Shown here: one piece after another, positions 1 to 64,000 of the stretch | Numbering within the stretch: the stretch's first letter is position 1 | Layout of the letters: each line of letters begins with the position of its first letter | From: Candidatus Poribacteria bacterium | GTDB taxonomy: Bacteria > Poribacteria > WGA-4E > PCPOR2b | DNA length: 64,000 nucleotides | Reading direction: 5' to 3' | NCBI GenBank assembly: GCA_965215015.1 | Contig: OZ244042.1 | Span: forward strand, 1,024,001 to 1,088,000 | Program-made: the position numbers and the translations under genes | The notes under the pieces: generated by a model | Database searches by the model: none | What the model was told of the DNA's origin: nothing | The model's input: only the letters and a program-made list of their open reading frames with translations

Positions 1-263
1 CACTCGGTCTACCGATTGCAGTTATTGCTGCATCCACCGCACAAGGAAAAGTGACGAGGACTGCCCTTGAAGGGATTGCACGTCAACCTGAAGCAGCCCC
101 TAGGATTCAGACAGCGATGATCATCGGTTTGGCACTTATCGAATCACTCGTGATCTACTCGCTGCTAATCTTCTTCCTGCTTATGGGAAAACTCCCAGAG
201 GGAACGATGCTTCAAAGTATGATTGAGGCTGATCAGAAACAAGTACAAACCAGTCATGAATAA
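1..263 (+). CDS. atpE: ATP synthase F0 subunit c (5'-truncated by window edge)
   Basis: Frame open from base 3: ...AASTAQGKVTRTALEGIARQPEA...GLALIESLVIY. Has the RQPE loop and carboxylate E, and is first in the atp cluster. Confidence 0.95.
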   Translation, partial: LGLPIAVIAASTAQGKVTRTALEGIARQPEAAPRIQTAMIIGLALIESLVIYSLLIFFLLMGKLPEGTMLQSMIEADQKQVQTSHE

Positions 264-264
264 G

Positions 265-324
265 ACGTGAAACGTGAAACGTGAAACGTGAATCATAGAT
301 CCCTTTACGTTTTACGTTTTACGT
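265..324 (+). repeat. Heptamer tandem repeats forming an inverted pair, (ACGTGAA)x4 ... (TTTACGT)x3
   Basis: Read directly between atpE and atpF. The two blocks pair as RNA with G-U wobble. Confidence 0.85.
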
Positions 325-385
325 TATACACACATTACTATTCTTACGCTACATACGATACCTCGACTTCAAGAAAATAACTATC

Positions 386-988
386 ATGACAAAATTAACG
401 TGGCTCTTTTTACTGATGATTATCAAGGTGATATTAATTGTTCCGACAAGTGGATTCGCTGCAGAAGCGAGCACCGGTGACGTGGGACTTTTAGAACTCA
501 TTGGAATTGATCCGAAAACAATCCTCCTCCAAGCCCTAGGTTTCATTATTGTTCTACTTGTGCTTTGGAAATTTGTCTTTGGACGCATCGGTGGGCTTCT
601 AGAAGAACGGCAGCAGGAAATCACGTCGCGAATGGAGAAACTGGAGGCGGACCAACGCGAACTGGATCGGTTGAATGCTGAAACCCGTCAACAGCTCAAC
701 AAAATTGAAACGGATGGACAGGCGAAGATTCAAGCCGCTATCGATGAGGGAAATGCCGAACGGCAGCGTATCCTTGATCGAGCACGTCAGGAGGCAAGTG
801 CCGAGCTTGAACGGGCGCAATCTGAGATTCAACGCGAAAAGGATGAAGCCATCCTCGAACTACGAGGTACTGTTGCGGAAATTGCGATTGATGCTGCAAG
901 CAGAATCATCGATCAGACCCTCGATGCAGAGAGACATCAGCACATTATCGATGAATCTATCAACCTCCTTCCTGTGCAGAACACCTAA
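386..988 (+). CDS. atpF: ATP synthase F0 subunit b
   Basis: Membrane anchor (QALGFIIVLLVLWKF) followed by a long charged coiled coil; position in the operon. Confidence 0.93.
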   Translation: MTKLTWLFLLMIIKVILIVPTSGFAAEASTGDVGLLELIGIDPKTILLQALGFIIVLLVLWKFVFGRIGGLLEERQQEITSRMEKLEADQRELDRLNAETRQQLNKIETDGQAKIQAAIDEGNAERQRILDRARQEASAELERAQSEIQREKDEAILELRGTVAEIAIDAASRIIDQTLDAERHQHIIDESINLLPVQNT

Positions 989-1010
989 CACATAATTTGA
1001 AGAATATACG

Positions 1011-1550
1011 ATGAGAGAAATTCGCATTGCCAAACCCTACGCACAAGCATTGTACAGTGCAGCGACAGAGCAGGATATTTTAGAGAGTATTGTCGCAGAT
1101 GTCAATCAAGTCCTCCAATTGACACAAGAATCGGAAGATTTCGAGCAGTTTCTGACCAATCCCATTTTGTCGCCGCAGTTCAAGAGTGAGATGTTTCAAC
1201 AACTCCTATCCGAGACTGTTCATCCGCTTACCCTCAATTTTCTACGCTTGCTGGCATTGAAACAACGTGAGAGATCCTTAGTTTCAATCCTACAGATGTT
1301 TCTGGAGATTGTCGATTTGCAAGCGGGTCGGGTCGTCGCGCAGGTAACGTCAGCGGTTCCGCTCACCGATGTGCAAAAAGCTAACCTCACCCGGCAGCTG
1401 AGCGATTACTCAGGGGCAGAAGTGCGGCTTGAATTGAGCGAAGATGCCGAGATCCGAGGTGGAATCGTTGTGCGATTAGGGGATACCGTGTTTGATGGAA
1501 GCATCACATCGCAGCTTCAACGAATGAGAGCATTACTTGCAAGGGGATAG
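1011..1550 (+). CDS. atpH: ATP synthase F1 subunit delta
   Basis: IAKPYAQALY N-terminus and IRGGIVVRLGDTVFDGS C-terminus. Confidence 0.96.
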   Translation: MREIRIAKPYAQALYSAATEQDILESIVADVNQVLQLTQESEDFEQFLTNPILSPQFKSEMFQQLLSETVHPLTLNFLRLLALKQRERSLVSILQMFLEIVDLQAGRVVAQVTSAVPLTDVQKANLTRQLSDYSGAEVRLELSEDAEIRGGIVVRLGDTVFDGSITSQLQRMRALLARG

Positions 1551-1594
1551 GGGTTCGCTAGGTAAATTGCTACGCGATTGACCTAGCGAACCCC
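1550..1594 (+). promoter_or_regulatory. Intergenic 14-bp perfect stem-loop between atpH and atpA (likely mRNA stability/processing element)
   Basis: GGGGTTCGCTAGGT ... ACCTAGCGAACCCC inverted repeat with no U-tract on the + strand. Confidence 0.6.
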
Positions 1595-1612
1595 AAAGGG
1601 AGAACACAATTC

Positions 1613-3169
1613 ATGGCAAGAAAAGTTAGACCCGACGAAGTATCAAATATTCTAAAACAACAACTACTACAATATAGTCAGCAGGTTGACGTATACGACT
1701 CCGGAACCGTGCTGGAAGTTGGTGACGGGATTGCTCGTGTCCATGGACTTGCCAACGTCATGGCGAGCGAAATGATTGAATTTCCCAACGGTGTTTCCGG
1801 TATGGCGTTTAACCTTGAAGAGGATAATGTCGGTTGCGTCCTCTTTGGCGAAGACAGGCTAATCCATGAGGGAGATCTCGCCAAGCGAACTAACAGATTG
1901 CTCGAAGTGCCTGTCGGAGAGGCGTTACTTGGGCGCGTTGTAAACGCCCTTGGACAACCTATTGATGGCAAAGGGGAAATTAAGACAGAGCATACCCTCC
2001 CCGTTGAACGGAAGGGGTTGGGCATTGTCCAACGTCAGCCGGTGAGTGAGCCGATGTACACTGGTTTGAAGGCGATTGACAGTATGACAGCAATCGGACG
2101 GGGACAGCGAGAGTTGATTATCGGCGACCGTCAAACAGGCAAAACGGCTATCACCATTGATGCGATCATTAACCAGAATTCAAAATGGAAGGAAACAGGT
2201 GCTCAAGAAGACATCGATATGTATTGTATCTACGTCGCAGTCGGACAAAAGGGCTCAACAGTTGCCCAAGTCGTCAATACGTTAGAAGAGTATAACGCGA
2301 TGGGCTACACGATTGTTGTCTCTGCACCGGCGAGTGATTCATCTCCACTCCAGTATCTCGCGCCTTACACAGGCACCTCGATGGGAGAATACTTCCGGGA
2401 TAGCGGCCGACACGCCCTCGTTGTTTATGATGACCTTACCAAACATGCGTGGGCGTATCGTCAGATGTCTCTCCTTTCACGGCGCCCACCGGGGCGTGAA
2501 GCGTATCCGGGTGATGTCTTTTATCTTCACTCCCGCTTGTTGGAACGTGCCTCAAAGCTCAGTGATGAATTGGGCGGGGGTTCGCTGACCGCTTTACCAA
2601 TTATCGAGATTTTTGAAGGGGATCTTACCACCTATATCCCAACAAACGTAATTTCCATTACGGACGGGCAAATCTACCTAATAACAGATCTCTTCAACGA
2701 AGGCGTCCGCCCCGCGATTGATGTCGGTACATCGGTTTCCCGGGTGGATAAAAAAGCTCAGATTAAAGCAATGAGTGCGGCTGAAGTTGCAGGGTCCCTG
2801 AGATTAGACCTAGCCAGCTTTCGTGAGGTTGCTGCGTTTGCACAGTTTGGATCCGATCTCGATGCCGCGACCCAGGCCCAACTCCGGCGCGGGGAACGTC
2901 TGGTTGAACTACTGAAACAGCCACAGTATGAGCCAATGCCGGCTGAAAAAGAGATTGTAGCGATTTTCTCCGGAGCTAATGGCTATTTGGATGATATCGA
3001 AACGAGTCACGTGGCGCAGTTTGAATCTGAACTTTTATCATATATGGAAAGAAATCACTCAGACGTGCTCAAGGAGATTGTTGATACCGGGGAGCTCAGT
3101 GATGAACTTACTGAACGTTTGCACGAAGCCATAAAAAATTTCAAGGAACAGTTCAGGCATGATACATAA
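1613..3169 (+). CDS. atpA: ATP synthase F1 subunit alpha
   Basis: GDRQTGKT P-loop and [24 protein letters not shown]. Confidence 0.99.
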
Positions 3170-3296
3170 TCCGTAATAGGTAACGATAAATTACCGGGGT
3201 AAGGATATAAAGTAGATGCAGCAGATATAGAATCATAGCTACTCGTATAAAGAAGGAACACATACTTTTTTACGCATTACTCATTAGAGGTTTACC

Positions 3297-4163
3297 ATGG
3301 CAACATTACGTGAAATCAGACGGCGTATCGCAAGTATTGAGAATATCGCGAAAGTAACAGATGCAATGCGAGTGGTTGCTGCGGCTAGGTTACGCCGAGC
3401 ACAGGAAAATATCCTAGCCACCCGCCCTTTCGCCGAAAAATTCAATACAATCCTAGGCCATCTTATCTCTCAGATTGAAAATCCCTCCCATCCGCTGCTG
3501 GAATCGCGTGAACTTAAGCGCGTTTGTCTGATCTCCGTTTCCGCAGACCGTGGACTATGCGGTAGCTTTAACAGCAACGTGATTCGATCAACAACACAAC
3601 GAACCCAACACTATCAAGCACAGGGGGCGGAAGTGATGGTTATTTGTGTTGGCAGACGCACACGGGACTATTTCGTACGGCGCGATTATAATGTTATCGC
3701 TGAGTATGTCAACATTTTTCGGCAGCTTGCATTTGAGACCGCTGTTGAAATCGTGGAGGAGTTTGAGCATCTGTATCGGGATAAACAGGTCGACAGGGTG
3801 GAAGTTATCTACAACGATTTCAAATCCGCGATTGTGCAAACGGTTTTGGTCGAGGGTTTGCTGCCCCTCACTCCTGAAGTGCCAACCGGCGATGAACGCT
3901 TCCTCGATTATCTATATGAGCCGGAACAAGAGACAATTTTCCAATCCGTATTGGCAAAACACCTGAATATGCAAATGTGGAAGGTGCTACTAGATTCCAA
4001 TGCCGCAGAGCAAGCGGCGCGGATGGTAGCGATGGAAAATGCAACCCGCAACGCCAATGAACTCATTGACGACTTAGTTCTTCAACGTAACCGCGCCCGC
4101 CAGACCCAGATTACAACAGAGATTTCTGAGATTGTGAGTGGTGCAGCGGCTTTGGAAGGTTAA
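3297..4163 (+). CDS. atpG: ATP synthase F1 subunit gamma
   Basis: DRGLCGSFN, ARMVAMENAT and NRARQTQITTEISEIVSGA motifs. Confidence 0.99.
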   Translation: MATLREIRRRIASIENIAKVTDAMRVVAAARLRRAQENILATRPFAEKFNTILGHLISQIENPSHPLLESRELKRVCLISVSADRGLCGSFNSNVIRSTTQRTQHYQAQGAEVMVICVGRRTRDYFVRRDYNVIAEYVNIFRQLAFETAVEIVEEFEHLYRDKQVDRVEVIYNDFKSAIVQTVLVEGLLPLTPEVPTGDERFLDYLYEPEQETIFQSVLAKHLNMQMWKVLLDSNAAEQAARMVAMENATRNANELIDDLVLQRNRARQTQITTEISEIVSGAAALEG

Positions 4164-4337
4164 AGCGAAGTGAGAAGTGTCCCCAAGATATGAAGAGGAA
4201 GCGAGCTATAAACGCGTAGAAACCTATATCATCAAAAAAGCAAGGCTGGTTTGGAGAGGTTGGGAGGCCGCGGTCATTGCCGCTGAGAGTCCAATTCGCT
4301 GGAAGCTTCTGAGAAAGGTTTTATTGGGGGTGAAAAC

Positions 4338-4811
4338 ATGCCCTACAACGTCAACAAACAGATTCAAGAAGCAATGGAGCGGGGCGATTTCAACGATTTG
4401 CCCGGTAAGGGGAAGCCTCAACAGCGCGATGATAATCCCTTCATTCCTCGCGAAATCCGTATGGTAAATCAAATGCTCAAGGATAAGGGCTTCGCGCCCC
4501 GCTGGATTGAAGTAGACAAAGAGATTCGATCCGAAAACGAAAAGGTGAAAAAAATAATCGCAAATATCAAAGGGCGGCAAGCACGTTTGGAAGCGAAGCT
4601 CCGAGCGCAACCCCTAAAACGTGATGTGATTCGGGCGATTTTTGAATTAGAACGCACACAGGCATTGGAAGCGTACACTGCTCGGTTACAACAACTCAAT
4701 AAGAAAATTCAACAATGGAACCTCATGACCCCATTGCGTGATAAACAATACCCGCTGCATAACCTTGATGCAGCAGTAGCCTATTTTCACAAGCAGTGCC
4801 CCGGTCTTTAA
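4338..4811 (+). CDS. DUF1992 / DnaJ-family-domain protein
   Basis: IQEAMERGDFNDLPGKGKP signature and ...LKDKGFAPRWIE. Confidence 0.85.
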   Translation: MPYNVNKQIQEAMERGDFNDLPGKGKPQQRDDNPFIPREIRMVNQMLKDKGFAPRWIEVDKEIRSENEKVKKIIANIKGRQARLEAKLRAQPLKRDVIRAIFELERTQALEAYTARLQQLNKKIQQWNLMTPLRDKQYPLHNLDAAVAYFHKQCPGL

Positions 4812-4882
4812 TTTCGTCTAGTGAAACCGTAAAGCCTTAAGAAATAGGGAATAGGGTTTCATGAAATTTATCTAATCTTGCT

Positions 4883-5212
4883 GGCAAACCCCCTTCCTTT
4901 AGCCAAAGCGTGTTGTTAAGCAAAAAAGCGTTGAAGTTACAGGCTAAAAAAGGTATACTTTTCTTGTCTTTCGTAGGGGTTTTCTACCATGTCCAAACTG
5001 CCATACACAGTTAGATATTGACTGCAACTCCGCGGTCAATATCTATCGAGTTGGGGTATCAACCCTTGCTGGAGAGTTGGTAAGTCCGAGCTCGCTCGGC
5101 TCCCCTCGTTGGCAGCACAATTCGACGTCTTAGAGGAACGGGAACGTCTGTTAGGTTGATGCCTAACAGGCCGTCGAGAATTCCCTCCCTTTAGGGGGTA
5201 AGAGTCTGTCAA
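4883..5212 (+). mobile_element. Non-autonomous IS200/IS605-family relic: tnpB 3' end plus right end (omegaRNA-like)
   Basis: From 4990 it reads CPNCHTQLDIDCNSAVNIYRVGVST, matching the TnpB Zn-ribbon and DxNAAxNI motif. It ends GAATTCCCTCCCTTTAGGGGGTAAGAGTCTGTCAA, resembling an IS605 right-end hairpin + TCAA. Left boundary approximate. Confidence 0.75.
4931..4959 (+). promoter_or_regulatory. Sigma70-type promoter upstream of the tnpB relic
   Basis: TTGAAG-17 nt-TATACT. Confidence 0.6.
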
Positions 5213-5270
5213 GCAAGTCAAAGGCTTACACTTAACTGTTAATCTATTTTATGGGAGAGGAGACCAACTG

Positions 5271-6071
5271 ATGACATTCAAATTAGGGAGTATGCTTCTA
5301 GTTGCTCTGATAGTGCTAGTTGCTTTAATCGGGTGTGACGGTGCCACCAGGGATTTGGTGCTAGCTACGGTACCATCCACGGATGCTGAGATCGACACGA
5401 TGCCCCCGATGGATACCGACATGGATGATGTTACACCTGATGAGGCAGCGGCTCCAGTGAAGTTGGTGTGGTTAATCAACTATCCGCTTGGTGGGAAAGA
5501 CGCCTATATTGCATGGGTTGCGTCTGTTGCACCCACACTGCAAGCCCCCGAAGAGCTCAAACGGGTAGCATCTTACGATAGTTTCTACGGTGAGAATCCG
5601 CATCGGCTCGTTGAGTTTGAATTTGGTAGTTTCGCAGATGCGATGACGTATCTGAATCGTCCTGATATCGCTGCAATTATTGGTTCACTTCCAGATCACG
5701 CCAGTGAATCGAGCACGTATGTATTTATCCAGCGTTCCGATTACTCGAAAAGCGAGAACTCCACCCGGAAGTTGAAAGTCGTTTACTTAATTGACTACCC
5801 GCTTGGTGGAAAAGCGGCGTATCTGGAGTGGGTTGCGTCCAATGCCCTAACACTGTCGTCACCCGCTGAGCTCAAACGAGTAGCATCTTACGACAACTAT
5901 TACGGTGAATCTCCACACCGGCTCGTTGAGTTTGAGTTTGATAGTATCGAAGATGCCAATGCGTACCAAGAACGGGAAGGCATACGGGCTATTAATGTTG
6001 AACTCCCAAATCGAACAAGTCGCGTAGCCCAACTTACCTTTGAGTTGCGTTCAGATTACGTCAACGAATAA
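5271..6071 (+). CDS. Lipoprotein with two tandem homologous domains (EthD/DUF1330-like alpha-beta barrel, tentative)
   Basis: Lipobox LIGC; internal duplication YPLGGK.AY..WVAS...ELKRVASYD..YGE.PHRLVEFEF. Confidence 0.75.
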   Translation: MTFKLGSMLLVALIVLVALIGCDGATRDLVLATVPSTDAEIDTMPPMDTDMDDVTPDEAAAPVKLVWLINYPLGGKDAYIAWVASVAPTLQAPEELKRVASYDSFYGENPHRLVEFEFGSFADAMTYLNRPDIAAIIGSLPDHASESSTYVFIQRSDYSKSENSTRKLKVVYLIDYPLGGKAAYLEWVASNALTLSSPAELKRVASYDNYYGESPHRLVEFEFDSIEDANAYQEREGIRAINVELPNRTSRVAQLTFELRSDYVNE

Positions 6072-6394
6072 TTGCTGAAACTCGCCCCGGCTCCCGGATC
6101 TGACCTACAGGGTTCAGGGAATTGTGCTTCCACTCACACAAAGTGCCTCTCTACATCAAAAAGTAGAGCGAGAAATTGCTGTAAATTCGCCATCAGATTT
6201 AACATGGTTGAACAATTCCTCAAAAAAATAACATCACTGATTATAATTCAACTGGAGTTTGGGGCAATCGTATTGATTAGGGGAAGGCATACGGGAAGAC
6301 TCAAGAGTTTACGCTCCCGGTGCTCTCCTTTGTGCACAAACCAGACCCTGCCGATAGTATTGATAATATAGACAATTGATGGAAAGCGAGATAA

Positions 6395-7807
<1,413 letters not shown>

Positions 7808-7821
7808 CCAACCCTATAACT

Positions 7822-8229
7822 ATGCTTGCAAAAAGACTACATCTCGAAATCCGAACACCCGAACAGTTGATTTATGAAGGTGACATTACCGGCGTGAGGG
7901 CCCCCGGCGAACTGGGATCCTTTGAGATCCTTGCCGGGCACCTCCCCTTCTTGACCGTGCTGGATATTGGTGAGATTCGCATCCGTGAATCTGACACACC
8001 CCAATCCATCGCAACCAGTGGAGGTGTTTTTGAAGTATTACGCACCGGCGTCACCGTGTTGGCGGATACTGCCGAGTGGGCGTATGAAATTGATGTTGAA
8101 CGTGCAGAAGCCGCTCGCCAACGTGCACAGGCACTCCTTGCCTCACGCGATCCAAATATTAACCGCGCAAGAGCAGAAGCAGCATTGGCTCGCGCTGTAA
8201 ATCGATTACGAATTGCAGGGCTGCAGTAG
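7822..8229 (+). CDS. atpC: ATP synthase F1 subunit epsilon
   Basis: LEIRTPE, GSFEILAGHLP and EIDVERAEAA...RAVNRL. Confidence 0.97.
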   Translation: MLAKRLHLEIRTPEQLIYEGDITGVRAPGELGSFEILAGHLPFLTVLDIGEIRIRESDTPQSIATSGGVFEVLRTGVTVLADTAEWAYEIDVERAEAARQRAQALLASRDPNINRARAEAALARAVNRLRIAGLQ

Positions 8230-8259
8230 TTTTGATTAGTCAACGTTTGATTAATGAGA

Positions 8260-8301
8260 GGGGAAACAGCCGGTAGGTAAATCTGCTGTTTCCCCTTTTT
8301 T
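8260..8301 (+). terminator. Intrinsic terminator of the atp operon
   Basis: GGGGAAACAGC ... GCTGTTTCCCC followed by TTTTTT. Confidence 0.85.
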
Positions 8302-8319
8302 GCTTTGGGAGAGAAACAC

Positions 8320-9924
8320 ATGACACTAGGCGGTCAGCTTCAGTATTTTCGCTCCGGGATTGATGGCAAGCTACACCCCTGTGCAGTATGTTCAACCGAT
8401 ACAAGTGACGCACCGAAGCCCTTAATTGTGGAGGTAAGCCCCGGCGCATTGGGAAATCTATCTAGCGCGGTCGAGTTGACTGAACAAATTGCAGGAATTG
8501 CTGCGAAACACAATCAATCATGTATTGTCCTTAGACCAACAGGACGGGGATCCGGTTCAGTTTATCAAAACTACGGCGAAATCGATGTCCTAGAAGCTAT
8601 CGAACATGTTGCTTCAAACTACGTCATTGACCGGGATCGCATTACAATCACCGGCAGTTCAATGGGTGGGGCGGCAACATGGTATCTAATCTCTCACTAT
8701 CCGGATCTTTTCGCAGGTGCTGCACCATTTTGTGGTTATTGTGATTATCAACTGTGGGAAAAACCGGGAGGGCTCACGTTCCACATGCACGAATGGGAAA
8801 CGCCCTCTTGGTGCGCTAGGTCCGCTGTATTTCTCATTGAAAACCTCGCCCATACACCCGTTTGGATAATCCACGGCGAATGGGATCGGGGGGTTGGCGG
8901 CGGTGTGCCGGTTGAACATTCCCGTCGAATCGCACAGCTTATGGAAGAACGGGGTTATACACACAAGTATACAGAGGTCCTTAAAACGGGCCATGGATGC
9001 CGCCTCCCCGATATATGGGAAGAAGTCATCCTTTGGCTGCTGAAGCAGCGGAAGCAGCGATCTCCTGATCATGTTTCGTTGGCAACTTACAATCTGCGTC
9101 ATAATCGATCCTACTGGATCACGGTAGACCAACTAGCACATTACGGCGAGCGAGGAGTGGTCAATGCGCGGTTTGTCAAGAGCAACTGCCTTGCCATCTA
9201 TACTGAGAATATCCGCACCTTCTCCCTTGGACCAATTCAGAAGAACGAACAGGTCAATATAACAATTGATGGTCAAAAATTTGAACTGATAAACTTAAGT
9301 CACCAGAAACAATTTCAACGAGATCATAAAGGCGTTTGGGCGCATGACAATTTTGAGCTCTCCGCTAAGAAGCGTCATCGGGCATCGGGGCCCATCAGTG
9401 ACCTCTTTTTCGATGGACTGATCCTTGTGCCCGGCACAGTTGGGACAGAGGAAGAGACATTTTTTAACAAATGGATTGCCGAGAACGCGGTTGGATACTA
9501 TCGCAGCCGAAATGGAGGGGTGCATCGTGGCGGCATCATGGGGGATAACGCTGTCCAACTCCCTGTTATCCCTGACGTTGAGCTCACTGAGGATCTTCTG
9601 CAAACGAACAACTTGATCCTATATGGTGTCTATGATTCTAACGCCATCCTATCGCAATTTGAAGGTCAGCTGCCGCTTACCTTTGAGGGCAAGACAATCC
9701 ATCTGTCGGATAAATCTTACGCGGCGGACAGAGCGGCAGTTTTCGCCGTATTTCCTCATCCCTCAAACTCAGACCGCTATGTCGCGGTGCACGCTGGGGT
9801 CACACCGGATGCAATATGCTGGGGAAGCCATCTCGATATGCAACTCCTGCCCGATTACATTGTCTATTCCGGAGGCCAACTCCTTGACTGGGGGTTCTGG
9901 GGGAATGACTGGAAATCTCAGTGA
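8320..9924 (+). CDS. Alpha/beta hydrolase (prolyl oligopeptidase/esterase-like)
   Basis: GSSMGG nucleophile elbow, IIHGEWD and TGHG catalytic His region. Confidence 0.85.
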   Translation: MTLGGQLQYFRSGIDGKLHPCAVCSTDTSDAPKPLIVEVSPGALGNLSSAVELTEQIAGIAAKHNQSCIVLRPTGRGSGSVYQNYGEIDVLEAIEHVASNYVIDRDRITITGSSMGGAATWYLISHYPDLFAGAAPFCGYCDYQLWEKPGGLTFHMHEWETPSWCARSAVFLIENLAHTPVWIIHGEWDRGVGGGVPVEHSRRIAQLMEERGYTHKYTEVLKTGHGCRLPDIWEEVILWLLKQRKQRSPDHVSLATYNLRHNRSYWITVDQLAHYGERGVVNARFVKSNCLAIYTENIRTFSLGPIQKNEQVNITIDGQKFELINLSHQKQFQRDHKGVWAHDNFELSAKKRHRASGPISDLFFDGLILVPGTVGTEEETFFNKWIAENAVGYYRSRNGGVHRGGIMGDNAVQLPVIPDVELTEDLLQTNNLILYGVYDSNAILSQFEGQLPLTFEGKTIHLSDKSYAADRAAVFAVFPHPSNSDRYVAVHAGVTPDAICWGSHLDMQLLPDYIVYSGGQLLDWGFWGNDWKSQ

Positions 9925-10039
9925 TAGCCAATCCTTGAAGCAGCACCATCATTTTGTCAGAGCAGTCTGCAATAGAGGAGGGTGTGCATAATTCGAGACA
10001 CATTATAGCTGAATTCAAGCGAGGACACCTTGATCAATC

Positions 10040-10088
10040 GTAGGGGCTTGGTTTCCAAGCCCGACGGGTTGGGAAACCCAATCCCTAC
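10040..10088. repeat. GTAG-type REP palindrome
   Basis: GTAGGGGCTTGGTTTCCAAGCCC...GGGTTGGGAAACCCAATCCCTAC. Confidence 0.75.
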
Positions 10089-10507
10089 TCATTGAGAGAT
10101 TTTGAGAAGTATACGCATCCAAACCTATTTATGAGCACCCCTGACATATAGATGTCCACACCACGAGAAAATAATGATTAGTCAAAAAGAGGTCATCCAA
10201 AAGCTTGCACTCTAAATCGCAGGTATGAGGCTTGACGAGATCACAGCAAAGTATAATCGCACCAAAGGGACCATATCCGTCTTGCTGAACCGCGGGGAAA
10301 ATCAAGGCTAAAGTAGGTAGAACGGATAGCCCTACGTACAACCGATGAGATTATCGCAGGACAGCAGCAAAAGGCGATGATAGTAACGAGGGAAGACAAT
10401 AACTGAAACTCGAACCGTTGGACATCTCAGGTTGAGCTGGGATTGTTAGGCACAATCTTACAATCTGGCACCGTAGCATATTTATGTTACGGCGCATTAT
10501 CTCTCTG

Positions 10508-10592
10508 AAAACAGAAAAAGGGCTGCATGTCGGTAATCCCCAAATCACGCAGCCCTTCTGTTTCCGATCGAAACTAGATGAACAGGAAGGTG
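10508..10592 (-). terminator. Hairpin/terminator element, copy A (copy B at 11888-11972)
   Basis: Minus strand reads GTTTCGATCGGAAAC, then GGGCTGC...GCAGCCC and a U-tract. Clearly homologous to copy B. Confidence 0.7.
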
Positions 10593-10612
10593 CTCTATTC
10601 TCCCTCTGTTTT

Positions 10613-11371
10613 TCAATTCAATCCCAAAAACGAATAGGGATCAAGCCCTCCATCTTCGTAATGAACAACCTTTAGCCAACTCGGTTGAGTCCCTTCCTCC
10701 ACTGCCTGTTCGTAGTCCTTAAGAAGATAATAGCAAGTATAACTTGCCAGATATTCCTCAACACTTCCATCTTCATTTTCAGACTCTGCCCACTCAACAT
10801 AGACAGTATCGTTGTAAAGTGGGTAGACCCGCCCATTATCTGTATCCAGAATTCCGCTACCTACCTGCGTCCCCTGATTCCACAGCTTTATAAGGACCCG
10901 GTGGATTAACTCATGCTCTATAGTAGCGTGCCCCGTCTCATAATACTTCTCCAAATCCTTCCAGATGTTTGGGTTAGGATAGCCCGATGGTATCTCAGGA
11001 TAGGGACCCAGACCATGTATAGATTCACGGGGAGGGAGCTCCGCCGCTACCCCCTCTGTCAAAAGTTGTGTCTCCTCGGGCGACAATCCCGCTAAGAAAT
11101 CATCAACCGATTCGACCACCGGTGCTACTGTTGTATCTGATTCGATGGGTGTCGGTTCGGATTCAACTTGGAGTCCCTCTAAATTGCGCTCAGTTCCCCG
11201 CCCCGCTTCGGGTAGACTTGGCGTGAAGGTTGAGTTCTCTGGAATGTCGAAAGGTCCAATATCGCCGTAGTACCAATGACTCCCAACGTAGAAACCAACG
11301 ACGATAAGGACAGCCCACACAAATGCCCCAATAAGAATCGGTTGTCGTACCAAATCAAATAGATTTCTCAT
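10613..11371 (-). CDS. Hypothetical membrane-anchored protein (island cargo)
   Basis: N-terminal TM helix, acidic linker and globular C-terminal part (GLGPYPEIP...HELIHRVLIKLWNQG). Confidence 0.8.
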   Translation of the reverse strand: MRNLFDLVRQPILIGAFVWAVLIVVGFYVGSHWYYGDIGPFDIPENSTFTPSLPEAGRGTERNLEGLQVESEPTPIESDTTVAPVVESVDDFLAGLSPEETQLLTEGVAAELPPRESIHGLGPYPEIPSGYPNPNIWKDLEKYYETGHATIEHELIHRVLIKLWNQGTQVGSGILDTDNGRVYPLYNDTVYVEWAESENEDGSVEEYLASYTCYYLLKDYEQAVEEGTQPSWLKVVHYEDGGLDPYSFLGLN

Positions 11372-11519
11372 GACAGAACTTCCTTACAAAATTGAAAAAG
11401 CATCATTCTCCGCCCTTGTGGGGGCGGGACAACGAAGAAGATTACGGATGCCTCGACACCTCTACAGTTGAGAAGCTTGCCCTTGTATAGAAGAAGGTTA
11501 GGGCAAGTCTATAAGGACA

Positions 11520-11876
11520 CTATGATAGCCTTGGCTCGATAGAACAGTACGCTCTCTGCCCCGTCCTTCTGGCTTTGACACTCATATACACGTAACCTGA
11601 GATTGGATTACTCTTTTGCTGGCTATACTTTGGATTATTACCATAAGTTAGTACTCGTGCATGTATCCAATACCAACCAACCCAACTTTGAGCACTTGCA
11701 TCAGCAAATGCTCTTACTTTACCACCTAATTTTGTAATACCTCCACTACCCTGAATCGGACCGTCATTCTGTGTATCTCTGTCCTTAGCAATTGACAGCA
11801 CAACAGATAACATCGTTACAAGACATAGGAGGATTATCAAAATTCTCAGTCGCATCTTTGTTTTTTCGCATACCAT
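11520..11876 (-). CDS. Small secreted hypothetical protein (island cargo)
   Basis: Signal peptide MRLRILIILLCLVTMLSVVLSIA followed by a basic, aromatic-rich mature part; AT-rich. Confidence 0.65.
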   Translation of the reverse strand: MVCEKTKMRLRILIILLCLVTMLSVVLSIAKDRDTQNDGPIQGSGGITKLGGKVRAFADASAQSWVGWYWIHARVLTYGNNPKYSQQKSNPISGYVYMSVKARRTGQRAYCSIEPRLS

Positions 11877-11887
11877 GGTTTCGTTTT

Positions 11888-11972
11888 AAAAACAGAAAAA
11901 AGGCTGATTGGGGGTAATCTCAAATCGTGCAGCCCCTTTTGTTTCCGATCGAAACTTATGGCAAAAAAGGTG
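11888..11972 (-). promoter_or_regulatory. Hairpin/terminator element, copy B, directly upstream of the 11876 start (attenuator-like)
   Basis: Homologous to 10508-10592; the U-tract ends about 12 nt before the ATG. Confidence 0.6.
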
Positions 11973-12139
11973 TACGCACTTATAAATCAAGCGATTCGAG
12001 CCACGATTTCATATCGTTTCGGGGAGCTCCGAGAAGAGCACTTAGGGCTCCCATCTTTTTAATTAATCCCGATCTATCGTGACCAATCCTGGACTACATT
12101 TAAACCTTTTTAAAACACTTGTCAACACTTTTTTGCAAT

Positions 12140-12748
12140 TCACTTGTAATTTCCCTGGATTTCTTTTCTTTGAACCGAGCAATCGTACCCCGTTCTGTCA
12201 ACTCCATTTTGGTATAATGCGCCGGCATCTGAGACAACCTCCACCTGCCCGCTGTCTACATAGCCACAACCGACGCACCGGTTTTGGCAAGAGAAACCGC
12301 CGTGCCGCCACCTAGTGAATGACCCGATATAAATTCCTCCACCCCTGCGATGTTTGCCCACAGTTGGATAGCGTTCCGTGCCCCGCATGCCGTGAACCGT
12401 GTGGTCTGAATGTGATCCCCCCGACGGATGCGACGAAACAAAGGAGAACAATACCCAACCTGTGATTCTTCCCCTGTCCACGCTTGCAGGGGAGGGGGGT
12501 ATCCATTTGACAGCTGCAACCGCTTGACTAATCGTTGCTGGCGACTTCCCCGCTGGGCGAAGATCCATGATGAGGGTTGCAAGCAAGGCATCGGTGAAAG
12601 ATTGACCATTAAGCTATGTTTCAATCTCTCGTAACCAGTAGCGATAATTTCGTAGTGTGTTTTCACTGACACCATTTGTGATTAGAGCTTTGGTATCATC
12701 GCTAATTGACAACCCTTGTGGTTTATCCTGAACCGCTAACTCGTTCAC
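12140..12748 (-). pseudogene. Cre-like tyrosine recombinase relic 1
   Basis: RBS+GTG, then MNELAVQDKPQG...SENTLRNYRYW...(TAG)...GKSPATISQAVAAVKW, and later PLFRRIRRGD and FISGHSL in shifted frames. Homologous to 58463-59032. Confidence 0.8.
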
Positions 12749-12881
12749 CGTTCCTTTCCCTTCCTGTCTGTTAGGGAAGCCCTACAGAGATATAGTTTCC
12801 GTTAAAGAAGATTAAGATTAATCGCAAGCGTACAGAAGATTGTCGCTACACACCTATACTAACCAAGTGAGTCATTTTTTC

Positions 12882-12910
12882 TTGACACTTAGGATACTGG
12901 CTAGTATACT
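12882..12910 (+). promoter_or_regulatory. Consensus sigma70 promoter
   Basis: TTGACA-17 nt-TATACT, about 50 nt upstream of the likely GTG start at 12960. Confidence 0.8.
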
Positions 12911-12959
12911 ACCAATCAGGTTTACTATACCTAAATTATCTAAGGCAGGCGATTCAACT

Positions 12960-13664
12960 GTGAAAAAGTTATCCTTTTGCATACTGATTATACTAATTGC
13001 AGCAAGCTACAGCTCCGCCCGTATTATAGATCCGAAGACAGGGGCGGAGTTTAAATATAAAGCGAAACTAGCTGAGGTTGCCCCAGTGGTTGATGGCTTT
13101 CTTGACGACCCCGCGTGGGACGATGCTATTTCTGCCGCCCTAGACCATGATGTCAAACAGGACAGGCGTTGGGAAGAATCCAGCGATTTCAAAGGTACTT
13201 TTGCTGCTGTCTGGCGCAATGCCTCCCTCTATGTAGCCGTTGAATTGACCGATGATCAAATCGAAACCGCTCACGAAAAACTCGCTCGGCAAGACCGCCT
13301 GGAAATTTACCTAGATATAGAACATTCAGGTAACCAGAGCGATCTCTATCGTTACACAATCCCTGTTGGGAAAGACATCACGTTGGCTGATTCTCAGCGA
13401 CTGCAAGCTAACTGGGGAAATGCAGGGCAATCTGTAGAATTGAGCTTTGCCTTGGGACATATACCGAGAAAAGAGGATACTGTCAGTTTCGGAATTTACT
13501 ATTATGATGTGGATGGCGATCGTCTAAACCATCAATTTCGATGGGGACCAATTGGACAAACTGAACCGGCAGATGCCCTTGCAGATCTGGTATTTACAGC
13601 GAATATAAAGCTAAACGCAAACCAAAAAGCAATACAGTGGGGACGTATTAAACAGCTCTATTAA
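12960..13664 (+). CDS. Secreted CBM9-like sugar-binding protein with C-terminal WGRIK motif
   Basis: Signal peptide; PVVDGFLDDPAWDDA, AVWRNASLYVAVELTDD and DRLEIYLD motifs; ends KAIQWGRIKQLY. Confidence 0.75.
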   Translation: MKKLSFCILIILIAASYSSARIIDPKTGAEFKYKAKLAEVAPVVDGFLDDPAWDDAISAALDHDVKQDRRWEESSDFKGTFAAVWRNASLYVAVELTDDQIETAHEKLARQDRLEIYLDIEHSGNQSDLYRYTIPVGKDITLADSQRLQANWGNAGQSVELSFALGHIPRKEDTVSFGIYYYDVDGDRLNHQFRWGPIGQTEPADALADLVFTANIKLNANQKAIQWGRIKQLY

Positions 13665-13736
13665 TCATCGTGCAACGGCACTATGAGGTTAGGCAATTGA
13701 TACCGATGCGTCAAACTCAAGTGTACGGAGTTCACA

Positions 13737-13916
13737 GTGTTTATCATCGGTAAAGCATTAGAATTGATAGGAATGGCGCTTCTAGGAGCGGGGTTATATG
13801 TTGGATGCATCAACCCCTACGGCTTGAGTGAAGGTGCCGCTATGGGCGCAGAGGTAGCCTCCCTTATGGTAGGAATCTTAATCTTCTTCATAGGCAGAAC
13901 GATAGAGAAACGCTAA
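13737..13916 (+). CDS. 59-aa two-TM small membrane protein (absent from ORF track)
   Basis: GGAG RBS then GTG; MFIIGKALELIGMALLGAGLYVG...MVGILIFFIGRTIEKR. Confidence 0.65.
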   Translation: MFIIGKALELIGMALLGAGLYVGCINPYGLSEGAAMGAEVASLMVGILIFFIGRTIEKR

Positions 13917-14363
13917 CCGTGCTCGCACAGCATGACCGTTTAGGTTAAAGACCTATTTCGGCACGCCCACATACTCGAGCATCGAGCGCACCTCCTCGAT
14001 GCTTTTTTAATTTTTCGGAGTAACTTCCCAAGTAGCGAATCTCGAAATAAATCCATATGATGGCAAATAAACCTCGACAAGCCATCGCAAGATGTAACTA
14101 TTTGGGCATGAAAACCTATATGAATCCTAAAGCAGCTGAGCAGGTTCTCGGCTGTCATGTCGATACCTGTCAATGACAGCAAGATTGGATACATCGAAAC
14201 ACCGGGAGATTGACGGCATTATGACCTGCAAGGATACATTGATAGTCAAACCGAGTCAGATATTACTACCCTTTGCTACTGTCGAGTTAGTGGAACAGGA
14301 CAAACCGACGCTTTGCATGGATTTATGAGCGGGTGTTCAGGTTGAAAGGTACAGGAATATAGA

Positions 14364-14885
14364 ATGGCATTTAATGTCAAAAAACGTGGAAAATTGACCT
14401 ATTATTATCAAGGTAATCATCCGGTGCTATCCCCTTTAGTCACTGAAACGTTGCCAGACGGGGATTTGAAAATCTATTTTTCGGGTCTAACAGGAGGCTA
14501 TTCGGCAAAAGGAGTCCTGAACCTCGATGAACTGGTTTCGATGGATCCGGAGCGGGAGATTCCACTAGTATTCAAAAGCTGGGAATCTTGGTTAAAAGAG
14601 GCAGGTATTTGTGATTCTCTGAAGGATGTAGATTTTATTGAAGTTCACGCCTTCGGTTGTCAACCCAAAGCCCCAAATCCGCTCGTTGATCCGGCGGGTT
14701 ACGCAGCAGAGCAGGAGCGACTACGCCAAGCTTATGCTCAAGCGTATAGTAACTTTTTCCGCGACTACTTACCGGAAAACGGTGTGCCTGCTCGGTTCAC
14801 AGTCCATGTCGTTGATGTTCCAGACACAGCAGCTTCCTATGAGTTTTACGGAACCGCACTCTACCAGAAAACATTACAAAAATAG
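14364..14885 (+). CDS. Divergent RidA/YjgF-fold protein
   Basis: IYFSG, AY..FF....PARFTVHV and terminal E strand resemble the Rid family. Confidence 0.5.
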   Translation: MAFNVKKRGKLTYYYQGNHPVLSPLVTETLPDGDLKIYFSGLTGGYSAKGVLNLDELVSMDPEREIPLVFKSWESWLKEAGICDSLKDVDFIEVHAFGCQPKAPNPLVDPAGYAAEQERLRQAYAQAYSNFFRDYLPENGVPARFTVHVVDVPDTAASYEFYGTALYQKTLQK

Positions 14886-14932
14886 ATTTGTGAGGTTTAA
14901 GAGGCGACACGCTTTCCCTGTGAGACTGTAAA

Positions 14933-17386
14933 ATGATCGGTCTGAAACCTCTCCTGTCTTTCGTCTGCATTGCATTAATCGTATTAATTGGCTGCGGCGA
15001 AAGACGCGAAAAACATGAGAAATTTGATGAATGGCACAAGCTCCCCCAAGCTAATTTCGCGATTCCGCCTTACGCCCGTTACCTCGAAGGAATCAAAATC
15101 TGCCTAGACCCAGGGCATGGCGGTCAAGCTCATCTGCCGAATTACAAACGCGGACCAACCGGGCTCCGCGAGGCAGAGGTCAACCTGCGTGTGGCACTGT
15201 ATCTGCGCGAATTTCTGACGGAAGTCGGGGCGATTGTCTTCATGACGCGCACCGACGATTCCTTCGTCAGTATCCCGGATCGCAGTAAGCTTGCCAACAA
15301 GAACGCTGTCGATTTTTTTATCTCCCTCCACCACAATTCTTTTAGCAATCCCGAAACCAATTATGCCTCCACATGGTATCATCAAGATGCAGATGATTCC
15401 CGCACAAGCTTAGATCTCGCCCGTTATGTGCAACAGAGCGTCGCTGATACGCTGCATCTATCGCAATTTCCGCCAACAGGACTCTACTCGGATCGGTTGG
15501 TAATCCCTTCGGGATTCGGTGTACTACGTCAGATAAAGGTACCCGCTATTTTGTGTGAAGCATCGTTTTATTCCAACCCCGAAGAAGAGAAACGCCTGAG
15601 AGAGAAGTCATACAACAAGCGCGAGGCTTACGGCTATTTTCTTGGGGTTGCCCGTTACGTTGCAGCGGGGTTTCCGAAGGGTATCCTGCTGACGCCGGCA
15701 CCGGAATCGTCCATCGAAACTAAAACGCCGCGCATCGAGATTCGTGTAGCAGATGGCTTGCATGAGCGTGGTGCATGGATGCTCAAGCGGCAACAGATCT
15801 TCTCCGATTCCATTCGCGTCAAATTCGATGGCATTGTCGTTCCCCACCAGTATCTCCGCGTTGAAGATCTTATTGTGATTACCCCACCGAGGCCACTCTC
15901 TAACGGCGTACATTTTGTCGAAACCAATCTTGTCAACTACTACGGGAATCATAGCTTGCCGGGCGGGCAGTGGTTCAAAGTTGCCCCACCCGCCGCAAAG
16001 CTGAAACTCCGTGCATGGACCAAGGTCCTTCCCCCCGATGGGGCGAGCTATGTCGGAATCACTGTTACCGCTCTGGACAAAGATGGTCTGCCAATCGCAG
16101 ATGACGAGCTCATTCATGCTCAAACATCGCTTGGGTGGCTTGCTGAGACAAAGAAATCCGTAAAGAATGGGGAAGCGCGGTTTTACCTACACACAGACGC
16201 GACGCAGTTAGCGGAAGGTCTCGCACAGGTGAAAGTGGCTTACAAAGACAAATCAGAAGTCATCACTATCCGTTTTGAGGAAATTCGTAGCGGTATTGTT
16301 CAAGGCTGCGTCCACGATGTCTCTGGGAACATCGTCTCAGATGCAACCGTGCGACTGGTGAGAGCAAAGAACAGAAGCATGATGACCAATCCGGAGGGAC
16401 ACTTCTTTTTTAATAACGTTTCGCCGGGGAACGCAACCCTCAACATTTCAAAGACTGGCTACTACAACCGCCAACTGAAGGCCGAGACGAGGTCAAACAG
16501 CGCACAGGTCCTTCATCCCCAACTACATCCGATTGCAGACGGTGCACTTATTGGGAAAGTCTTTGTCCTCGACGCACGCTATGGCGGTTCAGAACGAGGG
16601 ATGCCCGCCCTCAATTCTGTTGCCCCCGCAGATCTTAACCTCGCCGTGGTCAAATCCCTCAAAGAGATGCTGGAACTTGCCGGAGCAAACGTTTACCTTG
16701 TTCGAGAGAAAGATGAGAAGATCTCTGCCTTAAAACGGGTCCAAACAATCAACGCCGTTAAACACGAAGGATACTACCTCCGGATTGATCACGGTGTTTG
16801 GGTCGAAGGCGAGCCATCGGTGATTGCCACAGGCTATCCGGGAAATCAAGTCGCGGAAAACTACTTAAAGGCGATACTTGAGGGTTTTAATATGTCACTT
16901 TTACAGACACCAATTGAGACATTTAGGGATGAAGAATCGCCGGAAATTCGGTCAACTAACAAAATCGCTCTTGCGCTCGAGGTCCGCTCTATCAATCACC
17001 CACATCTTCATGATCCCGTGGATGCTCCCGCACTAATGGCACAGGAGGCTTACGCAATCTTTTTGGGAACATGGAAATTTCTGAAAAACGCTCAATTGGT
17101 TGAGGAGGGACTCAACCCTCGCACAATAGGTGAAGTCTTACCTCAAAAAGAACTCGAAATTCGGGTCGTTGATGGGGGTTCACGACAGCCAGTTACTGGC
17201 GTGAGAGTCGCGTTAGATGACACCTTTCCGTTAGTAACAAATCAGGCTGGAAAAGCCATTTTCCGAGGTGTTCATGCACGCCGGTATCGCATTACAGTTG
17301 ATGCGGCGGGGTACGCTCATCAGGAAATCGAATCGAATCTGCTGAATTCAAGCTCGGTAATGGTAAAAATGAAAAAGAATCGGTGA
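14933..17386 (+). CDS. N-acetylmuramoyl-L-alanine amidase lipoprotein (multi-domain, second amidase domain degenerate)
   Basis: LIGC lipobox; LDPGHGG, EAEVNL, ISLHHN and PAILCE; Ig/carboxypeptidase-regulatory-like domains; second domain LDARYGG lacks the Zn-binding His. Confidence 0.88.
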   Translation: MIGLKPLLSFVCIALIVLIGCGERREKHEKFDEWHKLPQANFAIPPYARYLEGIKICLDPGHGGQAHLPNYKRGPTGLREAEVNLRVALYLREFLTEVGAIVFMTRTDDSFVSIPDRSKLANKNAVDFFISLHHNSFSNPETNYASTWYHQDADDSRTSLDLARYVQQSVADTLHLSQFPPTGLYSDRLVIPSGFGVLRQIKVPAILCEASFYSNPEEEKRLREKSYNKREAYGYFLGVARYVAAGFPKGILLTPAPESSIETKTPRIEIRVADGLHERGAWMLKRQQIFSDSIRVKFDGIVVPHQYLRVEDLIVITPPRPLSNGVHFVETNLVNYYGNHSLPGGQWFKVAPPAAKLKLRAWTKVLPPDGASYVGITVTALDKDGLPIADDELIHAQTSLGWLAETKKSVKNGEARFYLHTDATQLAEGLAQVKVAYKDKSEVITIRFEEIRSGIVQGCVHDVSGNIVSDATVRLVRAKNRSMMTNPEGHFFFNNVSPGNATLNISKTGYYNRQLKAETRSNSAQVLHPQLHPIADGALIGKVFVLDARYGGSERGMPALNSVAPADLNLAVVKSLKEMLELAGANVYLVREKDEKISALKRVQTINAVKHEGYYLRIDHGVWVEGEPSVIATGYPGNQVAENYLKAILEGFNMSLLQTPIETFRDEESPEIRSTNKIALALEVRSINHPHLHDPVDAPALMAQEAYAIFLGTWKFLKNAQLVEEGLNPRTIGEVLPQKELEIRVVDGGSRQPVTGVRVALDDTFPLVTNQAGKAIFRGVHARRYRITVDAAGYAHQEIESNLLNSSSVMVKMKKNR

Positions 17387-17463
17387 AATAACAAATGAGG
17401 CAAAACGGAATGGCAGGCTGCGACGTTCTTTTCTTATTAAAAGCTATGTGAGGGGATGATAAG

Positions 17464-18921
17464 ATGATACGCGCTATGAAAAATGTGTTAGTTATTGATG
17501 ATGACGAAAAAATCTGCTGGGCTTTCGAGCAATTTTTGACAGACGAAGGGTACCGACCAACTATCGCCAACAATGCAGAAGAAGGCTTGCGAAAGATTCA
17601 GTCGGAGGTTCCCGATATAGTTCTGCTTGATGTACGGTTGCCCGGCATGAACGGGCTCGAGGCTCTGAAGCAGATTAAAGTCCTTCAGCCGGAGGCCGTC
17701 GTGATTGTGATGACAGCGTATGACAACGTGGAGACGACCATCCAAGCGATGCAGCTGCATGCGTTTGATTTTATCCCCAAGCCAATCGATCTGGATCAGG
17801 TGAAAGCAATCATCGATCGCGCTACACAGATGCAAGCTGAGCGCAGTAAAATGCCGCCGACTGAATCTCCTTCGGTAGAGATTGAGCTACCGGCGGAGCC
17901 ACAGGAGCATCGCTTGGTCGGGAAGAGTCCACAGATGCAGGAAATCTATAAGCTAATCGGGATGATGGCAAACAACACCGTTACGGTCCTGATAGAGGGT
18001 GAAAGTGGGACAGGAAAAGAGCTAATCGCACGCTCGATCCATTCTAACAGCACACGACAGGATAAGCCCTTTGTTCCTGTCAACTGCGGCGCACTCCCCG
18101 ATGACCTGCTTGAAAGTGAGCTCTTCGGCTATGAGGCAGGCGCATTCACGGGGGCAAGTACTAAAGGCAAGCCCGGTAGATTTGAACTCGCAGATGGCGG
18201 GACACTGTTTCTTGATGAAGTCAGTAATATGAGCCCGGTGCTACAGGTAAAACTACAACGGGCTTTGCAAGAACAAGAAATCGAAAGGTTGGGCGGTACC
18301 CGTCCGCTGAAAGTGGATGTGCGTATCATCGCTGCAACAAATCAGGACCTCGCTGAAGCGGTCCGGCTGGGCAGGTTCCGAGAAGATCTCTACTACCGCT
18401 TCAATCTGCTTTCAATTAATCTCCCACCACTGCGCGAACGATCTGCGGATATCTCGCTGCTAGTCAACCATTTTCTACAGACCGTCAGCGTTGAACTGGG
18501 GCAAAAGGTTCGAGGGGTTTTGCCGCGATGTATAGAACTTCTGCAGCAATACGATTGGCCCGGAAATGTGCGAGAGCTAGAAAATGCCGTTAAAAGCGCA
18601 GCGGTTCTTTCACGGGCGGACGTTATCCTACCGGAACATCTTCCGCCTGAGATTCTAAATTATAAAGGGCGGCACCAATCAACCCAATCCCGCCTAGAAA
18701 TGGCACTCGAATCCGTATTGAAAGAAACCGTCAAAGACGCCGCAGCACAAGCGCAGGAAGGGCTCTACGACGAAGTCATTGATACCGTTGATCGTGCGTT
18801 AATCAAGTCCCTTCTTGAAGAATTCCAAGACAACCAGACGAAATCGGCAAAGCTCTTGGGAATCAGCCGTACAACGTTGTTGCAGAAGATTAAAAAATTG
18901 GGGATCGAAGTGAAAGCATGA
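17464..18921 (+). CDS. Sigma54-dependent response regulator (NtrC/AtoC family)
   Basis: Receiver domain, GESGTGKE, GAFTGA, WPGNVREL and Fis-type HTH. Confidence 0.95.
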   Translation: MIRAMKNVLVIDDDEKICWAFEQFLTDEGYRPTIANNAEEGLRKIQSEVPDIVLLDVRLPGMNGLEALKQIKVLQPEAVVIVMTAYDNVETTIQAMQLHAFDFIPKPIDLDQVKAIIDRATQMQAERSKMPPTESPSVEIELPAEPQEHRLVGKSPQMQEIYKLIGMMANNTVTVLIEGESGTGKELIARSIHSNSTRQDKPFVPVNCGALPDDLLESELFGYEAGAFTGASTKGKPGRFELADGGTLFLDEVSNMSPVLQVKLQRALQEQEIERLGGTRPLKVDVRIIAATNQDLAEAVRLGRFREDLYYRFNLLSINLPPLRERSADISLLVNHFLQTVSVELGQKVRGVLPRCIELLQQYDWPGNVRELENAVKSAAVLSRADVILPEHLPPEILNYKGRHQSTQSRLEMALESVLKETVKDAAAQAQEGLYDEVIDTVDRALIKSLLEEFQDNQTKSAKLLGISRTTLLQKIKKLGIEVKA

Positions 18922-19667
18922 ACAGATGGCTAGCACCGTTGATCACGTTTGTATTCCCCGCAAAATGCCGACGCTGTGAAACACCAATGGGCGTCGGTCA
19001 GGTGCCTTACCTTTGCGATGCCTGCTGGGAACAGATCGAACTTCTCAAGCCCCCTTGGTGTCAGATTTGCGGGCTACCACGGTGGAGCACCGTTTGTGCA
19101 GATTGCCGTGAGTATCCTCCATTATTTAGAAAACTTCGTGCAGTCGCGTTTTACGAACCTACCCTGCGCGAAGCCATCCATCTGATGAAATATGAGAAGA
19201 AACAGATTATCTCAAAACATCTGATCCAATTACTGCGGGCGCATCTTCCTATCGACCTTCCTTCGACAGATTACGATTTCCTACTCCCAATCCCCCTCCA
19301 CACGAACCGTTTCCGCCAGCGAGGCTTTAACCAAGCCGAGCAAATTGCTCAAGGTATCGCTCAAGTTTGGGGGGTGCCGGTCCGGACGGATATTCTCTTT
19401 CGCATTAGGGACACGGCCCCACTGAGTAGCCTCGGATCCCACGAAGAACGGATGAAAAACATCGCAGGGGCTTTTGAAGTTCAGTCGCCGGATTTAATTC
19501 AGGATCGGAAGGTTTTACTGATTGACGATATCTTTACGACGGGAACAACGATCAATGAAGCCCTCAAGGTTCTACAGGCTGCTAACCCTGACCGTGTTGA
19601 TGTCCTGACACTGACCCGCACAAGACCATCAATACAAGAAAGTATAAATCAGAAAAAGGACGCGTAA
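18918..19667 (+). CDS. comF: ComF family protein
   Basis: Double Zn-ribbon CxxC motifs, RGFNQAE and LIDDIFTTGTT. Confidence 0.92.
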   Translation: MNRWLAPLITFVFPAKCRRCETPMGVGQVPYLCDACWEQIELLKPPWCQICGLPRWSTVCADCREYPPLFRKLRAVAFYEPTLREAIHLMKYEKKQIISKHLIQLLRAHLPIDLPSTDYDFLLPIPLHTNRFRQRGFNQAEQIAQGIAQVWGVPVRTDILFRIRDTAPLSSLGSHEERMKNIAGAFEVQSPDLIQDRKVLLIDDIFTTGTTINEALKVLQAANPDRVDVLTLTRTRPSIQESINQKKDA

Positions 19668-19673
19668 ACTAAA

Positions 19674-19937
19674 ATGCAAGAAGTTCAGTTACCCCTAAAA
19701 AAATATCAAACTATTACAATTATCGCTGCCATGGTTGGATTCCTGTTAGGAACGCTAATTCCCGCCTTTGCTTTTGGTAGGGGATACTGGTCATGCCCAT
19801 TTGGGCAGGGCGTGATACATATCGGCGTGTTTGTTCTGTTGACGGGTATTTTAGGGGCGTTTCTCATCGGCAATATGGTTGCCCTTCTTGTGATTTTCAT
19901 TGTGAAACTTCGTCGGTCATCAGCCAAACTCAAATAA
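19674..19937 (+). CDS. Small membrane protein
   Basis: Two hydrophobic helices; starts 7 nt after the comF stop. Confidence 0.6.
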   Translation: MQEVQLPLKKYQTITIIAAMVGFLLGTLIPAFAFGRGYWSCPFGQGVIHIGVFVLLTGILGAFLIGNMVALLVIFIVKLRRSSAKLK

Positions 19938-19988
19938 TCTTCAACCTGCGCTCAAGCTCAAGTCGCAATTCGGAAGGTACGCCCCCTA

Positions 19989-20768
19989 CTACAGGGCAGC
20001 TGATTGACCACCATCAACGGTAATAACACTTCCGGTCATATAGCGAGACGCATCAGAAGCAAGCAGCAGCAATGCGCCATCAAGGTCCTCAACCTGCCCC
20101 AATCGGCGTTGTGGGATGCCTTTAATCAGGCGTTGCCCTGCCTGTGTGGTAAAGAATTGCCGGTTCATGTCGGTTTCGATATAACCGGGTGCAATGGCGT
20201 TGACCCGTATCCCATGTGGCACCAACTCGACCGCCATCGCCCGCGTCAAGTTAATAATCCCGCCCTTGGATGCACAGTATCCCGGCAATTGTGAAATCCC
20301 CCGGAATCCGAGCACCGACGCTATATTGATGATGCTCCCACCCCGTCCGTGGTGAACCATGCGCCGTGCAACCTCCTGCCCCATGAACCAAATCCCCTTG
20401 AGATTCGTGTCAAGCACCGAGTTCCAATCCTCCCCGGTGTGTTTAAGCAGCGGCTTAGTTACGGCAATACCGGCGTTATTGACAAGGATATCAATGGGTC
20501 CAAGTAAATTCTCCGCCGTTTCGACACAGGTTTTGACACTTTTTTCATCGGTAACATCAAGGTGGATAGCAGCCCCGCAACCACCGAACTCCTCAACCTC
20601 CTCGACAGCCTCCTGCAACCGGTTAATTCCGCGAGCAGCCAGAACCACCTCTGCTCCCGCTCGCGCCAGTGTCAAAGCGAAATGACGTCCCAATCCCCGC
20701 GATGCACCGGTCACGATTGCACGCCGACCGTTGAGGTCAAACACAGCAGGGCTTTTCCCTCCTTCCAT
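19989..20768 (-). CDS. Short-chain dehydrogenase/reductase
   Basis: TGASRGLG, NNAG and YCASK. Confidence 0.95.
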   Translation of the reverse strand: MEGGKSPAVFDLNGRRAIVTGASRGLGRHFALTLARAGAEVVLAARGINRLQEAVEEVEEFGGCGAAIHLDVTDEKSVKTCVETAENLLGPIDILVNNAGIAVTKPLLKHTGEDWNSVLDTNLKGIWFMGQEVARRMVHHGRGGSIINIASVLGFRGISQLPGYCASKGGIINLTRAMAVELVPHGIRVNAIAPGYIETDMNRQFFTTQAGQRLIKGIPQRRLGQVEDLDGALLLLASDASRYMTGSVITVDGGQSAAL

Positions 20769-20844
20769 TGTTCTCTTCCTCTCTTCCGGACGGGCATGGT
20801 TTGGTCTCGATCCGTGGAAGCCCTAAACGAATCGTCCCGTCTTA

Positions 20845-22293
20845 CTACGCGTTATCCCCTATCCCCGCCGCTTGTTTAGCCAAGTATTTACACCGTTCTA
20901 AGTCATACTCCCGATAAATGGTGATCTTCTGCGCTTCAAGGGACCCCTCGGCATGGATGGCAAGAAGTTCATTGTAACCGCCAAAGTCAGAAGCAGTCAG
21001 GTCCCGAATCAGGTTCACCAGTTTCAGGCGTTCTAGCGTTGGAATACCCGCGGCACCACCTAAGTATTTTTCAATATAGTCTCGGGTTTCAGGGTTTGTG
21101 ACATCTTCCTCTGAAGGTCCAGTGACCACAAGCCCGCCAGCGATATCCTGCACGTAACTGACCATCTGATGGTAGTTGCTAGCAAAGTAAAACTTGGCGA
21201 CATTGGTAATAATCGAATTGGGAATCGCCACTCCATCAATCTGAACACAATCGACAGCGGCGGCTTTACTGAGGGCGCGAACCGTCTCGGCGTAATTAAT
21301 CAGGTGCATCAACTTCTCCCGAACATGGCCTGCGCGGCTAATGCCATTGTGCTCGGCGATTAACGCGGCTGCACCGGTCAGGAGGTCGCACAACGGCGGC
21401 TTGTAAGAGACAGCGGTAAATCGGTGGAATTGGACAAAGGTGGTGGCTAACGCGCCTGCGAAATCCCACTCCCCACTCATGAAAACCCGTTCCTTTGGCA
21501 CAAAAACGTCGTCGAAGATTGTAAGACTTTCAATCATCCGGTGATGAGAGCTAACAGGGTTATGAAAATCGCTGGACGACGAGGCACCAAAGGGACTGAC
21601 AATCATTTTCAAGCCGGGGGCATTGGCAGGGACAGCAAAGGCGACAGCGTAATCTTTATCCTTTTCCGTCATATTTCGTGTCGGTAGTACAATGATTTCG
21701 TCCACGTAGGGAGCGCAGGTGGTATGTGCTTTTGCACCTCGAACAACTATCCCATCCGCCCGCTCTTCAACCACACGGACGTAGTAATCTGGATGCGCCT
21801 GCTCGGAGGGGGCAAGGCTTCGATCCCCCTTCACATCAGTCTGTGCAACTGCTATGCTGAGGTCCTCCTGCTGACAGTGCTGATGATACGCCTCCACCCG
21901 CTTGAGGTAGTCTGCACCGTACTGTTCATCAATCCGTTTGGCAACCAAGGAGAGGGCAAAGAGGGCGTCCGTTCCAATCTCTTTGATTAGCAACACCACC
22001 CCGCCGCTAAGCTGAGTGCTGGTTTCAATCATCTGACGCCGTTTTAGCAGATCACCTGTGTTGGTAGGGCTTACAAAATACCGGCTGATTGTTTCGCCCG
22101 TTTCAGGAATTTTGACGGTCATCAAATCTTGATACTCCGCATCCTCAGCGAGTGCAAAATCGAGCGAGGCGTGCTCCATCCCAACCCCCAAATCTGGATG
22201 CTGAGTGACATCCTCTACGCGATCTCCCTTAAAAAACAGCACACGACCATCGTTTAAGCCCGCCTTGTACTCCTCCACCGATCGAGTTGCCAT
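20845..22293 (-). CDS. 4-hydroxyphenylacetate 3-hydroxylase (HpaB)/4-hydroxybutyryl-CoA dehydratase family protein
   Basis: AQTDVKGDRS, GIVVRGAKAHTT, FDDVFVPKERVF and HAEGS motifs. Lacks the Fe-S Cys ligands. Confidence 0.88.
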   Translation of the reverse strand: MATRSVEEYKAGLNDGRVLFFKGDRVEDVTQHPDLGVGMEHASLDFALAEDAEYQDLMTVKIPETGETISRYFVSPTNTGDLLKRRQMIETSTQLSGGVVLLIKEIGTDALFALSLVAKRIDEQYGADYLKRVEAYHQHCQQEDLSIAVAQTDVKGDRSLAPSEQAHPDYYVRVVEERADGIVVRGAKAHTTCAPYVDEIIVLPTRNMTEKDKDYAVAFAVPANAPGLKMIVSPFGASSSSDFHNPVSSHHRMIESLTIFDDVFVPKERVFMSGEWDFAGALATTFVQFHRFTAVSYKPPLCDLLTGAAALIAEHNGISRAGHVREKLMHLINYAETVRALSKAAAVDCVQIDGVAIPNSIITNVAKFYFASNYHQMVSYVQDIAGGLVVTGPSEEDVTNPETRDYIEKYLGGAAGIPTLERLKLVNLIRDLTASDFGGYNELLAIHAEGSLEAQKITIYREYDLERCKYLAKQAAGIGDNA

Positions 22294-22332
22294 ATTCCAC
22301 CTCCATCCCAATCCTCACCTTTTAGACACGAG

Positions 22333-23598
22333 TTATATTCCCAAACTCTCGTTAATTTCGCCCTGATAGTCATTGACCTGCTCGGCAAGCATTTCGTCGA
22401 TAGTAACGATATACCCAGTTTCGCCGGACTCCAATATCCCGTAAGAGACAGCAACAGATCGCGTCCCTTGTGCGGCATCTACTTCGACCGGATGCTCTCC
22501 TGCTATCGCCTGTGCAAAGTCCCCATATTCGACAGCGATGATTTTCCGATCTATTTCAGGGAACGGAAATTCATAACGCCACAATCGATCTTCGCCCCAC
22601 AAATCTGAGGTCACTGCATCAAGCCGAAAGTCGGGGACCCACTCTAGTATCTTCCCATCGTCAATAGGGGATTCGCCCTCAATATGCAGTATGATATTCC
22701 CTCCACTTCGATCTCCCGGCAAGCTCATCGAACCACGCGAACCGTGAATCTGTCGCGACCAGACACCTTGACCACGCCCGGCATGATCTTCGATGTACTG
22801 ACCCACCGCACCATTCTTGAAAGTCAACGTTGCGTAAGCGGCATCCTCGGCGGTGGCTTCAAATTCGGCGGGCATCTTTACCTGCCAGCGACCATAGACG
22901 CCCCCGGGATTCGATCCGGCTTCCCCACCACCTGCTGCGGGATTCTTGCGGATGGGTTCATGGAGTCTTGTCTTCGCGTAAACCGTTTCAATATCGCCGA
23001 GCAGATATTCCATCATATCCGAGTGATGAACACCGACATCAAGCAGCACACCACTTTGGTCCTTTTGGTGACGCCATACAGAGATCAACATCCGGTCACC
23101 GCCGCCAATAGCGTGGTGGATGAGAAAGCGTGGAGTACCAATAACGCCCGCGTCTAGCAGGGCTTTCGCCAAACGATTGATGGGGTCCCGTCGATAGTTC
23201 TCCGCCACGCTTAAAATCGCGTTGGATCCTTCCGCTGCACGCTCGATGAGGTTACAGGCACGAACGGTTAGCCCCATCGGTTTCTCAACCATCGTATGCC
23301 AACCCCGCCCCAGCGTCTCAATAGCAACCGTATGATGGTATCGCGGCGTTGTCGTCACATCAACGGCTTCAACGTTTAACGCCGCTAACCTATCCAAATC
23401 CTCAACGACAGCTGGGCGTACCCCAAAATGTGTTGCTGCTTGATCGGCGAGGGATTCGGCGTTATCACGTACCGGATCGCATGCTCCAACAAGTTCAAAC
23501 CGTTCCCACCCTACACGATGAAGTTCCGCAAGTCCGTATAGGTGACGATGCCCCATGCCCCCACAGCCAACAATGGCTAATCGAATCTTCTCACTCAC
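22333..23598 (-). CDS. Gfo/Idh/MocA oxidoreductase
   Basis: GCGGMG, EKPMG and DVGVH. Confidence 0.93.
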   Translation of the reverse strand: MSEKIRLAIVGCGGMGHRHLYGLAELHRVGWERFELVGACDPVRDNAESLADQAATHFGVRPAVVEDLDRLAALNVEAVDVTTTPRYHHTVAIETLGRGWHTMVEKPMGLTVRACNLIERAAEGSNAILSVAENYRRDPINRLAKALLDAGVIGTPRFLIHHAIGGGDRMLISVWRHQKDQSGVLLDVGVHHSDMMEYLLGDIETVYAKTRLHEPIRKNPAAGGGEAGSNPGGVYGRWQVKMPAEFEATAEDAAYATLTFKNGAVGQYIEDHAGRGQGVWSRQIHGSRGSMSLPGDRSGGNIILHIEGESPIDDGKILEWVPDFRLDAVTSDLWGEDRLWRYEFPFPEIDRKIIAVEYGDFAQAIAGEHPVEVDAAQGTRSVAVSYGILESGETGYIVTIDEMLAEQVNDYQGEINESLGI

Positions 23599-23796
23599 TG
23601 TTCTCTTCTCCCTAAATTGAAATTAAGCATATAATGCACCCATTATAAAGAGGACATAGGCGGATGTCAATACCAAAAAGATCTGAGGTCAGGCAGGCAA
23701 TCTATCAGAGTTGACAATTGCCTTGCATTGCAACTTAGGTTTCTGATAAAATTTATGAATTACATTGAACTGACCGAATCAAGAAAGTGTGTTGGA

Positions 23797-24348
23797 ATGA
23801 AACGGGTGTGTGTATTCTGTGGATCAAGTATGGGACGAGAACCGGCGTATGCTAAAGCTGCGAGGCAGTTAGGCCACGCCCTAGCAAGCAAAAACCTAGG
23901 GCTTGTTTACGGCGGCACAAACGTCGGCACAATGGGTGAACTTGCTAACGCTGCCCTTGAAGGCGGCGGCGAAGTCATTGGCGTCGTGCCTAGGATATTT
24001 GTCGAAAAGAAAATTGCCCATGCCGCGCTTTCTGATCTGCGAGTTGTTAATTCAATTCACGAACGAAAAGGGTTGATGGCTGAACTTTCGGATGCTTTTA
24101 TCGCGCTCCCCGGCGGACTCGGTACGATCGACGAACTCTTTGAGATGGTAACGTGGACGCAACTTGGGTTGCACCGCAAACCGTGCGGCCTTCTGAACGT
24201 ATGCCAGTATTATAGCAAGTTAGCAAATTTTCTCGATTATGCGGTTTTGGAGGGATTTATCAAGGTGCCTCACCGTTCGCTGATACTAGTTGATGAAAGT
24301 CCGGCTGTACTACTCAAGAAGTTTGGTGAGTTTCTGACCAAGTGCTGA
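23797..24348 (+). CDS. LOG family nucleotide phosphoribohydrolase (TIGR00730-like)
   Basis: VCVFCGSS, HERKGLM and PGGLGTIDE. Confidence 0.93.
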   Translation: MKRVCVFCGSSMGREPAYAKAARQLGHALASKNLGLVYGGTNVGTMGELANAALEGGGEVIGVVPRIFVEKKIAHAALSDLRVVNSIHERKGLMAELSDAFIALPGGLGTIDELFEMVTWTQLGLHRKPCGLLNVCQYYSKLANFLDYAVLEGFIKVPHRSLILVDESPAVLLKKFGEFLTKC

Positions 24349-24524
24349 TGAATCAGCTAACTACATCTTGAATCGCTCCCAAAAGAATAAACAGTCCCCA
24401 AGGAGAACACCATGAAAAAGGAGAAGAAAATGCGGCAGAATAGGGCAATCGCTGCCTCCGTTGTGAAAGTTGGTGGTCAACTGCTTGAGCAACTTCGTTC
24501 CATGCGAAACAATGGAGGTACTTC

Positions 24525-25544
24525 ATGAAAGCCGCAGTCTTTGAAGAAACTGGGAAATTAAGCGTACAGGATAAACCGGTTCCGACTCTCAATTCGGGCG
24601 ATGTCCTTATTAAAGTCGAGCTGTGCGGTATCTGTGCGTCTGACTTAGCAGCACTCAACGGGGACATCACCGACTACTCGCCACCCGTTGTGATGGGCCA
24701 CGAACTCGCCGGGGTTGTCGTTGAAAGCCGCCACCCCGATGTAAAAGTCGGCGAGAAGGTGACGGCAAACCCGATGCTCTCCTGTGGGAATTGCGATTAC
24801 TGCCGGACAGACCTAGACAAGTATTGCTCACAGATTGAGGGAATTGGACACGACATTGACGGCGGATATGCCGAATATCTCCGGATGCCGAAACACGGAA
24901 TTGACACAGGCAAACTTATATCCGTACCAGATATGATTCTGCCGGAAGAACTGATTTTTCTAGAACCGTTAGGTTGTTGCATTAATGCCATGCGTGAAAC
25001 AATCTTCGATAAAAGTGTGGCAATCTTAGGCGCGGGTCCCATCGGTCTGATGTTTACACAACTGACGAGAAAGGCGGGATTGGAGACATTCGTTCTTGAG
25101 CCGCTCGCACATCGGCGGAGCGCAGCAGATGAAGTCGGCGCAGATACCACATTTGATATTACAGTGGAACAGGTAGAGACACTCATTGAGAAAACCAACG
25201 GCGGTGTGGATACCGTCATCTCTGCGACGGTCAATGATCGACGTGCGATTGATCTTGCCTTCAAGGTCGTGCGACGAGGCGGCTGTGTGAATTTCTTTGG
25301 ACTGGCACCGGGCGGGCAGGAGCTGCGGATTAACCTCGAGCATTTTCATTACATGGGGCACAAGCTGATGGCCTCGTGGGCATTCTCGCGCTGGAGTTTG
25401 AACGAATCCCGCCGAATGCTTATTGATGACGAGATTAATCCCAAGCCGTTGCTGACAGATCGGTTTCCGATTGAGAGAATCGTTGAAGGGTTTGAAAACG
25501 CTCGGCAGCAACGCGGTGTGAAAAGCGTTCTGGTCGGTGGGTAA
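24525..25544 (+). CDS. Zinc-dependent alcohol/sugar-alcohol dehydrogenase
   Basis: CGICASD, GHE, CGNCDYC and GAGPIG. Confidence 0.93.
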   Translation: MKAAVFEETGKLSVQDKPVPTLNSGDVLIKVELCGICASDLAALNGDITDYSPPVVMGHELAGVVVESRHPDVKVGEKVTANPMLSCGNCDYCRTDLDKYCSQIEGIGHDIDGGYAEYLRMPKHGIDTGKLISVPDMILPEELIFLEPLGCCINAMRETIFDKSVAILGAGPIGLMFTQLTRKAGLETFVLEPLAHRRSAADEVGADTTFDITVEQVETLIEKTNGGVDTVISATVNDRRAIDLAFKVVRRGGCVNFFGLAPGGQELRINLEHFHYMGHKLMASWAFSRWSLNESRRMLIDDEINPKPLLTDRFPIERIVEGFENARQQRGVKSVLVGG

Positions 25545-25681
25545 ATACCCAAAATGGGGTAACGCATAAAAGCGTGTTGGACAGATCGGTTCATTTTCCA
25601 GAATAGAATACAGGAATAGGCATCAGGCCACTGTCACCGAGTCTGTGTTAAATCTGGTCATTTTTATCAATGAGTAAGGGT

Positions 25682-26632
25682 ATGCCCATCAATGCCGATA
25701 AACCGCATCTATGGAAAAAAGAGGTCAGGGTGTCAGTAGACCTCTACAATAATTGATTCATGCGTTTCGCGCCAAAAACGTATCGGGAGGTGCGGCCAGA
25801 GACAATCGAGCGTATACGAGAAACAATTCAACTGACGAAGAATTTCACACTTTTGAATCCTGAGATCTTAAAGGCGAATCCGTCGATGCTTCCAACCTTG
25901 CGGATGTGTACCGCTCCACCGATCGCAAGAGATCGGCTAACAGGATTGGCGCGTGTGAAAAAACACTTGGTTCTCTCAATGGAACAGGGGAAGATCCCAC
26001 CGCGCATGAGCGAAGAGAAACTAATTGAGCAGTTGCTATCTATAGCCGAAATCTTGACTAAGCTGCTCGACTACGACATCCTCCCTTGGTTAGAAAGGAA
26101 AACTGCCCCTACAGATTTGGAACAACATCGGGCAGCTACGATTGTGGCGGATCGGTTGTGTGGTGCCGTTTCTGATCCGATTATCCGTAATGCCCAAGAG
26201 CAAAGATAACTCGCCCGGATTGCGGCGTATTTGAAGGAACGTGGTTATACCGAGCTGCTCCGCAAACTCGGACTTTCCTTTAGAGATCTGCCGCCTGGCA
26301 CATTTGCTTTGCGTTTGAATGTACTAGCTGGTAGAGACAGGACCGTCAATGTACCTGTGGATGTAGTCATTCAGCCGCCTGGGCATCATTCAGGCGGTTT
26401 GCCAATCTTGATTGAAGCCAAGTCCGCTGGCGATTTTACCAACACGAACAAACGACGAAAAGAAGAGGCAACCAAAGTCAATCAGTTACGTACGCGTTAT
26501 GGAGAAGACCTTCAATTTGTTCTGTTTCTCTGTGGATATTTTGATGCTGGATACCTAGGCTACGAAGCAGCTGAGGGAATAGACTGGATTTGGGAACATC
26601 GAATTGGGAATATGGGGTTACTTGGAATATAA
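25682..26632 (+). pseudogene. XamI-family type II restriction endonuclease with two nonsense codons
   Basis: One frame: MPINADKPHLWK...YNN(TGA 25754)FMRFAP...RNAQEQR(TAA 26207)LARI...IEAKSAGDFTNTNKRRKEEA. Confidence 0.88.
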
Positions 26633-26634
26633 AA

Positions 26635-28227
26635 ATGAAAGAACTTCAACAGATCGAATCTGGCCGGCAGAATGCACAGACAAGGTTAGATGGCCTAAAG
26701 AGTACCTCTGAACGCAATAAAATGGGACAATACGCTACCCCATTCTCTCTTGCTCGCGAGATTGTTGAATTTGTCAGGGATACATATTTTGCTGAAACAG
26801 ATAAGATTCGTTTCCTAGATCCGGCTGCGGGTACGGGGGCTTTTTTCTCAGCACTGCTTTATGCTTTTCCAAAAACGCGGATTGAAAAGGCTGTTGGAAT
26901 TGAAGTTGACTCACAAATTGCTTCAATCACTAAACATTTATGGAGAGACTGGAAACTGGATGTAGTCGAAGCGGATTTTGCACAATTGCCTTTTCCAGTC
27001 TCACCCATGTTCAATTTGCACCTTGTCAATCCCCCTTATGTTCGACATCACTACCTCAATCTGCGGACAAAGCAGAATCTTCAGGAGAAAATCAAAGCGG
27101 CAGTTGGGCTCAATCTGAACGGACTGGCGGGGCTGCACTGTTATTTTCTCTTGATAGCCCATCGGTGGTTAGCTCAAGATGGATTTGGTGTTTGGCTCAT
27201 CCCTTCCGAGTTCATGGATGTCAAGTATGGAGAGGTTGTCAAACGCTATCTAATCGAACAGGTTTCCTTGAGGCATGTACATCGCTTTGATGCAGAAGCA
27301 CTGCAATTTGACGATGCCCTTGTTTCCTCAACCGTATTAATTTTTCAAAAACGCAAGCCTAAACAAGAAGATGAGGTAACTTTCTCCTTGGGAGGCTCCT
27401 TGAAAACTCCTCGCACCTGTGCACGCATTCGTCAACGGCAGCTAGCGCAGGTAAGTAAGTGGACCTCGCTTCCGAACAAATCAGTGGGGGATGCTGTGCA
27501 CGATTTTCATCAATTCAACAGAACGACAACGATTGGGGACCTTTTTGAAATCCGTCGGGGACTAGCAACCGGTGCAAACCAGTTTTTTATTTTACGCCGC
27601 GAGGTCGCTAGTGATAAAGGTCTGCCCGAACGATTTCTACAGTCTATCTTGCCAAGTCCAAGATATCTGAATAATGACAAAATATTTGCTGCCAACGACG
27701 GTTTCCCACTCGTTCATCCATCTTTGGTATTGTTAGACTGTGATTTGGACGAGAGCAAAATCGGAGCCTATCCGTCCCTAAAGGCTTATCTCGATTGGGG
27801 TAAATCACAAGGGTTTGCCGACCGGTACATTACTCGCCACCGACGTCCATGGTTCAAACAGGAAAATCGACCGGCAGCCCCTATTTTATGCAGTTATATG
27901 TCTCGCACCAAATCAGGGGGTTCTGGGCTGCGGTTCTTCCGAAACTATTCTCAGGCAACTAGCCCAAACGTCTATCTGATGCTTTATCCGAATCAAGAGG
28001 TGCGGCAGGCTTGTAAAAACAACGTGGACCTCCTCACTCAGTTATTCGATTCGCTGAAACAGGCTAAGGATGAATATCTGCTTTATGAAGGACGAACTTA
28101 TGGGGGTGGACTTAACAAGATTGAACCCAAAGAACTTGCACGAGTACCGTTACCCGATGATTCATTACTACAAGGGATTGTTGTCAAGCCCAACCAACTC
28201 TTCCTACTTGAAGGTGAATCACCATGA
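26635..28227 (+). CDS. N6-adenine DNA methyltransferase (XamI/Eco57I-type)
   Basis: GQYATP, LDPAAGTGAF, NPPY and GRTYGGGLNKIEPKEL. Confidence 0.92.
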   Translation: MKELQQIESGRQNAQTRLDGLKSTSERNKMGQYATPFSLAREIVEFVRDTYFAETDKIRFLDPAAGTGAFFSALLYAFPKTRIEKAVGIEVDSQIASITKHLWRDWKLDVVEADFAQLPFPVSPMFNLHLVNPPYVRHHYLNLRTKQNLQEKIKAAVGLNLNGLAGLHCYFLLIAHRWLAQDGFGVWLIPSEFMDVKYGEVVKRYLIEQVSLRHVHRFDAEALQFDDALVSSTVLIFQKRKPKQEDEVTFSLGGSLKTPRTCARIRQRQLAQVSKWTSLPNKSVGDAVHDFHQFNRTTTIGDLFEIRRGLATGANQFFILRREVASDKGLPERFLQSILPSPRYLNNDKIFAANDGFPLVHPSLVLLDCDLDESKIGAYPSLKAYLDWGKSQGFADRYITRHRRPWFKQENRPAAPILCSYMSRTKSGGSGLRFFRNYSQATSPNVYLMLYPNQEVRQACKNNVDLLTQLFDSLKQAKDEYLLYEGRTYGGGLNKIEPKELARVPLPDDSLLQGIVVKPNQLFLLEGESP

Positions 28228-29144
28228 ACACATTAAAAGCCTTTCTTGAATTAATCCGCTATCCCCTCTTCGCCATTCCGATCGCTGCCACGTTACCCGG
28301 TGCACTGATCGCTTCAGAGGGAAAGTGGAATTGGCAAGTTGGATTGACGTTGCTGATTGCACTGCTGGGCTATTTTGCAGGCATGATGAAGAACGACTAC
28401 TTCCACCGTGAGCAGGATGCCGTTGTGAATCCAGACCGCCCACTCCCGTCGCATCGCCTTACACCTCGGCAGGTACTGATCGCCGCAAGCAGCACCTACA
28501 TCATCTGCGTCACATTGGGATTCACACTCCACATCAAAGCAGGACTTCTGGTGATTGCTCTTGTGATGATTTCCCATTTATATAACTCCTTCTTTAAGGA
28601 ACGCGGAATATTGGGAAGCATTAGTCTTCCCCTTGGCATCGGTCTGCTCAACGTGTTTGGTGCAATCGCTGTAAGCGGGGGTGTGCCACGCTTGGTCTGG
28701 TATGCGTTTGCCGCAACGACACTCTACGATTGTGGGACGCACATCACAACGACCTTCAAAGATCTTGAAAGGGATAAAAAACTCGGTATCACTACCACTC
28801 CCTTGCAGCTGGGAATCAAGCCAGCCCTTATCTGCGCTGCTGTATCGACCATACTCTCCTTTATTGTCGCTGTGTTGCCACATTGGCTTGAAGGAGTCAG
28901 TTGGCACTACACCTTGTGGGTTGTCTTCGCATTGCTTGCCACGAGCATTACCCGGCTGCCCCTTTATCTGAATCCGACTGAGAAAAACGGCTACCGCGCC
29001 CTGAAAGGTTCAATGGTGGGTGCCATCACGTTTTTCCCTTGTCTCATGGGCGTTCAGATCTCCCTGTGGGGTTCTGCACTTGTGATTTTGCCCTTACTGC
29101 TGGTGACGATGACCTTGCTAAAAGTGACAAAGCGGGAAGTGTGA
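28224..29144 (+). CDS. UbiA-family prenyltransferase
   Basis: Multiple TM helices; NDYFHREQD..N.DRPLPS and KDLERDKKLG..T motifs. Confidence 0.88.
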   Translation: MNTLKAFLELIRYPLFAIPIAATLPGALIASEGKWNWQVGLTLLIALLGYFAGMMKNDYFHREQDAVVNPDRPLPSHRLTPRQVLIAASSTYIICVTLGFTLHIKAGLLVIALVMISHLYNSFFKERGILGSISLPLGIGLLNVFGAIAVSGGVPRLVWYAFAATTLYDCGTHITTTFKDLERDKKLGITTTPLQLGIKPALICAAVSTILSFIVAVLPHWLEGVSWHYTLWVVFALLATSITRLPLYLNPTEKNGYRALKGSMVGAITFFPCLMGVQISLWGSALVILPLLLVTMTLLKVTKREV

Positions 29145-29593
29145 TGCGTTATACGTCGTATTAAGAGGAATTTACAATAGACACGTAAAACCCAACGATA
29201 CTGGAGGCCCCAATGGAAGTTGACAACTTAAAATTAAAGCAGCGGTTATTTCACCTTGATGTGCTTATTGAAAAACAGACAGACTGTTATACTTCCGATT
29301 TCTGAGATTGATTTTACCGCAATAGAACCAAATATCATCGAAACGACCGCTCAATTACGGTCAAGTTAGAAAAATTGGCACCGCTTTGGAATAATCGAAA
29401 ATCCGAAGCGTAGTAAGGGGGCCATCATGTATTCTTTTAACCGAATTTTTGTGGAACGCCCCGCCTTTATCCTGTAAAAGTACCATAATCTAAATCAACA
29501 ATTAAGCATCAAAGCCCTTGAAGAGATCAGGAGAGTCTTTGATTTGACTGAAGATAAATTTTATCAAATATAAACAAGTTGAGGTTAAAATTC

Positions 29594-32230
29594 ATGACCG
29601 ATATTCCAAAAACATATTCACCGCACGACATTGAAAAAAAATGGTACAAATTCTGGCGAGACAAGGATTATTTCCACGCCGCTGACATATCTGACACCCC
29701 CCCTTACTCGGTTGTGATTCCGCCCCCGAACATCACGGGGAGTTTGCATATCGGACACGCGCTCGATAACACCTTACAGGATGTGCTGATCCGTTGGCGG
29801 CGGATGGAGGGTTACAACGTGCTCTGGATGCCAGGAACAGATCATGCAGGGATTGTCACCGAAATCATCATGGAGAAGCAGCTCGCCGCTTGGGGAACAA
29901 GCCGCGAAGAGCTCGGACGCGAAAAATTCATCGCACGGATGTGGAACTGGAAAGAAGAATCCCGTGGAACAATCATTGATCAGTTGGAGCAACTCGGTTG
30001 TTCCTGCGACTGGGAACGCGAAAGATTCACGATGGATGAAGGACTCTCCAAAGCCGTCCGCACCGCATTTGTTCAGCTTTACAACGATGGTTTAATCTAT
30101 CGCGGGGAGTACATGGTCAACTGGTGCCCGAACTGCCAAACGGCGGTTTCCGACCTCGAAGTTGAGCCTGTTGAAATTGACGGAAATTTCTACCACATCA
30201 GGTATCCGATTAAGGATTCAGAGGAAGCCGTTGAAATCGCGACAACGCGCCCGGAAACGATGCTCGGTGACACAGCGGTTGCTGTCCACCCGGAAGATAC
30301 GCGCTATCAGCACCTCATCGGCAAAACAGCGGTTCTACCAATCCTTGGACGTGAACTTCCGATTATCGCAGATGAATATGTCGATTTGGAATTTGGCACG
30401 GGAGCATTGAAAGTCACGCCCGCTCACGACCCAAACGACTATGAAATCGGTCAACGACACGAACTTGAGCGGGTCAACATATTGAACCCGGGCGGGAGCT
30501 TGAACGAGAACGCGGGAACAAAGTATCAAGGTATGGATCGGTTTGAATGCCGCAAATTGTTGGTTGAGGATCTGCGTGAACAAGGGTATCTGATTAAGAT
30601 TATACGACACCCCCATGTGGTTGGACATCATGATCGGTGCAATCAGATTATTGAACCGTACATCTCACCACAGTGGTATCTGAACGTCAAACCGCTCGCA
30701 GCCCGTTCACTCGAAGCCGCACGACGTGGCGATGTGGTGTTTCTCCCAGAACGTGAGACCAAGCGGTTTTATCAATGGATGGAAATTATTGAACCGTGGC
30801 CCATTTCCCGCCAACGTTGGTGGGGACATCAACTCCCAATCTGGCACTGCGATGCTTGCGAAGGAATCACGGTGGCAGAGACTCCCCCCTCTCAGTGTGC
30901 TCACTGCAATTCTGAGAAGATTTGGCAAGATGGGGAGGTGCTCGATACATGGTTCAGTTCGGGGCTTTGGCCCTTCTCGACGATGGGTTGGCCCGATAAG
31001 ACAGAAGCCCTCAAGACATTTTATCCAACCTCTGTGTTAGTAACAGGTTGGGATATCCTCTTCTTTTGGGTGGCTCGAATGATTATGCTAGGCCTTCAGT
31101 GTATGGACGAAGTGCCGTTCCGGCATGTCTATCTCCACGCCCTAGTTGCCGATGAGCATGGACAGAAGCAGAGCAAGTCGAAAGGTAACGCGATTGATCC
31201 GGTACCAACCATTCACCAATATGGTGCCGATGCGTTTCGCTTCGCGCTGGTATTCGCCGCTGTGCCGAATCCATATATTGCGTTGGCTGAGTCCCAAATT
31301 GAAGCGGGGAAACGGTTTGCCAACAAAATCTGGAATGCCTCGCGCTTGCTACTGATGAATCTCAATGACTTCCAGCCCGGGCAGCCGACGAATCTTACCC
31401 TATGTGATCGATGGATTCGTAGCCGCTTTAATACAACCGTGGAAACGGTGACGACATGCCTTGAGGAGTTTCGCTTTAGTGATGCAGCGCACGCGCTCTA
31501 TGAATTTCTCTGGCACGAGTTTTGTGATTGGTATATTGAACTCATCAAGCAGCGTCTCTACTATACCGACGATCCAGCGGCGAAGCACACCGCACAGGCG
31601 GTTGCCTCCGAAATTCTCGAAGGCACGATGCGGCTGCTGCACCCAATCATGCCGTTTATCACAGAAGAGATTTGGCAGCGATTCCCCCACGAAGGTGATA
31701 GCATCATGGTTGCCCCTTGGCCCAAGCCACAAGCGGGTGAAATGGATGAGAAGGCGGAAGAAGCGATGCTGACAATCATGAACGTTATTGATGGTATCCG
31801 CAGTGTCCGTGGTGAAATGAACGTGCCGCCCTCCAGTGAAGTCGAGCTCCGAATTCAAGCCCCAAATCCGGATACGGCTGAACTGCTCACCGAATATCTA
31901 GAGGAATACCTGCCGGCGTTTGGGCGTTTTTCACAAATCTCTATCGCTGGACATCAGGAGAAGCCTGCCGCTGCTGCCGTAGCGGTGATCAGTGACATCG
32001 TGATCTACATCCCGCTCGCGGGCATCATCGACATTGAAAAAGAGAAAAACCGCTTACAGAAGCGGTTGGACAAGGTAGTTAAAGAACTCACCGGCACCCA
32101 GAAAACGCTGGACAACCCGAAGTTCGTTGACCGTGCGCCGGAAGCAGTTGTTGAGCAGAAACGCACCCGGCTTGCAACCCTTGAATCAGAGCAGGAGAAG
32201 CTAGTAGCCAATCTGGAGATGTTGGGTTAA
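29594..32230 (+). CDS. valS: Valine--tRNA ligase
   Basis: PPPNITGSLHIGH, ATTRPETMLGD, ISRQRWWGH, KQSKS and C-terminal coiled coil. Confidence 0.98.
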   Translation: MTDIPKTYSPHDIEKKWYKFWRDKDYFHAADISDTPPYSVVIPPPNITGSLHIGHALDNTLQDVLIRWRRMEGYNVLWMPGTDHAGIVTEIIMEKQLAAWGTSREELGREKFIARMWNWKEESRGTIIDQLEQLGCSCDWERERFTMDEGLSKAVRTAFVQLYNDGLIYRGEYMVNWCPNCQTAVSDLEVEPVEIDGNFYHIRYPIKDSEEAVEIATTRPETMLGDTAVAVHPEDTRYQHLIGKTAVLPILGRELPIIADEYVDLEFGTGALKVTPAHDPNDYEIGQRHELERVNILNPGGSLNENAGTKYQGMDRFECRKLLVEDLREQGYLIKIIRHPHVVGHHDRCNQIIEPYISPQWYLNVKPLAARSLEAARRGDVVFLPERETKRFYQWMEIIEPWPISRQRWWGHQLPIWHCDACEGITVAETPPSQCAHCNSEKIWQDGEVLDTWFSSGLWPFSTMGWPDKTEALKTFYPTSVLVTGWDILFFWVARMIMLGLQCMDEVPFRHVYLHALVADEHGQKQSKSKGNAIDPVPTIHQYGADAFRFALVFAAVPNPYIALAESQIEAGKRFANKIWNASRLLLMNLNDFQPGQPTNLTLCDRWIRSRFNTTVETVTTCLEEFRFSDAAHALYEFLWHEFCDWYIELIKQRLYYTDDPAAKHTAQAVASEILEGTMRLLHPIMPFITEEIWQRFPHEGDSIMVAPWPKPQAGEMDEKAEEAMLTIMNVIDGIRSVRGEMNVPPSSEVELRIQAPNPDTAELLTEYLEEYLPAFGRFSQISIAGHQEKPAAAAVAVISDIVIYIPLAGIIDIEKEKNRLQKRLDKVVKELTGTQKTLDNPKFVDRAPEAVVEQKRTRLATLESEQEKLVANLEMLG

Positions 32231-32292
32231 GAGGCTATTCCGATACGAGAGACAGGCGCAACCGAAATCTTTATAGATATAGGAGAAATAAG

Positions 32293-32550
32293 ATGGACCT
32301 CCATAAGGAAGTTGCCTTGAAAAAGCGACTTCGTACGGGATTCTTCAGAATCTGGGTAGTCTTGTACATATCCGCTGGCGCGATACTCTTCACTATCGGT
32401 GCCATCGGGGCGCGTGGAGAAGATATGGAGTTAGGCTTCGCAGTATATTCTGGCATGACTATTAGCGCACTAGCAGTTGGCTACCTAATTATCAGGATGC
32501 TCGTAGCCGCTTACTTCTGGATAGTTAAAGGGTTCAGAGGCGCGAAGTAA
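32293..32550 (+). CDS. Small two-TM membrane protein
   Basis: AGGAG RBS and two hydrophobic helices. Confidence 0.65.
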   Translation: MDLHKEVALKKRLRTGFFRIWVVLYISAGAILFTIGAIGARGEDMELGFAVYSGMTISALAVGYLIIRMLVAAYFWIVKGFRGAK

Positions 32551-32561
32551 GAGTATCCCCC

Positions 32562-32604
32562 GCCCGCGAAACGTGGTTTGCAGGTTCAAAACCTGCCGCG
32601 GGCA
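32562..32604 (+). other. tRNA-like minihelix (acceptor stem + T-arm only)
   Basis: GCCCGCG ... GCAGG-TTCAAAA-CCTGC-CGCGGGC-A. Confidence 0.4.
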
Positions 32605-32734
32605 GCCCCTATCTCTTAGGCTTCTATGAAGATGTAGTGGAAGCCTATACTCAGGCTGAAGCGTGGGAAAAGGTCAGGGAGATGCCCTTTAACGCTGAAG
32701 CGTTTCGGATTGTCTGTTATCGTGAAGGATTAAA

Positions 32735-33913
32735 ATGACAATAGTTGAGCGAGATTATTCCAACGCGAAAAAGTTAAGAATTGTCGTGGTAGGAGCAGGG
32801 ATTGTTGGGGCATCGATAGCCTATCACCTGTCGCGTCGCAAAGATGTTGCCCTGACCGTTCTTGAGCGAGATGAACCGTGTGCGGGAGCGTCGGGACATT
32901 CTTTTGCGTGGCTGAACTCCTTCGGCAAAGATCCTGTGAGCTATCACCACTTCAATCGCCGGTCAATGGACATCTGGGATCGATTCGCTCGCAGGCTGGG
33001 AGGAGATCTTGACCTCCACTGGGGTGGTGAACTTCGGTGGGAAAGTACGCCGGAGCGAGCTGAGGCATTGCGTCAACGCATCAAGCAGCTACAGGCATGG
33101 GGTTATCCCATCCGCATTATTTCGATCGATGAACTCTGCGAACTTGAACCTAGCCTTTCACCCGGTCCCGTGACGACAGCCTCTTTTTCGGAGGTTGACG
33201 GGCGGGTAGATCCGTTCAAAGTAATTGAAGCCTGTTTACAGCGGGCGCGTGAGAGCGGAACTGTGGTGCATACCCACACCCCGGTCACCGAACTATGCCT
33301 TGACAGGCGGGGAAAGGTAGAAGCGATTAATACCCCCACCGGAGAAATCAGTTGTGATGTGGTGGTATTGGCGAACGGAACTTCTGTAACGGAACTGGCC
33401 GCCACCGCCAGGGTCTACATCCCCCAGCAGAACAGTCCCGGCATAGTGATTCGCACCAATCCGCAGCCACCGATACTACACAACGTTTCAGTGCTGCACC
33501 TACCCCCCATTGACGAGGAGCGGCATGAAATTCACCTGCGACAATCCACCGACGGGACGCTTGCTATCGGTCAAGGCTCACAGGAAAGCGTAGACCAAGA
33601 CGACTCCCAAGAACACGCGGATGCCCTGTTAAGCCGCGCCTTACATTATCTACCAACCCTCGCCGGCGCACGAGCGATTCCAACGCCGGTGGGTTACCGT
33701 CCAATGCCGATTGACGAGTTACCGGTTATAGGATTTTGTGCGGCAGTGCCCAATCTGTATATCGCTGTGATGCACAGTGGAATCACGTTAGCACCTTTGG
33801 TGGGAGAATTGGCAACAGTAGAAATTATTGATGAAGCCCGTGTTGAAATGCTTGCTCCATATCGCCCGGAACGGTTCAGGTCCGCTAATCGCGCGAAATT
33901 TACACTAATATAG
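32735..33913 (+). CDS. FAD-dependent oxidoreductase (DAO/glycine oxidase family)
   Basis: GAGIVG, ASGHSFAW, VGYRPMP and HSGITLAP. Confidence 0.92.
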   Translation: MTIVERDYSNAKKLRIVVVGAGIVGASIAYHLSRRKDVALTVLERDEPCAGASGHSFAWLNSFGKDPVSYHHFNRRSMDIWDRFARRLGGDLDLHWGGELRWESTPERAEALRQRIKQLQAWGYPIRIISIDELCELEPSLSPGPVTTASFSEVDGRVDPFKVIEACLQRARESGTVVHTHTPVTELCLDRRGKVEAINTPTGEISCDVVVLANGTSVTELAATARVYIPQQNSPGIVIRTNPQPPILHNVSVLHLPPIDEERHEIHLRQSTDGTLAIGQGSQESVDQDDSQEHADALLSRALHYLPTLAGARAIPTPVGYRPMPIDELPVIGFCAAVPNLYIAVMHSGITLAPLVGELATVEIIDEARVEMLAPYRPERFRSANRAKFTLI

Positions 33914-34080
33914 TCTCACCATCAGAGGCTCTTTCGTGCAGATTCGTGGATTCGGAACCGAGTAGTAAGAAATAGAAGTTTTGGTAGTCTCCTCTACATT
34001 GCTAGCAGCTCCGGCGAGCCAAGGGTTTGCAACTTGCTCTGCCGGTCATAAGAAGGCACTAAACTGAAAGAGGCTTAAAT

Positions 34081-34449
34081 ATGATTCAAGTGAAGGAACA
34101 GCTAGAACAGTGCTTGGACAAATTTCGCGTGGGTAGGTTGACGGAGCAGGATTTGCATCAAGCGTTGGAAAACGTCAATGGTGAATTGGACACAGCGGCA
34201 AAGCCCCAACGCCTGTTATATCTTCAAGCCACCAATACGTCAGTTACTTCATCGGTTGAGGGCATGTCAATTGTGGATAGTGACGGCGTGCACAACGGGC
34301 CCGACGAGCCTGAAGATTGGCCCTACCAAACTGTGCACGAGGCAATGCTTGACGGCTGGCGTATCGTCAAGTTTCCCGAAATGACGCTGATGCTGGTGGG
34401 GGAAAACGAAACCTATGGACTCGGCTGCGAATTTATCCTCGAAAAGTGA
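34081..34449 (+). CDS. Hypothetical protein translationally coupled to a PhyH gene
   Basis: GAGG RBS; stop overlaps the next start; WPYQTVHEAMLDGWRIVKFP. Confidence 0.7.
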   Translation: MIQVKEQLEQCLDKFRVGRLTEQDLHQALENVNGELDTAAKPQRLLYLQATNTSVTSSVEGMSIVDSDGVHNGPDEPEDWPYQTVHEAMLDGWRIVKFPEMTLMLVGENETYGLGCEFILEK

Positions 34450-35330
34450 ACCCACAATCGCAGCGTTTCTACGAAAGGATTGAAAGGATTTTACCGATGA
34501 TCGATCAAACATACGATTGCGAACCGATATTAACAGATCAACAGGTAATCGAATTTTGTCAGAAGGGATTTATCATCCTCGAAAGCGTGGTGTCAGATGA
34601 AGTCAATCGCCGCGTCTCAGATTTTCTGGATGGGCACCCTCACTTAGAACCGGTCGAAATCCTCGCTGAAGACTGGTTCGTCGAAGGCGTCCTCAAAAAT
34701 CCACAGGCAGCAGGGGCGGTACGGTCGCTGTTGGGAAAGAACTTCAAGCTGCCAATGATCATGAGCAACCACCGTGTTGAATGCCCTAGGACGCTGAGCT
34801 GTGGCTGGCATCGTGACGGCGGTGCCATTGACGGAACACGGCTCGAATTTTTACAGGTATTTTACTATCCCCAAGACACGCCGAAAGAAATGGGACCGAC
34901 CGAATTGGTGCCGAGCTCACATTTGGTCCGCACCAAACGCCGCTTTATGAGTCACTACGGCAACATCCGAAAGGGCGTCAAAACGGCAGCACCGGCGGGC
35001 TCAATTTTTATTACGCACTACAGCATTTGGCACCGCGCCACCTCCGCCACCGGCAGCGGCATCCGCAACCTGCTTAAATACAACTATTGGCGGACAGTCC
35101 CGCCGCAACGTGATTGGGTGGTTGATCCTTCTATTGACTTTATGCAGACGCGGTTCATGCCAGACGTTTCAGTCCTTGAAAAGTGGTACGATTCCATTCA
35201 TGTTGCCCGGTTGTTCCAGTGGTTGTGTGGCCTCGGTGACGATTTCGATTTCAAGGGAGGCCAATCCTGGCCCATCACTGCTGGTGGGGGCTATAACACA
35301 ACCGAGGGGCTACCACCCGGACTGGCTTGA
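34446..35330 (+). CDS. Phytanoyl-CoA dioxygenase (PhyH) family protein
   Basis: WHRD, GPTELVPSSH and IWHRA. Confidence 0.88.
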   Translation: MNPQSQRFYERIERILPMIDQTYDCEPILTDQQVIEFCQKGFIILESVVSDEVNRRVSDFLDGHPHLEPVEILAEDWFVEGVLKNPQAAGAVRSLLGKNFKLPMIMSNHRVECPRTLSCGWHRDGGAIDGTRLEFLQVFYYPQDTPKEMGPTELVPSSHLVRTKRRFMSHYGNIRKGVKTAAPAGSIFITHYSIWHRATSATGSGIRNLLKYNYWRTVPPQRDWVVDPSIDFMQTRFMPDVSVLEKWYDSIHVARLFQWLCGLGDDFDFKGGQSWPITAGGGYNTTEGLPPGLA

Positions 35331-35356
35331 GACATCATAGGAAGGAGCATTAACCG

Positions 35357-36187
35357 ATGCAACCAACACAGAATACTTCCACAGCAGAGGTGCCCTCAAG
35401 GTCAGCCGCCGAATTGATTGCTTACGATAGTCGAAAAGAACGAGCACAGGCGATGGAGCGTGAGGGCTTTGTTTTTCTTCCCGCGGTTCTCAGTCCTGAA
35501 CAGGTTCAAGAATTGCGCGCATGTTCCGACCGTATCCAAACTGTCGCAACACCGAGGTGGGACTTTATTGATCCCAACGGCAGCGGGATTAAAACTATCC
35601 AGAATGCGTTTAACCGAGATCCACTCTATCTCGATTTCCTAGATAAACCGGGCGTCCTCGAATTGGTCGAGGATACTCTAGGCGAAGACTGCCATATCAT
35701 CCAGATGACTCAGTGGAATACGGGGAAGCGGGAAGAGCAGGGAATGCACACCGATTGGAAGCCAGTTCTGCTGCCCAACGATGTAGCACTTGATCCGCGG
35801 GTTAAGATCCCGGCACTGATTATGACCGCCCACTTTTATCTAGATGATATGTACGAAGCTCTTGGACCAACGCGTATCATTCCCGGCAGCCACCGGGCCG
35901 GCGTAAAACCTGAACGGGATCAGGATAAGTGGAATGACGCGGAGGAACAATCAATTCTCTGCCAAGCAGGTGATGTGATTGTTTTCAGGAGCGATGTGTG
36001 GCATCGAGGCGGTGCCAATCGTACCGATCAGGTCCGCTATCTGCTGCAAGTCCATTACGCCAATCGGTGGATCGCCCAACGATTTCCACCTTTTCTGAGT
36101 TTTCAGTTTGATCCGGAAATTTTATCGAAGGCCACGCCGCGCCAGCGCAGGCTGTTAGGCGAACATCACCCAGGCCCCTTTGCTTAA
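35357..36187 (+). CDS. PhyH family dioxygenase
   Basis: MHTD, GPTRIIPGSH and VWHRGGAN. Confidence 0.9.
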   Translation: MQPTQNTSTAEVPSRSAAELIAYDSRKERAQAMEREGFVFLPAVLSPEQVQELRACSDRIQTVATPRWDFIDPNGSGIKTIQNAFNRDPLYLDFLDKPGVLELVEDTLGEDCHIIQMTQWNTGKREEQGMHTDWKPVLLPNDVALDPRVKIPALIMTAHFYLDDMYEALGPTRIIPGSHRAGVKPERDQDKWNDAEEQSILCQAGDVIVFRSDVWHRGGANRTDQVRYLLQVHYANRWIAQRFPPFLSFQFDPEILSKATPRQRRLLGEHHPGPFA

Positions 36188-36298
36188 AACAAGAGTATTC
36201 TTGCAAGGGTGCAAAATCGCCGCACAGTTTTTAGTCAGGAGAATGCTCTCATGATCGACATTGTATCAACACCGGTTGTCAACAGATAGAAAGATAAT

Positions 36299-36790
36299 AT
36301 AGCAGAATTCGATATTGTTTCCAAACAGCTTGTTAAAGATTATCCCGCGTATTTCGTTCGGTTCATGTTTGAACAAGAGTGTCGAAGTTCTGGAAGTCAT
36401 TGACATTGAGCAACCTACTGTCGAATCCCGATCAATGGATAGCCTCATACGGGTACGATCCATGGTGAGGAATCATTGATACATAACGAATTTCAAACGG
36501 GGGACAGTATGAATCCGCCAATGCCACGCCGCATGACGGGATATATTGGTCAGACGATTGAAATCTACGGACTTCCCATTTGTTCCAACGTTATCTATCT
36601 TCGTCCGGAGGCCGGACAAAGAGATTCGGGGCAGTACGTGCAGGAGAGGGTTGGGGATCATATCATCATCCAGTATAAGGTCATAAGATTGATCAAAATT
36701 GAAGGACAAGCAATTATCGAGCAAGAACTCTGGGGGCGGCTCCCCTTCACTCCACTGATGAAAACGTCTCAAGGAATAGTTGCCAACAGT
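36299..36790 (+). pseudogene. Rpn-family (PD-(D/E)XK nuclease/transposase) relic
   Basis: Frameshifted pieces FDIVSKQLVKDYP, DSLIRV, IHNEFQTGDS...MPRRM.GY and VIYLRP. Confidence 0.75.
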
Positions 36791-36979
36791 GGTTGCGGCG
36801 ATGTGTTCAAACCGCAGACGCTCTGCCTTTGAATCACACAAACAAGTCAAATTTTTTCACAGACATCGCTCTCCTCACCCCAACGTTCAATGGGTAGCAA
36901 CTTGGTTTATAGTACATTCAGTTGAGCATAATAATGCAGATTTAGCTTTTGATAATAGCGAACATAAAAGGGAGTACGC

Positions 36980-39079
36980 ATGACTTTCAGGTATCGTCTG
37001 GGAGTAGACATTGGAGGGACGTTCACCGATGCAACCCTGATCAACGAGGAAACAGGTGAGATCCGCGTCGGCAAAGTGCCTTCGACACCCCAAGACCCGT
37101 CACACGGTTTTATGGAGGCGACCCATCGTATACTACGCGAAGCCGACGTGTCGCCGGACGAGGTCGGTTACGTCGTTCACGGCACAACTGTGGCAACCAA
37201 CTCAATCATTGAAGGGAAGGTCGCCCGCACAGGTTTCATTACGACCGACGGCTTTCGCGATCTGCTGGAGATTCAGCGACAGATACGACCGTCACTCTAC
37301 GATTTACAATTTGAAAAACCTCGTCCCCTGACGCCCCGTTATCTGTGCTTCGGCGTACCTGAACGATTGGATGCACAAGGAAGTGTGCTCACACCCCTTG
37401 ATGAGTCCGCAGTCAGGCATGTAGCCGAACAACTACGTCAAGAAGATGTGGAATCGATTGCTGTTTGCTTCCTCCACGCCTATATCAATCCGAGCCATGA
37501 GAAACGGACAGGGAAGATTCTACGCGAAGCCCTCCCGGACACCGTCATCTCCCTTTCATCGGAGGTGGCCCCGGAGTTCCGGGAGTATTTCCGGGCAAGT
37601 ACGACGGTCATCAACGCTTCCATTAGGCCCGTCGTCGGGCGTTACCTCCAGAGTATTGAAGCACGGTTGCGGGCGGAGGGACTGGAGGCAGAATTGCTTG
37701 TGATGCAAAGCAGTGGCGGAGTTTTCACATTTGCGGCAGCGAGCGAGAAACCGGTCTTCATGGTAGAGTCGGGGCCCGCAGCAGGCGTCATTGCCGCGAC
37801 CTATCTAGGCACGACATTGGAATGCCCGGATGTCATCTCTTTCGACATGGGGGGCACCACAGCGAAGGCAGGACTTATCCAGAACGGGACACCACGAGTC
37901 ACCAAGGACTACGAGGTTGGAACAGCGGCTCAAACCGGCGTGGGTGCCTCCCGTGGTGCAGGCTATCCTATCCGCACCCCCGTCATCGATCTTGTGGAGA
38001 TTGGTGCCGGGGGAGGCTCTATCGCTTGGGTGGACTCCGGCGGGGTGCTGCGAGTAGGACCGCAGAGCGCAGGTGCGGATCCAGGTCCGGTGTGCTATGG
38101 AACGGGCGGCACCGAACCGACCATTACCGATGCTAATCTGGTCCTAGGGCGACTCAACCCCAGCTTTTTCTTAGGCGGTGAAATTGAATTAGATGTTGAG
38201 GCAGCGCGTCGGGCAATCCAAGAAAACTGTGCAGATCCGTTGAATCTTGATGTTGTAGACGCAGCTCACGGCATCGTGGAGATCGCTAATGCTGCAATGG
38301 TCAATGCTTTGCGACTTGTCTCTGTTCAGCGCGGTTACGATCCCAGAGACTTCGTGCTAACAGCGTTTGGCGGTGCGGGTCCGGTACACGCCAATCGCTT
38401 GGCGGCAGAAATTGAAGCACCCACCACCATTATCCCTATGAGCCCCGGTACAACTTCAGCCATGGGCTTGCTGGTGACTGACCTCAAGCATGACTACTCC
38501 ACGACCCTCATTCAACACGTCGATCAATTGAATACGGCGGCGGTAGAGGAGACCTACCAAGAGTTGGAAGCACAGGGAGGTGCAAGTCTAGAGCGGGAGG
38601 GCGTGCGTCAGGAGGACATCAGTTTCCGCCGACAGGTGGATATGCGCTATGTAGGACAAAGCTACGAGCTGACAGTGCTGTTACCGGCGGAACAGCTGGA
38701 TGTTTCAAAGATTGACCGTGTGCTTGAACAGTTTCATATCGAGCATGACCGCGCATACGGCTATAGTGCACCTGAAGAACCGGCCGAGTTCGTGAACCTG
38801 AGACTTACTGCAATCGGCAAAATCGCCAAGCCCCGCCTACGCGAGTTGGAAGGCAGCAACACAAACATCGCTGCAGCCCAGAAAGCTACCCGGTCCGTTT
38901 ATTTTGCCGAGAGTGGCGGCTATGTTGAATGCCCCATCTATGACCGCTATCGCCTGGGACCCGACTGCGTCTTGACGGGACCAGCAATCGTTGAAGAGAT
39001 CGATTCCACCACGGTCATCCACCCCGGCTACCGTGCACAGGTTGACAGGTTCGGTAACCTGATCCTGGCTCGAATTTAA
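36980..39079 (+). CDS. Hydantoinase A / 5-oxoprolinase ATP-binding subunit
   Basis: DIGGTFTD, HGTTVATN, SGPAAG, DMGGTT and GPQSAGADPGP. Confidence 0.95.
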   Translation: MTFRYRLGVDIGGTFTDATLINEETGEIRVGKVPSTPQDPSHGFMEATHRILREADVSPDEVGYVVHGTTVATNSIIEGKVARTGFITTDGFRDLLEIQRQIRPSLYDLQFEKPRPLTPRYLCFGVPERLDAQGSVLTPLDESAVRHVAEQLRQEDVESIAVCFLHAYINPSHEKRTGKILREALPDTVISLSSEVAPEFREYFRASTTVINASIRPVVGRYLQSIEARLRAEGLEAELLVMQSSGGVFTFAAASEKPVFMVESGPAAGVIAATYLGTTLECPDVISFDMGGTTAKAGLIQNGTPRVTKDYEVGTAAQTGVGASRGAGYPIRTPVIDLVEIGAGGGSIAWVDSGGVLRVGPQSAGADPGPVCYGTGGTEPTITDANLVLGRLNPSFFLGGEIELDVEAARRAIQENCADPLNLDVVDAAHGIVEIANAAMVNALRLVSVQRGYDPRDFVLTAFGGAGPVHANRLAAEIEAPTTIIPMSPGTTSAMGLLVTDLKHDYSTTLIQHVDQLNTAAVEETYQELEAQGGASLEREGVRQEDISFRRQVDMRYVGQSYELTVLLPAEQLDVSKIDRVLEQFHIEHDRAYGYSAPEEPAEFVNLRLTAIGKIAKPRLRELEGSNTNIAAAQKATRSVYFAESGGYVECPIYDRYRLGPDCVLTGPAIVEEIDSTTVIHPGYRAQVDRFGNLILARI

Positions 39080-39123
39080 TCAGGATTTTTCCAAGTTCGT
39101 CAACGCAGCCTAGGAGATTCTTC

Positions 39124-40395
39124 TTGAGCACAACAACAGCCAATAGCAGCGCACCAATTGGATACCGCGAGTTGATTCGTGGCAATCGCAATTTTCGCCT
39201 GCTTTGGCTTGGGCAGATTATCAGTCTTCTAGGGGATTGGTTCAATTTCGTCGCTTCCGCTTCGCTCATCGCGATACTGACCCAGTCTGGATTCGCTGTC
39301 GGCAGCCTCTTCGTCGTTCGTATGCTCGCACCATTCTTCGTCAGTCCTATCACTGGCGTAGTTGCCGACCGCTATAATCGCAAACACATCCTCATTATAA
39401 CGGACTTGGCGCGCGTCGTGGTCGCATTTGGCTTCCTTTTGGTTCGGACCGCAGATGATGTTTGGCTGCTTTACGTCTTGACCGCCCTCCAACTTGGAAT
39501 CGGTAGTTTTTTCTTTCCCGCGCGAAATGCGATTTTGCCCGACGTTGTTTCATCGCAGGTACTCGGTGCTGCCAACGCCTTGGGATCCGCTACCTGGTCG
39601 GTTATGCTCGCTGTGGGTGCTGCTATCGGCGGAATTGTATCCGGCGCATGGGGCATCTACCCCGCCTTTGTCATTGACGGCTTGACATTTCTCCTCTCAG
39701 CCGCATTCATCGCCCGGATCAAACTCGATGTGGAGTCAGTTCTCGCCGCGTCGGATCAAACTATCGGGGGTGCTTTCAAAGAGTACCTTGACGGTTTACG
39801 TTACCTTGGTAGGCACACCGACACACTGGTCATCGCATTGCATAAGGCTGCCAGCGCGCTGATGATGGGTTCTGGATCTCAGGTGGGATTGGTCGCCATC
39901 GCCAAAGAGATCTTTGTCACTGGAGAAGGTGGGGGTATCAGTCTCGGTCTTATGCTTGGGATGGGTGGCGTTGGAACAGGTGTGGGGCCCATCATCGCCC
40001 GTCGTTTCACCGGGGACAAGGATCTCCCACTGCGGAATACCATCATTTTCGGCTACCTGATGGGCGCTGTGGGGCTCGCCATCGTCGCGCCGATGGTTCA
40101 CTTCGGCTGGGTACTTTTGGGGGTTACCCTTCGTGGAATTGGTGGGGGAATTATCTGGGTATTCTCAACACAACTACTATTGCATCTCACCCCCAATACG
40201 GTTCGCGGGCGGGTCTTTGCCACCGATTTTGCCCTTTTTACGCTGATGAGTGCCATCGGTTCTGCGGTTGCTGGCGGAGCACTCGACGCTTCACTGAGCC
40301 TCCCGGCAATTTTCTGGTGGATGGCGGGTTTGACGCTGATCCCAGCGATTCTGTGGGCGATATGGCTAGGCAAAAGAATAAAACGCGAAACGTGA
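39124..40395 (+). CDS. MFS transporter
   Basis: About 12 TM helices; GVVADRYNRK motif A and RGRVFA. Confidence 0.93.
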   Translation: MSTTTANSSAPIGYRELIRGNRNFRLLWLGQIISLLGDWFNFVASASLIAILTQSGFAVGSLFVVRMLAPFFVSPITGVVADRYNRKHILIITDLARVVVAFGFLLVRTADDVWLLYVLTALQLGIGSFFFPARNAILPDVVSSQVLGAANALGSATWSVMLAVGAAIGGIVSGAWGIYPAFVIDGLTFLLSAAFIARIKLDVESVLAASDQTIGGAFKEYLDGLRYLGRHTDTLVIALHKAASALMMGSGSQVGLVAIAKEIFVTGEGGGISLGLMLGMGGVGTGVGPIIARRFTGDKDLPLRNTIIFGYLMGAVGLAIVAPMVHFGWVLLGVTLRGIGGGIIWVFSTQLLLHLTPNTVRGRVFATDFALFTLMSAIGSAVAGGALDASLSLPAIFWWMAGLTLIPAILWAIWLGKRIKRET

Positions 40396-40518
40396 AAAGG
40401 AACGCAAGGGCACCAGGACGCAAAAAAAAACAATAAAGGTTCTTCTTTGCACCTTTGCGTTAAGATAAGTGGATTTGAAGTGCCGGGATGTCACGGTTGG
40501 TGCAGATTCGTGGACGCT

Positions 40519-41229
40519 TCACTGACCGTATCCCAGACTGCGGAGATGTGCGACAGCTTGCTTCATATCGCCCGCCGCCTGCATAATCCATGGCCCCTGG
40601 AAGCCCACGCCCTCAAGCACCCACCGGACGCCTGCGAAATCTACCGACCCTGTGCCGAGTGTGGGGAAATCCCATTCGTCAAAATTACCGCTATGGTCCT
40701 TTAAATGGGTGCTCGCAACATATTGTGCAACCTTTTTCAACTCTGTGACCGCATCCGTTCCATTGGTATAGAAACTGATGTTCCCCGTATCAAAGTTGAT
40801 TCTGATGTTCGGATGGTCAGTCGCCTCCATGGTTTTCAACGCAACTTCGGCATTATGAAGGAGTGACGGGTGTGTTTCGAGCGCGACGGTGATACCGCGT
40901 TGCGCTGCTTCATCGCCCATCGTTTTCAGCCAGTCACAGACCTTCGGTCTCATCTCTTCATCGGCTTTGATACTGCTGAGTGCGAGATCCACGCCCATTT
41001 TGACCGCTGCATCAAAAGCATTTACCCAGGCTCGGCTCGCTGCCTCAGTCGCAACGGTATCCTCTTCAAGATACAACGCGGTCAGTCCAATGGCTTGCAG
41101 CCCTTTTGCTTTGAGATCTGCCTGAAGCTCTTCAACCTTTTCGGGTTCAGGTGCACCCACTTGAACATATTGGATGCCATGTTCTAAAAGCTCTGCACCG
41201 CCTCCTATATTCGCCAATACGTTTTTCAT
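40519..41229 (-). CDS. Sugar phosphate isomerase/epimerase (xylose-isomerase-like TIM barrel)
   Basis: ALETH, NFDTGN, HLKDH and LGTGSVDF. Confidence 0.85.
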   Translation of the reverse strand: MKNVLANIGGGAELLEHGIQYVQVGAPEPEKVEELQADLKAKGLQAIGLTALYLEEDTVATEAASRAWVNAFDAAVKMGVDLALSSIKADEEMRPKVCDWLKTMGDEAAQRGITVALETHPSLLHNAEVALKTMEATDHPNIRINFDTGNISFYTNGTDAVTELKKVAQYVASTHLKDHSGNFDEWDFPTLGTGSVDFAGVRWVLEGVGFQGPWIMQAAGDMKQAVAHLRSLGYGQ

Positions 41230-41445
41230 AATGACCCCTTTCTGCGCGGCTGAATCGCGCTTCTGCTCTGTCCGATTTATACAATTTGTGCATGACTATG
41301 TACTATGTTACACTTTTGGAGTGTAGATCGCAAGTCGTTTGTTGATTTGGTCTGTTTTTTTTATATTTTTTTTTTAATCGTGCTATAATGTTTGTTTAAC
41401 CGACGGAGTTTTCCGCCGCGAAATGAGTGAGGAACCATTTTTACC

Positions 41446-42256
41446 ATGCTTAACGATTCACAAATTGCCACATTCAAAGAAGAAGGCTACCTGATTATTG
41501 AGGACCTTTTCACCGAAGAGGACTTGCGCCCGGTGAAGGACGAGTTCAATACTGTTATCGAAGTGCAGGCGCAGCAACTTTATCAAGCCGGGCGATTGAG
41601 TACTTTGTACGAAAATGAGTCATTTGAGCGGCGGTTGGCGAAGATTGCTGCCGAAGCACCTGAAGCAGCCTCAGCACTACAAACCCGTGCTCATAAAGAT
41701 GAGGGATTGTTTCAGTTCATGAAGCATCCTAAAATTCTTGACCGGGTAGAGTCGCTGGTGGGGCCCGATATCCTGTGTCATCCCTCCTATAACATCCATC
41801 CACGCTTACCGGGAGGATATACCAGTCCGCATCAGGATGCGGGATATTACCTGCCTGATGGCGACGAGACGTTGATTCTGGCGTGCTTGATACCGTTAGT
41901 TGATACCACTCTGGAGTGAGGGCGGGCTAAATATCCCGATCGAAGATGTCTCAGAGGCAGAGCGGCAGCCGCTCCCTACAAAGGTAGGCAGCATGGTGAT
42001 GTTCAGCAGTATGACCCCGCACGGTTCACGGGTCAATGAAACAGATACCATCCGTTGGAGTATGGACTTACGCTACCAAGCACTTGGGAAACCCACCGGA
42101 CGTTGGTATATTCCCGGTTTTGTCGCCCGGAGTCGCTCAAACGCCGAATTGGAGACACCTAACTGTAAGGAATGGATCGCTGAAGTTGAGCGCGTCGAGC
42201 AGAACGCAAACAGATACCCGGAATGGCCACGTTATCGCTGGCCCCAGACACCGTAG
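41446..42256 (+). pseudogene. PhyH family dioxygenase broken by internal deletion/frameshift
   Basis: N-half PHQDAGY...IPLVDTTLE*; C-half TPHGSRVN..IRWSMDLRY in another frame; the G.L.V.PGSH segment is missing. Confidence 0.8.
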
Positions 42257-42400
42257 ATACACCCTCATAACCGATGGTGCTAGTTTGCAACTGTTGTTCA
42301 TTAGTCCATTGGTTCATTAATGGACTGTTGAAGGATGTGGAAATGGCAACCTCACCAACAAGCACCAAAGGTTTATCATGGCTCGAAAGGAAGTGAAGAG

Positions 42401-43168
42401 ATGGCATCAATTGATTTTTCATTAACCGACAAGGTTGTGCTCGTAACCGGTGCAGGGAAAGGCATCGGTAAAGAGATTGCACTATCTTGTGCACATGCCG
42501 GAGCGGACAGCGTTGCAGGGAGCCGCACTGTAAGTGAAGTTGAACAGGTGGCGGAGGAGGTTCGCAAAACGGGTCAACGTGCAGAAGCGTGGCAATTGGA
42601 CGTTGCGGAGGTTTCAAGCATTAAGGGATTTGTGCGGAAAACACTTGATACCTTTGGCAGAATTGATGTGTTAGTTAACAATGCCGGAGTTAACAAAGTC
42701 CAGCCCGCGCTTGATTGCACTGAAGAAGACTTCGATTACATCGTGGATGTAAACTTTAAGGGCACGTTCTTCATGAGCCAGATGGCGGCAAAATCGATGA
42801 TTGAGGGGAGTATTCAGGGACGCATCATCAGCATCAGTTCGCAGGTTGGCGTTGTGGGAGGCCCGCTTCGAGCACCCTACAGTGGTGCGAAAGGTGCCAT
42901 TTGCCTGCTCACTAAATCGTTAGCCGCAGAATGGGCACCGCACGGCATCACGGTCAATTCAGTCGCACCAACCGTCACTCGTACACCCCTTTCGGAAATA
43001 GCGATGCAAACCCCTGAGTTTAACAAGATCGTAATCGAAAATGTTCTGATGGGGAGAATTGCAGAACCGGAAGAAATAGCAGCGGCGGTCATCTACCTCG
43101 CAAGCGACGGAGCTGGTATGGTCACCGGACATACACTCCTCGTCGATGGCGGATGGACTGCGGTCTAA
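42401..43168 (+). CDS. Short-chain dehydrogenase/reductase
   Basis: TGAGKGIG, NNAG and YSGAK. Confidence 0.95.
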   Translation: MASIDFSLTDKVVLVTGAGKGIGKEIALSCAHAGADSVAGSRTVSEVEQVAEEVRKTGQRAEAWQLDVAEVSSIKGFVRKTLDTFGRIDVLVNNAGVNKVQPALDCTEEDFDYIVDVNFKGTFFMSQMAAKSMIEGSIQGRIISISSQVGVVGGPLRAPYSGAKGAICLLTKSLAAEWAPHGITVNSVAPTVTRTPLSEIAMQTPEFNKIVIENVLMGRIAEPEEIAAAVIYLASDGAGMVTGHTLLVDGGWTAV

Positions 43169-43222
43169 CTGCCAAAATCGGCAAGTCCAGGTCAGGGCAT
43201 CGGAACAGGAAGGATAGGAGCA

Positions 43223-44086
43223 ATGGAACAACTGACTTCAAACGGTATACCGCTAGATATGGCACCGGATGCATTCGGCGAGTTGCGTGAATCAAACGAT
43301 CTGCTCGATGATATACCCACCTTGAGGGAACGAATGGCAGAGGACGGCTATCTCCTACTCCGCGACTATTTGGATATAGAATGGGTCATGGATGCCCGGC
43401 GATCTGTGCTTGAGGTGTTGGCAGAACATGAGATGATCGATGAAAACCATTCTCTCATGGAGGCGCGAGCGGCAAAAGGGGATAACAGCAAATTTCGCTC
43501 TGCAATTAGCAGCCATGCGGCGTTAGGGAAGTTACCCGCTGTGCGGAAATTGGTGCATTCTGGTCGGATGATTGAATTCTACACCGCATTCCTCGGCGGC
43601 GAGGTCAAATCGTTTGATTTTGTCTGGATGCGCGTGATGGGACCCGGCAGATCCAGTGCACCGCATTACGACATCGTGTACATGGGGCGAGGCACCACGA
43701 ATCTATACACTTCGTGGACACCGTTGGGAGACGCTCCCTTGAGCCATGCCGCGCTGATGGTGCTTGAAAACTCCCACCGTCTGGAAGAAGTCAAAGCCAC
43801 TTACGGGCAGATGGACGTAGATAAGCAAGGTAACTGGAAAAAGACAGGAGGGCAATACGGCAGAGACCCTGCAGTGATTCAGAAGGGGCTTGGGTACCGG
43901 TGGCTCACAACAGACTTCCGCGCCGGGGATCTGCTGGTGTTTAGTATGTATACGATGCACTGCTCGCTTGACAATCGCTCTGATCGGATTCGGCTATCTT
44001 CGGATACGCGCTACCAATTGGCTTCGGAGCCGGTGGATGAGCGTTGGATCGGCGAAAATCCGATTGCCCATTCCGTGCGGGAGTAA
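43223..44086 (+). CDS. PhyH family dioxygenase
   Basis: PHYDIVYMGRG, WTPLGD and TMHCSLDN...RLSSDTRY. Confidence 0.9.
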   Translation: MEQLTSNGIPLDMAPDAFGELRESNDLLDDIPTLRERMAEDGYLLLRDYLDIEWVMDARRSVLEVLAEHEMIDENHSLMEARAAKGDNSKFRSAISSHAALGKLPAVRKLVHSGRMIEFYTAFLGGEVKSFDFVWMRVMGPGRSSAPHYDIVYMGRGTTNLYTSWTPLGDAPLSHAALMVLENSHRLEEVKATYGQMDVDKQGNWKKTGGQYGRDPAVIQKGLGYRWLTTDFRAGDLLVFSMYTMHCSLDNRSDRIRLSSDTRYQLASEPVDERWIGENPIAHSVRE

Positions 44087-44136
44087 GAGTGAAATGTCCG
44101 ATCGGACGAACCATGAGCGACAAAGGAGTATGAAAC

Positions 44137-44340
44137 ATGGAGTATTTCACAATAGAAATTCAACGAGATGAAAATTTCTTTGTTGCTCAGTGTCTTGAGG
44201 AAGAATCTTGTTTCACGCCAGGAAGAACACTCCAAGAAACCCTCTGTAATACGCGCGAAGTTTTGGAATTGGTGCTAGATGTAAAGGATTCTCAACTAGA
44301 AGTGCACTTACGACACGATCTGGTTGAGGTGTTTGCTTGA
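44137..44340 (+). CDS. HicB-like antitoxin (orphan)
   Basis: AGGAG RBS; IQRDENFFVAQC...CFTPGRTLQETLCNTREVLEL. Confidence 0.7.
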   Translation: MEYFTIEIQRDENFFVAQCLEEESCFTPGRTLQETLCNTREVLELVLDVKDSQLEVHLRHDLVEVFA

Positions 44341-44562
44341 AACTTTTTGTAGCGTCAAAGTCATGGATTCATCCCGATCGGCTTGGATAGACATATCCAA
44401 GCCCTTCCGTATATGTGCAGTGGATTTGGTAATCCACTGCGCGCGGTGATTGACCGAGTTTAGCTCACATTCTCCCGGCTTGCAATGTACCCCATAAGTA
44501 GCAGCTTGAATTACCATATACAACCCGCAACAACTTCACAAACCAAACAGGAGGTCGTCATC

Positions 44563-44931
44563 ATGATTATACGAAACTGGCGTGACTCAATTCCCTATGT
44601 CGGACATGAGAGCAAAATTATTTGGCCCATACTGACACGCGCTGGGAGCGAAAACGCTGATCCAGAGGAAGCGGCATGTCTGCTAGGACTGAGCAATTTC
44701 ACGCGCCACGTCGTTCAAGGACGTATCACAACGGATTACCACGACCATCAAGACAAAGAACAGGTCTATTACTTTATCAAAGGGCGCGGCAAAATGTTGA
44801 TTGATGGTAAGGAATACCCAGTAACAGCAGGTGATGCTGTGCATCTACCTCCCAAGACAAAGCATGGAGTCATCAACGAGGGCGAAGATGAAATTGAGTA
44901 CTTGAACATCAGTGCACCCGTTGAGTCGTAA
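44563..44931 (+). CDS. Cupin domain protein
   Basis: HDHQDKEQVYY..KGRG and GDAVHLPPKTKH. Confidence 0.9.
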   Translation: MIIRNWRDSIPYVGHESKIIWPILTRAGSENADPEEAACLLGLSNFTRHVVQGRITTDYHDHQDKEQVYYFIKGRGKMLIDGKEYPVTAGDAVHLPPKTKHGVINEGEDEIEYLNISAPVES

Positions 44932-44975
44932 CTCGACAACATAATCCTTTTATAAACTACCGCTAAGGAGTTCTT

Positions 44976-45782
44976 ATGATTAAACTCGGCATTTACGGTT
45001 CGTATTTTGGCAAGGACGATCCAAAAACACTTCCCTATGTTGAAGATGTCATCGACTTTGCCTATGAGTTGAAACTAGATGTCATCGATTTCCGTGCCGA
45101 TGTAGGCTTTCGCTCGCAGGAGCCCGATTATCTGCGCGCTATCAAGGTTAAGTGCCTCAAAGCCGGACTTCCCATTGGCTACCTAGCGACCGGTGGGCAT
45201 TTTGTGGGAACGGAAGATGAACTGCAGCAGAAAATGGCTCGGTGTAAAGCGGATTTGGATACAGCCGTTTTCCTAGGCACACCAATGGTCAGATCATTCT
45301 GTGGCCCCACGCCGGAGACCGACGAAGGGAAAGCGCGTGAAGTCCAGTGTTTCCAAGAACTTTGTGATACCGCCGCTGAAAAGGGTATCATCGTCGGGGT
45401 ACAGAATCATCCGTGTACCGGTGACGGCGTCCTGCGCCTCCTGCGTGAGACAAATCGTGAAAACTTTACCTTTATTCTGGATACTGGTCAGTGGGTCGGC
45501 TCCCCTTCACAGAACCGTGGGGTTCCTGATCCGGACATAAATACCTACGAATTTATGGAGCAGACCGCTCCCTACGCATCGTATGTCCGCGCTAAGGTTT
45601 ATAAAGTGGATAGCGGGCGCGAAGAGTGGCTAGATTATGAGCGCATCGTTGAAATTCTGAAATCAGCGAATTTCAACGGCTGCATGTCCATCACATTTGA
45701 AGGCAAAGACGCCAATGAATGCGATGATAAGGAAACCTTCAGGCGGGCGGCTAAGTATCTACGCAAACTGCTTGCCGCCTAG
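44976..45782 (+). CDS. Sugar phosphate isomerase/epimerase family protein
   Basis: QNH, LDTGQW, VRAK and SITFEG of the AP-endonuclease-2 TIM barrel. Confidence 0.85.
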   Translation: MIKLGIYGSYFGKDDPKTLPYVEDVIDFAYELKLDVIDFRADVGFRSQEPDYLRAIKVKCLKAGLPIGYLATGGHFVGTEDELQQKMARCKADLDTAVFLGTPMVRSFCGPTPETDEGKAREVQCFQELCDTAAEKGIIVGVQNHPCTGDGVLRLLRETNRENFTFILDTGQWVGSPSQNRGVPDPDINTYEFMEQTAPYASYVRAKVYKVDSGREEWLDYERIVEILKSANFNGCMSITFEGKDANECDDKETFRRAAKYLRKLLAA

Positions 45783-45850
45783 TCGTTTTGGTGTGGGCGA
45801 TTCTGGAAATTTACGGAATCAGAACACAATACATAATCAAGGAGATTGTA

Positions 45851-46963
45851 ATGAGTGAAAATATTTACGCAAGGTTAGGGGCAACCCCAATTATCAACGC
45901 TGCGGGCAACTCTACTGCCATGGGTGGCTCAACCCCTACCCCGATAGTCAAGCAAGCAATGGAAGAAGCGGAACAACACTTCGTAGACATGGAGGAACTG
46001 CTCGAAAAGTCTGGAGACCACATCGCTTCTCTGGTGGGTGCAGAAGCCGCTTATGTCACGGCTGGGTGTTACGCTGCTATGGTGCTGGCCACTGCCGCGT
46101 GTATCACCGGCAATGACCAAGAGAAAATGGATCAACTCCCAGACACCACCGGCATGAAAGACGAAGTCATCATCCAAGCAAAGCAGCGATACGGCTTTGA
46201 TCGGGCTTACACCTTGCCGGGGAGCAAGCTGGTGATAGCTGGCGACGAGAATGGATGCACAGCGGAGCAGTTGGAAGCCGCAATCGGGCCGCAGACCGCG
46301 GCTGTTATCCACTTCGTTAGTCCCGATCCGGACACCACTGTTGTTTCGCTCGAAGATACGGTCAGAATTGCACATTCACACAACGTGTATGTCATCGCTG
46401 ACGCCGCTTCGCAGATCTTCCCGATTGATTATTTCAAGGATACTGCCACATCGGCTGACTTGGTCTGTTTCGGCGGCAAATATGTCCACGGTCCCCACTC
46501 CGCTGGGTTTGTGGCTGGAAAGAAGGGCCTGATCCAAGCAGTAGCAGCTCACGGTTTTATCGGACCCCGTCCCCTGGGACGCGGGATGAAAATAGACCGA
46601 CAGGAAATCATCGGACTGACTGTTGCCCTCGATCAATGGTTCACTATGGACCATGAAGAACGCTTCGACGAATACCGCAAAAAGTTCGCTGTCATTGAGC
46701 GAGCTATTGAGGGAGCACCCGGCGTGGAAGAAACAAAAGAGGTATCCACGCAAAGATATTGGGGTGTTGAACTCCACGTTGCTGTCAATGCAGCAGAGTC
46801 GGCGCGGAGCGCGCGCGAACTCATTGAGGCACTTGATGCTGGTAACCCTTGCATCAAAGTCGGCGGCGAAGGTGAAGATACCGTGGTCGTCAGGGTGGAC
46901 AACCTAGAGGAGGGTGATGAACACACCATCGCCCAGCGGTTGAGAGCCTTGCTCGCCGGTTAA
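45851..46963 (+). CDS. SelA-like PLP enzyme (DgaE, D-glucosaminate-6-phosphate ammonia-lyase-like)
   Basis: IINAAG..T..GGS, IADAA, FGGK PLP lysine and GRGMKIDRQEI. Confidence 0.82.
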   Translation: MSENIYARLGATPIINAAGNSTAMGGSTPTPIVKQAMEEAEQHFVDMEELLEKSGDHIASLVGAEAAYVTAGCYAAMVLATAACITGNDQEKMDQLPDTTGMKDEVIIQAKQRYGFDRAYTLPGSKLVIAGDENGCTAEQLEAAIGPQTAAVIHFVSPDPDTTVVSLEDTVRIAHSHNVYVIADAASQIFPIDYFKDTATSADLVCFGGKYVHGPHSAGFVAGKKGLIQAVAAHGFIGPRPLGRGMKIDRQEIIGLTVALDQWFTMDHEERFDEYRKKFAVIERAIEGAPGVEETKEVSTQRYWGVELHVAVNAAESARSARELIEALDAGNPCIKVGGEGEDTVVVRVDNLEEGDEHTIAQRLRALLAG

Positions 46964-46964
46964 A

Positions 46965-47160
46965 TTCGATCACGGATAGAACAGATTAACGGGTAAAGAC
47001 AGATTCCAACTACATCTCGTGGACACTGCGGGGAGATGCTCACTGAAGTAATACTGTGCTGGTGTAGGGAATAACGATTGTTGTTTCCTACGAGATCCCA
47101 CCTCCCTGTTCATCTGTGTTATCTGTTTCATCTGTGATTACATTTCTCGCCAACAGATTA
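46965..47160. repeat. Imperfect palindromic intergenic repeat (REP-like, 9-nt periodic)
   Basis: ATCACGGATAGAACAGATTAAC ... CATCTGTGTTATCTGTTTCATCTGTGAT. Confidence 0.5.
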
Positions 47161-47171
47161 TTGGCGAGCAC

Positions 47172-48080
47172 ATGCAGATGAACAAGCAGCTTCCAACAGC
47201 AGCATATGACCAAATTGCGGCCGATTTTTGTGGGCGTATCGGCTTCTACATTGAAGACTTGACCACCGGAATCACACACGAACATAACGCGGATCAACGC
47301 TTCCCCACTGCAAGCGTTTGCAAAATTCCAATGATGATCGAGTTGTTCCGTCAGGTTGAGATTAGTCGCCTTTCGCTTGATGAACGTTATCGGCTGCAAG
47401 GAAATATCTCTACCCACGGCTCAGGGACGCTAAAGCTGATGGAAGATGCGCCGGAGCTGACGCTACGCGATTATTGCCGGTTGATGATTGGCATCAGTGA
47501 TAACATGGCGACCGATTTCCTCCTAGGGGTGGTAGGACTGGAATCTGTCAACGCCACGCTGGATATGATGGGTTTCCCCAACACCCGAACCAGCGTGACT
47601 CTCGGTCGCTACCACTATCGGATGTTCGGCATGGATGATGTCCTGTGCAACCGAGAAAATGATGTGTTGCAGCAGAAACGGGCAGAGACGCATGGCCCTG
47701 ACTTCAACAGCATATCCTTTCAGGATTCTTTGGAGAACAACGTTGCCACCCCAAGGGACATGGGGAGCATCTTGAAGTATCTCCACGCTGGCCAGATCGT
47801 CAGCCCGCAGGCATCAGCGGCGATGATTGAAATGCTTAAACTTTGCAATGACCGCCGTATGATCCCGCGCAACTTAAAATCTGACATCCCAATCGCGCAC
47901 AAGATTGGATCGAGTGGGCGCATCAAGGGGGATGTCGGTCTTGTCTTTCTCCCAACGGGTACCCTCGTTGTCTCTGCGTTTGCGCTTGCCAGTAGTGATG
48001 GTGTCCGCGGGGACGAGGCGATTGCACAGATTAGTCGGCTGGCAGTAGAAGCCTTCTCACCCGATAGCATTGTCCGATAG
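47172..48080 (+). CDS. Class A beta-lactamase-like serine hydrolase
   Basis: ASVCK (SxxK), ISDN and HKIG; no signal peptide. Confidence 0.85.
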   Translation: MQMNKQLPTAAYDQIAADFCGRIGFYIEDLTTGITHEHNADQRFPTASVCKIPMMIELFRQVEISRLSLDERYRLQGNISTHGSGTLKLMEDAPELTLRDYCRLMIGISDNMATDFLLGVVGLESVNATLDMMGFPNTRTSVTLGRYHYRMFGMDDVLCNRENDVLQQKRAETHGPDFNSISFQDSLENNVATPRDMGSILKYLHAGQIVSPQASAAMIEMLKLCNDRRMIPRNLKSDIPIAHKIGSSGRIKGDVGLVFLPTGTLVVSAFALASSDGVRGDEAIAQISRLAVEAFSPDSIVR

Positions 48081-48096
48081 CGGCCCCCCAATTCCC

Positions 48097-48211
48097 GTAG
48101 GTCGGGCTTCCTCGCCCGGCTCTACCCCACGGTCCAATACCGGATGGAATTTCAATAACTAGTAATTTGTGTTAAGTTAATGGAGGTTACAGCATACGGA
48201 GTATGCCTATT
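48097..48211. repeat. REP-like palindromes
   Basis: GTAGGTCGGGCTTCCTCGCCCGGCTCTAC. GGTTACAGCATACGGAGTATGCCTA recurs near-identically at 49996-50022. Confidence 0.6.
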
Positions 48212-48265
48212 ACTAGCAACTTGAGTTATTTTATTAAAACTTAAATTTCCTACGGAGGAAACAAA

Positions 48266-48859
48266 ATGTCAGAGATACATAGTTCTTGGAAACGCGATTT
48301 CGACGTATACGACCGACTCAACGCGCTCGGCATTGACCTAGGAACAAAAGCCGATGCGATTTCCGATCCCCGCGGTCGGCGTATCTGCAACCTCACCTTT
48401 ACTCCGTCCGGTCTGGTTTTCGCTTCGGGGACAGGTGCCGGTACAGGAGCGGTGACCAACGATGACCAAGATGTGGAAGCCGGCTATCAAGCCGGTCGAG
48501 AGGCAGGTATCAGTCACATCCTTTCCCTGCACTGGGGATTGGAACCTTTTGGCAACTTGAACGATGTCTGGTACTGCGTCAAGTGTATCGGGATGGTCAA
48601 CTCACACGGCGGCGGGTCCTTCTCAAAATCGCCCCAAGTTGTAGATGGTTACACGAAAGCTTTTCACGATGTCTTTGGTGGACCGCTATCCGAATCGGCT
48701 GAAGATGGCATGGACTCATCCCTATCGGGTTGGCACGCGCGAAGTGCCGTCGCAGGCTTTGACCTACCGGGACACTGCAAGATTGAACCTGAGATGATTT
48801 TCCAGATCGATCCAGATTTGGCAATCAGAATCATCCGAGAACGCGGTCCACACATATAA
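48266..48859 (+). CDS. Rid family (YjgF-like) protein
   Basis: LVFASG, VKCIGMVNS, VVDGY...VFG and GWHARSAVAG.DLP. Confidence 0.75.
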   Translation: MSEIHSSWKRDFDVYDRLNALGIDLGTKADAISDPRGRRICNLTFTPSGLVFASGTGAGTGAVTNDDQDVEAGYQAGREAGISHILSLHWGLEPFGNLNDVWYCVKCIGMVNSHGGGSFSKSPQVVDGYTKAFHDVFGGPLSESAEDGMDSSLSGWHARSAVAGFDLPGHCKIEPEMIFQIDPDLAIRIIRERGPHI

Positions 48860-48872
48860 ATTTGGAGATATT

Positions 48873-49763
48873 ATGTCTGTTCGTTTCACTTTTTTGACCG
48901 ATAGCCATTATTACCCCGGTGCGCCGAAAGATTACGGCGCACCAAAGATGCTGACGCAGAGTAGGACTGTTCTCGACGCAATCGTGCCAGCGGTCAATCC
49001 GATCAGACCGGACTTCATCGTTCACGGCGGCGACTTCCTCTGTGGTGGCAGTTCGTTCGATTTGCCGTGGACGACCTATCTGCAATCAATTGAGGATGTT
49101 GCGACAACTTTTGCCGGTTTTGAGGCACCGATGTATTGTGTCCCCGGCAATCATGACTCCGACGCACAACAGGGGTCTTTTGAAGCGTTTGCAGAAAAAT
49201 TCGCCATCCCCGAAACGCTCAAGGTCGTTGACGCCGCTCCACGGCTTCGCCTCGCGCTCGCCAACATCTATCACCAATGCCACCCTATCCAAGATGGCAA
49301 CGGTGTTTGGACCGATATCCTCGACAATGCCCTCCGTGAAGCAGCGGAAAAGGCTTATGACGAAGGGCACGCGATGCTGTTGTTTCTCCATACATGGGTG
49401 CTGCCAAGCGATGTGGAAGGAAAAGGAATCCTCGATGGTGCGGATCGCCTGCTGGAAACCGTGAAGGAGAGTCCCGCCATCGTTGCGCTCTTCACAGGGC
49501 ATCGGCATATCAACCGTATCCGGATGTATCGTGATTTCCTCATTGTTGACACTGCATGTCTGATCGGTTTTCCAATGGGGTTTCGAGAGATTCAACTCCG
49601 GGAGGACGGATATTTCGAGACGCGATTTCATCAACTCCCGCTACCAGCACTTATCCAAGCGTCATACGACAAATCCAGTGTTGAAACGAACAACGTTTGG
49701 TGCGGGGAAATCCATGACCGGGATACGGAAATTCTCTTGCCGAGGCTTAGAGAGATTTGGTAA
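48873..49763 (+). CDS. Metallophosphoesterase
   Basis: TDSH, GGD, PGNHD and FTGHRH. Confidence 0.92.
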   Translation: MSVRFTFLTDSHYYPGAPKDYGAPKMLTQSRTVLDAIVPAVNPIRPDFIVHGGDFLCGGSSFDLPWTTYLQSIEDVATTFAGFEAPMYCVPGNHDSDAQQGSFEAFAEKFAIPETLKVVDAAPRLRLALANIYHQCHPIQDGNGVWTDILDNALREAAEKAYDEGHAMLLFLHTWVLPSDVEGKGILDGADRLLETVKESPAIVALFTGHRHINRIRMYRDFLIVDTACLIGFPMGFREIQLREDGYFETRFHQLPLPALIQASYDKSSVETNNVWCGEIHDRDTEILLPRLREIW

Positions 49764-49841
49764 CCACGAATCTACGCGAAACGGTCTCTGATGATGAGCC
49801 TATATTAGTTAGGACTTACGCGGCTCAACATTCAAACCCTC

Positions 49842-50022
49842 GTAGTTTGGTGCCTCATCAAATACTGGGGGTATCACTCGACAGTGTTGGTATCTATACG
49901 ACTCACGCCGCCCGATGAACCGGGCAACTACAATTAATCCAACAGAAGTAGGCACGGTCCGTACCCCGCTTGGGGGGAGTCATTCCGAGCACAACGGTTA
50001 CGGCATACGGCGTATGCCTACT
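49842..50022. repeat. Cluster of GTAG...CTAC REP-like palindromes
   Basis: GTAGTT...CCCGATGAACCGGGCAACTAC and GTAGGCAC...GCATACGGCGTATGCCTAC. Confidence 0.6.
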
Positions 50023-50117
50023 CCCTTAAAGAGGCGCAATGAACGCGCCACTACAAACAACTTCTATCAGTGTAGATTCGCGTGATTAGCGGATTGGTGT
50101 TAGAAAAGGAGAGGCAG

Positions 50118-50840
50118 ATGAAAATCCTCGTCACCGGTGCCGCCGGGGCTGTTGGTACGGCGGTCGTGAAAGGGATGAAAGACCGGTATTCACTGCGTGG
50201 GTTTGACCGCGTACCAATGCCAAATATTGAAGATGCAATTGTCGGCGATGTCACTGACTTTGATGCTGTGCTCCAAGCCACTCAGGACACGGAGGCAGTG
50301 ATTCACCTCGCAGGCAACCCCTCCGGCGGCGCGCCGTGGGAAGATATTCTTCAGAATAACATTGTCGGCACTTACAATGTCTTTGAAGCGGCACGGCAAA
50401 ACGGTGTACGTCGCATTGCCTTCGCCAGCCGGGCCGGGCTGCTCGCGCCTTATCCAAAAGACATCATGCGGACGGTTGATATGATGCCTCGACCGGAGAC
50501 CTACTACTCAATCAGCAAGGTCTTTGGAGAGAATCTAGGCTATATGTACTCAGCCCGGTTTGATATGGAATTTGTCGCGGTCCGAATTGGCAATTTCAAG
50601 CGAGATCGCGACCTCCCCACACACCCCCATCAACTGAGCCATGGCGACGCGGCCCGCGTGTTCGAGCAGGCAGTTACTTCCCCCCTTTATCCTCCCGCTA
50701 GCGGAGGGAAAGGGGGGGCGAAATTTGAGGTTGTGTTCGGTGTTTCAGACAGTACATGGGCACTCTACGATCTGGAACATGGGCGGCAGGTCATCGACTA
50801 TCACCCACAGGATAAGTCGGACGCAGTACCGGAGGTTTGA
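50118..50840 (+). CDS. NAD-dependent epimerase/dehydratase (uronate dehydrogenase-like) with in-frame palindrome insert
   Basis: TGAAGAVG, HLAG, YSISK and VRIG. Confidence 0.9.
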   Translation: MKILVTGAAGAVGTAVVKGMKDRYSLRGFDRVPMPNIEDAIVGDVTDFDAVLQATQDTEAVIHLAGNPSGGAPWEDILQNNIVGTYNVFEAARQNGVRRIAFASRAGLLAPYPKDIMRTVDMMPRPETYYSISKVFGENLGYMYSARFDMEFVAVRIGNFKRDRDLPTHPHQLSHGDAARVFEQAVTSPLYPPASGGKGGAKFEVVFGVSDSTWALYDLEHGRQVIDYHPQDKSDAVPEV

Positions 50841-50847
50841 GCAATAA

Positions 50848-51177
50848 CTTGTGAGCACAAAAAAGGGGTCCCCCGCATCACATGGGGAGACCGCTTTTCT
50901 TATTGGGACCGTGTTGCCTGGCTACTGTGCCGAGGATTCAGTCTTACCCGGCACCTCGCGGGCAGGCACCTTATTCTCCCCCTGCTTGCGGGGGGATATA
51001 GGGGGGTGCCGCTCAAATTGCCGGGCCGCTTCCGGATCCATCTCCCTGAAACGACGAAGTCCTTCCTCCGAACCGTATTGGTCTATCAACTGCGGTTCGT
51101 GTACATGCCCATCCTCGTGGTCGACATGTGCGGCATTGACCGGGGCGGACGGTGTCTCCGTTACGGGTGAGGCTTGT
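50848..51177 (-). pseudogene. 3' relic of the 55471/56916 paralogue family plus shared terminator
   Basis: Near-identical to 56840-57238 apart from an internal deletion of about 70 bp. Confidence 0.85.
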
Positions 51178-51520
51178 GTAGCAGCCCCGGATAGAATTAT
51201 CTACGCCGCCGGGGGCGAGGGCTGCGTATGCCCAGTTTCCTGTCAAAATAATCTTGAATTTGCTGTTGGGTGGGTGGTTTGAGATTATCATACCGATTTC
51301 CGTCAGGTTTCGTCCGTAAATGAGGGCTGACGAGGGTGTGCCATTTTTACGCAAGTCAGACGTAACGCGTTGTATCCGTGGCATAAAGGTAAGGAGACTT
51401 AGGATCGTCATGAATTATTGACAACGATTGTCAATTTCACTCAGATAATATGACAAACACAATAGATTGTCAAGTCTAAAAATATCAAATGCGTTACAAA
51501 GGAGTAGCTCATCCTGTTAT

Positions 51521-51691
51521 ATGAAAAAACTTTTTGAGTCCGGTGGTGACTTTGATGGTGGACTAGACTTTTACCCTCCCAACCCTTACGATTTCGAGCG
51601 CCCGAGCTGCCGGGGGTGTTTGGTGAATGCCATTAAATTGGTTATAATTTTATTTATCGTGTTTTTCGTCCTCTTTAAACTAATGCAGTGA
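51521..51691 (+). CDS. Small membrane protein
   Basis: 56 aa with a C-terminal hydrophobic helix preceded by SCRGC. Confidence 0.45.
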   Translation: MKKLFESGGDFDGGLDFYPPNPYDFERPSCRGCLVNAIKLVIILFIVFFVLFKLMQ

Positions 51692-51744
51692 CAGAATCAC
51701 TATTCAAATGAATCCCTAAATTTCAAAACAAAGGCGGTAAATTT

Positions 51745-52410
51745 ATGTCAACTCAACGACGTTTCACGATAGTGGTGGTGGCGGTTGTTATTCTTTTACT
51801 GGTTGGGATTAGCACTTTTTTAGTCTATGATAAGAATGCATCCATCCAAGAGGTAACGGTTTATGAATTGCCGGATTCCCATACGCCCAGTGTGGAATCT
51901 TCTCTTAGCACGACAGACATCATCGGGGCTATTACTACAGGTCAACGGGGGAGGATTTCTGATAACACCACAGAACAGTATTCTAGTGAATACGATCAAG
52001 GATATGAGGCTGCTGCTGCGCTGGGTGAAAGTACGATAGAACCGTGTTGTCCAGATGAGCTAGATCCTTTAGGTGATATGGATTCGGGGCAAGATACCAA
52101 CCTTGACCACAATCCTGTGTCCCCTGAAGTGATATCGGATGCTAGGCGTCATAATCTATGGTGGGAGGCTCAAAAAGAGCATCATGAAAAAGTGGTAGCA
52201 TCGAAAGAGAAAATGGATGAATTGATGGAGGATTTGAATTTGATTCTTGATGAGAATCGTGATTCGGATCAACTCCTTCGTAATTTGCGAGATCCTGTGT
52301 ATTGGGCGAAGGTGGAATCAACATTTGGTAAACTTGAGTTGTTGAAAAAACAGGATGATAAATTGGCAAAAGAATATCCAAGAAGTCTAACTAACCGCTA
52401 TGTAGATTAA
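51745..52410 (+). CDS. Hypothetical membrane-anchored protein (island cargo)
   Basis: MSTQRRF + TM helix, acidic linker, EPCCPD and coiled C-terminus. Confidence 0.75.
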   Translation: MSTQRRFTIVVVAVVILLLVGISTFLVYDKNASIQEVTVYELPDSHTPSVESSLSTTDIIGAITTGQRGRISDNTTEQYSSEYDQGYEAAAALGESTIEPCCPDELDPLGDMDSGQDTNLDHNPVSPEVISDARRHNLWWEAQKEHHEKVVASKEKMDELMEDLNLILDENRDSDQLLRNLRDPVYWAKVESTFGKLELLKKQDDKLAKEYPRSLTNRYVD

Positions 52411-52753
52411 GGGAAAGGAGTTAAACGAGTCTGTGCACTTACCGAAGCAGATAAAACCACGACGAGGTTGAGGGATTCGGCCCTGATTCGACTGATGAAT
52501 GATTGCCTGTTACGAATCAGTGAAGGGGGCGCGGTAGATGCCGAGGATATCGATAGCGCATTGACAAGTGGAAGGCTTTATCTCTGGATACTCCCTTCGT
52601 GTTGGTTCCGCTGTAGCACTTGCCCAAGCAGGAACGTCCGTTGTAGATATGCAGGGTGCAGGACGATGGAAAGAATAGCGGCTGCCAGCGCATTACGCAC
52701 GGGCAGCATTGACAGAGTAAATCGCGATTGCACGCTTCAAATACAAAAAATGA
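52411..52753 (+). pseudogene. Cre-like tyrosine recombinase relic 2
   Basis: High DNA identity to 58491-58633 and 58847-59032, with deletions and stops. Confidence 0.9.
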
Positions 52754-52849
52754 TAGCTTCGACGTTGCAAACACACCATGATGTGCTATACTATATTCCA
52801 ATGCGTAGAGATTTGACATACTCCTCAACCTAAAGGAAAATTTGCTAAA

Positions 52850-53875
52850 ATGGACGTTCTTATTATCGGTGGCACACGATACATGGGTCGGATTGTTGTG
52901 CAGAGACTCCTTGAACGCGGAGACAAAATTACCGTTTTCTCTAGGGGAACCACCCAACCCGAATGGTGGGAGCAGATTGAACATATTCAGGGAGACCGTG
53001 AAGATCGGTCAGATTTTACCGCAAAGCTGAATGGAAAATCTTTTGATGCGGTCATTGATACGCAGGCTTACCGTAAGGAAGATGTTGAATCTGCGGTGGA
53101 GGCATTCGATGGAAACGCAGGGCGTTACGTCATAGTCAGCACCGGATCGGTATATTTGGAAGGCGCGGTAGACTTTTCTAAGTATTGCACATTCCAAGAA
53201 TCGGTTGTGGATTGGTCATCCCTTGACTATACCTACCCCGCCGGAGAAGACCCATACGGCGTCGGCAAGCGACACTGCGAAAAGTGGCTCCAAGAAAACA
53301 GCAACATTCCGTACACAATTATCCGTATTCCGGCAGTTATGGGCTGGGACGACCCGACCGGACGGATGTGGTGGTGGGTCCAGCGGGCATTGGATGGACG
53401 TGGCGTAGTTATTCCGCTAGAAGATCGTGGACTGTTCCGCACCCTATATTCCGTTGATGCTGCACAAGCTTTTATCTGTGTCCTTGATGTACCGGAGACT
53501 GCCAACCAGACATATCACATCGCCATGCAAGAGATAATGACCATTGAGCGTTGGGGGAATCTGATTTGGAGGGCAGTGGGTCACGAGTGCCAGATTACCT
53601 ACGTTCCCCGCGAAATTATCCACAAACAGCCTCACCTGAATGCCTACGCCCCGCCGATGAGTCGATCCATCTCATACATCTACAATCTGTCCAAAGCCGA
53701 GCGTGAATTCGGTTTCAGCACTACCCCTGTAGAAGAATGGATTCGGACAACCGTAGATTGGTATCGCGAGCAACACAAAGGCGATAATTCGGAGGGCTAC
53801 GAATATCGGGAGAATGAGCTAAGATTAGCAGCAAGATGGGAGACACAATTCGATCGGTTCATCTCGGAGTTCTAA
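52850..53875 (+). CDS. NAD-dependent epimerase/dehydratase family protein
   Basis: GGTRYMG, STGSVY and YGVGK. Confidence 0.92.
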   Translation: MDVLIIGGTRYMGRIVVQRLLERGDKITVFSRGTTQPEWWEQIEHIQGDREDRSDFTAKLNGKSFDAVIDTQAYRKEDVESAVEAFDGNAGRYVIVSTGSVYLEGAVDFSKYCTFQESVVDWSSLDYTYPAGEDPYGVGKRHCEKWLQENSNIPYTIIRIPAVMGWDDPTGRMWWWVQRALDGRGVVIPLEDRGLFRTLYSVDAAQAFICVLDVPETANQTYHIAMQEIMTIERWGNLIWRAVGHECQITYVPREIIHKQPHLNAYAPPMSRSISYIYNLSKAEREFGFSTTPVEEWIRTTVDWYREQHKGDNSEGYEYRENELRLAARWETQFDRFISEF

Positions 53876-53894
53876 TCTGACACCTCAAACCGCA

Positions 53895-54002
53895 TTAGGA
53901 TTCAAAGATTAACAGGATAAAACACCCCTCTCATTATCCTGAAAATCCTAAAATTCTGTAAATCCTGATTCAGACAATTAATCCTGTAAATCCCGATTTG
54001 AC
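53895..54002. repeat. 9-nt-periodic imperfect palindromic repeat (AATCCTGxA type)
   Basis: AGGATTCAAAGATTAACAGGAT ... ATCCTGAAAATCCTAAAATTCTGTAAATCCTGATTCAGAC. Confidence 0.6.
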
Positions 54003-54018
54003 TTTAGGAGACAGCAAA

Positions 54019-55374
54019 ATGTCAAACGTCGATGCAAAAAAAGCACTATTCCATCGCGATTTGAGTTACGATTATCCCCTAATAGTGCGCGGGGAAGGGA
54101 TCTACCTCTACGATGAAACAGGAAAAGGCTACATAGACGGTGCCGCGGGTGCAAGTAATGTGACCTTGGGACATGGCCGTCAACGTATCGCGGATGTAAT
54201 GGCAGAACAAGGCAAGACGCTCGCCTACTGCTTCGCCACCCATTTTACGACTCAACCCGCACTAGACTTAGCCGATCGGGTCGCCGCAATAGCCCCCGGC
54301 GACCTGAACCACGCCTATTTCGTTTCAGGCGGTTCAGAGGGGATTGAAACCGCGATCAAGATTGCCCGGCAGTACCATGTCCAGCGTGGGAAGGGACAGA
54401 AGCATCAAGTCATCGCCCGGTGGCGTGGCTACCACGGTGCGACGCTCGGGGCTTTGGGAGTCACAGGTACACCGGGGATGCGCGACCTTTTCGCACCCTT
54501 GCTTCCCCATTTCCCACACATCGCCCCTTGCTATCCATATCGCTGCGCGTTTGCGGGTTGTGAAGGAAAATGCAACCTGACCTGTGCCCATGAACTGGAG
54601 CAGATGATTTTGCAGACCGGGCCGGAGAATGTGGCGGCATTTGTGGCAGAACCTTTGGTGCTCGGAGGCGTTGCTGCGGCGATACCGCCCAAGGACTACT
54701 ATCCAGTCGTGCGTGAAATCTGCGATAAGTATGATGTCCTATTTATTGCGGATGAAATCATCACCGGTTTTGGGCGCAGCGGCAGATATTTCGCCATTGA
54801 GCACTGGGACGTCCTCCCGGATATGATTGTCTTTGGAAAGGCAGCGAGCAGCGGCTACGCCCCTTTGAGCGGTGTGATTATTCGGGATAGTATTCGTGAT
54901 ACCTTCGCAGCGGGCGGCACACCTTTCGCCCACGTCTTCACCTACGTCAATAATCCCATAGCCATGCGGGTTGGGTTGGAGGTGCTGGATATCATCGAAG
55001 AGGAAGGGATTCTTGAGCATACGACGCAGATGGGCGAGTATCTACTAAAAAAAGCAAGCGCGTTAGACGCCCATCCAAGCGTCGGTGAGATTCGGGGGCT
55101 CGGACTGATTCTCGGCATCGAGCTAGTACGTGACAAAGAGACGAAGGCACCCTTTCCCGCATCGCTTGGCTTTCACAAACGCCTCAACAAGATTCTACTG
55201 GATAAGGGCCTGTCCATAGGGAGTGCCGGCGGTACGGCAGATTGGAAGAACGGCGACGACCTGCGTTTTTATCCTCCGCTCATTATCACGCGCAGCCAAA
55301 TTGATGAAGTGATTGCCATCATCGATGAGGGTCTGGGACAATTGGAAGATGAGCTTTCGCGTCCCAACCGATGA
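54019..55374 (+). CDS. Class III aminotransferase
   Basis: SGGSEGIETAIK, YHGAT, ADEIITGFGRSG and FGKAASSGY. Confidence 0.95.
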   Translation: MSNVDAKKALFHRDLSYDYPLIVRGEGIYLYDETGKGYIDGAAGASNVTLGHGRQRIADVMAEQGKTLAYCFATHFTTQPALDLADRVAAIAPGDLNHAYFVSGGSEGIETAIKIARQYHVQRGKGQKHQVIARWRGYHGATLGALGVTGTPGMRDLFAPLLPHFPHIAPCYPYRCAFAGCEGKCNLTCAHELEQMILQTGPENVAAFVAEPLVLGGVAAAIPPKDYYPVVREICDKYDVLFIADEIITGFGRSGRYFAIEHWDVLPDMIVFGKAASSGYAPLSGVIIRDSIRDTFAAGGTPFAHVFTYVNNPIAMRVGLEVLDIIEEEGILEHTTQMGEYLLKKASALDAHPSVGEIRGLGLILGIELVRDKETKAPFPASLGFHKRLNKILLDKGLSIGSAGGTADWKNGDDLRFYPPLIITRSQIDEVIAIIDEGLGQLEDELSRPNR

Positions 55375-55387
55375 CACCGGGATTCAA

Positions 55388-55648
55388 AAGGACATGTTGT
55401 GAAGCACAAAAAAGCGGTCCCCTGCATCACATGGGGAGACCGCTTTTCTTATTGAGACCGTGTTGCCGTGCTACTGTGTCGATGACTCAACCTCATCTGG
55501 CCTCTCACGGGCAGGCACCTTATTCTCCCCCTGCTTGCGGGGGGATATAGGGGGGTGCCGCTCAAATTGCCGGGCCGCTTCTGGATCCATCTCCCTGAAA
55601 CGGCGGAGCCCTTCCTCCGCACCGTATTGGTTAATTAACTGTTGTGCC
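55388..55648 (-). repeat. About 260-bp module (paralogue C-terminus + terminator), repeated at 56833-57093 and partly at 50848-51095
   Basis: Direct sequence comparison. Includes the minus-strand terminator AAAAGCGGTC...GACCGCTTTTTT. Confidence 0.92.
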
Positions 55649-56484
55649 TTCTCTTGTTGCTCTGGGGACATCCCCTCCCAGCCGCGCACTTCATGGCCTT
55701 CCACTGGTAGCGTTTCATGTACACGCTCAACCTCGTCAGTCCCGGGTGCTTTATCAACCGGGATTTTCGGCGCATTTATTACAGGGAAGACTCCAGAATC
55801 CGCAGGGGAATCCTCAAAGCTACCGGCTCCCGCAGCACTGTCGCTCCGCATCGGTGCAGGGAGCGGATCGACCCGGGCGTTTACAAACGAACTTGGAATT
55901 AAGCCCTCTGCGATTAACCTGCCCACATCTTCGATGGGGACATCATACATTGAACTCAAATGAATTTTATTTATGTACGAATCCGCAGTTTCCCCTTCTG
56001 GAACATCATACATTACCCCATCTATCAGCACCCTCGTCATAACAGGCCAAGCCTCGGGAGGAGGTACAAAGTCCCCAGGTTTAAGTTTTGAATGCCAATA
56101 TATCTTATGTACCTGCCCGTCAGGGCCTTCAATGAGCTGCGGCACCAAATCCTTCACATAATATGTTTCAGTACTCACAAGTTGGGCATCCCTATCGTCA
56201 TCCGGGTTCGACGACACCTGTGCATACTGGATCTTTACAGGCTTACCAGTCGCTGCGCTAAAAGGTTCTCCCTTAGGGGACTTCGAGGCAGCCGCTTGTA
56301 ATTGTTCCTCTTTATCAAGGGAATGTTGAGAAATCTTAGGGTCCAAAAATATCTTCCCAAACGCAACATGGTCTCTTAGTAATTCCCTTAATTCAAGGTG
56401 ATTTTTGTAAACCCAGTATCCTACGACAACAAGAAACAGCACCATCAATGCAACGGTGCAACGGAAAAAACGGCGATTAAACAT
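55471..56484 (-). CDS. Membrane-anchored hypothetical protein, paralogue B
   Basis: AGGAG RBS; MFNRRF + TM; C-terminus QQLINQYGAEEGLRRFREMDPEAARQFER. Confidence 0.85.
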   Translation of the reverse strand: MFNRRFFRCTVALMVLFLVVVGYWVYKNHLELRELLRDHVAFGKIFLDPKISQHSLDKEEQLQAAASKSPKGEPFSAATGKPVKIQYAQVSSNPDDDRDAQLVSTETYYVKDLVPQLIEGPDGQVHKIYWHSKLKPGDFVPPPEAWPVMTRVLIDGVMYDVPEGETADSYINKIHLSSMYDVPIEDVGRLIAEGLIPSSFVNARVDPLPAPMRSDSAAGAGSFEDSPADSGVFPVINAPKIPVDKAPGTDEVERVHETLPVEGHEVRGWEGMSPEQQEKAQQLINQYGAEEGLRRFREMDPEAARQFERHPPISPRKQGENKVPARERPDEVESSTQ

Positions 56485-56830
56485 GATAATCTCCTAAGAA
56501 ACGAATAAAGTGTTTGTCCATTCGGGCATACTTAGGGCCATTAGAGCAGTGGCTGTTATTACAACGGGTACCCCACATAATATCAGTCCAATCGCCGGTA
56601 AAGGTTCTCCAGAACTTCCACTCTGAAAACCCAGTCGACTTCCAAGCCCCATTACGGTACACCTGATAGTTGTATCTTTTGTTGACGGTATAGGTGTACT
56701 TGTAACGCCAACCGGATATAATGCCTGAACTACACGCGTGGCAAGACTTAGCATAACTCTTAATGTCGTATGATTGAACTGAGAATTGCACTTCCGGAAT
56801 CGTGCGAGTATCACCTTCGCTTGGACCGTT
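56477..56830 (-). CDS. Small Cys/Trp/Tyr-rich protein, probably 5'-truncated
   Basis: Frame open from the repeat junction (NGPSEGDTRTIPEVQF...CHAC...CNNSHC); overlaps the next start; no clear RBS or signal peptide. Confidence 0.55.
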   Translation of the reverse strand, partial: NGPSEGDTRTIPEVQFSVQSYDIKSYAKSCHACSSGIISGWRYKYTYTVNKRYNYQVYRNGAWKSTGFSEWKFWRTFTGDWTDIMWGTRCNNSHCSNGPKYARMDKHFIRFLGDYHV

Positions 56831-56915
56831 TTAAGGACATGTTGTGAAGCACAAAAAAGCGGGCCCCTACATCACATGGAGCGACCGCTTTTCTTATTGA
56901 GACCGTGTTGCCTTG

Positions 56916-58040
56916 CTACTGTGTCGATGACTCAACCTCATCTGGCCTCTCACGGGCAGGCTTCTTATTCTCCCCCTGCTTGCGGGGGGATATAGGGGGG
57001 TGCCGCTCAAATTGCCGGGCCGCTTCTGGATCCATCTCCCTGAAACGGCGGAGCCCTTCCTCCGAACCGTATTGGTCAATCAACTGTTGTGCCGTATTAA
57101 AACGCTCTGACGATAACCGTTCCTTGAGTTGCGTTTCAAGGCTTTCAACGACTGGCGGTTCGTGTACATGCCCATCCTCGTGGTGGACGTGTGCGGCATT
57201 GACCGGGGCGGACGGTGTCTCCGTTACGGGTGAGGCTTCGGAACGGACAGGCACCTCACCGCGCTCCCTCGCAGAAACAGGGACTGTTGCATCACTAATC
57301 TGTTGCTGATACTCGCCCTCGCCGGTGGATGTCTGTTTCCCACGGTTGATGAGGTGCCCCTCGCCCCTTACCTCAAGAAACGCGTTAATCATCCTTTCAT
57401 CCTCTGGTGTTAGAGATGCAGATTCTATTATAAGCTCCCCTGACGCTAGACGCCGTTCAAGTTCTTCTATTGAGATTCCCAGTGTTTTAGCGTCAATTAA
57501 TTTCTCAACGTACGCCTCTCTCTCTGTTTCAGAGATATAATCGGGGATCTCTGAAGCTTCTATAGTATGCCAACCTTCCATTGGATTCTCTAGAATATTA
57601 TCTTCTCGTATAGGAAGTGGCGGGGGGATAGCATCCCCCTTTTTGAGCAGCTTGTCAGGCGTTGTGTACACTACCCGGACGGTGCCATCAGGGGTTTCAA
57701 CGAATTGTGGCACCAGCGGTTGCCCCTCACCGCGGATGACAGGGTAGCCTTTGGGGGACGGTTCACCGATTTCGCTCGCTTCTGCATACTGTACCCGCAC
57801 CGGCAGTTGGTCTAATAGATTGGGCACGTCATTCTCACGATTTTCACCCGCACGTCTCGAATTCCTTTCTGCTATGTGAGAGGCATCTTTATTAAGCCCC
57901 TCCTGAAACGCCTTAGATTCCGAGATAAAACGCTTAAACTGGCTATGATTTTGGTAAGCTCTATAGCCTACATAACAGAGGGAAATTAACGTAACAGTAC
58001 AAACACCAACAATATAGGGACTGAAACGACGTCTAAACAT
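56916..58040 (-). CDS. Membrane-anchored hypothetical protein, paralogue A
   Basis: AAGGAGG RBS before ATG 58040; MFRRRF + TM; same C-terminal module as paralogue B. Confidence 0.85.
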   Translation of the reverse strand: MFRRRFSPYIVGVCTVTLISLCYVGYRAYQNHSQFKRFISESKAFQEGLNKDASHIAERNSRRAGENRENDVPNLLDQLPVRVQYAEASEIGEPSPKGYPVIRGEGQPLVPQFVETPDGTVRVVYTTPDKLLKKGDAIPPPLPIREDNILENPMEGWHTIEASEIPDYISETEREAYVEKLIDAKTLGISIEELERRLASGELIIESASLTPEDERMINAFLEVRGEGHLINRGKQTSTGEGEYQQQISDATVPVSARERGEVPVRSEASPVTETPSAPVNAAHVHHEDGHVHEPPVVESLETQLKERLSSERFNTAQQLIDQYGSEEGLRRFREMDPEAARQFERHPPISPRKQGENKKPARERPDEVESSTQ

Positions 58041-58142
58041 CAGATTGACCTCCTTAGCTATAAAAAAATAACCGTTTTTTGGACAACCCATTTACCAGAT
58101 ATTACACAGAATCTCTGGCAATCAACATGCCAACAATATAGG

Positions 58143-58180
58143 TTCAGTAGGGACAGGTTGGAAATCCGGCCCCTACTGAA
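58143..58180. repeat. GTAG-type REP palindrome
   Basis: TTCAGTAGGG...CCCTACTGAA. Confidence 0.65.
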
Positions 58181-58462
58181 AATCGCCCAACACGGTGTGG
58201 ATAGACTTACCCGCCATTGAGACCTGGACAGGAAAGACCATGAACGCTACAGATATAGCGATAACTATTCGTTCTTACGATGCGCCTGCTCACCTCTCTG
58301 GTTGAGACATTTCTCCAGTGGGGATTGCCATTTTCATGGTAATAATAAACGCGTACCTGTTTATAGCGAGTGTAGATTCTCCATTTTTCTTCGACTTTTA
58401 CGCTACCACCGCTACCGTTAGGGCATGAACCCCCATTATAGCTATAAAAGGTCCAAACTCAG

Positions 58463-59032
58463 GTGGATGGCATAACCTGGGACGAGGTAGAACGAGTCTG
58501 TGCACTTGCCGAAGTGGATAAAACCACAACAGGGTTAAGGGATTCGGCACTGATTCGACTGATGAGTGATTGCCTGTTACGAATCAGTGAAGGGGTCGCG
58601 GTAGATGCCGAGGATATCGATAGCGTGTTGACCATTCATCAATCAAAGACTGACCACGAATGGGAAGGTACAACGCTGTATGTTGGCGATCCCACACGGG
58701 AGGTGATAAATCGGTATTGTGAAGCAGGAAACATCACCTCAGGCCCCCTCTTTCGGCGGATTCGTCGGGGGGACAATATAACCCACAGCAGACTGAGTGT
58801 AGGCGGTGCAAGAAACGCTATTAAGTGCCGGGCACGCGCAGCGGGTGTGGAAGGCTTTATCTCTGGTCACTCCCTTCGTGTTGGTTCCGCTGTAGCACTT
58901 GCCCAAGCGGGAGCGTCCGTTGTAGATACGCAGGTTGCAGGCCGATGGAAAGAATCGCGGATGCCAGCGTGTTACGCACGGGCAGAATTGACAGACCAAA
59001 CCGCGATTGCACGCTTCAAATACAAAAAATGA
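58463..59032 (+). pseudogene. Cre-like tyrosine recombinase, catalytic domain only (relic 3)
   Basis: LRDSAL..LLRISE (R), QSKTD (K), SGHSLRVG (HxxR), GRW and CYAR (Y). The N-terminal binding domain is absent. Confidence 0.85.
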
Positions 59033-59238
59033 TAACATCACGCGCAGCCAAATTGACGAGGTGATCATCATCATCTATGAAGGTCTGGGACGATTGAAAG
59101 ACAAGCTAAAGCGCGAAGGACTGGGGAAAATAGAACGCAAAGTTCCAGAGTCACAAAGGAAAGTTTTTTAATATTTTCGCAGCAGCCCAAACTTTGCGTC
59201 TTTGCACCCTTGCGTTCTATTTTTCTTGCTGCGCGTCC

Positions 59239-59979
59239 TTACCCGAATAGTGGGTTAGTTGTCCCGAATGCGTCTACTGCCGTCCCCGTAACCGCTGAAC
59301 TCATATCTGAGGCTAGGAAAACCGCGAGTGCTGCAATCTCTTCGGGCAGCATCAACTTCGGATTCTCTTCCCTGCCCCCGCTCCCGAATGCCTCGCGAAA
59401 ACCTTCCGTGTCAACCCCGCCGGGGCAGATGCAATTGACATCAATGCCGTGCTGCTTGACCTCGGCTGCGACGCTTTCCGTTAGACTGATCAGCGCGGCT
59501 TTGGTTACCCGATAGGCGGTACGACCCTTGCCCCCTTTTCGCCCACCAATGCTTGAGATGTTGATGATTTTCCCATATCGGTTTTCAATCATACTCGGCA
59601 GCGCGAACTTTGTGAGCAACGCAGCGGCGGTTAGGTTCACATCCATGACCTGCCTCCACAGATTAGCGTCCAAGTCCACCAGATCTATGGGCGGGTGGAT
59701 GATGGCAGCGTTGTTGACCAAGATATCAATCCCTCCAAACTTCGCGGTCGTTTCATCTACGATGCGTCGGATGTCTCGCTCAACGCTTAAATCTGCTGTC
59801 ACCGCTAATCCCATCGAGCCTGCCTCCTTGACCTGACCAACAACCGTTTCAATCGCCTCCGTCGTGCGAGCAGTAGCAACGACGTTAGCACCTTCCCGAC
59901 CGAATGCGAGTGCAATCGCTCTTCCAATCCCTTGGCTCGCACCGGTGACAATGGCAGTTCTATTCTCAAGTTGTCCCAT
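59239..59979 (-). CDS. Short-chain dehydrogenase/reductase
   Basis: TGASQGIG, NNAA and YRVTK. Confidence 0.94.
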   Translation of the reverse strand: MGQLENRTAIVTGASQGIGRAIALAFGREGANVVATARTTEAIETVVGQVKEAGSMGLAVTADLSVERDIRRIVDETTAKFGGIDILVNNAAIIHPPIDLVDLDANLWRQVMDVNLTAAALLTKFALPSMIENRYGKIINISSIGGRKGGKGRTAYRVTKAALISLTESVAAEVKQHGIDVNCICPGGVDTEGFREAFGSGGREENPKLMLPEEIAALAVFLASDMSSAVTGTAVDAFGTTNPLFG

Positions 59980-60000
59980 TAATTGCTCCTTTCAAACCTA

Positions 60001-60815
60001 CTATCGCGCAGTCAAATCGTCCCCTAAGTCATGGGTATCGAACTGTCTCGACTCTATGCAGACGGCCATCACAAGTATTTCCAAATCCTCTTGCGTGTAA
60101 TTGTAGATACCGTGCGACCCACCTAGCTTATTCGGGATGGCGTCGCCCACATGTACCTTCTCTGTTTCACCGTCCACCGTCATTTGACCGCCGCCTGTCA
60201 TGATGATATAGGTCTCCTCTATCACCTCGTGGCGGTGATAGCCGACCAATACGCCGGGGGGCACCATGCAAAGAGCAACGAATCCCCAATTTGTTTGGAA
60301 ATCCTGATGTCCCCAAACCTGCCTCACGTCTACCGCCCCTTTGCTTCCGCGGACGTTTGGGGTAAACGTCAACAAATTGTGGTCAAGCCGCCCAACGGAA
60401 AACCTATCGGCCTTCTCCAACGGCGCCCCGACACGGCTTCCCCCAAAGTCTGTGCAGTTATATCCGTCCCCCGTATTTACGACACAGAAATTTATGAACC
60501 GCGTCTCTTTGTTTATATGATTGTAAATTGCGTGCGATTCTCCCTTCCGGCAAGGCACAGTCGCCCCCCCAACCATTCCTGCCGTTCGACAACTGCGCTG
60601 CGTTGTTCAGAATCGTGAACATTTCCTCTCACTCATCGTGGCGGTGATGACCAATCCCGCCGCCGGGCGGCAGAATCGCGAAATGGATAAACCACCTCGG
60701 CGTCTGAAAATCCCTCTCGCCCCGGAAGAGCTTCTTAAATCAAAATATGACCTGCCCCGCCATGGACACCTTCTGACGCACTCAATTCATCTCGATGCAC
60801 ATGGGCAATGCACAT
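60001..60815 (-). pseudogene. Bicupin protein, frameshifted in the N-terminal half
   Basis: MCIAHVHRDE..GVHGGAGHI, frameshift, GGGIGHHRHDE(TGA)EEMF, second frameshift; intact C-terminal cupin GYHRHEVIEETY...GSHGIYN. Confidence 0.75.
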
Positions 60816-61010
60816 GGCTATTCCTCTCTTGTACCGTATTGAAATTTGGAAGCCGCTCGCTGCAACCCTCAAAGCTAACCGAGCGGTATCTTACCACGTT
60901 TGGAATCGCAACTCAACAAAATTTGTGCGTGCAGATGAGGATTCTCAACCGGTATCAAATCGCTTGTGATACGGGTATCAAGCGAAAAGTCCATCCATTT
61001 GCTTTTGGGC

Positions 61011-61039
61011 TTGACGGTGTGAATCTACCGTGCTAAACT
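61011..61039 (+). promoter_or_regulatory. Sigma70-type promoter
   Basis: TTGACG-17 nt-TAAACT with extended -10 TG. Confidence 0.6.
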
Positions 61040-61064
61040 CGACAATAACGCGAAAACTTATACT

Positions 61065-61180
61065 GTAGTTGCCTGACTTATCAGGCACCCTAGTTGCCAA
61101 ATTTATCGGGCGTTGAGGGGGCATATTCTCCGGCGATGAATTGCCGAACCACCGATTAGCGATAAATCGCTGAACTACAG
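61065..61180. repeat. Composite GTAG...CTAC REP-like palindrome
   Basis: CTGTAGTTGCCTGACTTATCAGGCA ... AGCGATAAATCGCTGAACTACAG. Confidence 0.6.
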
Positions 61181-61201
61181 TGCTTTGAGGAGGACAGCGT
61201 T

Positions 61202-62005
61202 ATGGATAACCTTGAATTGCAGCAGTATTTGTTTGATTTACAAGGCTACTTGGTGATTGAAAATGTCTTGGATCCAGAAGAGCTTGCAATACTCAACCAG
61301 TTGATTGACCAACAAGAACTGCCCACACCGGGAAAGGTTCAAAGATTTGGCAGTGCGCCAGATGGATCAGGATTTCTCGACTGGGGACAACCGTTCTGTG
61401 AGCTACTGACCCATCAAGCGGTTATGCCGATCCTTCGGTTTAGACTGGGCGACTGCTTCCGTCTCGATCGGATTTATGGGATGTATATGCGTGAGGGAAT
61501 GCCAAGAGGGCGGTTGCATGCTGATTACGGTGCTACCTCTCCAACCTCTGGTTCTCGACCGGGAGAATACTTTCCTTTCCGCGATAACCAAGTCCCTAAC
61601 GGATTTGTCGTGGTAACATGGGTACTATCCGATACAGGGCCCGATCACGGTGGGTTTTGCTGTACCCCCGGCAGCCACAAAAGCAACTTTAAGTTACCGC
61701 CACAGATAGATCAGGCACCTGAAGAGGCACCGTGCGTGATTATCCCCAACGCACCAGCCGGTTCGGTGATCCTATTCACCGAAGCACTGACGCACGGAAC
61801 AGCAGCGTGGCGTGGTAAACACGAGAGACGGTCCCTGCTGTATAAATATTGTGTGTCACACATGGTGTGGCTCTCCCGCCGCGTACAACCACCGGCGAAT
61901 GTGGAACTAACCCCCCGTCAGGAGATTCTCTTTGGTGAGCCCGGAGATCCGCATCGCCACTTCCCATCGCTATTTGAAGGGTTTGAAAGCGAGCAGGTTG
62001 TATGA
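61202..62005 (+). CDS. PhyH family dioxygenase
   Basis: LHAD, GGFCCTPGSHK and EALTHGT. Confidence 0.9.
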   Translation: MDNLELQQYLFDLQGYLVIENVLDPEELAILNQLIDQQELPTPGKVQRFGSAPDGSGFLDWGQPFCELLTHQAVMPILRFRLGDCFRLDRIYGMYMREGMPRGRLHADYGATSPTSGSRPGEYFPFRDNQVPNGFVVVTWVLSDTGPDHGGFCCTPGSHKSNFKLPPQIDQAPEEAPCVIIPNAPAGSVILFTEALTHGTAAWRGKHERRSLLYKYCVSHMVWLSRRVQPPANVELTPRQEILFGEPGDPHRHFPSLFEGFESEQVV

Positions 62006-62871
62006 GTAAATCATTGGAATCCACCCTACATAACTTGGTAAGACGAGACCTGGACGCTTCGGACCTCAGTTATTGTGGGATAACTAAAAAACGAGGTTGG
62101 CGCATAGCTTCCCTCCCGATGGAAACTACTTTTTTGATACGGAAATACCAGAGAGCAGATATATCTGGCGGTGGGTATCCTACCAAGCCCCTGATTTAGT
62201 GTACGTCCGCGCCGCAGTTGATAAAACGTATGGGGACGCCGCCTTTGAGCGAGATCTACCAATCACCAAGTATCTGCCAGAGGAAAAGGGCCAAGTCCTG
62301 TACCTCAAACATCTCAACTATAGCCAAGGGGGAGGATCGGAGCTTCCCCGGTCCATTCGAGGTTGATCTCGGGGCAATTCAGGTCGAAACCATCGAAAGC
62401 GGTGAGAATGCACGCCCGCATATTCCAACCTGTGGGTATCTAGTAACACACAAAGAGAAGAGTATCTCAGTCCTTCACACCGGGGACCTACATGCGCCGT
62501 ATTCTGCGTTAGAGAATATACAGGGACGAGTGGACTTTCTCATCCACATGAAGCTGGGATTGACAGAATGGGGTGGGAACCACACGCTAAACCTTGTAAA
62601 TCTTGTAGATTTGGTACAACCACGTTTTCTAATCCCGACACATTACAGAACCGATAGCGTCTCCGATCCGATTCCCCATGATACCTGGCCCCCCAACATT
62701 ACTGATGTCTTGGGTTTCATCGAGTGGATCCGTGAAACCGTAGGTAACAGAACCAAGCTGCTGCCCTTTATTGCTGGCATTGAGTACGAATTGGAAATGC
62801 CGGCAAAGAAAGTGCTGTGGAAATGGAATTGGTTCAATACATGGACGATACTACCCTGGCGCGAAGGGTAG
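62002..62871 (+). pseudogene. Fragmented/chimeric relic ending in a metallo-beta-lactamase-fold C-terminus
   Basis: Three successive frames; the last has GYLVTH..VLHTGDLH...LIPTHY but no HxHxDH N-terminal half. Confidence 0.6.
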
Positions 62872-62922
62872 CGATAAGCCAACGATTAAAACCGATTCGC
62901 AACTAAGGAGATAAACCAACCG

Positions 62923-63405
62923 ATGCAACAATTGAACAAAGCCATTGCTTGGGCTATTGTGTTGTTCCTTCACTCGCAATTACTCGTTCAGGTATTTGCC
63001 GCTGAACCGGAACGAATTGCCTTGGTAGAGCTCAAGCACCTATTAGATGCCAAAGAGAATGTAATTCTAGTTGATGTGCGCGCCCCGATTCATTATAACT
63101 TCGGGCATATCCCCGGTGCTATCTCAATGCCATTTTCGGAGGGGATTGAAGCGAGACACCAAACACTTCCTCCCGATGGGCTAATTGTTTTATACTGAAG
63201 CTGACGGGCGGAAGCAACAAGTGCCCGTGCGGCACAAATGTTAATAGAGGAGTTTGGTTTTCCCCCGGAACGGGTAAGAGTGCTTCAAGGGGGTCTTCCC
63301 GCATGGCGGGAGGCTGGCTATCCAGTTGAAATTACAGCGGCAGTCCAACCGAAAGGAAAACGCTTCGGTCTGTGGGGCCGGATTAAATCGATAGGTCGAA
63401 GGTAG
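62923..63405 (+). CDS. Secreted rhodanese-domain protein, putative double selenoprotein (U-S-U)
   Basis: AAGGAG RBS, signal peptide, LVDVR, GHIPGA, IVLY-TGA-S-TGA-RAEATSARAA...LQGGLPAWREAGYPV, C-terminal WGRIK, TAG at 63403. Confidence 0.8.
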
Positions 63406-63451
63406 CACTCAATTGACATATTAGGTGTACCTACTAACTCAATGCGTCCCA

Positions 63452-64000
63452 TCAGATAAAAATCTTATAGGTCTGAATACCGAAGGTCATCCCGATGATT
63501 GTCCAGAGGCTGCCAATCACATAGTCACCGAGAATCAGTCCTAAAAACAGGGGAGCCACCTGCCGATGCACCCGGAGTCCACCGTACCGGAGAATAACAG
63601 GCTTAATCACCCAAGTCACAAGGGACACAGACCAAAAATAATCCATTGCATAGCTCGTGGCTAGTGCGTACCCAGCAGGATGGAAGGGCCACCACAAGAA
63701 ACGCATTCGCATGAACATGATAAAGAAACTCACCGCAGCACCACCTATCGCGTAAGAAGTCCCAGCGGTGTCCGCATCCAATGGGTTGAGCAACCAACCT
63801 CGCAGCAGTCCAAAGGATCGCCACCCCATCCAATATTGTGCGCCCCTTGCCTGAGTGACGACGCCGTCTCGAAAAGTCATATCCAAGTTTGCCCAAAAAC
63901 TGGCTAAAATTCCCACAACAGCGGCAATCAGCATAGCCCCTAAGACACCGCGATAGCCTATTCCGGGCGCGTTTGCCATTTTGAACGCTTCAATCTGATT
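63452..64000 (-). CDS. DUF6784/DUF6785-type polytopic membrane protein (3' part)
   Basis: FLWWPFHPAGY...ILRYGG...PLFLGLILGDY; runs off the window edge. Confidence 0.75.
   Translation of the reverse strand, partial: NQIEAFKMANAPGIGYRGVLGAMLIAAVVGILASFWANLDMTFRDGVVTQARGAQYWMGWRSFGLLRGWLLNPLDADTAGTSYAIGGAAVSFFIMFMRMRFLWWPFHPAGYALATSYAMDYFWSVSLVTWVIKPVILRYGGLRVHRQVAPLFLGLILGDYVIGSLWTIIGMTFGIQTYKIFI

Follow-up and report, generated by a model that had tools for sequence, protein, structure and literature searches.

Prochlorococcus tycheposons are small, cargo-carrying tyrosine-recombinase elements that form additive islands at fixed hot spots, where tandem arrivals leave fragmented integrases and partial target repeats and where host flanking DNA is carried along after imprecise excision (Hackl et al., 10.1101/2020.12.28.424599). 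Their targets are seven tRNA/tmRNA genes, and excision and packaging are documented. Insertion at the ends of protein-coding genes is described for two other kinds of island: SGI1 integrates at the trmE 3' end and replaces the gene end (PMC8409611), and the dusA-specific islands are genomic islands integrating into the end of a protein-coding gene (PMC4482086). Cre/loxP of phage P1 and the integrons (IntI, attI, attC) are the other closest known systems.

The window analysed here, 64,000 nucleotides of a 5.9-Mb Candidatus Poribacteria chromosome of sponge-symbiont type, holds three recombinase relics (12160-12709, 52420-52753 and 58460-59032), each at one end of an islet of 2-4 kb. The recombinase copies in the window are dead, and the small recombinase-associated islets are real. 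We consider it about an even bet (probability roughly 0.5) that decay has left at the three loci the remains of small (~2-4 kb) recombinase-bearing islets that belong to a Poribacteria-specific family and entered by site-specific insertion. A literature search found no published description of this recombinase-plus-cargo family, which is abundant in the genome and apparently new to the literature, in agreement with a preliminary description that called the element undescribed.

The genome contains about 20 matches to the recombinase, among them six intact frames of about 300-333 aa. Purifying selection is evident in the two unsaturated pairs (dN/dS 0.27 and 0.19), and the six intact paralogues are kept by selection. 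Among solved structures Cre matches best (E 1.3e-11, residues 51-295), compared with only 8.5e-4 for an archaeal XerC-like chain; no integron integrase occurs among these matches, and integron-integrase models do not match the recombinase. Identity as XerA, XerC or XerD was rejected, the models scoring 48-59 bits against cutoffs of 220-335. The assignment to the Cre/P1 type rather than to IntI or XerC, made earlier by eye, is thus borne out. All six catalytic residues (R, K, H, R, W, Y) align with Cre 173, 201, 289, 292, 315 and 324; the catalytic tryptophan of the Cre-like set stands where most family members have histidine. Pfam matches cover a SAM-like N-terminal and a catalytic domain, giving a two-domain enzyme without an arm-binding domain.

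Numbered on the 301-aa intact paralogue, the relic of islet 1 (minus strand) keeps N- and C-terminal parts, residues 9-78 and 207-301 by tblastn, the latter at 61% protein identity; its middle is deleted, its frames are broken and one in-frame TAG is present. The relic of islet 2 (plus strand) is a C-terminal part interrupted by stops and an internal deletion, which leave two pieces (residues ~121-194 and 224-301); its DNA is 91-92% identical to that of islet 3. The latter (plus strand) retains the catalytic domain only, as an open 189-aa frame (residues 112-301, 78% identity; Pfam Phage_integrase, 2e-14). That none of the three islets has an intact recombinase counts against the main reading. 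The preliminary description saw three relics of one recombinase: all three are real and belong to one tyrosine-recombinase family, but islet 1 represents a different subfamily, with a cargo layout opposite to that of islets 2 and 3.

Each islet is inserted between conserved core genes and is absent at the same position in 12 to 18 of 19 sister species, so that the empty sites proposed as a check were found. Islet 1 (9975-12830) is flanked by a peptidase-like gene and the neighbouring core gene; in 17 of the 19 species these flanks are 3-508 bp apart, as seen also in the junctions read, and in the remaining two a different 8 kb insert occupies the site (G011) or the flanks lie on two contigs (G010). 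Islet 2 (50841-52796), whose neighbours are a short-chain dehydrogenase-like gene and an epimerase gene, is missing in 12/19. Its site carries other cargo alleles together with the recombinase tail in G004, G014 and G017, which favours the main reading, and a 413-bp relic keeping both ends in one species; the site is rearranged in one and not assessable in two of the 19. Islet 3 (55375-59036) separates a class-III aminotransferase gene (53998-55374, plus strand; Pfam Aminotran_3, 5.7e-95) from a convergent dehydrogenase gene and is lacking in 18 of 19 species, the genes being 4-398 bp apart or their matches overlapping (one species not assessable).

Within islet 1, the left end is a dispersed, MITE-like repeat of ~165 nt (9978-10148) with at least 14 further copies in the genome at 81-87% identity. 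Its cargo consists of a 252-aa acidic protein gene (10613-11371, minus strand; D+E 17%, K+R 5%) with a hydrophobic N-terminal helix, paralogues at eight other genome places and no match in Pfam or NCBIfam, and of a 118-aa partner gene (11520-11876, minus strand) with three Cys and an N-terminal anchor or signal, whose paralogues adjoin those of the larger protein at two other places. A ~70-nt leader repeat with promoter-like sequence and a hairpin lies between relic and cargo operon (11889-11956, minus strand), and a second copy, 84% identical, follows the pair downstream (10508-10575, minus strand). This leader is also found 3' of four type-B recombinase genes and near three cargo clusters without recombinase.

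Islets 2 and 3 share the layout that had been noted from the letters. Their left edge is a 300-nt repeat (50839-51138, 55388-55687 and 56833-57132; 78-90% identical) made up of the 3' end of a paralogous gene and a hairpin (-19 to -23 kcal/mol) that has a U-run behind it on the cargo strand; their right edge has a common recombinase stop context. In islet 2 the repeat (D1 copy, minus strand) is the terminator hairpin and 3' fragment of an F2-family cargo gene whose rest is deleted; in the X1/X2 strain that gene extends beyond 51092. There follow a 74-aa open frame with a hydrophobic C-terminal tail and one weak paralogue (51467-51691, plus strand) and the gene of a 221-aa N-anchored acidic protein (51745-52410, plus strand; D+E 19%), the single paralogue of which comes immediately behind a further recombinase relic (genome position 2858913). 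Islet 3 carries two F2-family genes on the minus strand. One encodes 337 aa (55471-56484), is 36% identical to its 391-aa paralogue and is itself one of the family matches (P0012); the other is an open frame of 391 aa (56916-58091) with a likely start at 58040, giving 374 aa. A possible Cys-containing partner of 104 aa (56477-56791, minus strand) shares 8 nt with the start of the 337-aa gene and is uncertain, as it competes with an overlapping 106-aa frame; no paralogue of it was found in the genome.

The neighbours of the relics were described as N-anchored and acidic, and they are (D+E 16-19%, N-terminal anchors). The small secreted or Cys-rich partner holds up beside the cargo gene at many related loci, where signal-peptide or Cys-rich genes adjoin it, but is less certain within the window. 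For the 391-aa protein at least 125 relatives were found, all of them lacking Pfam domains; its AlphaFold model predicts a long N-terminal helix, small beta and helical parts, a disordered acidic linker and a C-terminal helical bundle. Across the family, variable middles lie between conserved N-terminal anchors and C-terminal domains. Searches of the cargo for protein families, defence systems and folds gave no matches. The proposed role as surface or host-interaction factors or effector/immunity pairs is conjectural; at most, the sequences suggest a pair of variable proteins exposed at the cell envelope.

The recombinase is linked to the cargo throughout this genome and in other genomes as well. 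Nine of 18 recombinase loci have a cargo match within 3 kb against 0.59 expected under random placement, a null that ignores any shared preference for variable regions and to that extent weakens the main reading (0 of 10,000 placements reach the count). The enrichment put forward as a check persists without the window loci (6/15 against 0.44 expected; 0 of 20,000), and in other Poribacteria genomes 4 of 13 recombinase loci have the same divergent layout. Against the main reading, no recombinase lies within 5 kb of 20 of the 29 cargo clusters.

How the islets might have entered is best considered at islet 3, where repeat D6, a 65-71-nt duplicate (85-86% identity) of the aminotransferase 3' end, brackets the block. 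The left copy (55285-55355, plus strand), within the last 71+ nt of the gene, terminates as the short allele does in five sister species; the right copy (59037-59107, plus strand) starts 4 nt after the recombinase stop, a position in favour of insertion by the enzyme, and continues into the long form of the intergenic sequence seen in G004 and G011. From its sequence, the pair looks like an att scar. A comparison of strains speaks against this. In contigs of runs X1 and X2, ~99% identical elsewhere, position 58459 is joined to 59221 through 42 other letters, and in those of X3, a more distant relative, the sequence ends at 58456 and restarts at 59246. Islet 3 is therefore present in these strains without the relic and right repeat copy, which together with intergenic DNA make up the variable segment (58460-59220). 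Since the break falls exactly at the start of recombinase homology and the right repeat is missing, the repeat may not be the insertion scar of islet 3. Moreover, among 20 recombinase loci tested for flanking repeats islet 3 alone qualifies; elsewhere the matches are one of 32 nt (c50), three of 14-18 nt and a 105-nt repeat (L037). The earlier claim that the islets spread as units through the recombinase loses ground on both counts, the flanking repeats and the near-identical strain that lacks the recombinase end.

Islet 2 offers a second candidate site. Its relic is followed by a conserved ~45-nt tail (52754-52796, plus strand) in which a palindrome (7-8-bp arms, 6-bp spacer) lies over a promoter-like hexamer pair; a promoter scan matches at 52765-52792, and no RNA fold is predicted. 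The tail occurs in seven genome copies only, every one at the end of a type-A recombinase gene or relic, and, read against G001, the islet boundary falls exactly after it, as the main reading would have it. The palindrome is intact in the integrated state, present once per locus and absent from the empty sites read, and thus fits poorly with a simple attP x attB hybrid.

On the reading that we favour, an islet would consist of a Cre-like two-domain recombinase gene at one edge and one or two cargo modules, each comprising a gene for a small secreted, often Cys-rich protein, a gene for an N-anchored acidic protein and a strong terminator at the end; the larger protein would combine a membrane helix at its N terminus with a conserved helical domain at its C terminus, the body between them being acidic and largely disordered. 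The recombinase would act site-specifically, integrating the islet at a short site beside its own stop codon. At islet 3, a single crossover inside the aminotransferase 3' end may have occurred where ~20 nt of perfect identity between the two repeat copies begin; the incoming element would have brought the replacement end with it from a previous host. Following integration, the recombinase gene would decay by 5' truncation, internal deletion or frameshift while the cargo stays. The window copies would not be autonomous, and at most the six intact paralogues could move them in trans.

A possible but clearly less probable account is an integron-like or lox-like platform, on which a fixed recombinase heads an array whose modules are excised and inserted as circles at palindromes in their leaders, so that arrays grow and swap modules. 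Cargo runs divergently from type-A recombinase genes in tandem modules, in islet 3 each ended by the conserved terminator repeat, yet common ends formed by paralogue 3' ends and terminators are explicable by common descent. In G017 a 360-nt leader (87-94% identical) opens both of two modules, another genome has a single module at the orthologous locus, and the islet 1 cargo pair lies between two leader copies. At the outer edge of the G017 leader stands a near-perfect palindrome with 7-12-bp arms. Two G000 recombinase copies have it upstream, and the islands that G004, G014 and G017 carry at the islet 2 site contain it too; it is absent from islets 2 and 3 and most G000 loci (about 3-8 copies in all), and its 4-nt centre is short for the overlap region of a tyrosine recombinase. 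Excised or empty module forms were not seen, and the lack of a match to integron-integrase models is a further difficulty.

Somewhat less probable still are ordinary variable hot spots, with replacement or additive islands exchanged by homologous recombination in flanking core genes and reshuffled between paralogous cargo ends, the relics being inert. The same chromosomal spots in other species carry other family members: where G017 has a 5.9 kb island, G000 has one of 3.1 kb that holds a different cargo gene, and the site is empty in 14 species. Such reuse by the family supports the main reading. They also hold unrelated inserts, such as the 8 kb of G011 at the islet 1 site and the other content of G008, G002 and G007 at another hot spot, which tells against the main reading. 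Conserved cargo ends with variable middles, including at least one mosaic (G000 1995727-1996503) whose anchor resembles that of the 391-aa gene and whose body resembles that of the 252-aa gene, agree with reshuffling, as does the 98% identity of 84 nt in islet 2 (51092-51175) to islet 3 (57155-57238), which points to recent gene conversion; the difference between strains at islet 3, with its 42 filler letters, is not a clean site-specific joint. Left unexplained are the strong linkage to the recombinase, the selection on its six paralogues and the repeat starting just past its stop codon.

We regard as unlikely, and a little more so, that the recombinase is a minimal selfish element of ~1.3-1.5 kb homing to cargo leader regions or nearby hot spots, the cargo being its target. 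Paralogous loci have in common only the recombinase and a few tens of nucleotides around it while the cargo differs, a finding at odds with the main reading. A 1.45 kb unit (leader, recombinase and 47-nt tail) with sharp bounds recurs in G017 at 97% identity in two loci with different cargo and flanks, which suits both readings; solitary copies exist, such as a 1.28 kb insert (G000 4229632-4230912) at a site ~90 bp long in G003, and many cargo clusters lack a recombinase. Homing of the recombinase by itself sits badly with islet 2, whose cargo and recombinase tail are jointly present or absent in 17/17 assessable species, with islets 1 and 3, missing as whole blocks, and with junctions that show neither target duplication nor a common target motif. 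A phase-variation switch, inverting or deleting a promoter segment to turn the adjacent surface-protein operon on or off, is very improbable: although promoter-like hexamers overlap the post-stop palindrome and the recombinase adjoins genes for exposed proteins, the window has no inverted repeats of at least 40 nt, each locus has one palindrome and no second inverted site, the promoter-like tail faces away from the cargo in type-A loci, and the X1/X2/X3 contigs, which drop rare variants, contain no locus-specific inversion joints.

Returning to the favoured reading of decayed, recombinase-bearing islets, the closest enzyme is that of Cre/loxP and of Cre-type relatives with a palindromic site beside the gene: a two-domain protein without arm-binding domain, with Cre as best solved match (E 1.3e-11), the catalytic R-K-H-R-W-Y set and a short palindrome directly beside the gene. 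Here, however, the genes are chromosomal, at ~20 copies per genome, on neither phage nor plasmid and linked to a cargo family; the palindrome (7-8-bp arms, 6-bp spacer, once per locus) differs from the 13+8+13 of loxP, and recombination is predicted from sequence. Integrons likewise have a tyrosine recombinase heading a divergent array of small modules with conserved hairpin-bearing ends, whereas here no integron-integrase model matches, no attC-like sites were identified, the hairpins are terminators on conserved gene ends and the modules carry their own leaders. Like islet 3, the SGI1 and dusA islands are bracketed by a diverged duplicate of the target-gene end and leave the gene intact; islet 3 is smaller than 4 kb, lacks genes for mobilisation, excision or replication and has a truncated recombinase, and a close strain is missing the second repeat. 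Tycheposons resemble the islets as small recombinase-and-cargo elements at hot spots with fragmented integrases and partial repeats. They differ in that no tRNA gene was found in the window, the sites here being intergenic spacers or a protein-gene 3' end, in that the cargo is one lineage-specific protein family, and in that activity, excision and packaging, is documented for tycheposons. By analogy with tycheposons, the foreign-looking aminotransferase end of islet 3 may be read as host DNA carried along.

The preliminary description of this region had proposed an integrative element spreading surface-protein genes, and had looked to empty sites in sister genomes for a sign of its movement. 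When orthologous sites were read in 19 sister species of the genus, empty sites were found for all three islets, the small inserts that each combine a recombinase relic with cargo genes for N-anchored acidic proteins: they occur in 18 of the 19 species for islet 3, in 17 for islet 1 and in 12 for islet 2. At islet 3 (block 55375-59238) the aminotransferase and dehydrogenase genes lie 4-398 bp apart or overlap in the 18 sisters, one further species being not assessable. The flanks of islet 1 (block ~9975-12830) are 3-508 bp apart in 17 sisters and are split over two contigs in G010. At islet 2 (block 50841-52796) 12 sisters have no island, G011 is rearranged, two species could not be assessed, and G003 retains a 413-bp relic keeping both ends; in G004, G014 and G017 the site is occupied by a different cargo gene of the F2 family (338-403 aa), accompanied by a gene for a small secreted protein (138-160 aa), by ~430 nt of conserved non-coding DNA and by the recombinase tail, with no recombinase frame. 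The window is C1:1024001-1088000 of G000, a complete chromosome of 5.94 Mb. Elsewhere in this genome, an intact islet at genome positions 3621664-3625590 is absent from two of the five sisters fetched, and another intact islet lies at 2380272-2384900. The site of a 5.9 kb island of G017 is empty in 14 species; G000 has a different island there, of 3.1 kb, in which another cargo gene occurs without a recombinase. That the islets are insertions is thus well supported.

Other DNA has also arrived at or near these sites. In G011 the islet 1 site (L069, G011:C1:254600-263100) holds an unrelated insert of 8 kb. Several of the proteins it encodes begin with sequences like signal peptides, and it contains neither a recombinase nor a cargo-family gene, so that this spot is a general hot spot. 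The G012 orthologue of the gene at 50082-50840 is split by an insert of ~1.7 kb (L052, G012:C67:13000-17000, ~1124-2871) carrying two open frames of 186 and 266 aa. In G014 (L050, G014:C5:826000-831000, 3672-4478) a 268-aa frame, by eye presumably an IS transposase, lies between the recombinase tail site and the epimerase gene.

The three recombinase relics reported earlier in the window proved real when matched to an intact 301-aa paralogue from the same genome, whose residue numbering is used here. The islet 3 relic (58460-59029, plus strand) covers residues 112-301 at 78% identity and comprises the catalytic domain only, with its frame open. The islet 2 relic (52420-52750, plus strand) covers residues ~121-194 and 224-301, with an internal deletion and stops, and is 91-92% identical in DNA to the islet 3 copy. 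The islet 1 relic (12160-12709, minus strand) retains residues 9-78 and 207-301, its middle missing, and with 61% protein identity is a member of another subfamily. No functional integrase is encoded by the islets: all three window copies are truncated or broken, intact paralogues lie elsewhere in the genome, and the window copies are predicted to be inactive on their own.

The likeness to Cre suggested at first sight was borne out. Pfam PF00589 (Phage_integrase) matches the islet 3 relic at 54.1 bits (cutoff 27.1) and the intact paralogue at 61 bits; in the latter the catalytic domain is found and the N-terminal SAM-like domain is matched weakly. Of 18 PDB matches, 17 belong to Cre or to Tre, which was engineered from it (best E 1.3e-11); the remaining one is a XerC-like chain (E 8.5e-4), and no IntI chain is among them. 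In the HMMER alignment R, K, H, R, W and Y all align with Cre 173, 201, 289, 292, 315 and 324, which we take to be the catalytic R, K, H, R, H/W and the tyrosine nucleophile, and all six are also present in the 189-aa relic. The enzyme is most similar to Cre and probably resembles it in its working. A chromosome dimer resolvase was considered and rejected, given that the three NCBIfam equivalogs for such resolvases (XerA, XerC and XerD among their names) all stay below their cutoffs, with 59.4 bits (cutoff 220), 56.1 bits (cutoff 329.6) and 47.7 bits (cutoff 335), and that there are ~20 copies per genome. As to an IntI-type integrase, the sole NCBIfam match at E <= 0.01 that names an integron integrase is the archaeal XerA model, where the 59 bits scored fall short of the cutoff of 220.

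The family to which this enzyme belongs is very large, with 3300 cluster representatives at E <= 1e-10 among 8000 scored in the protein database; among the 120 relatives listed, all at least 68% identical to the query, the sole name given is "site-specific recombinase XerD". G000 alone holds 20 matches to the relic, six of them intact frames of ~300-333 aa, including those at 3623873-3624784 and 2380293-2381294; the remainder are truncated or frameshifted, or only their tails are left. Pairs of intact copies give dN/dS values of 0.27 (c4229/c50) and 0.19 (c2380/c6), other pairs being saturated or near 0.2. Two layouts recur in this genome. Type A, with the protein tail KYKK or KYGK, has its cargo upstream and divergent, and includes islets 2 and 3, three intact copies and several relics. 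Type B, with the tail RYRYKKG, has its cargo downstream in the same orientation, preceded by a consensus-like promoter and by a hairpin leader, and islet 1 resembles it.

The association of recombinase and cargo, which the preliminary description had drawn from three cases, holds across the genome. A cargo-family tblastn match lies within 3 kb of 9 of 18 recombinase loci in G000, against 0.59 expected under uniform placement, a null that is blind to a shared taste of both partners for variable regions; nine linked loci were reached in none of 10,000 random trials. Without the three window loci and their cargo the count is 6 of 15 against 0.44 expected (0 of 20,000 trials). Seen from the cargo side, 20 of 29 clusters lie more than 5 kb from any recombinase. 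In other Poribacteria genomes four of the 13 recombinase loci fetched show the same divergent cargo layout, and these are four of the six closest. We consider both the family of recombinase-marked islets and its link to one cargo family to be well supported.

One member of the cargo family is encoded by the 391-aa islet 3 gene (56916-58091, minus strand), whose likely start gives 374 aa. This protein has at least 125 relatives at E <= 0.001, none with a Pfam domain, and the sole organism named among them is Candidatus Poribacteria; as yet, the protein family linked to the recombinase is known from Poribacteria-type data alone. No close orthologue occurs in the 19 sister species, the best full-length match being 35% identical. 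Alignment divides the protein into four parts: an N-terminal anchor and a middle, both conserved, an acidic stretch that varies, and an almost invariant C-terminal part of ~45 residues. In the AlphaFold model (mean pLDDT 66.9) a long helix is predicted at the N terminus and a bundle of helices at the C terminus, besides small beta and helical elements and disorder. Searches of Pfam, NCBIfam and PADLOC gave no cargo match except a sub-threshold one of 20 residues on the transmembrane helix, and the ESM Atlas gave no usable match. With the whole-protein model, Foldseek against the PDB returned nothing at E <= 0.001, and in a wide VIA search the sole match was that of the long N-terminal helix to coiled coils (Z <= 5.7). 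At many loci the large cargo gene is adjoined by a small partner gene encoding a signal peptide or several cysteines; the partner frame in the window (56477-56791) is uncertain. Beside another recombinase relic, at genome positions 1995727-1996503, stands a mosaic cargo protein whose anchor resembles the 391-aa islet 3 gene (75% in DNA) and whose body resembles the 252-aa gene of islet 1 (38% in protein).

Islets 2 and 3 have in common a 300-nt repeat (50839-51138, 55388-55687 and 56833-57132, the last two in islet 3), which consists of a hairpin (-19 to -23 kcal/mol) that has a U-run after it on the cargo strand, and of the last ~80 codons of paralogous cargo genes. A second repeat is confined to islet 3, where the final 71 nt of the aminotransferase gene (55285-55355) are found again at 59037-59107 with 85% identity, beginning 4 nt after the recombinase stop. 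Read by eye, the end of the left copy resembles the short allele present in G001, G002, G003, G014 and G015, and the right copy runs on into the long intergenic allele of G004 and G011. Such a repeat would be expected from a single crossover between the chromosome and a circle carrying a foreign gene end. Contigs from other sequencing runs bear on this. Those of X1 and X2, from a strain ~99% identical elsewhere, join 58459 to 59221 with 42 other letters, a joint bridged by one contig of 19.4 kb; those of X3, a more distant relative, stop at 58456 and resume at 59246. Position 58460 is the exact start of recombinase homology. The segment was either lost there or gained by G000. Since these close relatives have islet 3 but neither the relic nor the right repeat copy, an att reading of the repeat is not secure. 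The contig joints listed, which cannot show rare circles or excision, include no attL x attR joint of islet 3, and islets 1 and 2 have no flanking direct repeats of the attL/attR type.

Type A genes are followed by a conserved stretch of ~45 nt with a palindrome of 7-8-bp arms and a 6-bp spacer, overlapped by promoter-like hexamers and without RNA fold. G000 contains only seven copies, all at recombinase tails or relics; no second copy was found at the other islet end, nor in the empty sites read. Conservation ends a few nt past the right palindrome arm, which at islet 2 is the islet boundary. Searches of 49000-60000 and 9000-14000 against Rfam returned no match at E <= 1. When post-stop DNA was compared with the 6-8 kb upstream, repeats appeared only at islet 3, as matches of 14-32 nt at four other loci, and as the pair in L037. 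In L037, from another Poribacteria genome, a recombinase of a further subfamily lies between two paralogous genes for small membrane proteins, whose first ~105 nt (5431-5535 and 6969-7073) form an 85% direct repeat around it. A 5-nt word that occurs in the tail palindrome, in the terminator loop and where the aminotransferase repeat begins was set aside as too short for evidence.

Several short repeats are dispersed around the islets. A G/C-rich hairpin repeat of ~30-36 nt lies in frame inside coding genes (~50670-50702, ~50975-51010, 55524-55559 and 56969-57004). The dehydrogenase-like gene is longer by 30 nt (10 residues) than in two sister species, and a subset of cargo genes has a 12-residue insert missing from other family members; 38 further short copies are spread across G000, some in tandem ~100 nt apart near 174.8-175.3 kb. 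The repeat is reminiscent of the palindromic elements by which genes of other bacteria are interrupted in frame or otherwise entered. Islet 1 has at its left end a dispersed repeat of ~165 nt (9978-10148) with at least 14 other copies in G000 at 81-87% identity. Several sister genomes contain, in dozens of copies at 92-99% identity, a repeat of similar size that is also part of a G017 island (L032:2043-2222). A further repeat, of ~103 nt, separates a cargo gene from an intact recombinase gene (L004:809-913; G000 3623526-3623630), and copies 94-100% identical at no fewer than eight other places of the genome suggest a miniature element that may have been active recently. In each of the four runs the summed depth of contigs increases 5- to 50-fold at 49867-50233 and 53904-54270, and many loose ends and back-joints of contigs cluster at 49935-50002 and 53933-53980; these sites have the look of short dispersed repeats, placed immediately upstream of the dehydrogenase-like gene and of the aminotransferase gene.

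How the islets arrived can be read in several ways. The recombinase may have integrated each islet as a whole, with decay in place thereafter, and we put the probability of this at roughly one half; it is the simplest account of the window, in which cargo and recombinase tail are either both present or both absent. Exchange of modules at leader sites is an unlikely alternative. Arrays consist of modules in tandem: G017 has two, both of which begin with a common 360-nt leader that bears a near-perfect palindrome at its edge, and the orthologous locus of another genome has one module. Few copies of this leader palindrome occur in G000 and none in islets 2 and 3, so that it is not universal. Rather less probable is homologous recombination at hot spots, with the relics as passengers. 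Slightly more doubtful again is an element in which the recombinase alone homes. Two loci of G017 share a 1.45 kb unit at 97% identity, made up of a leader of ~460 nt, the recombinase and a 47-nt tail, while the DNA to either side is unrelated; this points to probable recent copying or conversion of the recombinase unit alone. A phase switch is very improbable, the window containing no inverted repeats of 40 nt or longer.

A broader proposal, that throughout the Poribacteria a Cre-like recombinase acts at gene-side and leader palindromes in a lox- or integron-like manner, capturing and exchanging operons for secreted and anchored acidic proteins, must be regarded as speculative and improbable. 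Poribacteria are uncultured, dominant symbionts of sponges, and if the shuffling reading were true, they would possess a hypervariable envelope repertoire. If the recombinase moves or swaps modules, it would constitute a compact natural cassette system built on a Cre-type enzyme and would explain how these symbionts vary their exposed proteins; if it does not, the islets are still a clear case of recombinase-marked inserts decaying in place. Our literature search found no published account of what drives the flexible genome of Poribacteria, whether tyrosine recombinase, integrase or mobile elements, and no paper on Cre-like or tyrosine-recombinase cargo islands of this kind in Poribacteria.

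The site of Cre is 34 bp long, with 13-bp inverted arms and an asymmetric 8-bp spacer, and is present in two copies, whereas the candidate here is a palindrome with 7-8-bp arms and a 6-bp spacer that occurs once per locus. The layout is like that of integrons, but the islets are without the defining integrase, and where integrons have attC-bounded cassettes beside attI, the module-end hairpins here behave as terminators. Tycheposons (10.1101/2020.12.28.424599) integrate at tRNA or tmRNA genes and leave partial tRNA repeats, in contrast to the islets, which make no use of tRNA genes (ARAGORN finds no tRNA or tmRNA gene in the window); the two are alike in their hot spots, tandem arrivals, degraded integrases and carried-over host DNA.

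Follow-up and report, generated by a model that had tools for sequence, protein, structure and literature searches.

The locus examined here raises the question of whether a rhodanese frame interrupted by two UGA codons, one codon apart, encodes an exported protein with two selenocysteine (Sec) residues, and, if it does, which RNA element would direct the recoding of both. The window, the whole stretch of DNA that was analysed, comprises 64,000 nt of a Candidatus Poribacteria bacterium genome (assembly GCA_965215015.1, contig OZ244042.1, positions 1,024,001 to 1,088,000) and sits in a single 5.94-Mb contig; its near relatives bear the public label "Candidatus Poribacteria bacterium". Under translation table 11, the open reading frame 62923-63198 begins with the ATG at 62923 and is ended by the first TGA (63196-63198), which lies within the plus-strand letters TAC TGA AGC TGA CGG (63193-63207, preceded by TTA from 63190). 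With TGA read as U, the frame yields 160 residues, MQQLNK...LIVLY-U-S-U-RAEATSARAAQ...GGLPAWREAGYPVE...KRFGLWGRIKSIGRR, and its C-terminus WGRIKSIGRR is followed by TAG at 63403-63405. The in-frame TGA codons are numbers 92 and 94, giving the motif Y-U-S-U in the active-site segment L-Y-U-S-U-R-A-E-A-T-S. The first-pass annotation had described a frame that stops at 63198 yet runs on into a rhodanese C-terminal half, a WGRIK tail and a TAG; this observation is correct, since the Pfam Rhodanese match (PF00581, residues 36-130, 61.3 bits against a cut-off of 22.2, 1.3e-16) spans both sides of the TGAs in the 160-residue frame. The features of the locus are collected in Table 1. A promoter and terminator scan of the locus gave no signal exceeding shuffles. 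A contig from sequencing run X3 contains the stretch without differences, possibly as the DNA's own source and so not as an independent confirmation, and RNA-library contigs (X18, record 2, 3563 nt, 70 differences) span a relative's gene, although contigs cannot show transcription.

Table 1. Features of the predicted two-Sec rhodanese gene; coordinates refer to the window.
Feature	Coordinates	Strand	Basis
Shine-Dalgarno-like AAGGAG, 12 nt upstream of the ATG	62905..62910	+	read from the letters
Predicted double-selenoprotein CDS, 160 codons + TAG	62923..63405	+	translation with TGA = U; orthologues
N-terminal leader, residues 1-27, signal-peptide-like or membrane anchor	62923..63003	+	sequence, orthologues, AlphaFold
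Rhodanese-like domain, residues 36-130	63028..63312	+	PF00581, AlphaFold, Foldseek
UGA1, codon 92, predicted Sec here; Cys in 9 of 48 orthologues	63196..63198	+	orthologue alignment
UGA2, codon 94, predicted Sec	63202..63204	+	TGA in 48 of 48 orthologues; columns 7-9 of alignment A2 invariant
Putative SECIS core hairpin GUGCC-CGUGC-GGCAC, 5-bp stem, 5-nt loop	63221..63235	+	pairing, covariation
C-terminal extension, residues 137-160, with K-G-K-R-x-x-L-W-G-[RQ]-I-K tail	63331..63402	+	orthologue alignment

A published criterion for bacterial selenoproteins is the presence of selA, selB, selC and selD in the genome, a check that had also been proposed for this locus, and all four were found. 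The selA gene (529 bits) is immediately followed by a 645-codon frame with the SelB-specific wing domain (70 bits), and directly after selB stands tRNA-SeC(tca) at 4766553-4766646, the only tRNA with such an anticodon among 49; selD (369 bits, NCBIfam match) itself contains one in-frame TGA. Of the 176 genomes of the phylum, 166 have SelB; among the 47 carriers of the rhodanese gene the figure is 46, and the single carrier in which it was not found, G040, has a genome that is 80% complete. Elsewhere in this genome TGA acts as an ordinary stop, closing 867 of the 2620 open frames of at least 300 codons, and a third TGA terminates the frame in 29 of 43 orthologues, where the window gene has TAG, which argues that recoding is position-specific.

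When all 176 species genomes of the phylum were searched in six frames (E <= 1e-20), the gene came up at 48 places in 47 genomes, with two in-frame TGAs at 39 places and one at the other nine; in one of these nine there is also a TAA, the true stop. Among the 19 further genomes of the window's genus, 18 have the gene, as do all 11 of family f3; none of the 112 genomes of family f2 yields a hit at the same threshold. Orthologues are 72-86% identical within the genus and 41-67% identical where they come from other families of the phylum, and the two-TGA arrangement is kept at its 39 places over 99% to 48% protein identity. In the same alignment columns, 39 orthologues have Y-U-S-U and nine have Y-C-[S/G/T]-U, codon 92 being TGT or TGC in L048-L050, L054, L056, L057, L059, L062 and L063; the motif is C-S-U in relatives from family f4. 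It had been argued from the window alone that two nonsense mutations on just these codons would be improbable by chance, and their recurrence throughout the orthologues bears this out. The accompanying expectation that UGA would align with Cys is borne out as well, by the nine Cys codons at position 92 and, for position 94, by P0084 (Y-C-A-C-H-A-E-A-T-S), the sole all-Cys homologue found in the database search. Another relative, P0165, reads C-S-R, with neither Cys nor Sec at position 94. The best matches of an HMM search over 1.84 billion representatives were mostly multi-domain rhodanese repeats (8 of the 150 listed were examined).

Relaxed selection downstream of the UGAs had been named as an outcome that would speak against recoding. 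Nei-Gojobori dN/dS ratios in four groups are 0.31, 0.24, 0.13 and 0.16 on the 3' side of the TGAs, as compared with 0.18, 0.11, 0.19 and 0.17 on the 5' side, and dS is lower 3' than 5' in the two largest groups. Downstream values of 0.13-0.31 imply that the C-terminal half evolves under purifying selection. The search for Cys and Sec variants suggested at the outset recovered U-x-U, C-x-U and all-Cys C-A-C forms.

For the predicted protein, AlphaFold, run with a 17-sequence alignment, returned a confident rhodanese fold with a mean pLDDT of 85.5, in which the two residues lie in a coil (92-97) between a strand (87-91) and a helix (98-110), and the best Foldseek matches are the rhodanese domains 3tp9, 3nhv, 3gk5 and 1yt8 (probability 1.00, rmsd 1.8-2.0, about 110 columns). 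The leader consists of K6, 21 uncharged residues and V-F-A-A, followed by conserved P29 and R31, and is modelled as a helix at 2-24 (pLDDT 68-74). In 43 of 43 orthologues checked, one or more K/R precede a run of 14 or more uncharged residues, and two relatives carry what we take to be lipoprotein-like Cys sites (a lipobox motif). This basic-then-hydrophobic leader, taken together with the lipoprotein-like sites, makes export by the N-terminal leader likely. At the other end, W151 and K155 are invariant in alignment A1, and the tail motif occurs in every one of 43 orthologues checked, is absent from 75 C-x-U loci of other phyla and recurs in one (L212) of 80 UxU metagenome loci drawn from 110 stretches. 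The tail is modelled as a helix at 147-158 with a pLDDT of about 51-56, and its hydrophobic moment is 0.03-0.67. Among the sequences compared, this basic, Trp-containing C-terminal tail is specific to the window's clade.

As to the nucleophile, profile alignments disagree, placing the canonical Cys at residue 94 against 1yt8 and at residue 92 against 3nhv and 3tp9; Sec94 is tentatively favoured for its invariance and for the length match to the following helix. In that case the sulfane sulfur or selenium would be carried on Sec94, with residue 92 (Sec or Cys) as the resolving partner that closes an Se-Se or S-Se bond across one residue, and the protein may be an extracytoplasmic sulfur-transfer or redox enzyme, acting for instance on polysulfide or thiosulfate. 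This enzymatic role is much less certain than the reading of the gene as a double selenoprotein. Among 30 loci, no partner gene is conserved in the neighbourhood beyond the genus; 11 have an FAD disulfide oxidoreductase downstream and nine an MBL-fold gene upstream.

It is conceivable, if rather unlikely, that the two-Sec protein is instead a metal or metalloid binder or a thiol-selenol oxidoreductase, with U-x-U and Glu97 forming a soft-metal or selenium site. Glu97 in the active-site loop is invariant (codon GAA in 48 of 48), which is odd for an anion-binding rhodanese and unusual in a thiosulfate-binding loop, yet the fold and the nearest solved structures are those of sulfurtransferase-type rhodaneses. 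Many newer bacterial selenoproteins have been implicated in metal or metalloid resistance (PMC13188914), the same genome encodes a Sec-containing heavy-metal-associated domain protein, and there are weak family matches to TsoB and to ExtH, the rhodanese of selenite/tellurite operons; no conserved metal-resistance genes adjoin the locus, however, and the metagenomic UxU rhodaneses fused to multihaem cytochromes point to sulfur redox chemistry of the kind known from MccSep, a periplasmic polysulfide reductase (PMC13510729).

Two hairpins had been pointed out directly after the UGAs, where a bacterial SECIS would lie, and both exist in the letters; only the second, at 63221-63235, proved to be conserved. 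Its cells are paired in 195 of 195 cases over 48 sequences (39 distinct), two of the five pairs are changed on both sides, and none of 500 shuffles matches the observed pairing or covariation score, while sliding the partner by 1-3 columns leaves a pairing of only 20-66%. The base pattern is GUG[C/U]C-N5-G[G/A]CAC. One double change joins the synonymous AGT->AGC with GCA->GCG (L062, L064), a compensatory UA to CG exchange, and a second compensatory series runs C-G -> U-G -> U-A (L054, L057). At pair 2, the 138 distinct 40-mers from two pattern scans comprise 32 UA, 94 CG, 12 UG and 0 CA, in scans whose patterns permitted Y and R at these columns, so that a CA mismatch could have matched. Between codon 100 and the first base of codon 105, synonymous sites are fixed in 43 sequences, namely AGT, the third base C of G[CT]C, GCG and the third base A of [GA]CA (43 of 43 each). 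In the loop, C-G-U-G-C in the window, all 48 sequences have G as the second base (column 32 of A2), and the loops seen follow NG[U/G]NC.

A published model of the bacterial SECIS specifies an apical loop of 3-9 nt and an upper stem of 4-16 bp (PMC13188914, Fig. 2 legend), a G in the first two loop positions, mostly as G[G/U], a spacing of 16-37 nt and a minimum free energy of -7.5 kcal/mol or lower (PMC13188914). The stem at 63221-63235 begins 22 nt past UGA1 and 16 nt past UGA2, and its loop begins at 63226, 27 nt past UGA1 (end 63198) and 21 nt past UGA2 (end 63204), so the stem, loop, loop-G and spacing rules hold for both UGAs. The energy rule holds in the window, at -7.9 kcal/mol in context, and not for every variant: bare variant 15-mers range from -3.7 to -8.3 kcal/mol, with some orthologues at -3.7 to -4.3.

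The other hairpin, 63204-63227 (extended, 63200-63233), was rejected as a conserved element, its pairing being no better than that of shuffles. It underlies the alternative that two SECIS elements operate, with UGA1 served by its own overlapping long hairpin (63200-63210 with 63222-63233, including ACGGGC..GCCCGT) and UGA2 by the small one, which we regard as improbable. For the window and many genus relatives, minimum-energy folding yields this long structure (-17.5 to -18.6 kcal/mol), and at one of its pairs G-C and C-G are exchanged between the window and relatives (CG 7, GC 1, UA 1); but only 80.7% of its 429 cells pair, a level at least equalled by 441 of 500 shuffles, its pair 11-31 is unpaired in 30 of 39 sequences, and its stretch does not differ between C-x-U and U-x-U relatives. 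Moreover, its loop begins 12 nt past UGA1, under the 16-nt minimum of the model (PMC13188914). The first-pass annotation had left the choice between one and two overlapping SECIS elements; as only 63221-63235 is conserved, the former survives and the latter does not, and a single predicted SECIS for two UGAs is well supported by comparison. The folding check proposed with it gave a divided answer: the conserved hairpin covaries, but the folding energy of the 65-nt region is no better than that of shuffles (z -1.56; 16 of 200 fold equally well), and the minimum-energy fold in this genome is the other, unconserved structure.

That TGA stands for Trp or another residue, by an alternative code or general read-through, or that the gene is a decaying pseudogene, is already contradicted and hardly credible: some public gene calls of relatives do give W (P0065, "LYWSWPAEATS"; P0141, "FYWGWRGEHTS"), but TGA ends a large set of long open frames, the sole UCA-anticodon tRNA is tRNA-Sec, codon 92 alternates between TGA and Cys rather than Trp, the two TGAs persist down to 48% identity, the downstream half is under purifying selection, and a covarying hairpin stands 3' of them. 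In our judgement the gene is very probably a genuine double selenoprotein served by the hairpin 63221-63235. The initial proposal of an exported rhodanese carrying a pair of Sec residues separated by one codon is thereby upheld by the Sec machinery, the Cys/Sec pairs, the purifying selection and the covarying hairpin, its export being read from the leader.

The same proposal had called this arrangement very unusual, which does not hold. A UxU rhodanese-related sulfurtransferase was reported from the Olavius algarvensis symbiont metagenome, with the comment that "a second Sec evolved ... resulting in a UxU motif" (Zhang and Gladyshev 2007, PMC1976440). It resembles the window protein in being rhodanese-related with U-x-U, a likeness drawn from the description of the motif; its source organisms, unlike that of the window, are deltaproteobacterial symbionts, and the account consists of one sentence, silent on the SECIS, the spacing and a tail, and a figure (PMC1976440). 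A pattern combining UxU with the hairpin matched 110 metagenome stretches. Among 80 loci from these, x in Y-U-x-U is T in 46, A in 13, S in 11, G in 4, Q in 3, E in 2 and N in 1; a rhodanese C-terminal half follows in 73, and some are fused to a multihaem cytochrome c or a DsbA-like part. Given the 2007 report and the 110 stretches, the arrangement appears real and interesting, and neither new nor rare.

A 2026 review distinguishes five rhodanese selenoprotein forms, of which form 3 corresponds to NF041203, with CxU and one Sec (PMC13188914). This family, "rhodanese_LYCAU", a rhodanese-related (seleno)protein, is the best NCBIfam match for 17 of 17 clade members tested, and it shares with the window's clade the layout Y-[C/U]-x-U-P-x-E-x-[ST]-S-A and the same hairpin at the same distance. 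With 71.9 bits, the window protein nevertheless falls well short of the cut-off of 115, and so does every one of the 17 A1 members (best E 3e-23), while two UxU metagenome sequences pass (L202, 160.4 bits; L213, 133.3 bits). The window protein further differs in that Sec would replace Cys at the same place and spacing (U-S-U versus LYCAU, a motif taken from the family name), and in a further 24 residues, the basic tail, that the 126-position model does not cover. TsoB, a rhodanese/DsbD fusion-like selenoprotein with two Sec in UxxxxU (NF045694; PMC13188914), likewise combines a rhodanese fold with two close Sec residues and matches weakly (29.6 bits), but its model describes a fusion of 572 positions and demands 805 bits, and its Sec residues lie 5 residues apart and not 2. 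A literature search, with figures and supplements outside its reach, found no paper on selenoproteins of this clade. On sequence grounds, the window gene encodes a genuine double selenoprotein that has gone unannotated, and it represents a new branch, marked by the tail, within a known family.

In Escherichia coli, the fdhF SECIS that functions with SelB is a hairpin placed directly 3' of the UGA, whose apical loop carries G-U, and work in that species reported that the minimal hairpin tolerates a spacing of 11 nt only. Its geometry resembles that of the FdhA gene of the present genome, where the stem begins 11 nt past the UGA and the loop is GGUCU, and is unlike that of the window gene, where one 5-bp hairpin stands 16 and 22 nt past two UGAs. 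A de novo selenoprotein scan gave 239 candidates, of which the best 45 were considered. Besides the rhodanese gene, the genome has eight further Sec candidates, namely selD, FdhA, a MoeB-rhodanese, an HMA protein, two AhpC/TSA proteins, a GrdB-like protein and a SnoaL-UPKC protein. The HMA protein carries its predicted Sec in the motif G-L-T-U-G-G-C. Ten of 12 retrieved candidates were scanned against Pfam (L070 and L081 were left out): among the eight, a Pfam domain crosses the TGA in five of the seven scanned, selD being identified by its NCBIfam match, and L072 and L074 had no Pfam family. With hairpins picked by a simple rule, the UGA-to-loop distance in the eight is 16-25 nt, a range that includes UGA2 of the rhodanese gene (21 nt) and that UGA1 (27 nt) slightly exceeds.

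How one hairpin came to serve two UGAs is suggested by relatives beyond the phylum. A scan with an IUPAC DNA pattern gave at least 120 matches; the 80 loci examined comprise 75 C-x-U and five U-x-U forms, the latter being four labelled Poribacteria and one labelled Chloroflexia (L147). The YCxC motif named by the first-pass annotation for this subgroup is real in P0084, but the prevailing form is C-x-U. The C-x-U relatives come from Acidobacteriota, Chloroflexota, Desulfobacteraceae, Nitrospirota and other groups, and their single UGA is followed by the same hairpin at an unchanged distance. In a quick tree, which left out L060-L064, 8 too-short rows of the 80 and 6 duplicate rows, the window's clade (support 95) is nested in C-x-U sequences, and 2-3 label changes are needed. 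The shared hairpin position and this nesting suggest that the first UGA is a derived Cys-to-Sec change, reusing a SECIS that lies 6 nt farther off.

These elements can be combined into one proposed mechanism. Both UGAs would be recoded by the genome's SelA, SelB, tRNA-Sec and SelD; the single intra-CDS hairpin would direct both, acting over the two loop distances given above; and the first UGA would be a later change on the pre-existing SECIS of a C-x-U gene. If one hairpin does serve both UGAs, SelB would work at two spacings and would be reloaded on the same hairpin within two codons, that is, within two elongation steps. We lean, with modest confidence, towards a complete picture in which one minimal 5-bp SECIS programmes two Sec at UGAs 6 nt apart, the product being an exported rhodanese with a strained, one-residue-spaced diselenide that acts as a redox-active sulfur/selenium carrier and is held at the envelope by its clade-specific basic tail, and in which Sec replaced Cys at the first position on more than one occasion while the RNA element stayed as it was.

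Among the best database relatives (P0002-P0079), 77 of 78 have gene calls covering at most 57% of the protein, mostly as a 91-aa stub, and the one full-length public call reads TGA as Trp. With such truncated calls, public protein sets lack a conserved predicted selenoprotein of an entire candidate phylum, and the window's clade also scores below the cut-off of NF041203, the only curated model. No new principle is involved, the UxU motif having been first reported in 2007; a predicted selenol pair one residue apart in an extracytoplasmic rhodanese nonetheless represents an unexplored active site, and the multihaem cytochrome fusions of related UxU rhodaneses hint at sulfur redox cycling. If the proposed mechanism is true, these genes would constitute a natural experiment on the spacing tolerance of the SECIS, in which C-x-U and U-x-U relatives with a common hairpin provide a natural test of how far a SECIS may reach to its UGA and of its use twice in quick succession.

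The immediate neighbourhood of the selenocysteine (Sec)-containing rhodanese varies among relatives. At the equivalent upstream place, the loci L014 and L017 carry a metallo-beta-lactamase-fold protein of about 327 aa with the motif S-H-E-H-F-D-H. In the window, positions 62097-62871 of the forward strand, directly upstream of the rhodanese, hold only the C-terminal two thirds of such a gene, in two frames, and fused at its start with a piece of sequence, …NYFFDTEIPESRYIWRWVSYQAPDLV, similar to the beginning of another gene, one that other relatives have upstream; this stretch is a gene remnant. Downstream, 11 of 30 loci, all genus relatives (L019, L021-L027, L029-L031), encode an FAD-dependent pyridine nucleotide-disulfide oxidoreductase (G-G-D-C-L-W-T-G-C-V-P-S-K) a few bases past the TGA stop of the rhodanese, and this gene is absent from the equivalent place in the window.

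The domain also occurs in larger proteins. At ten metagenome loci (L216, L224, L234, L235, L237, L258, L260, L262, L263 and L279) U-A-U rhodanese domains continue in frame into repeated C-x-x-C-H haem-binding motifs, and they are therefore rhodanese-multihaem cytochrome fusions. The rhodanese of the metagenome loci L208, L247, L271 and L275 continues into a further part, which in L275 contains F-Q-C-P-Y-C and is predicted to be DsbA-like. Two database proteins of the clade of the window rhodanese, P0065 and P0141, have TGA rendered as Trp (L-Y-W-S-W and F-Y-W-G-W, respectively). P0141 and the metagenome locus L212 represent a U-G-U variant with the clade-specific tail, in a lineage whose species genomes have C-S-U.

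Elsewhere in the window genome, several further genes are candidate selenoprotein genes (table below). An enolase-superfamily gene contains an in-frame TGA at codon 177 (position 2154405), followed on its 3' side by a hairpin whose loop, GGUGC, is that seen in rhodanese relatives; this TGA could mark a pseudogene, a chance occurrence or an undescribed Sec site.

Genes with in-frame TGA on the 5.94-Mb contig of the window genome (G000:C1); candidate selenoprotein names were matched to positions by listing order.
Feature	Position	Strand	Domain
Enolase-superfamily gene	2153716-2154933	-	MR_MLE_C at residues 165-391
Formate dehydrogenase alpha, candidate	5235416	-	Pfam domain spans TGA
MoeB/ThiF-rhodanese, candidate	495928	-	Pfam domain spans TGA
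HMA-domain protein (G-L-T-U-G-G-C), candidate	3349591	+	Pfam domain spans TGA
AhpC/TSA-like protein, first of two, candidate	4567640	+	Pfam domain spans TGA
AhpC/TSA-like protein, second of two, candidate	5639723	+	Pfam domain spans TGA
GrdB-like protein (U-P-L-C), candidate	4932507	+	
SnoaL protein with C-terminal U-P-K-C, candidate	4900185	-	
selD, candidate	3518806	+	

Within the phylum, the rhodanese was not found at E <= 1e-20 in the 112 species genomes of family f2, yet SelB is present in 107 of them; the gene was therefore lost or never gained in this family despite Sec decoding.
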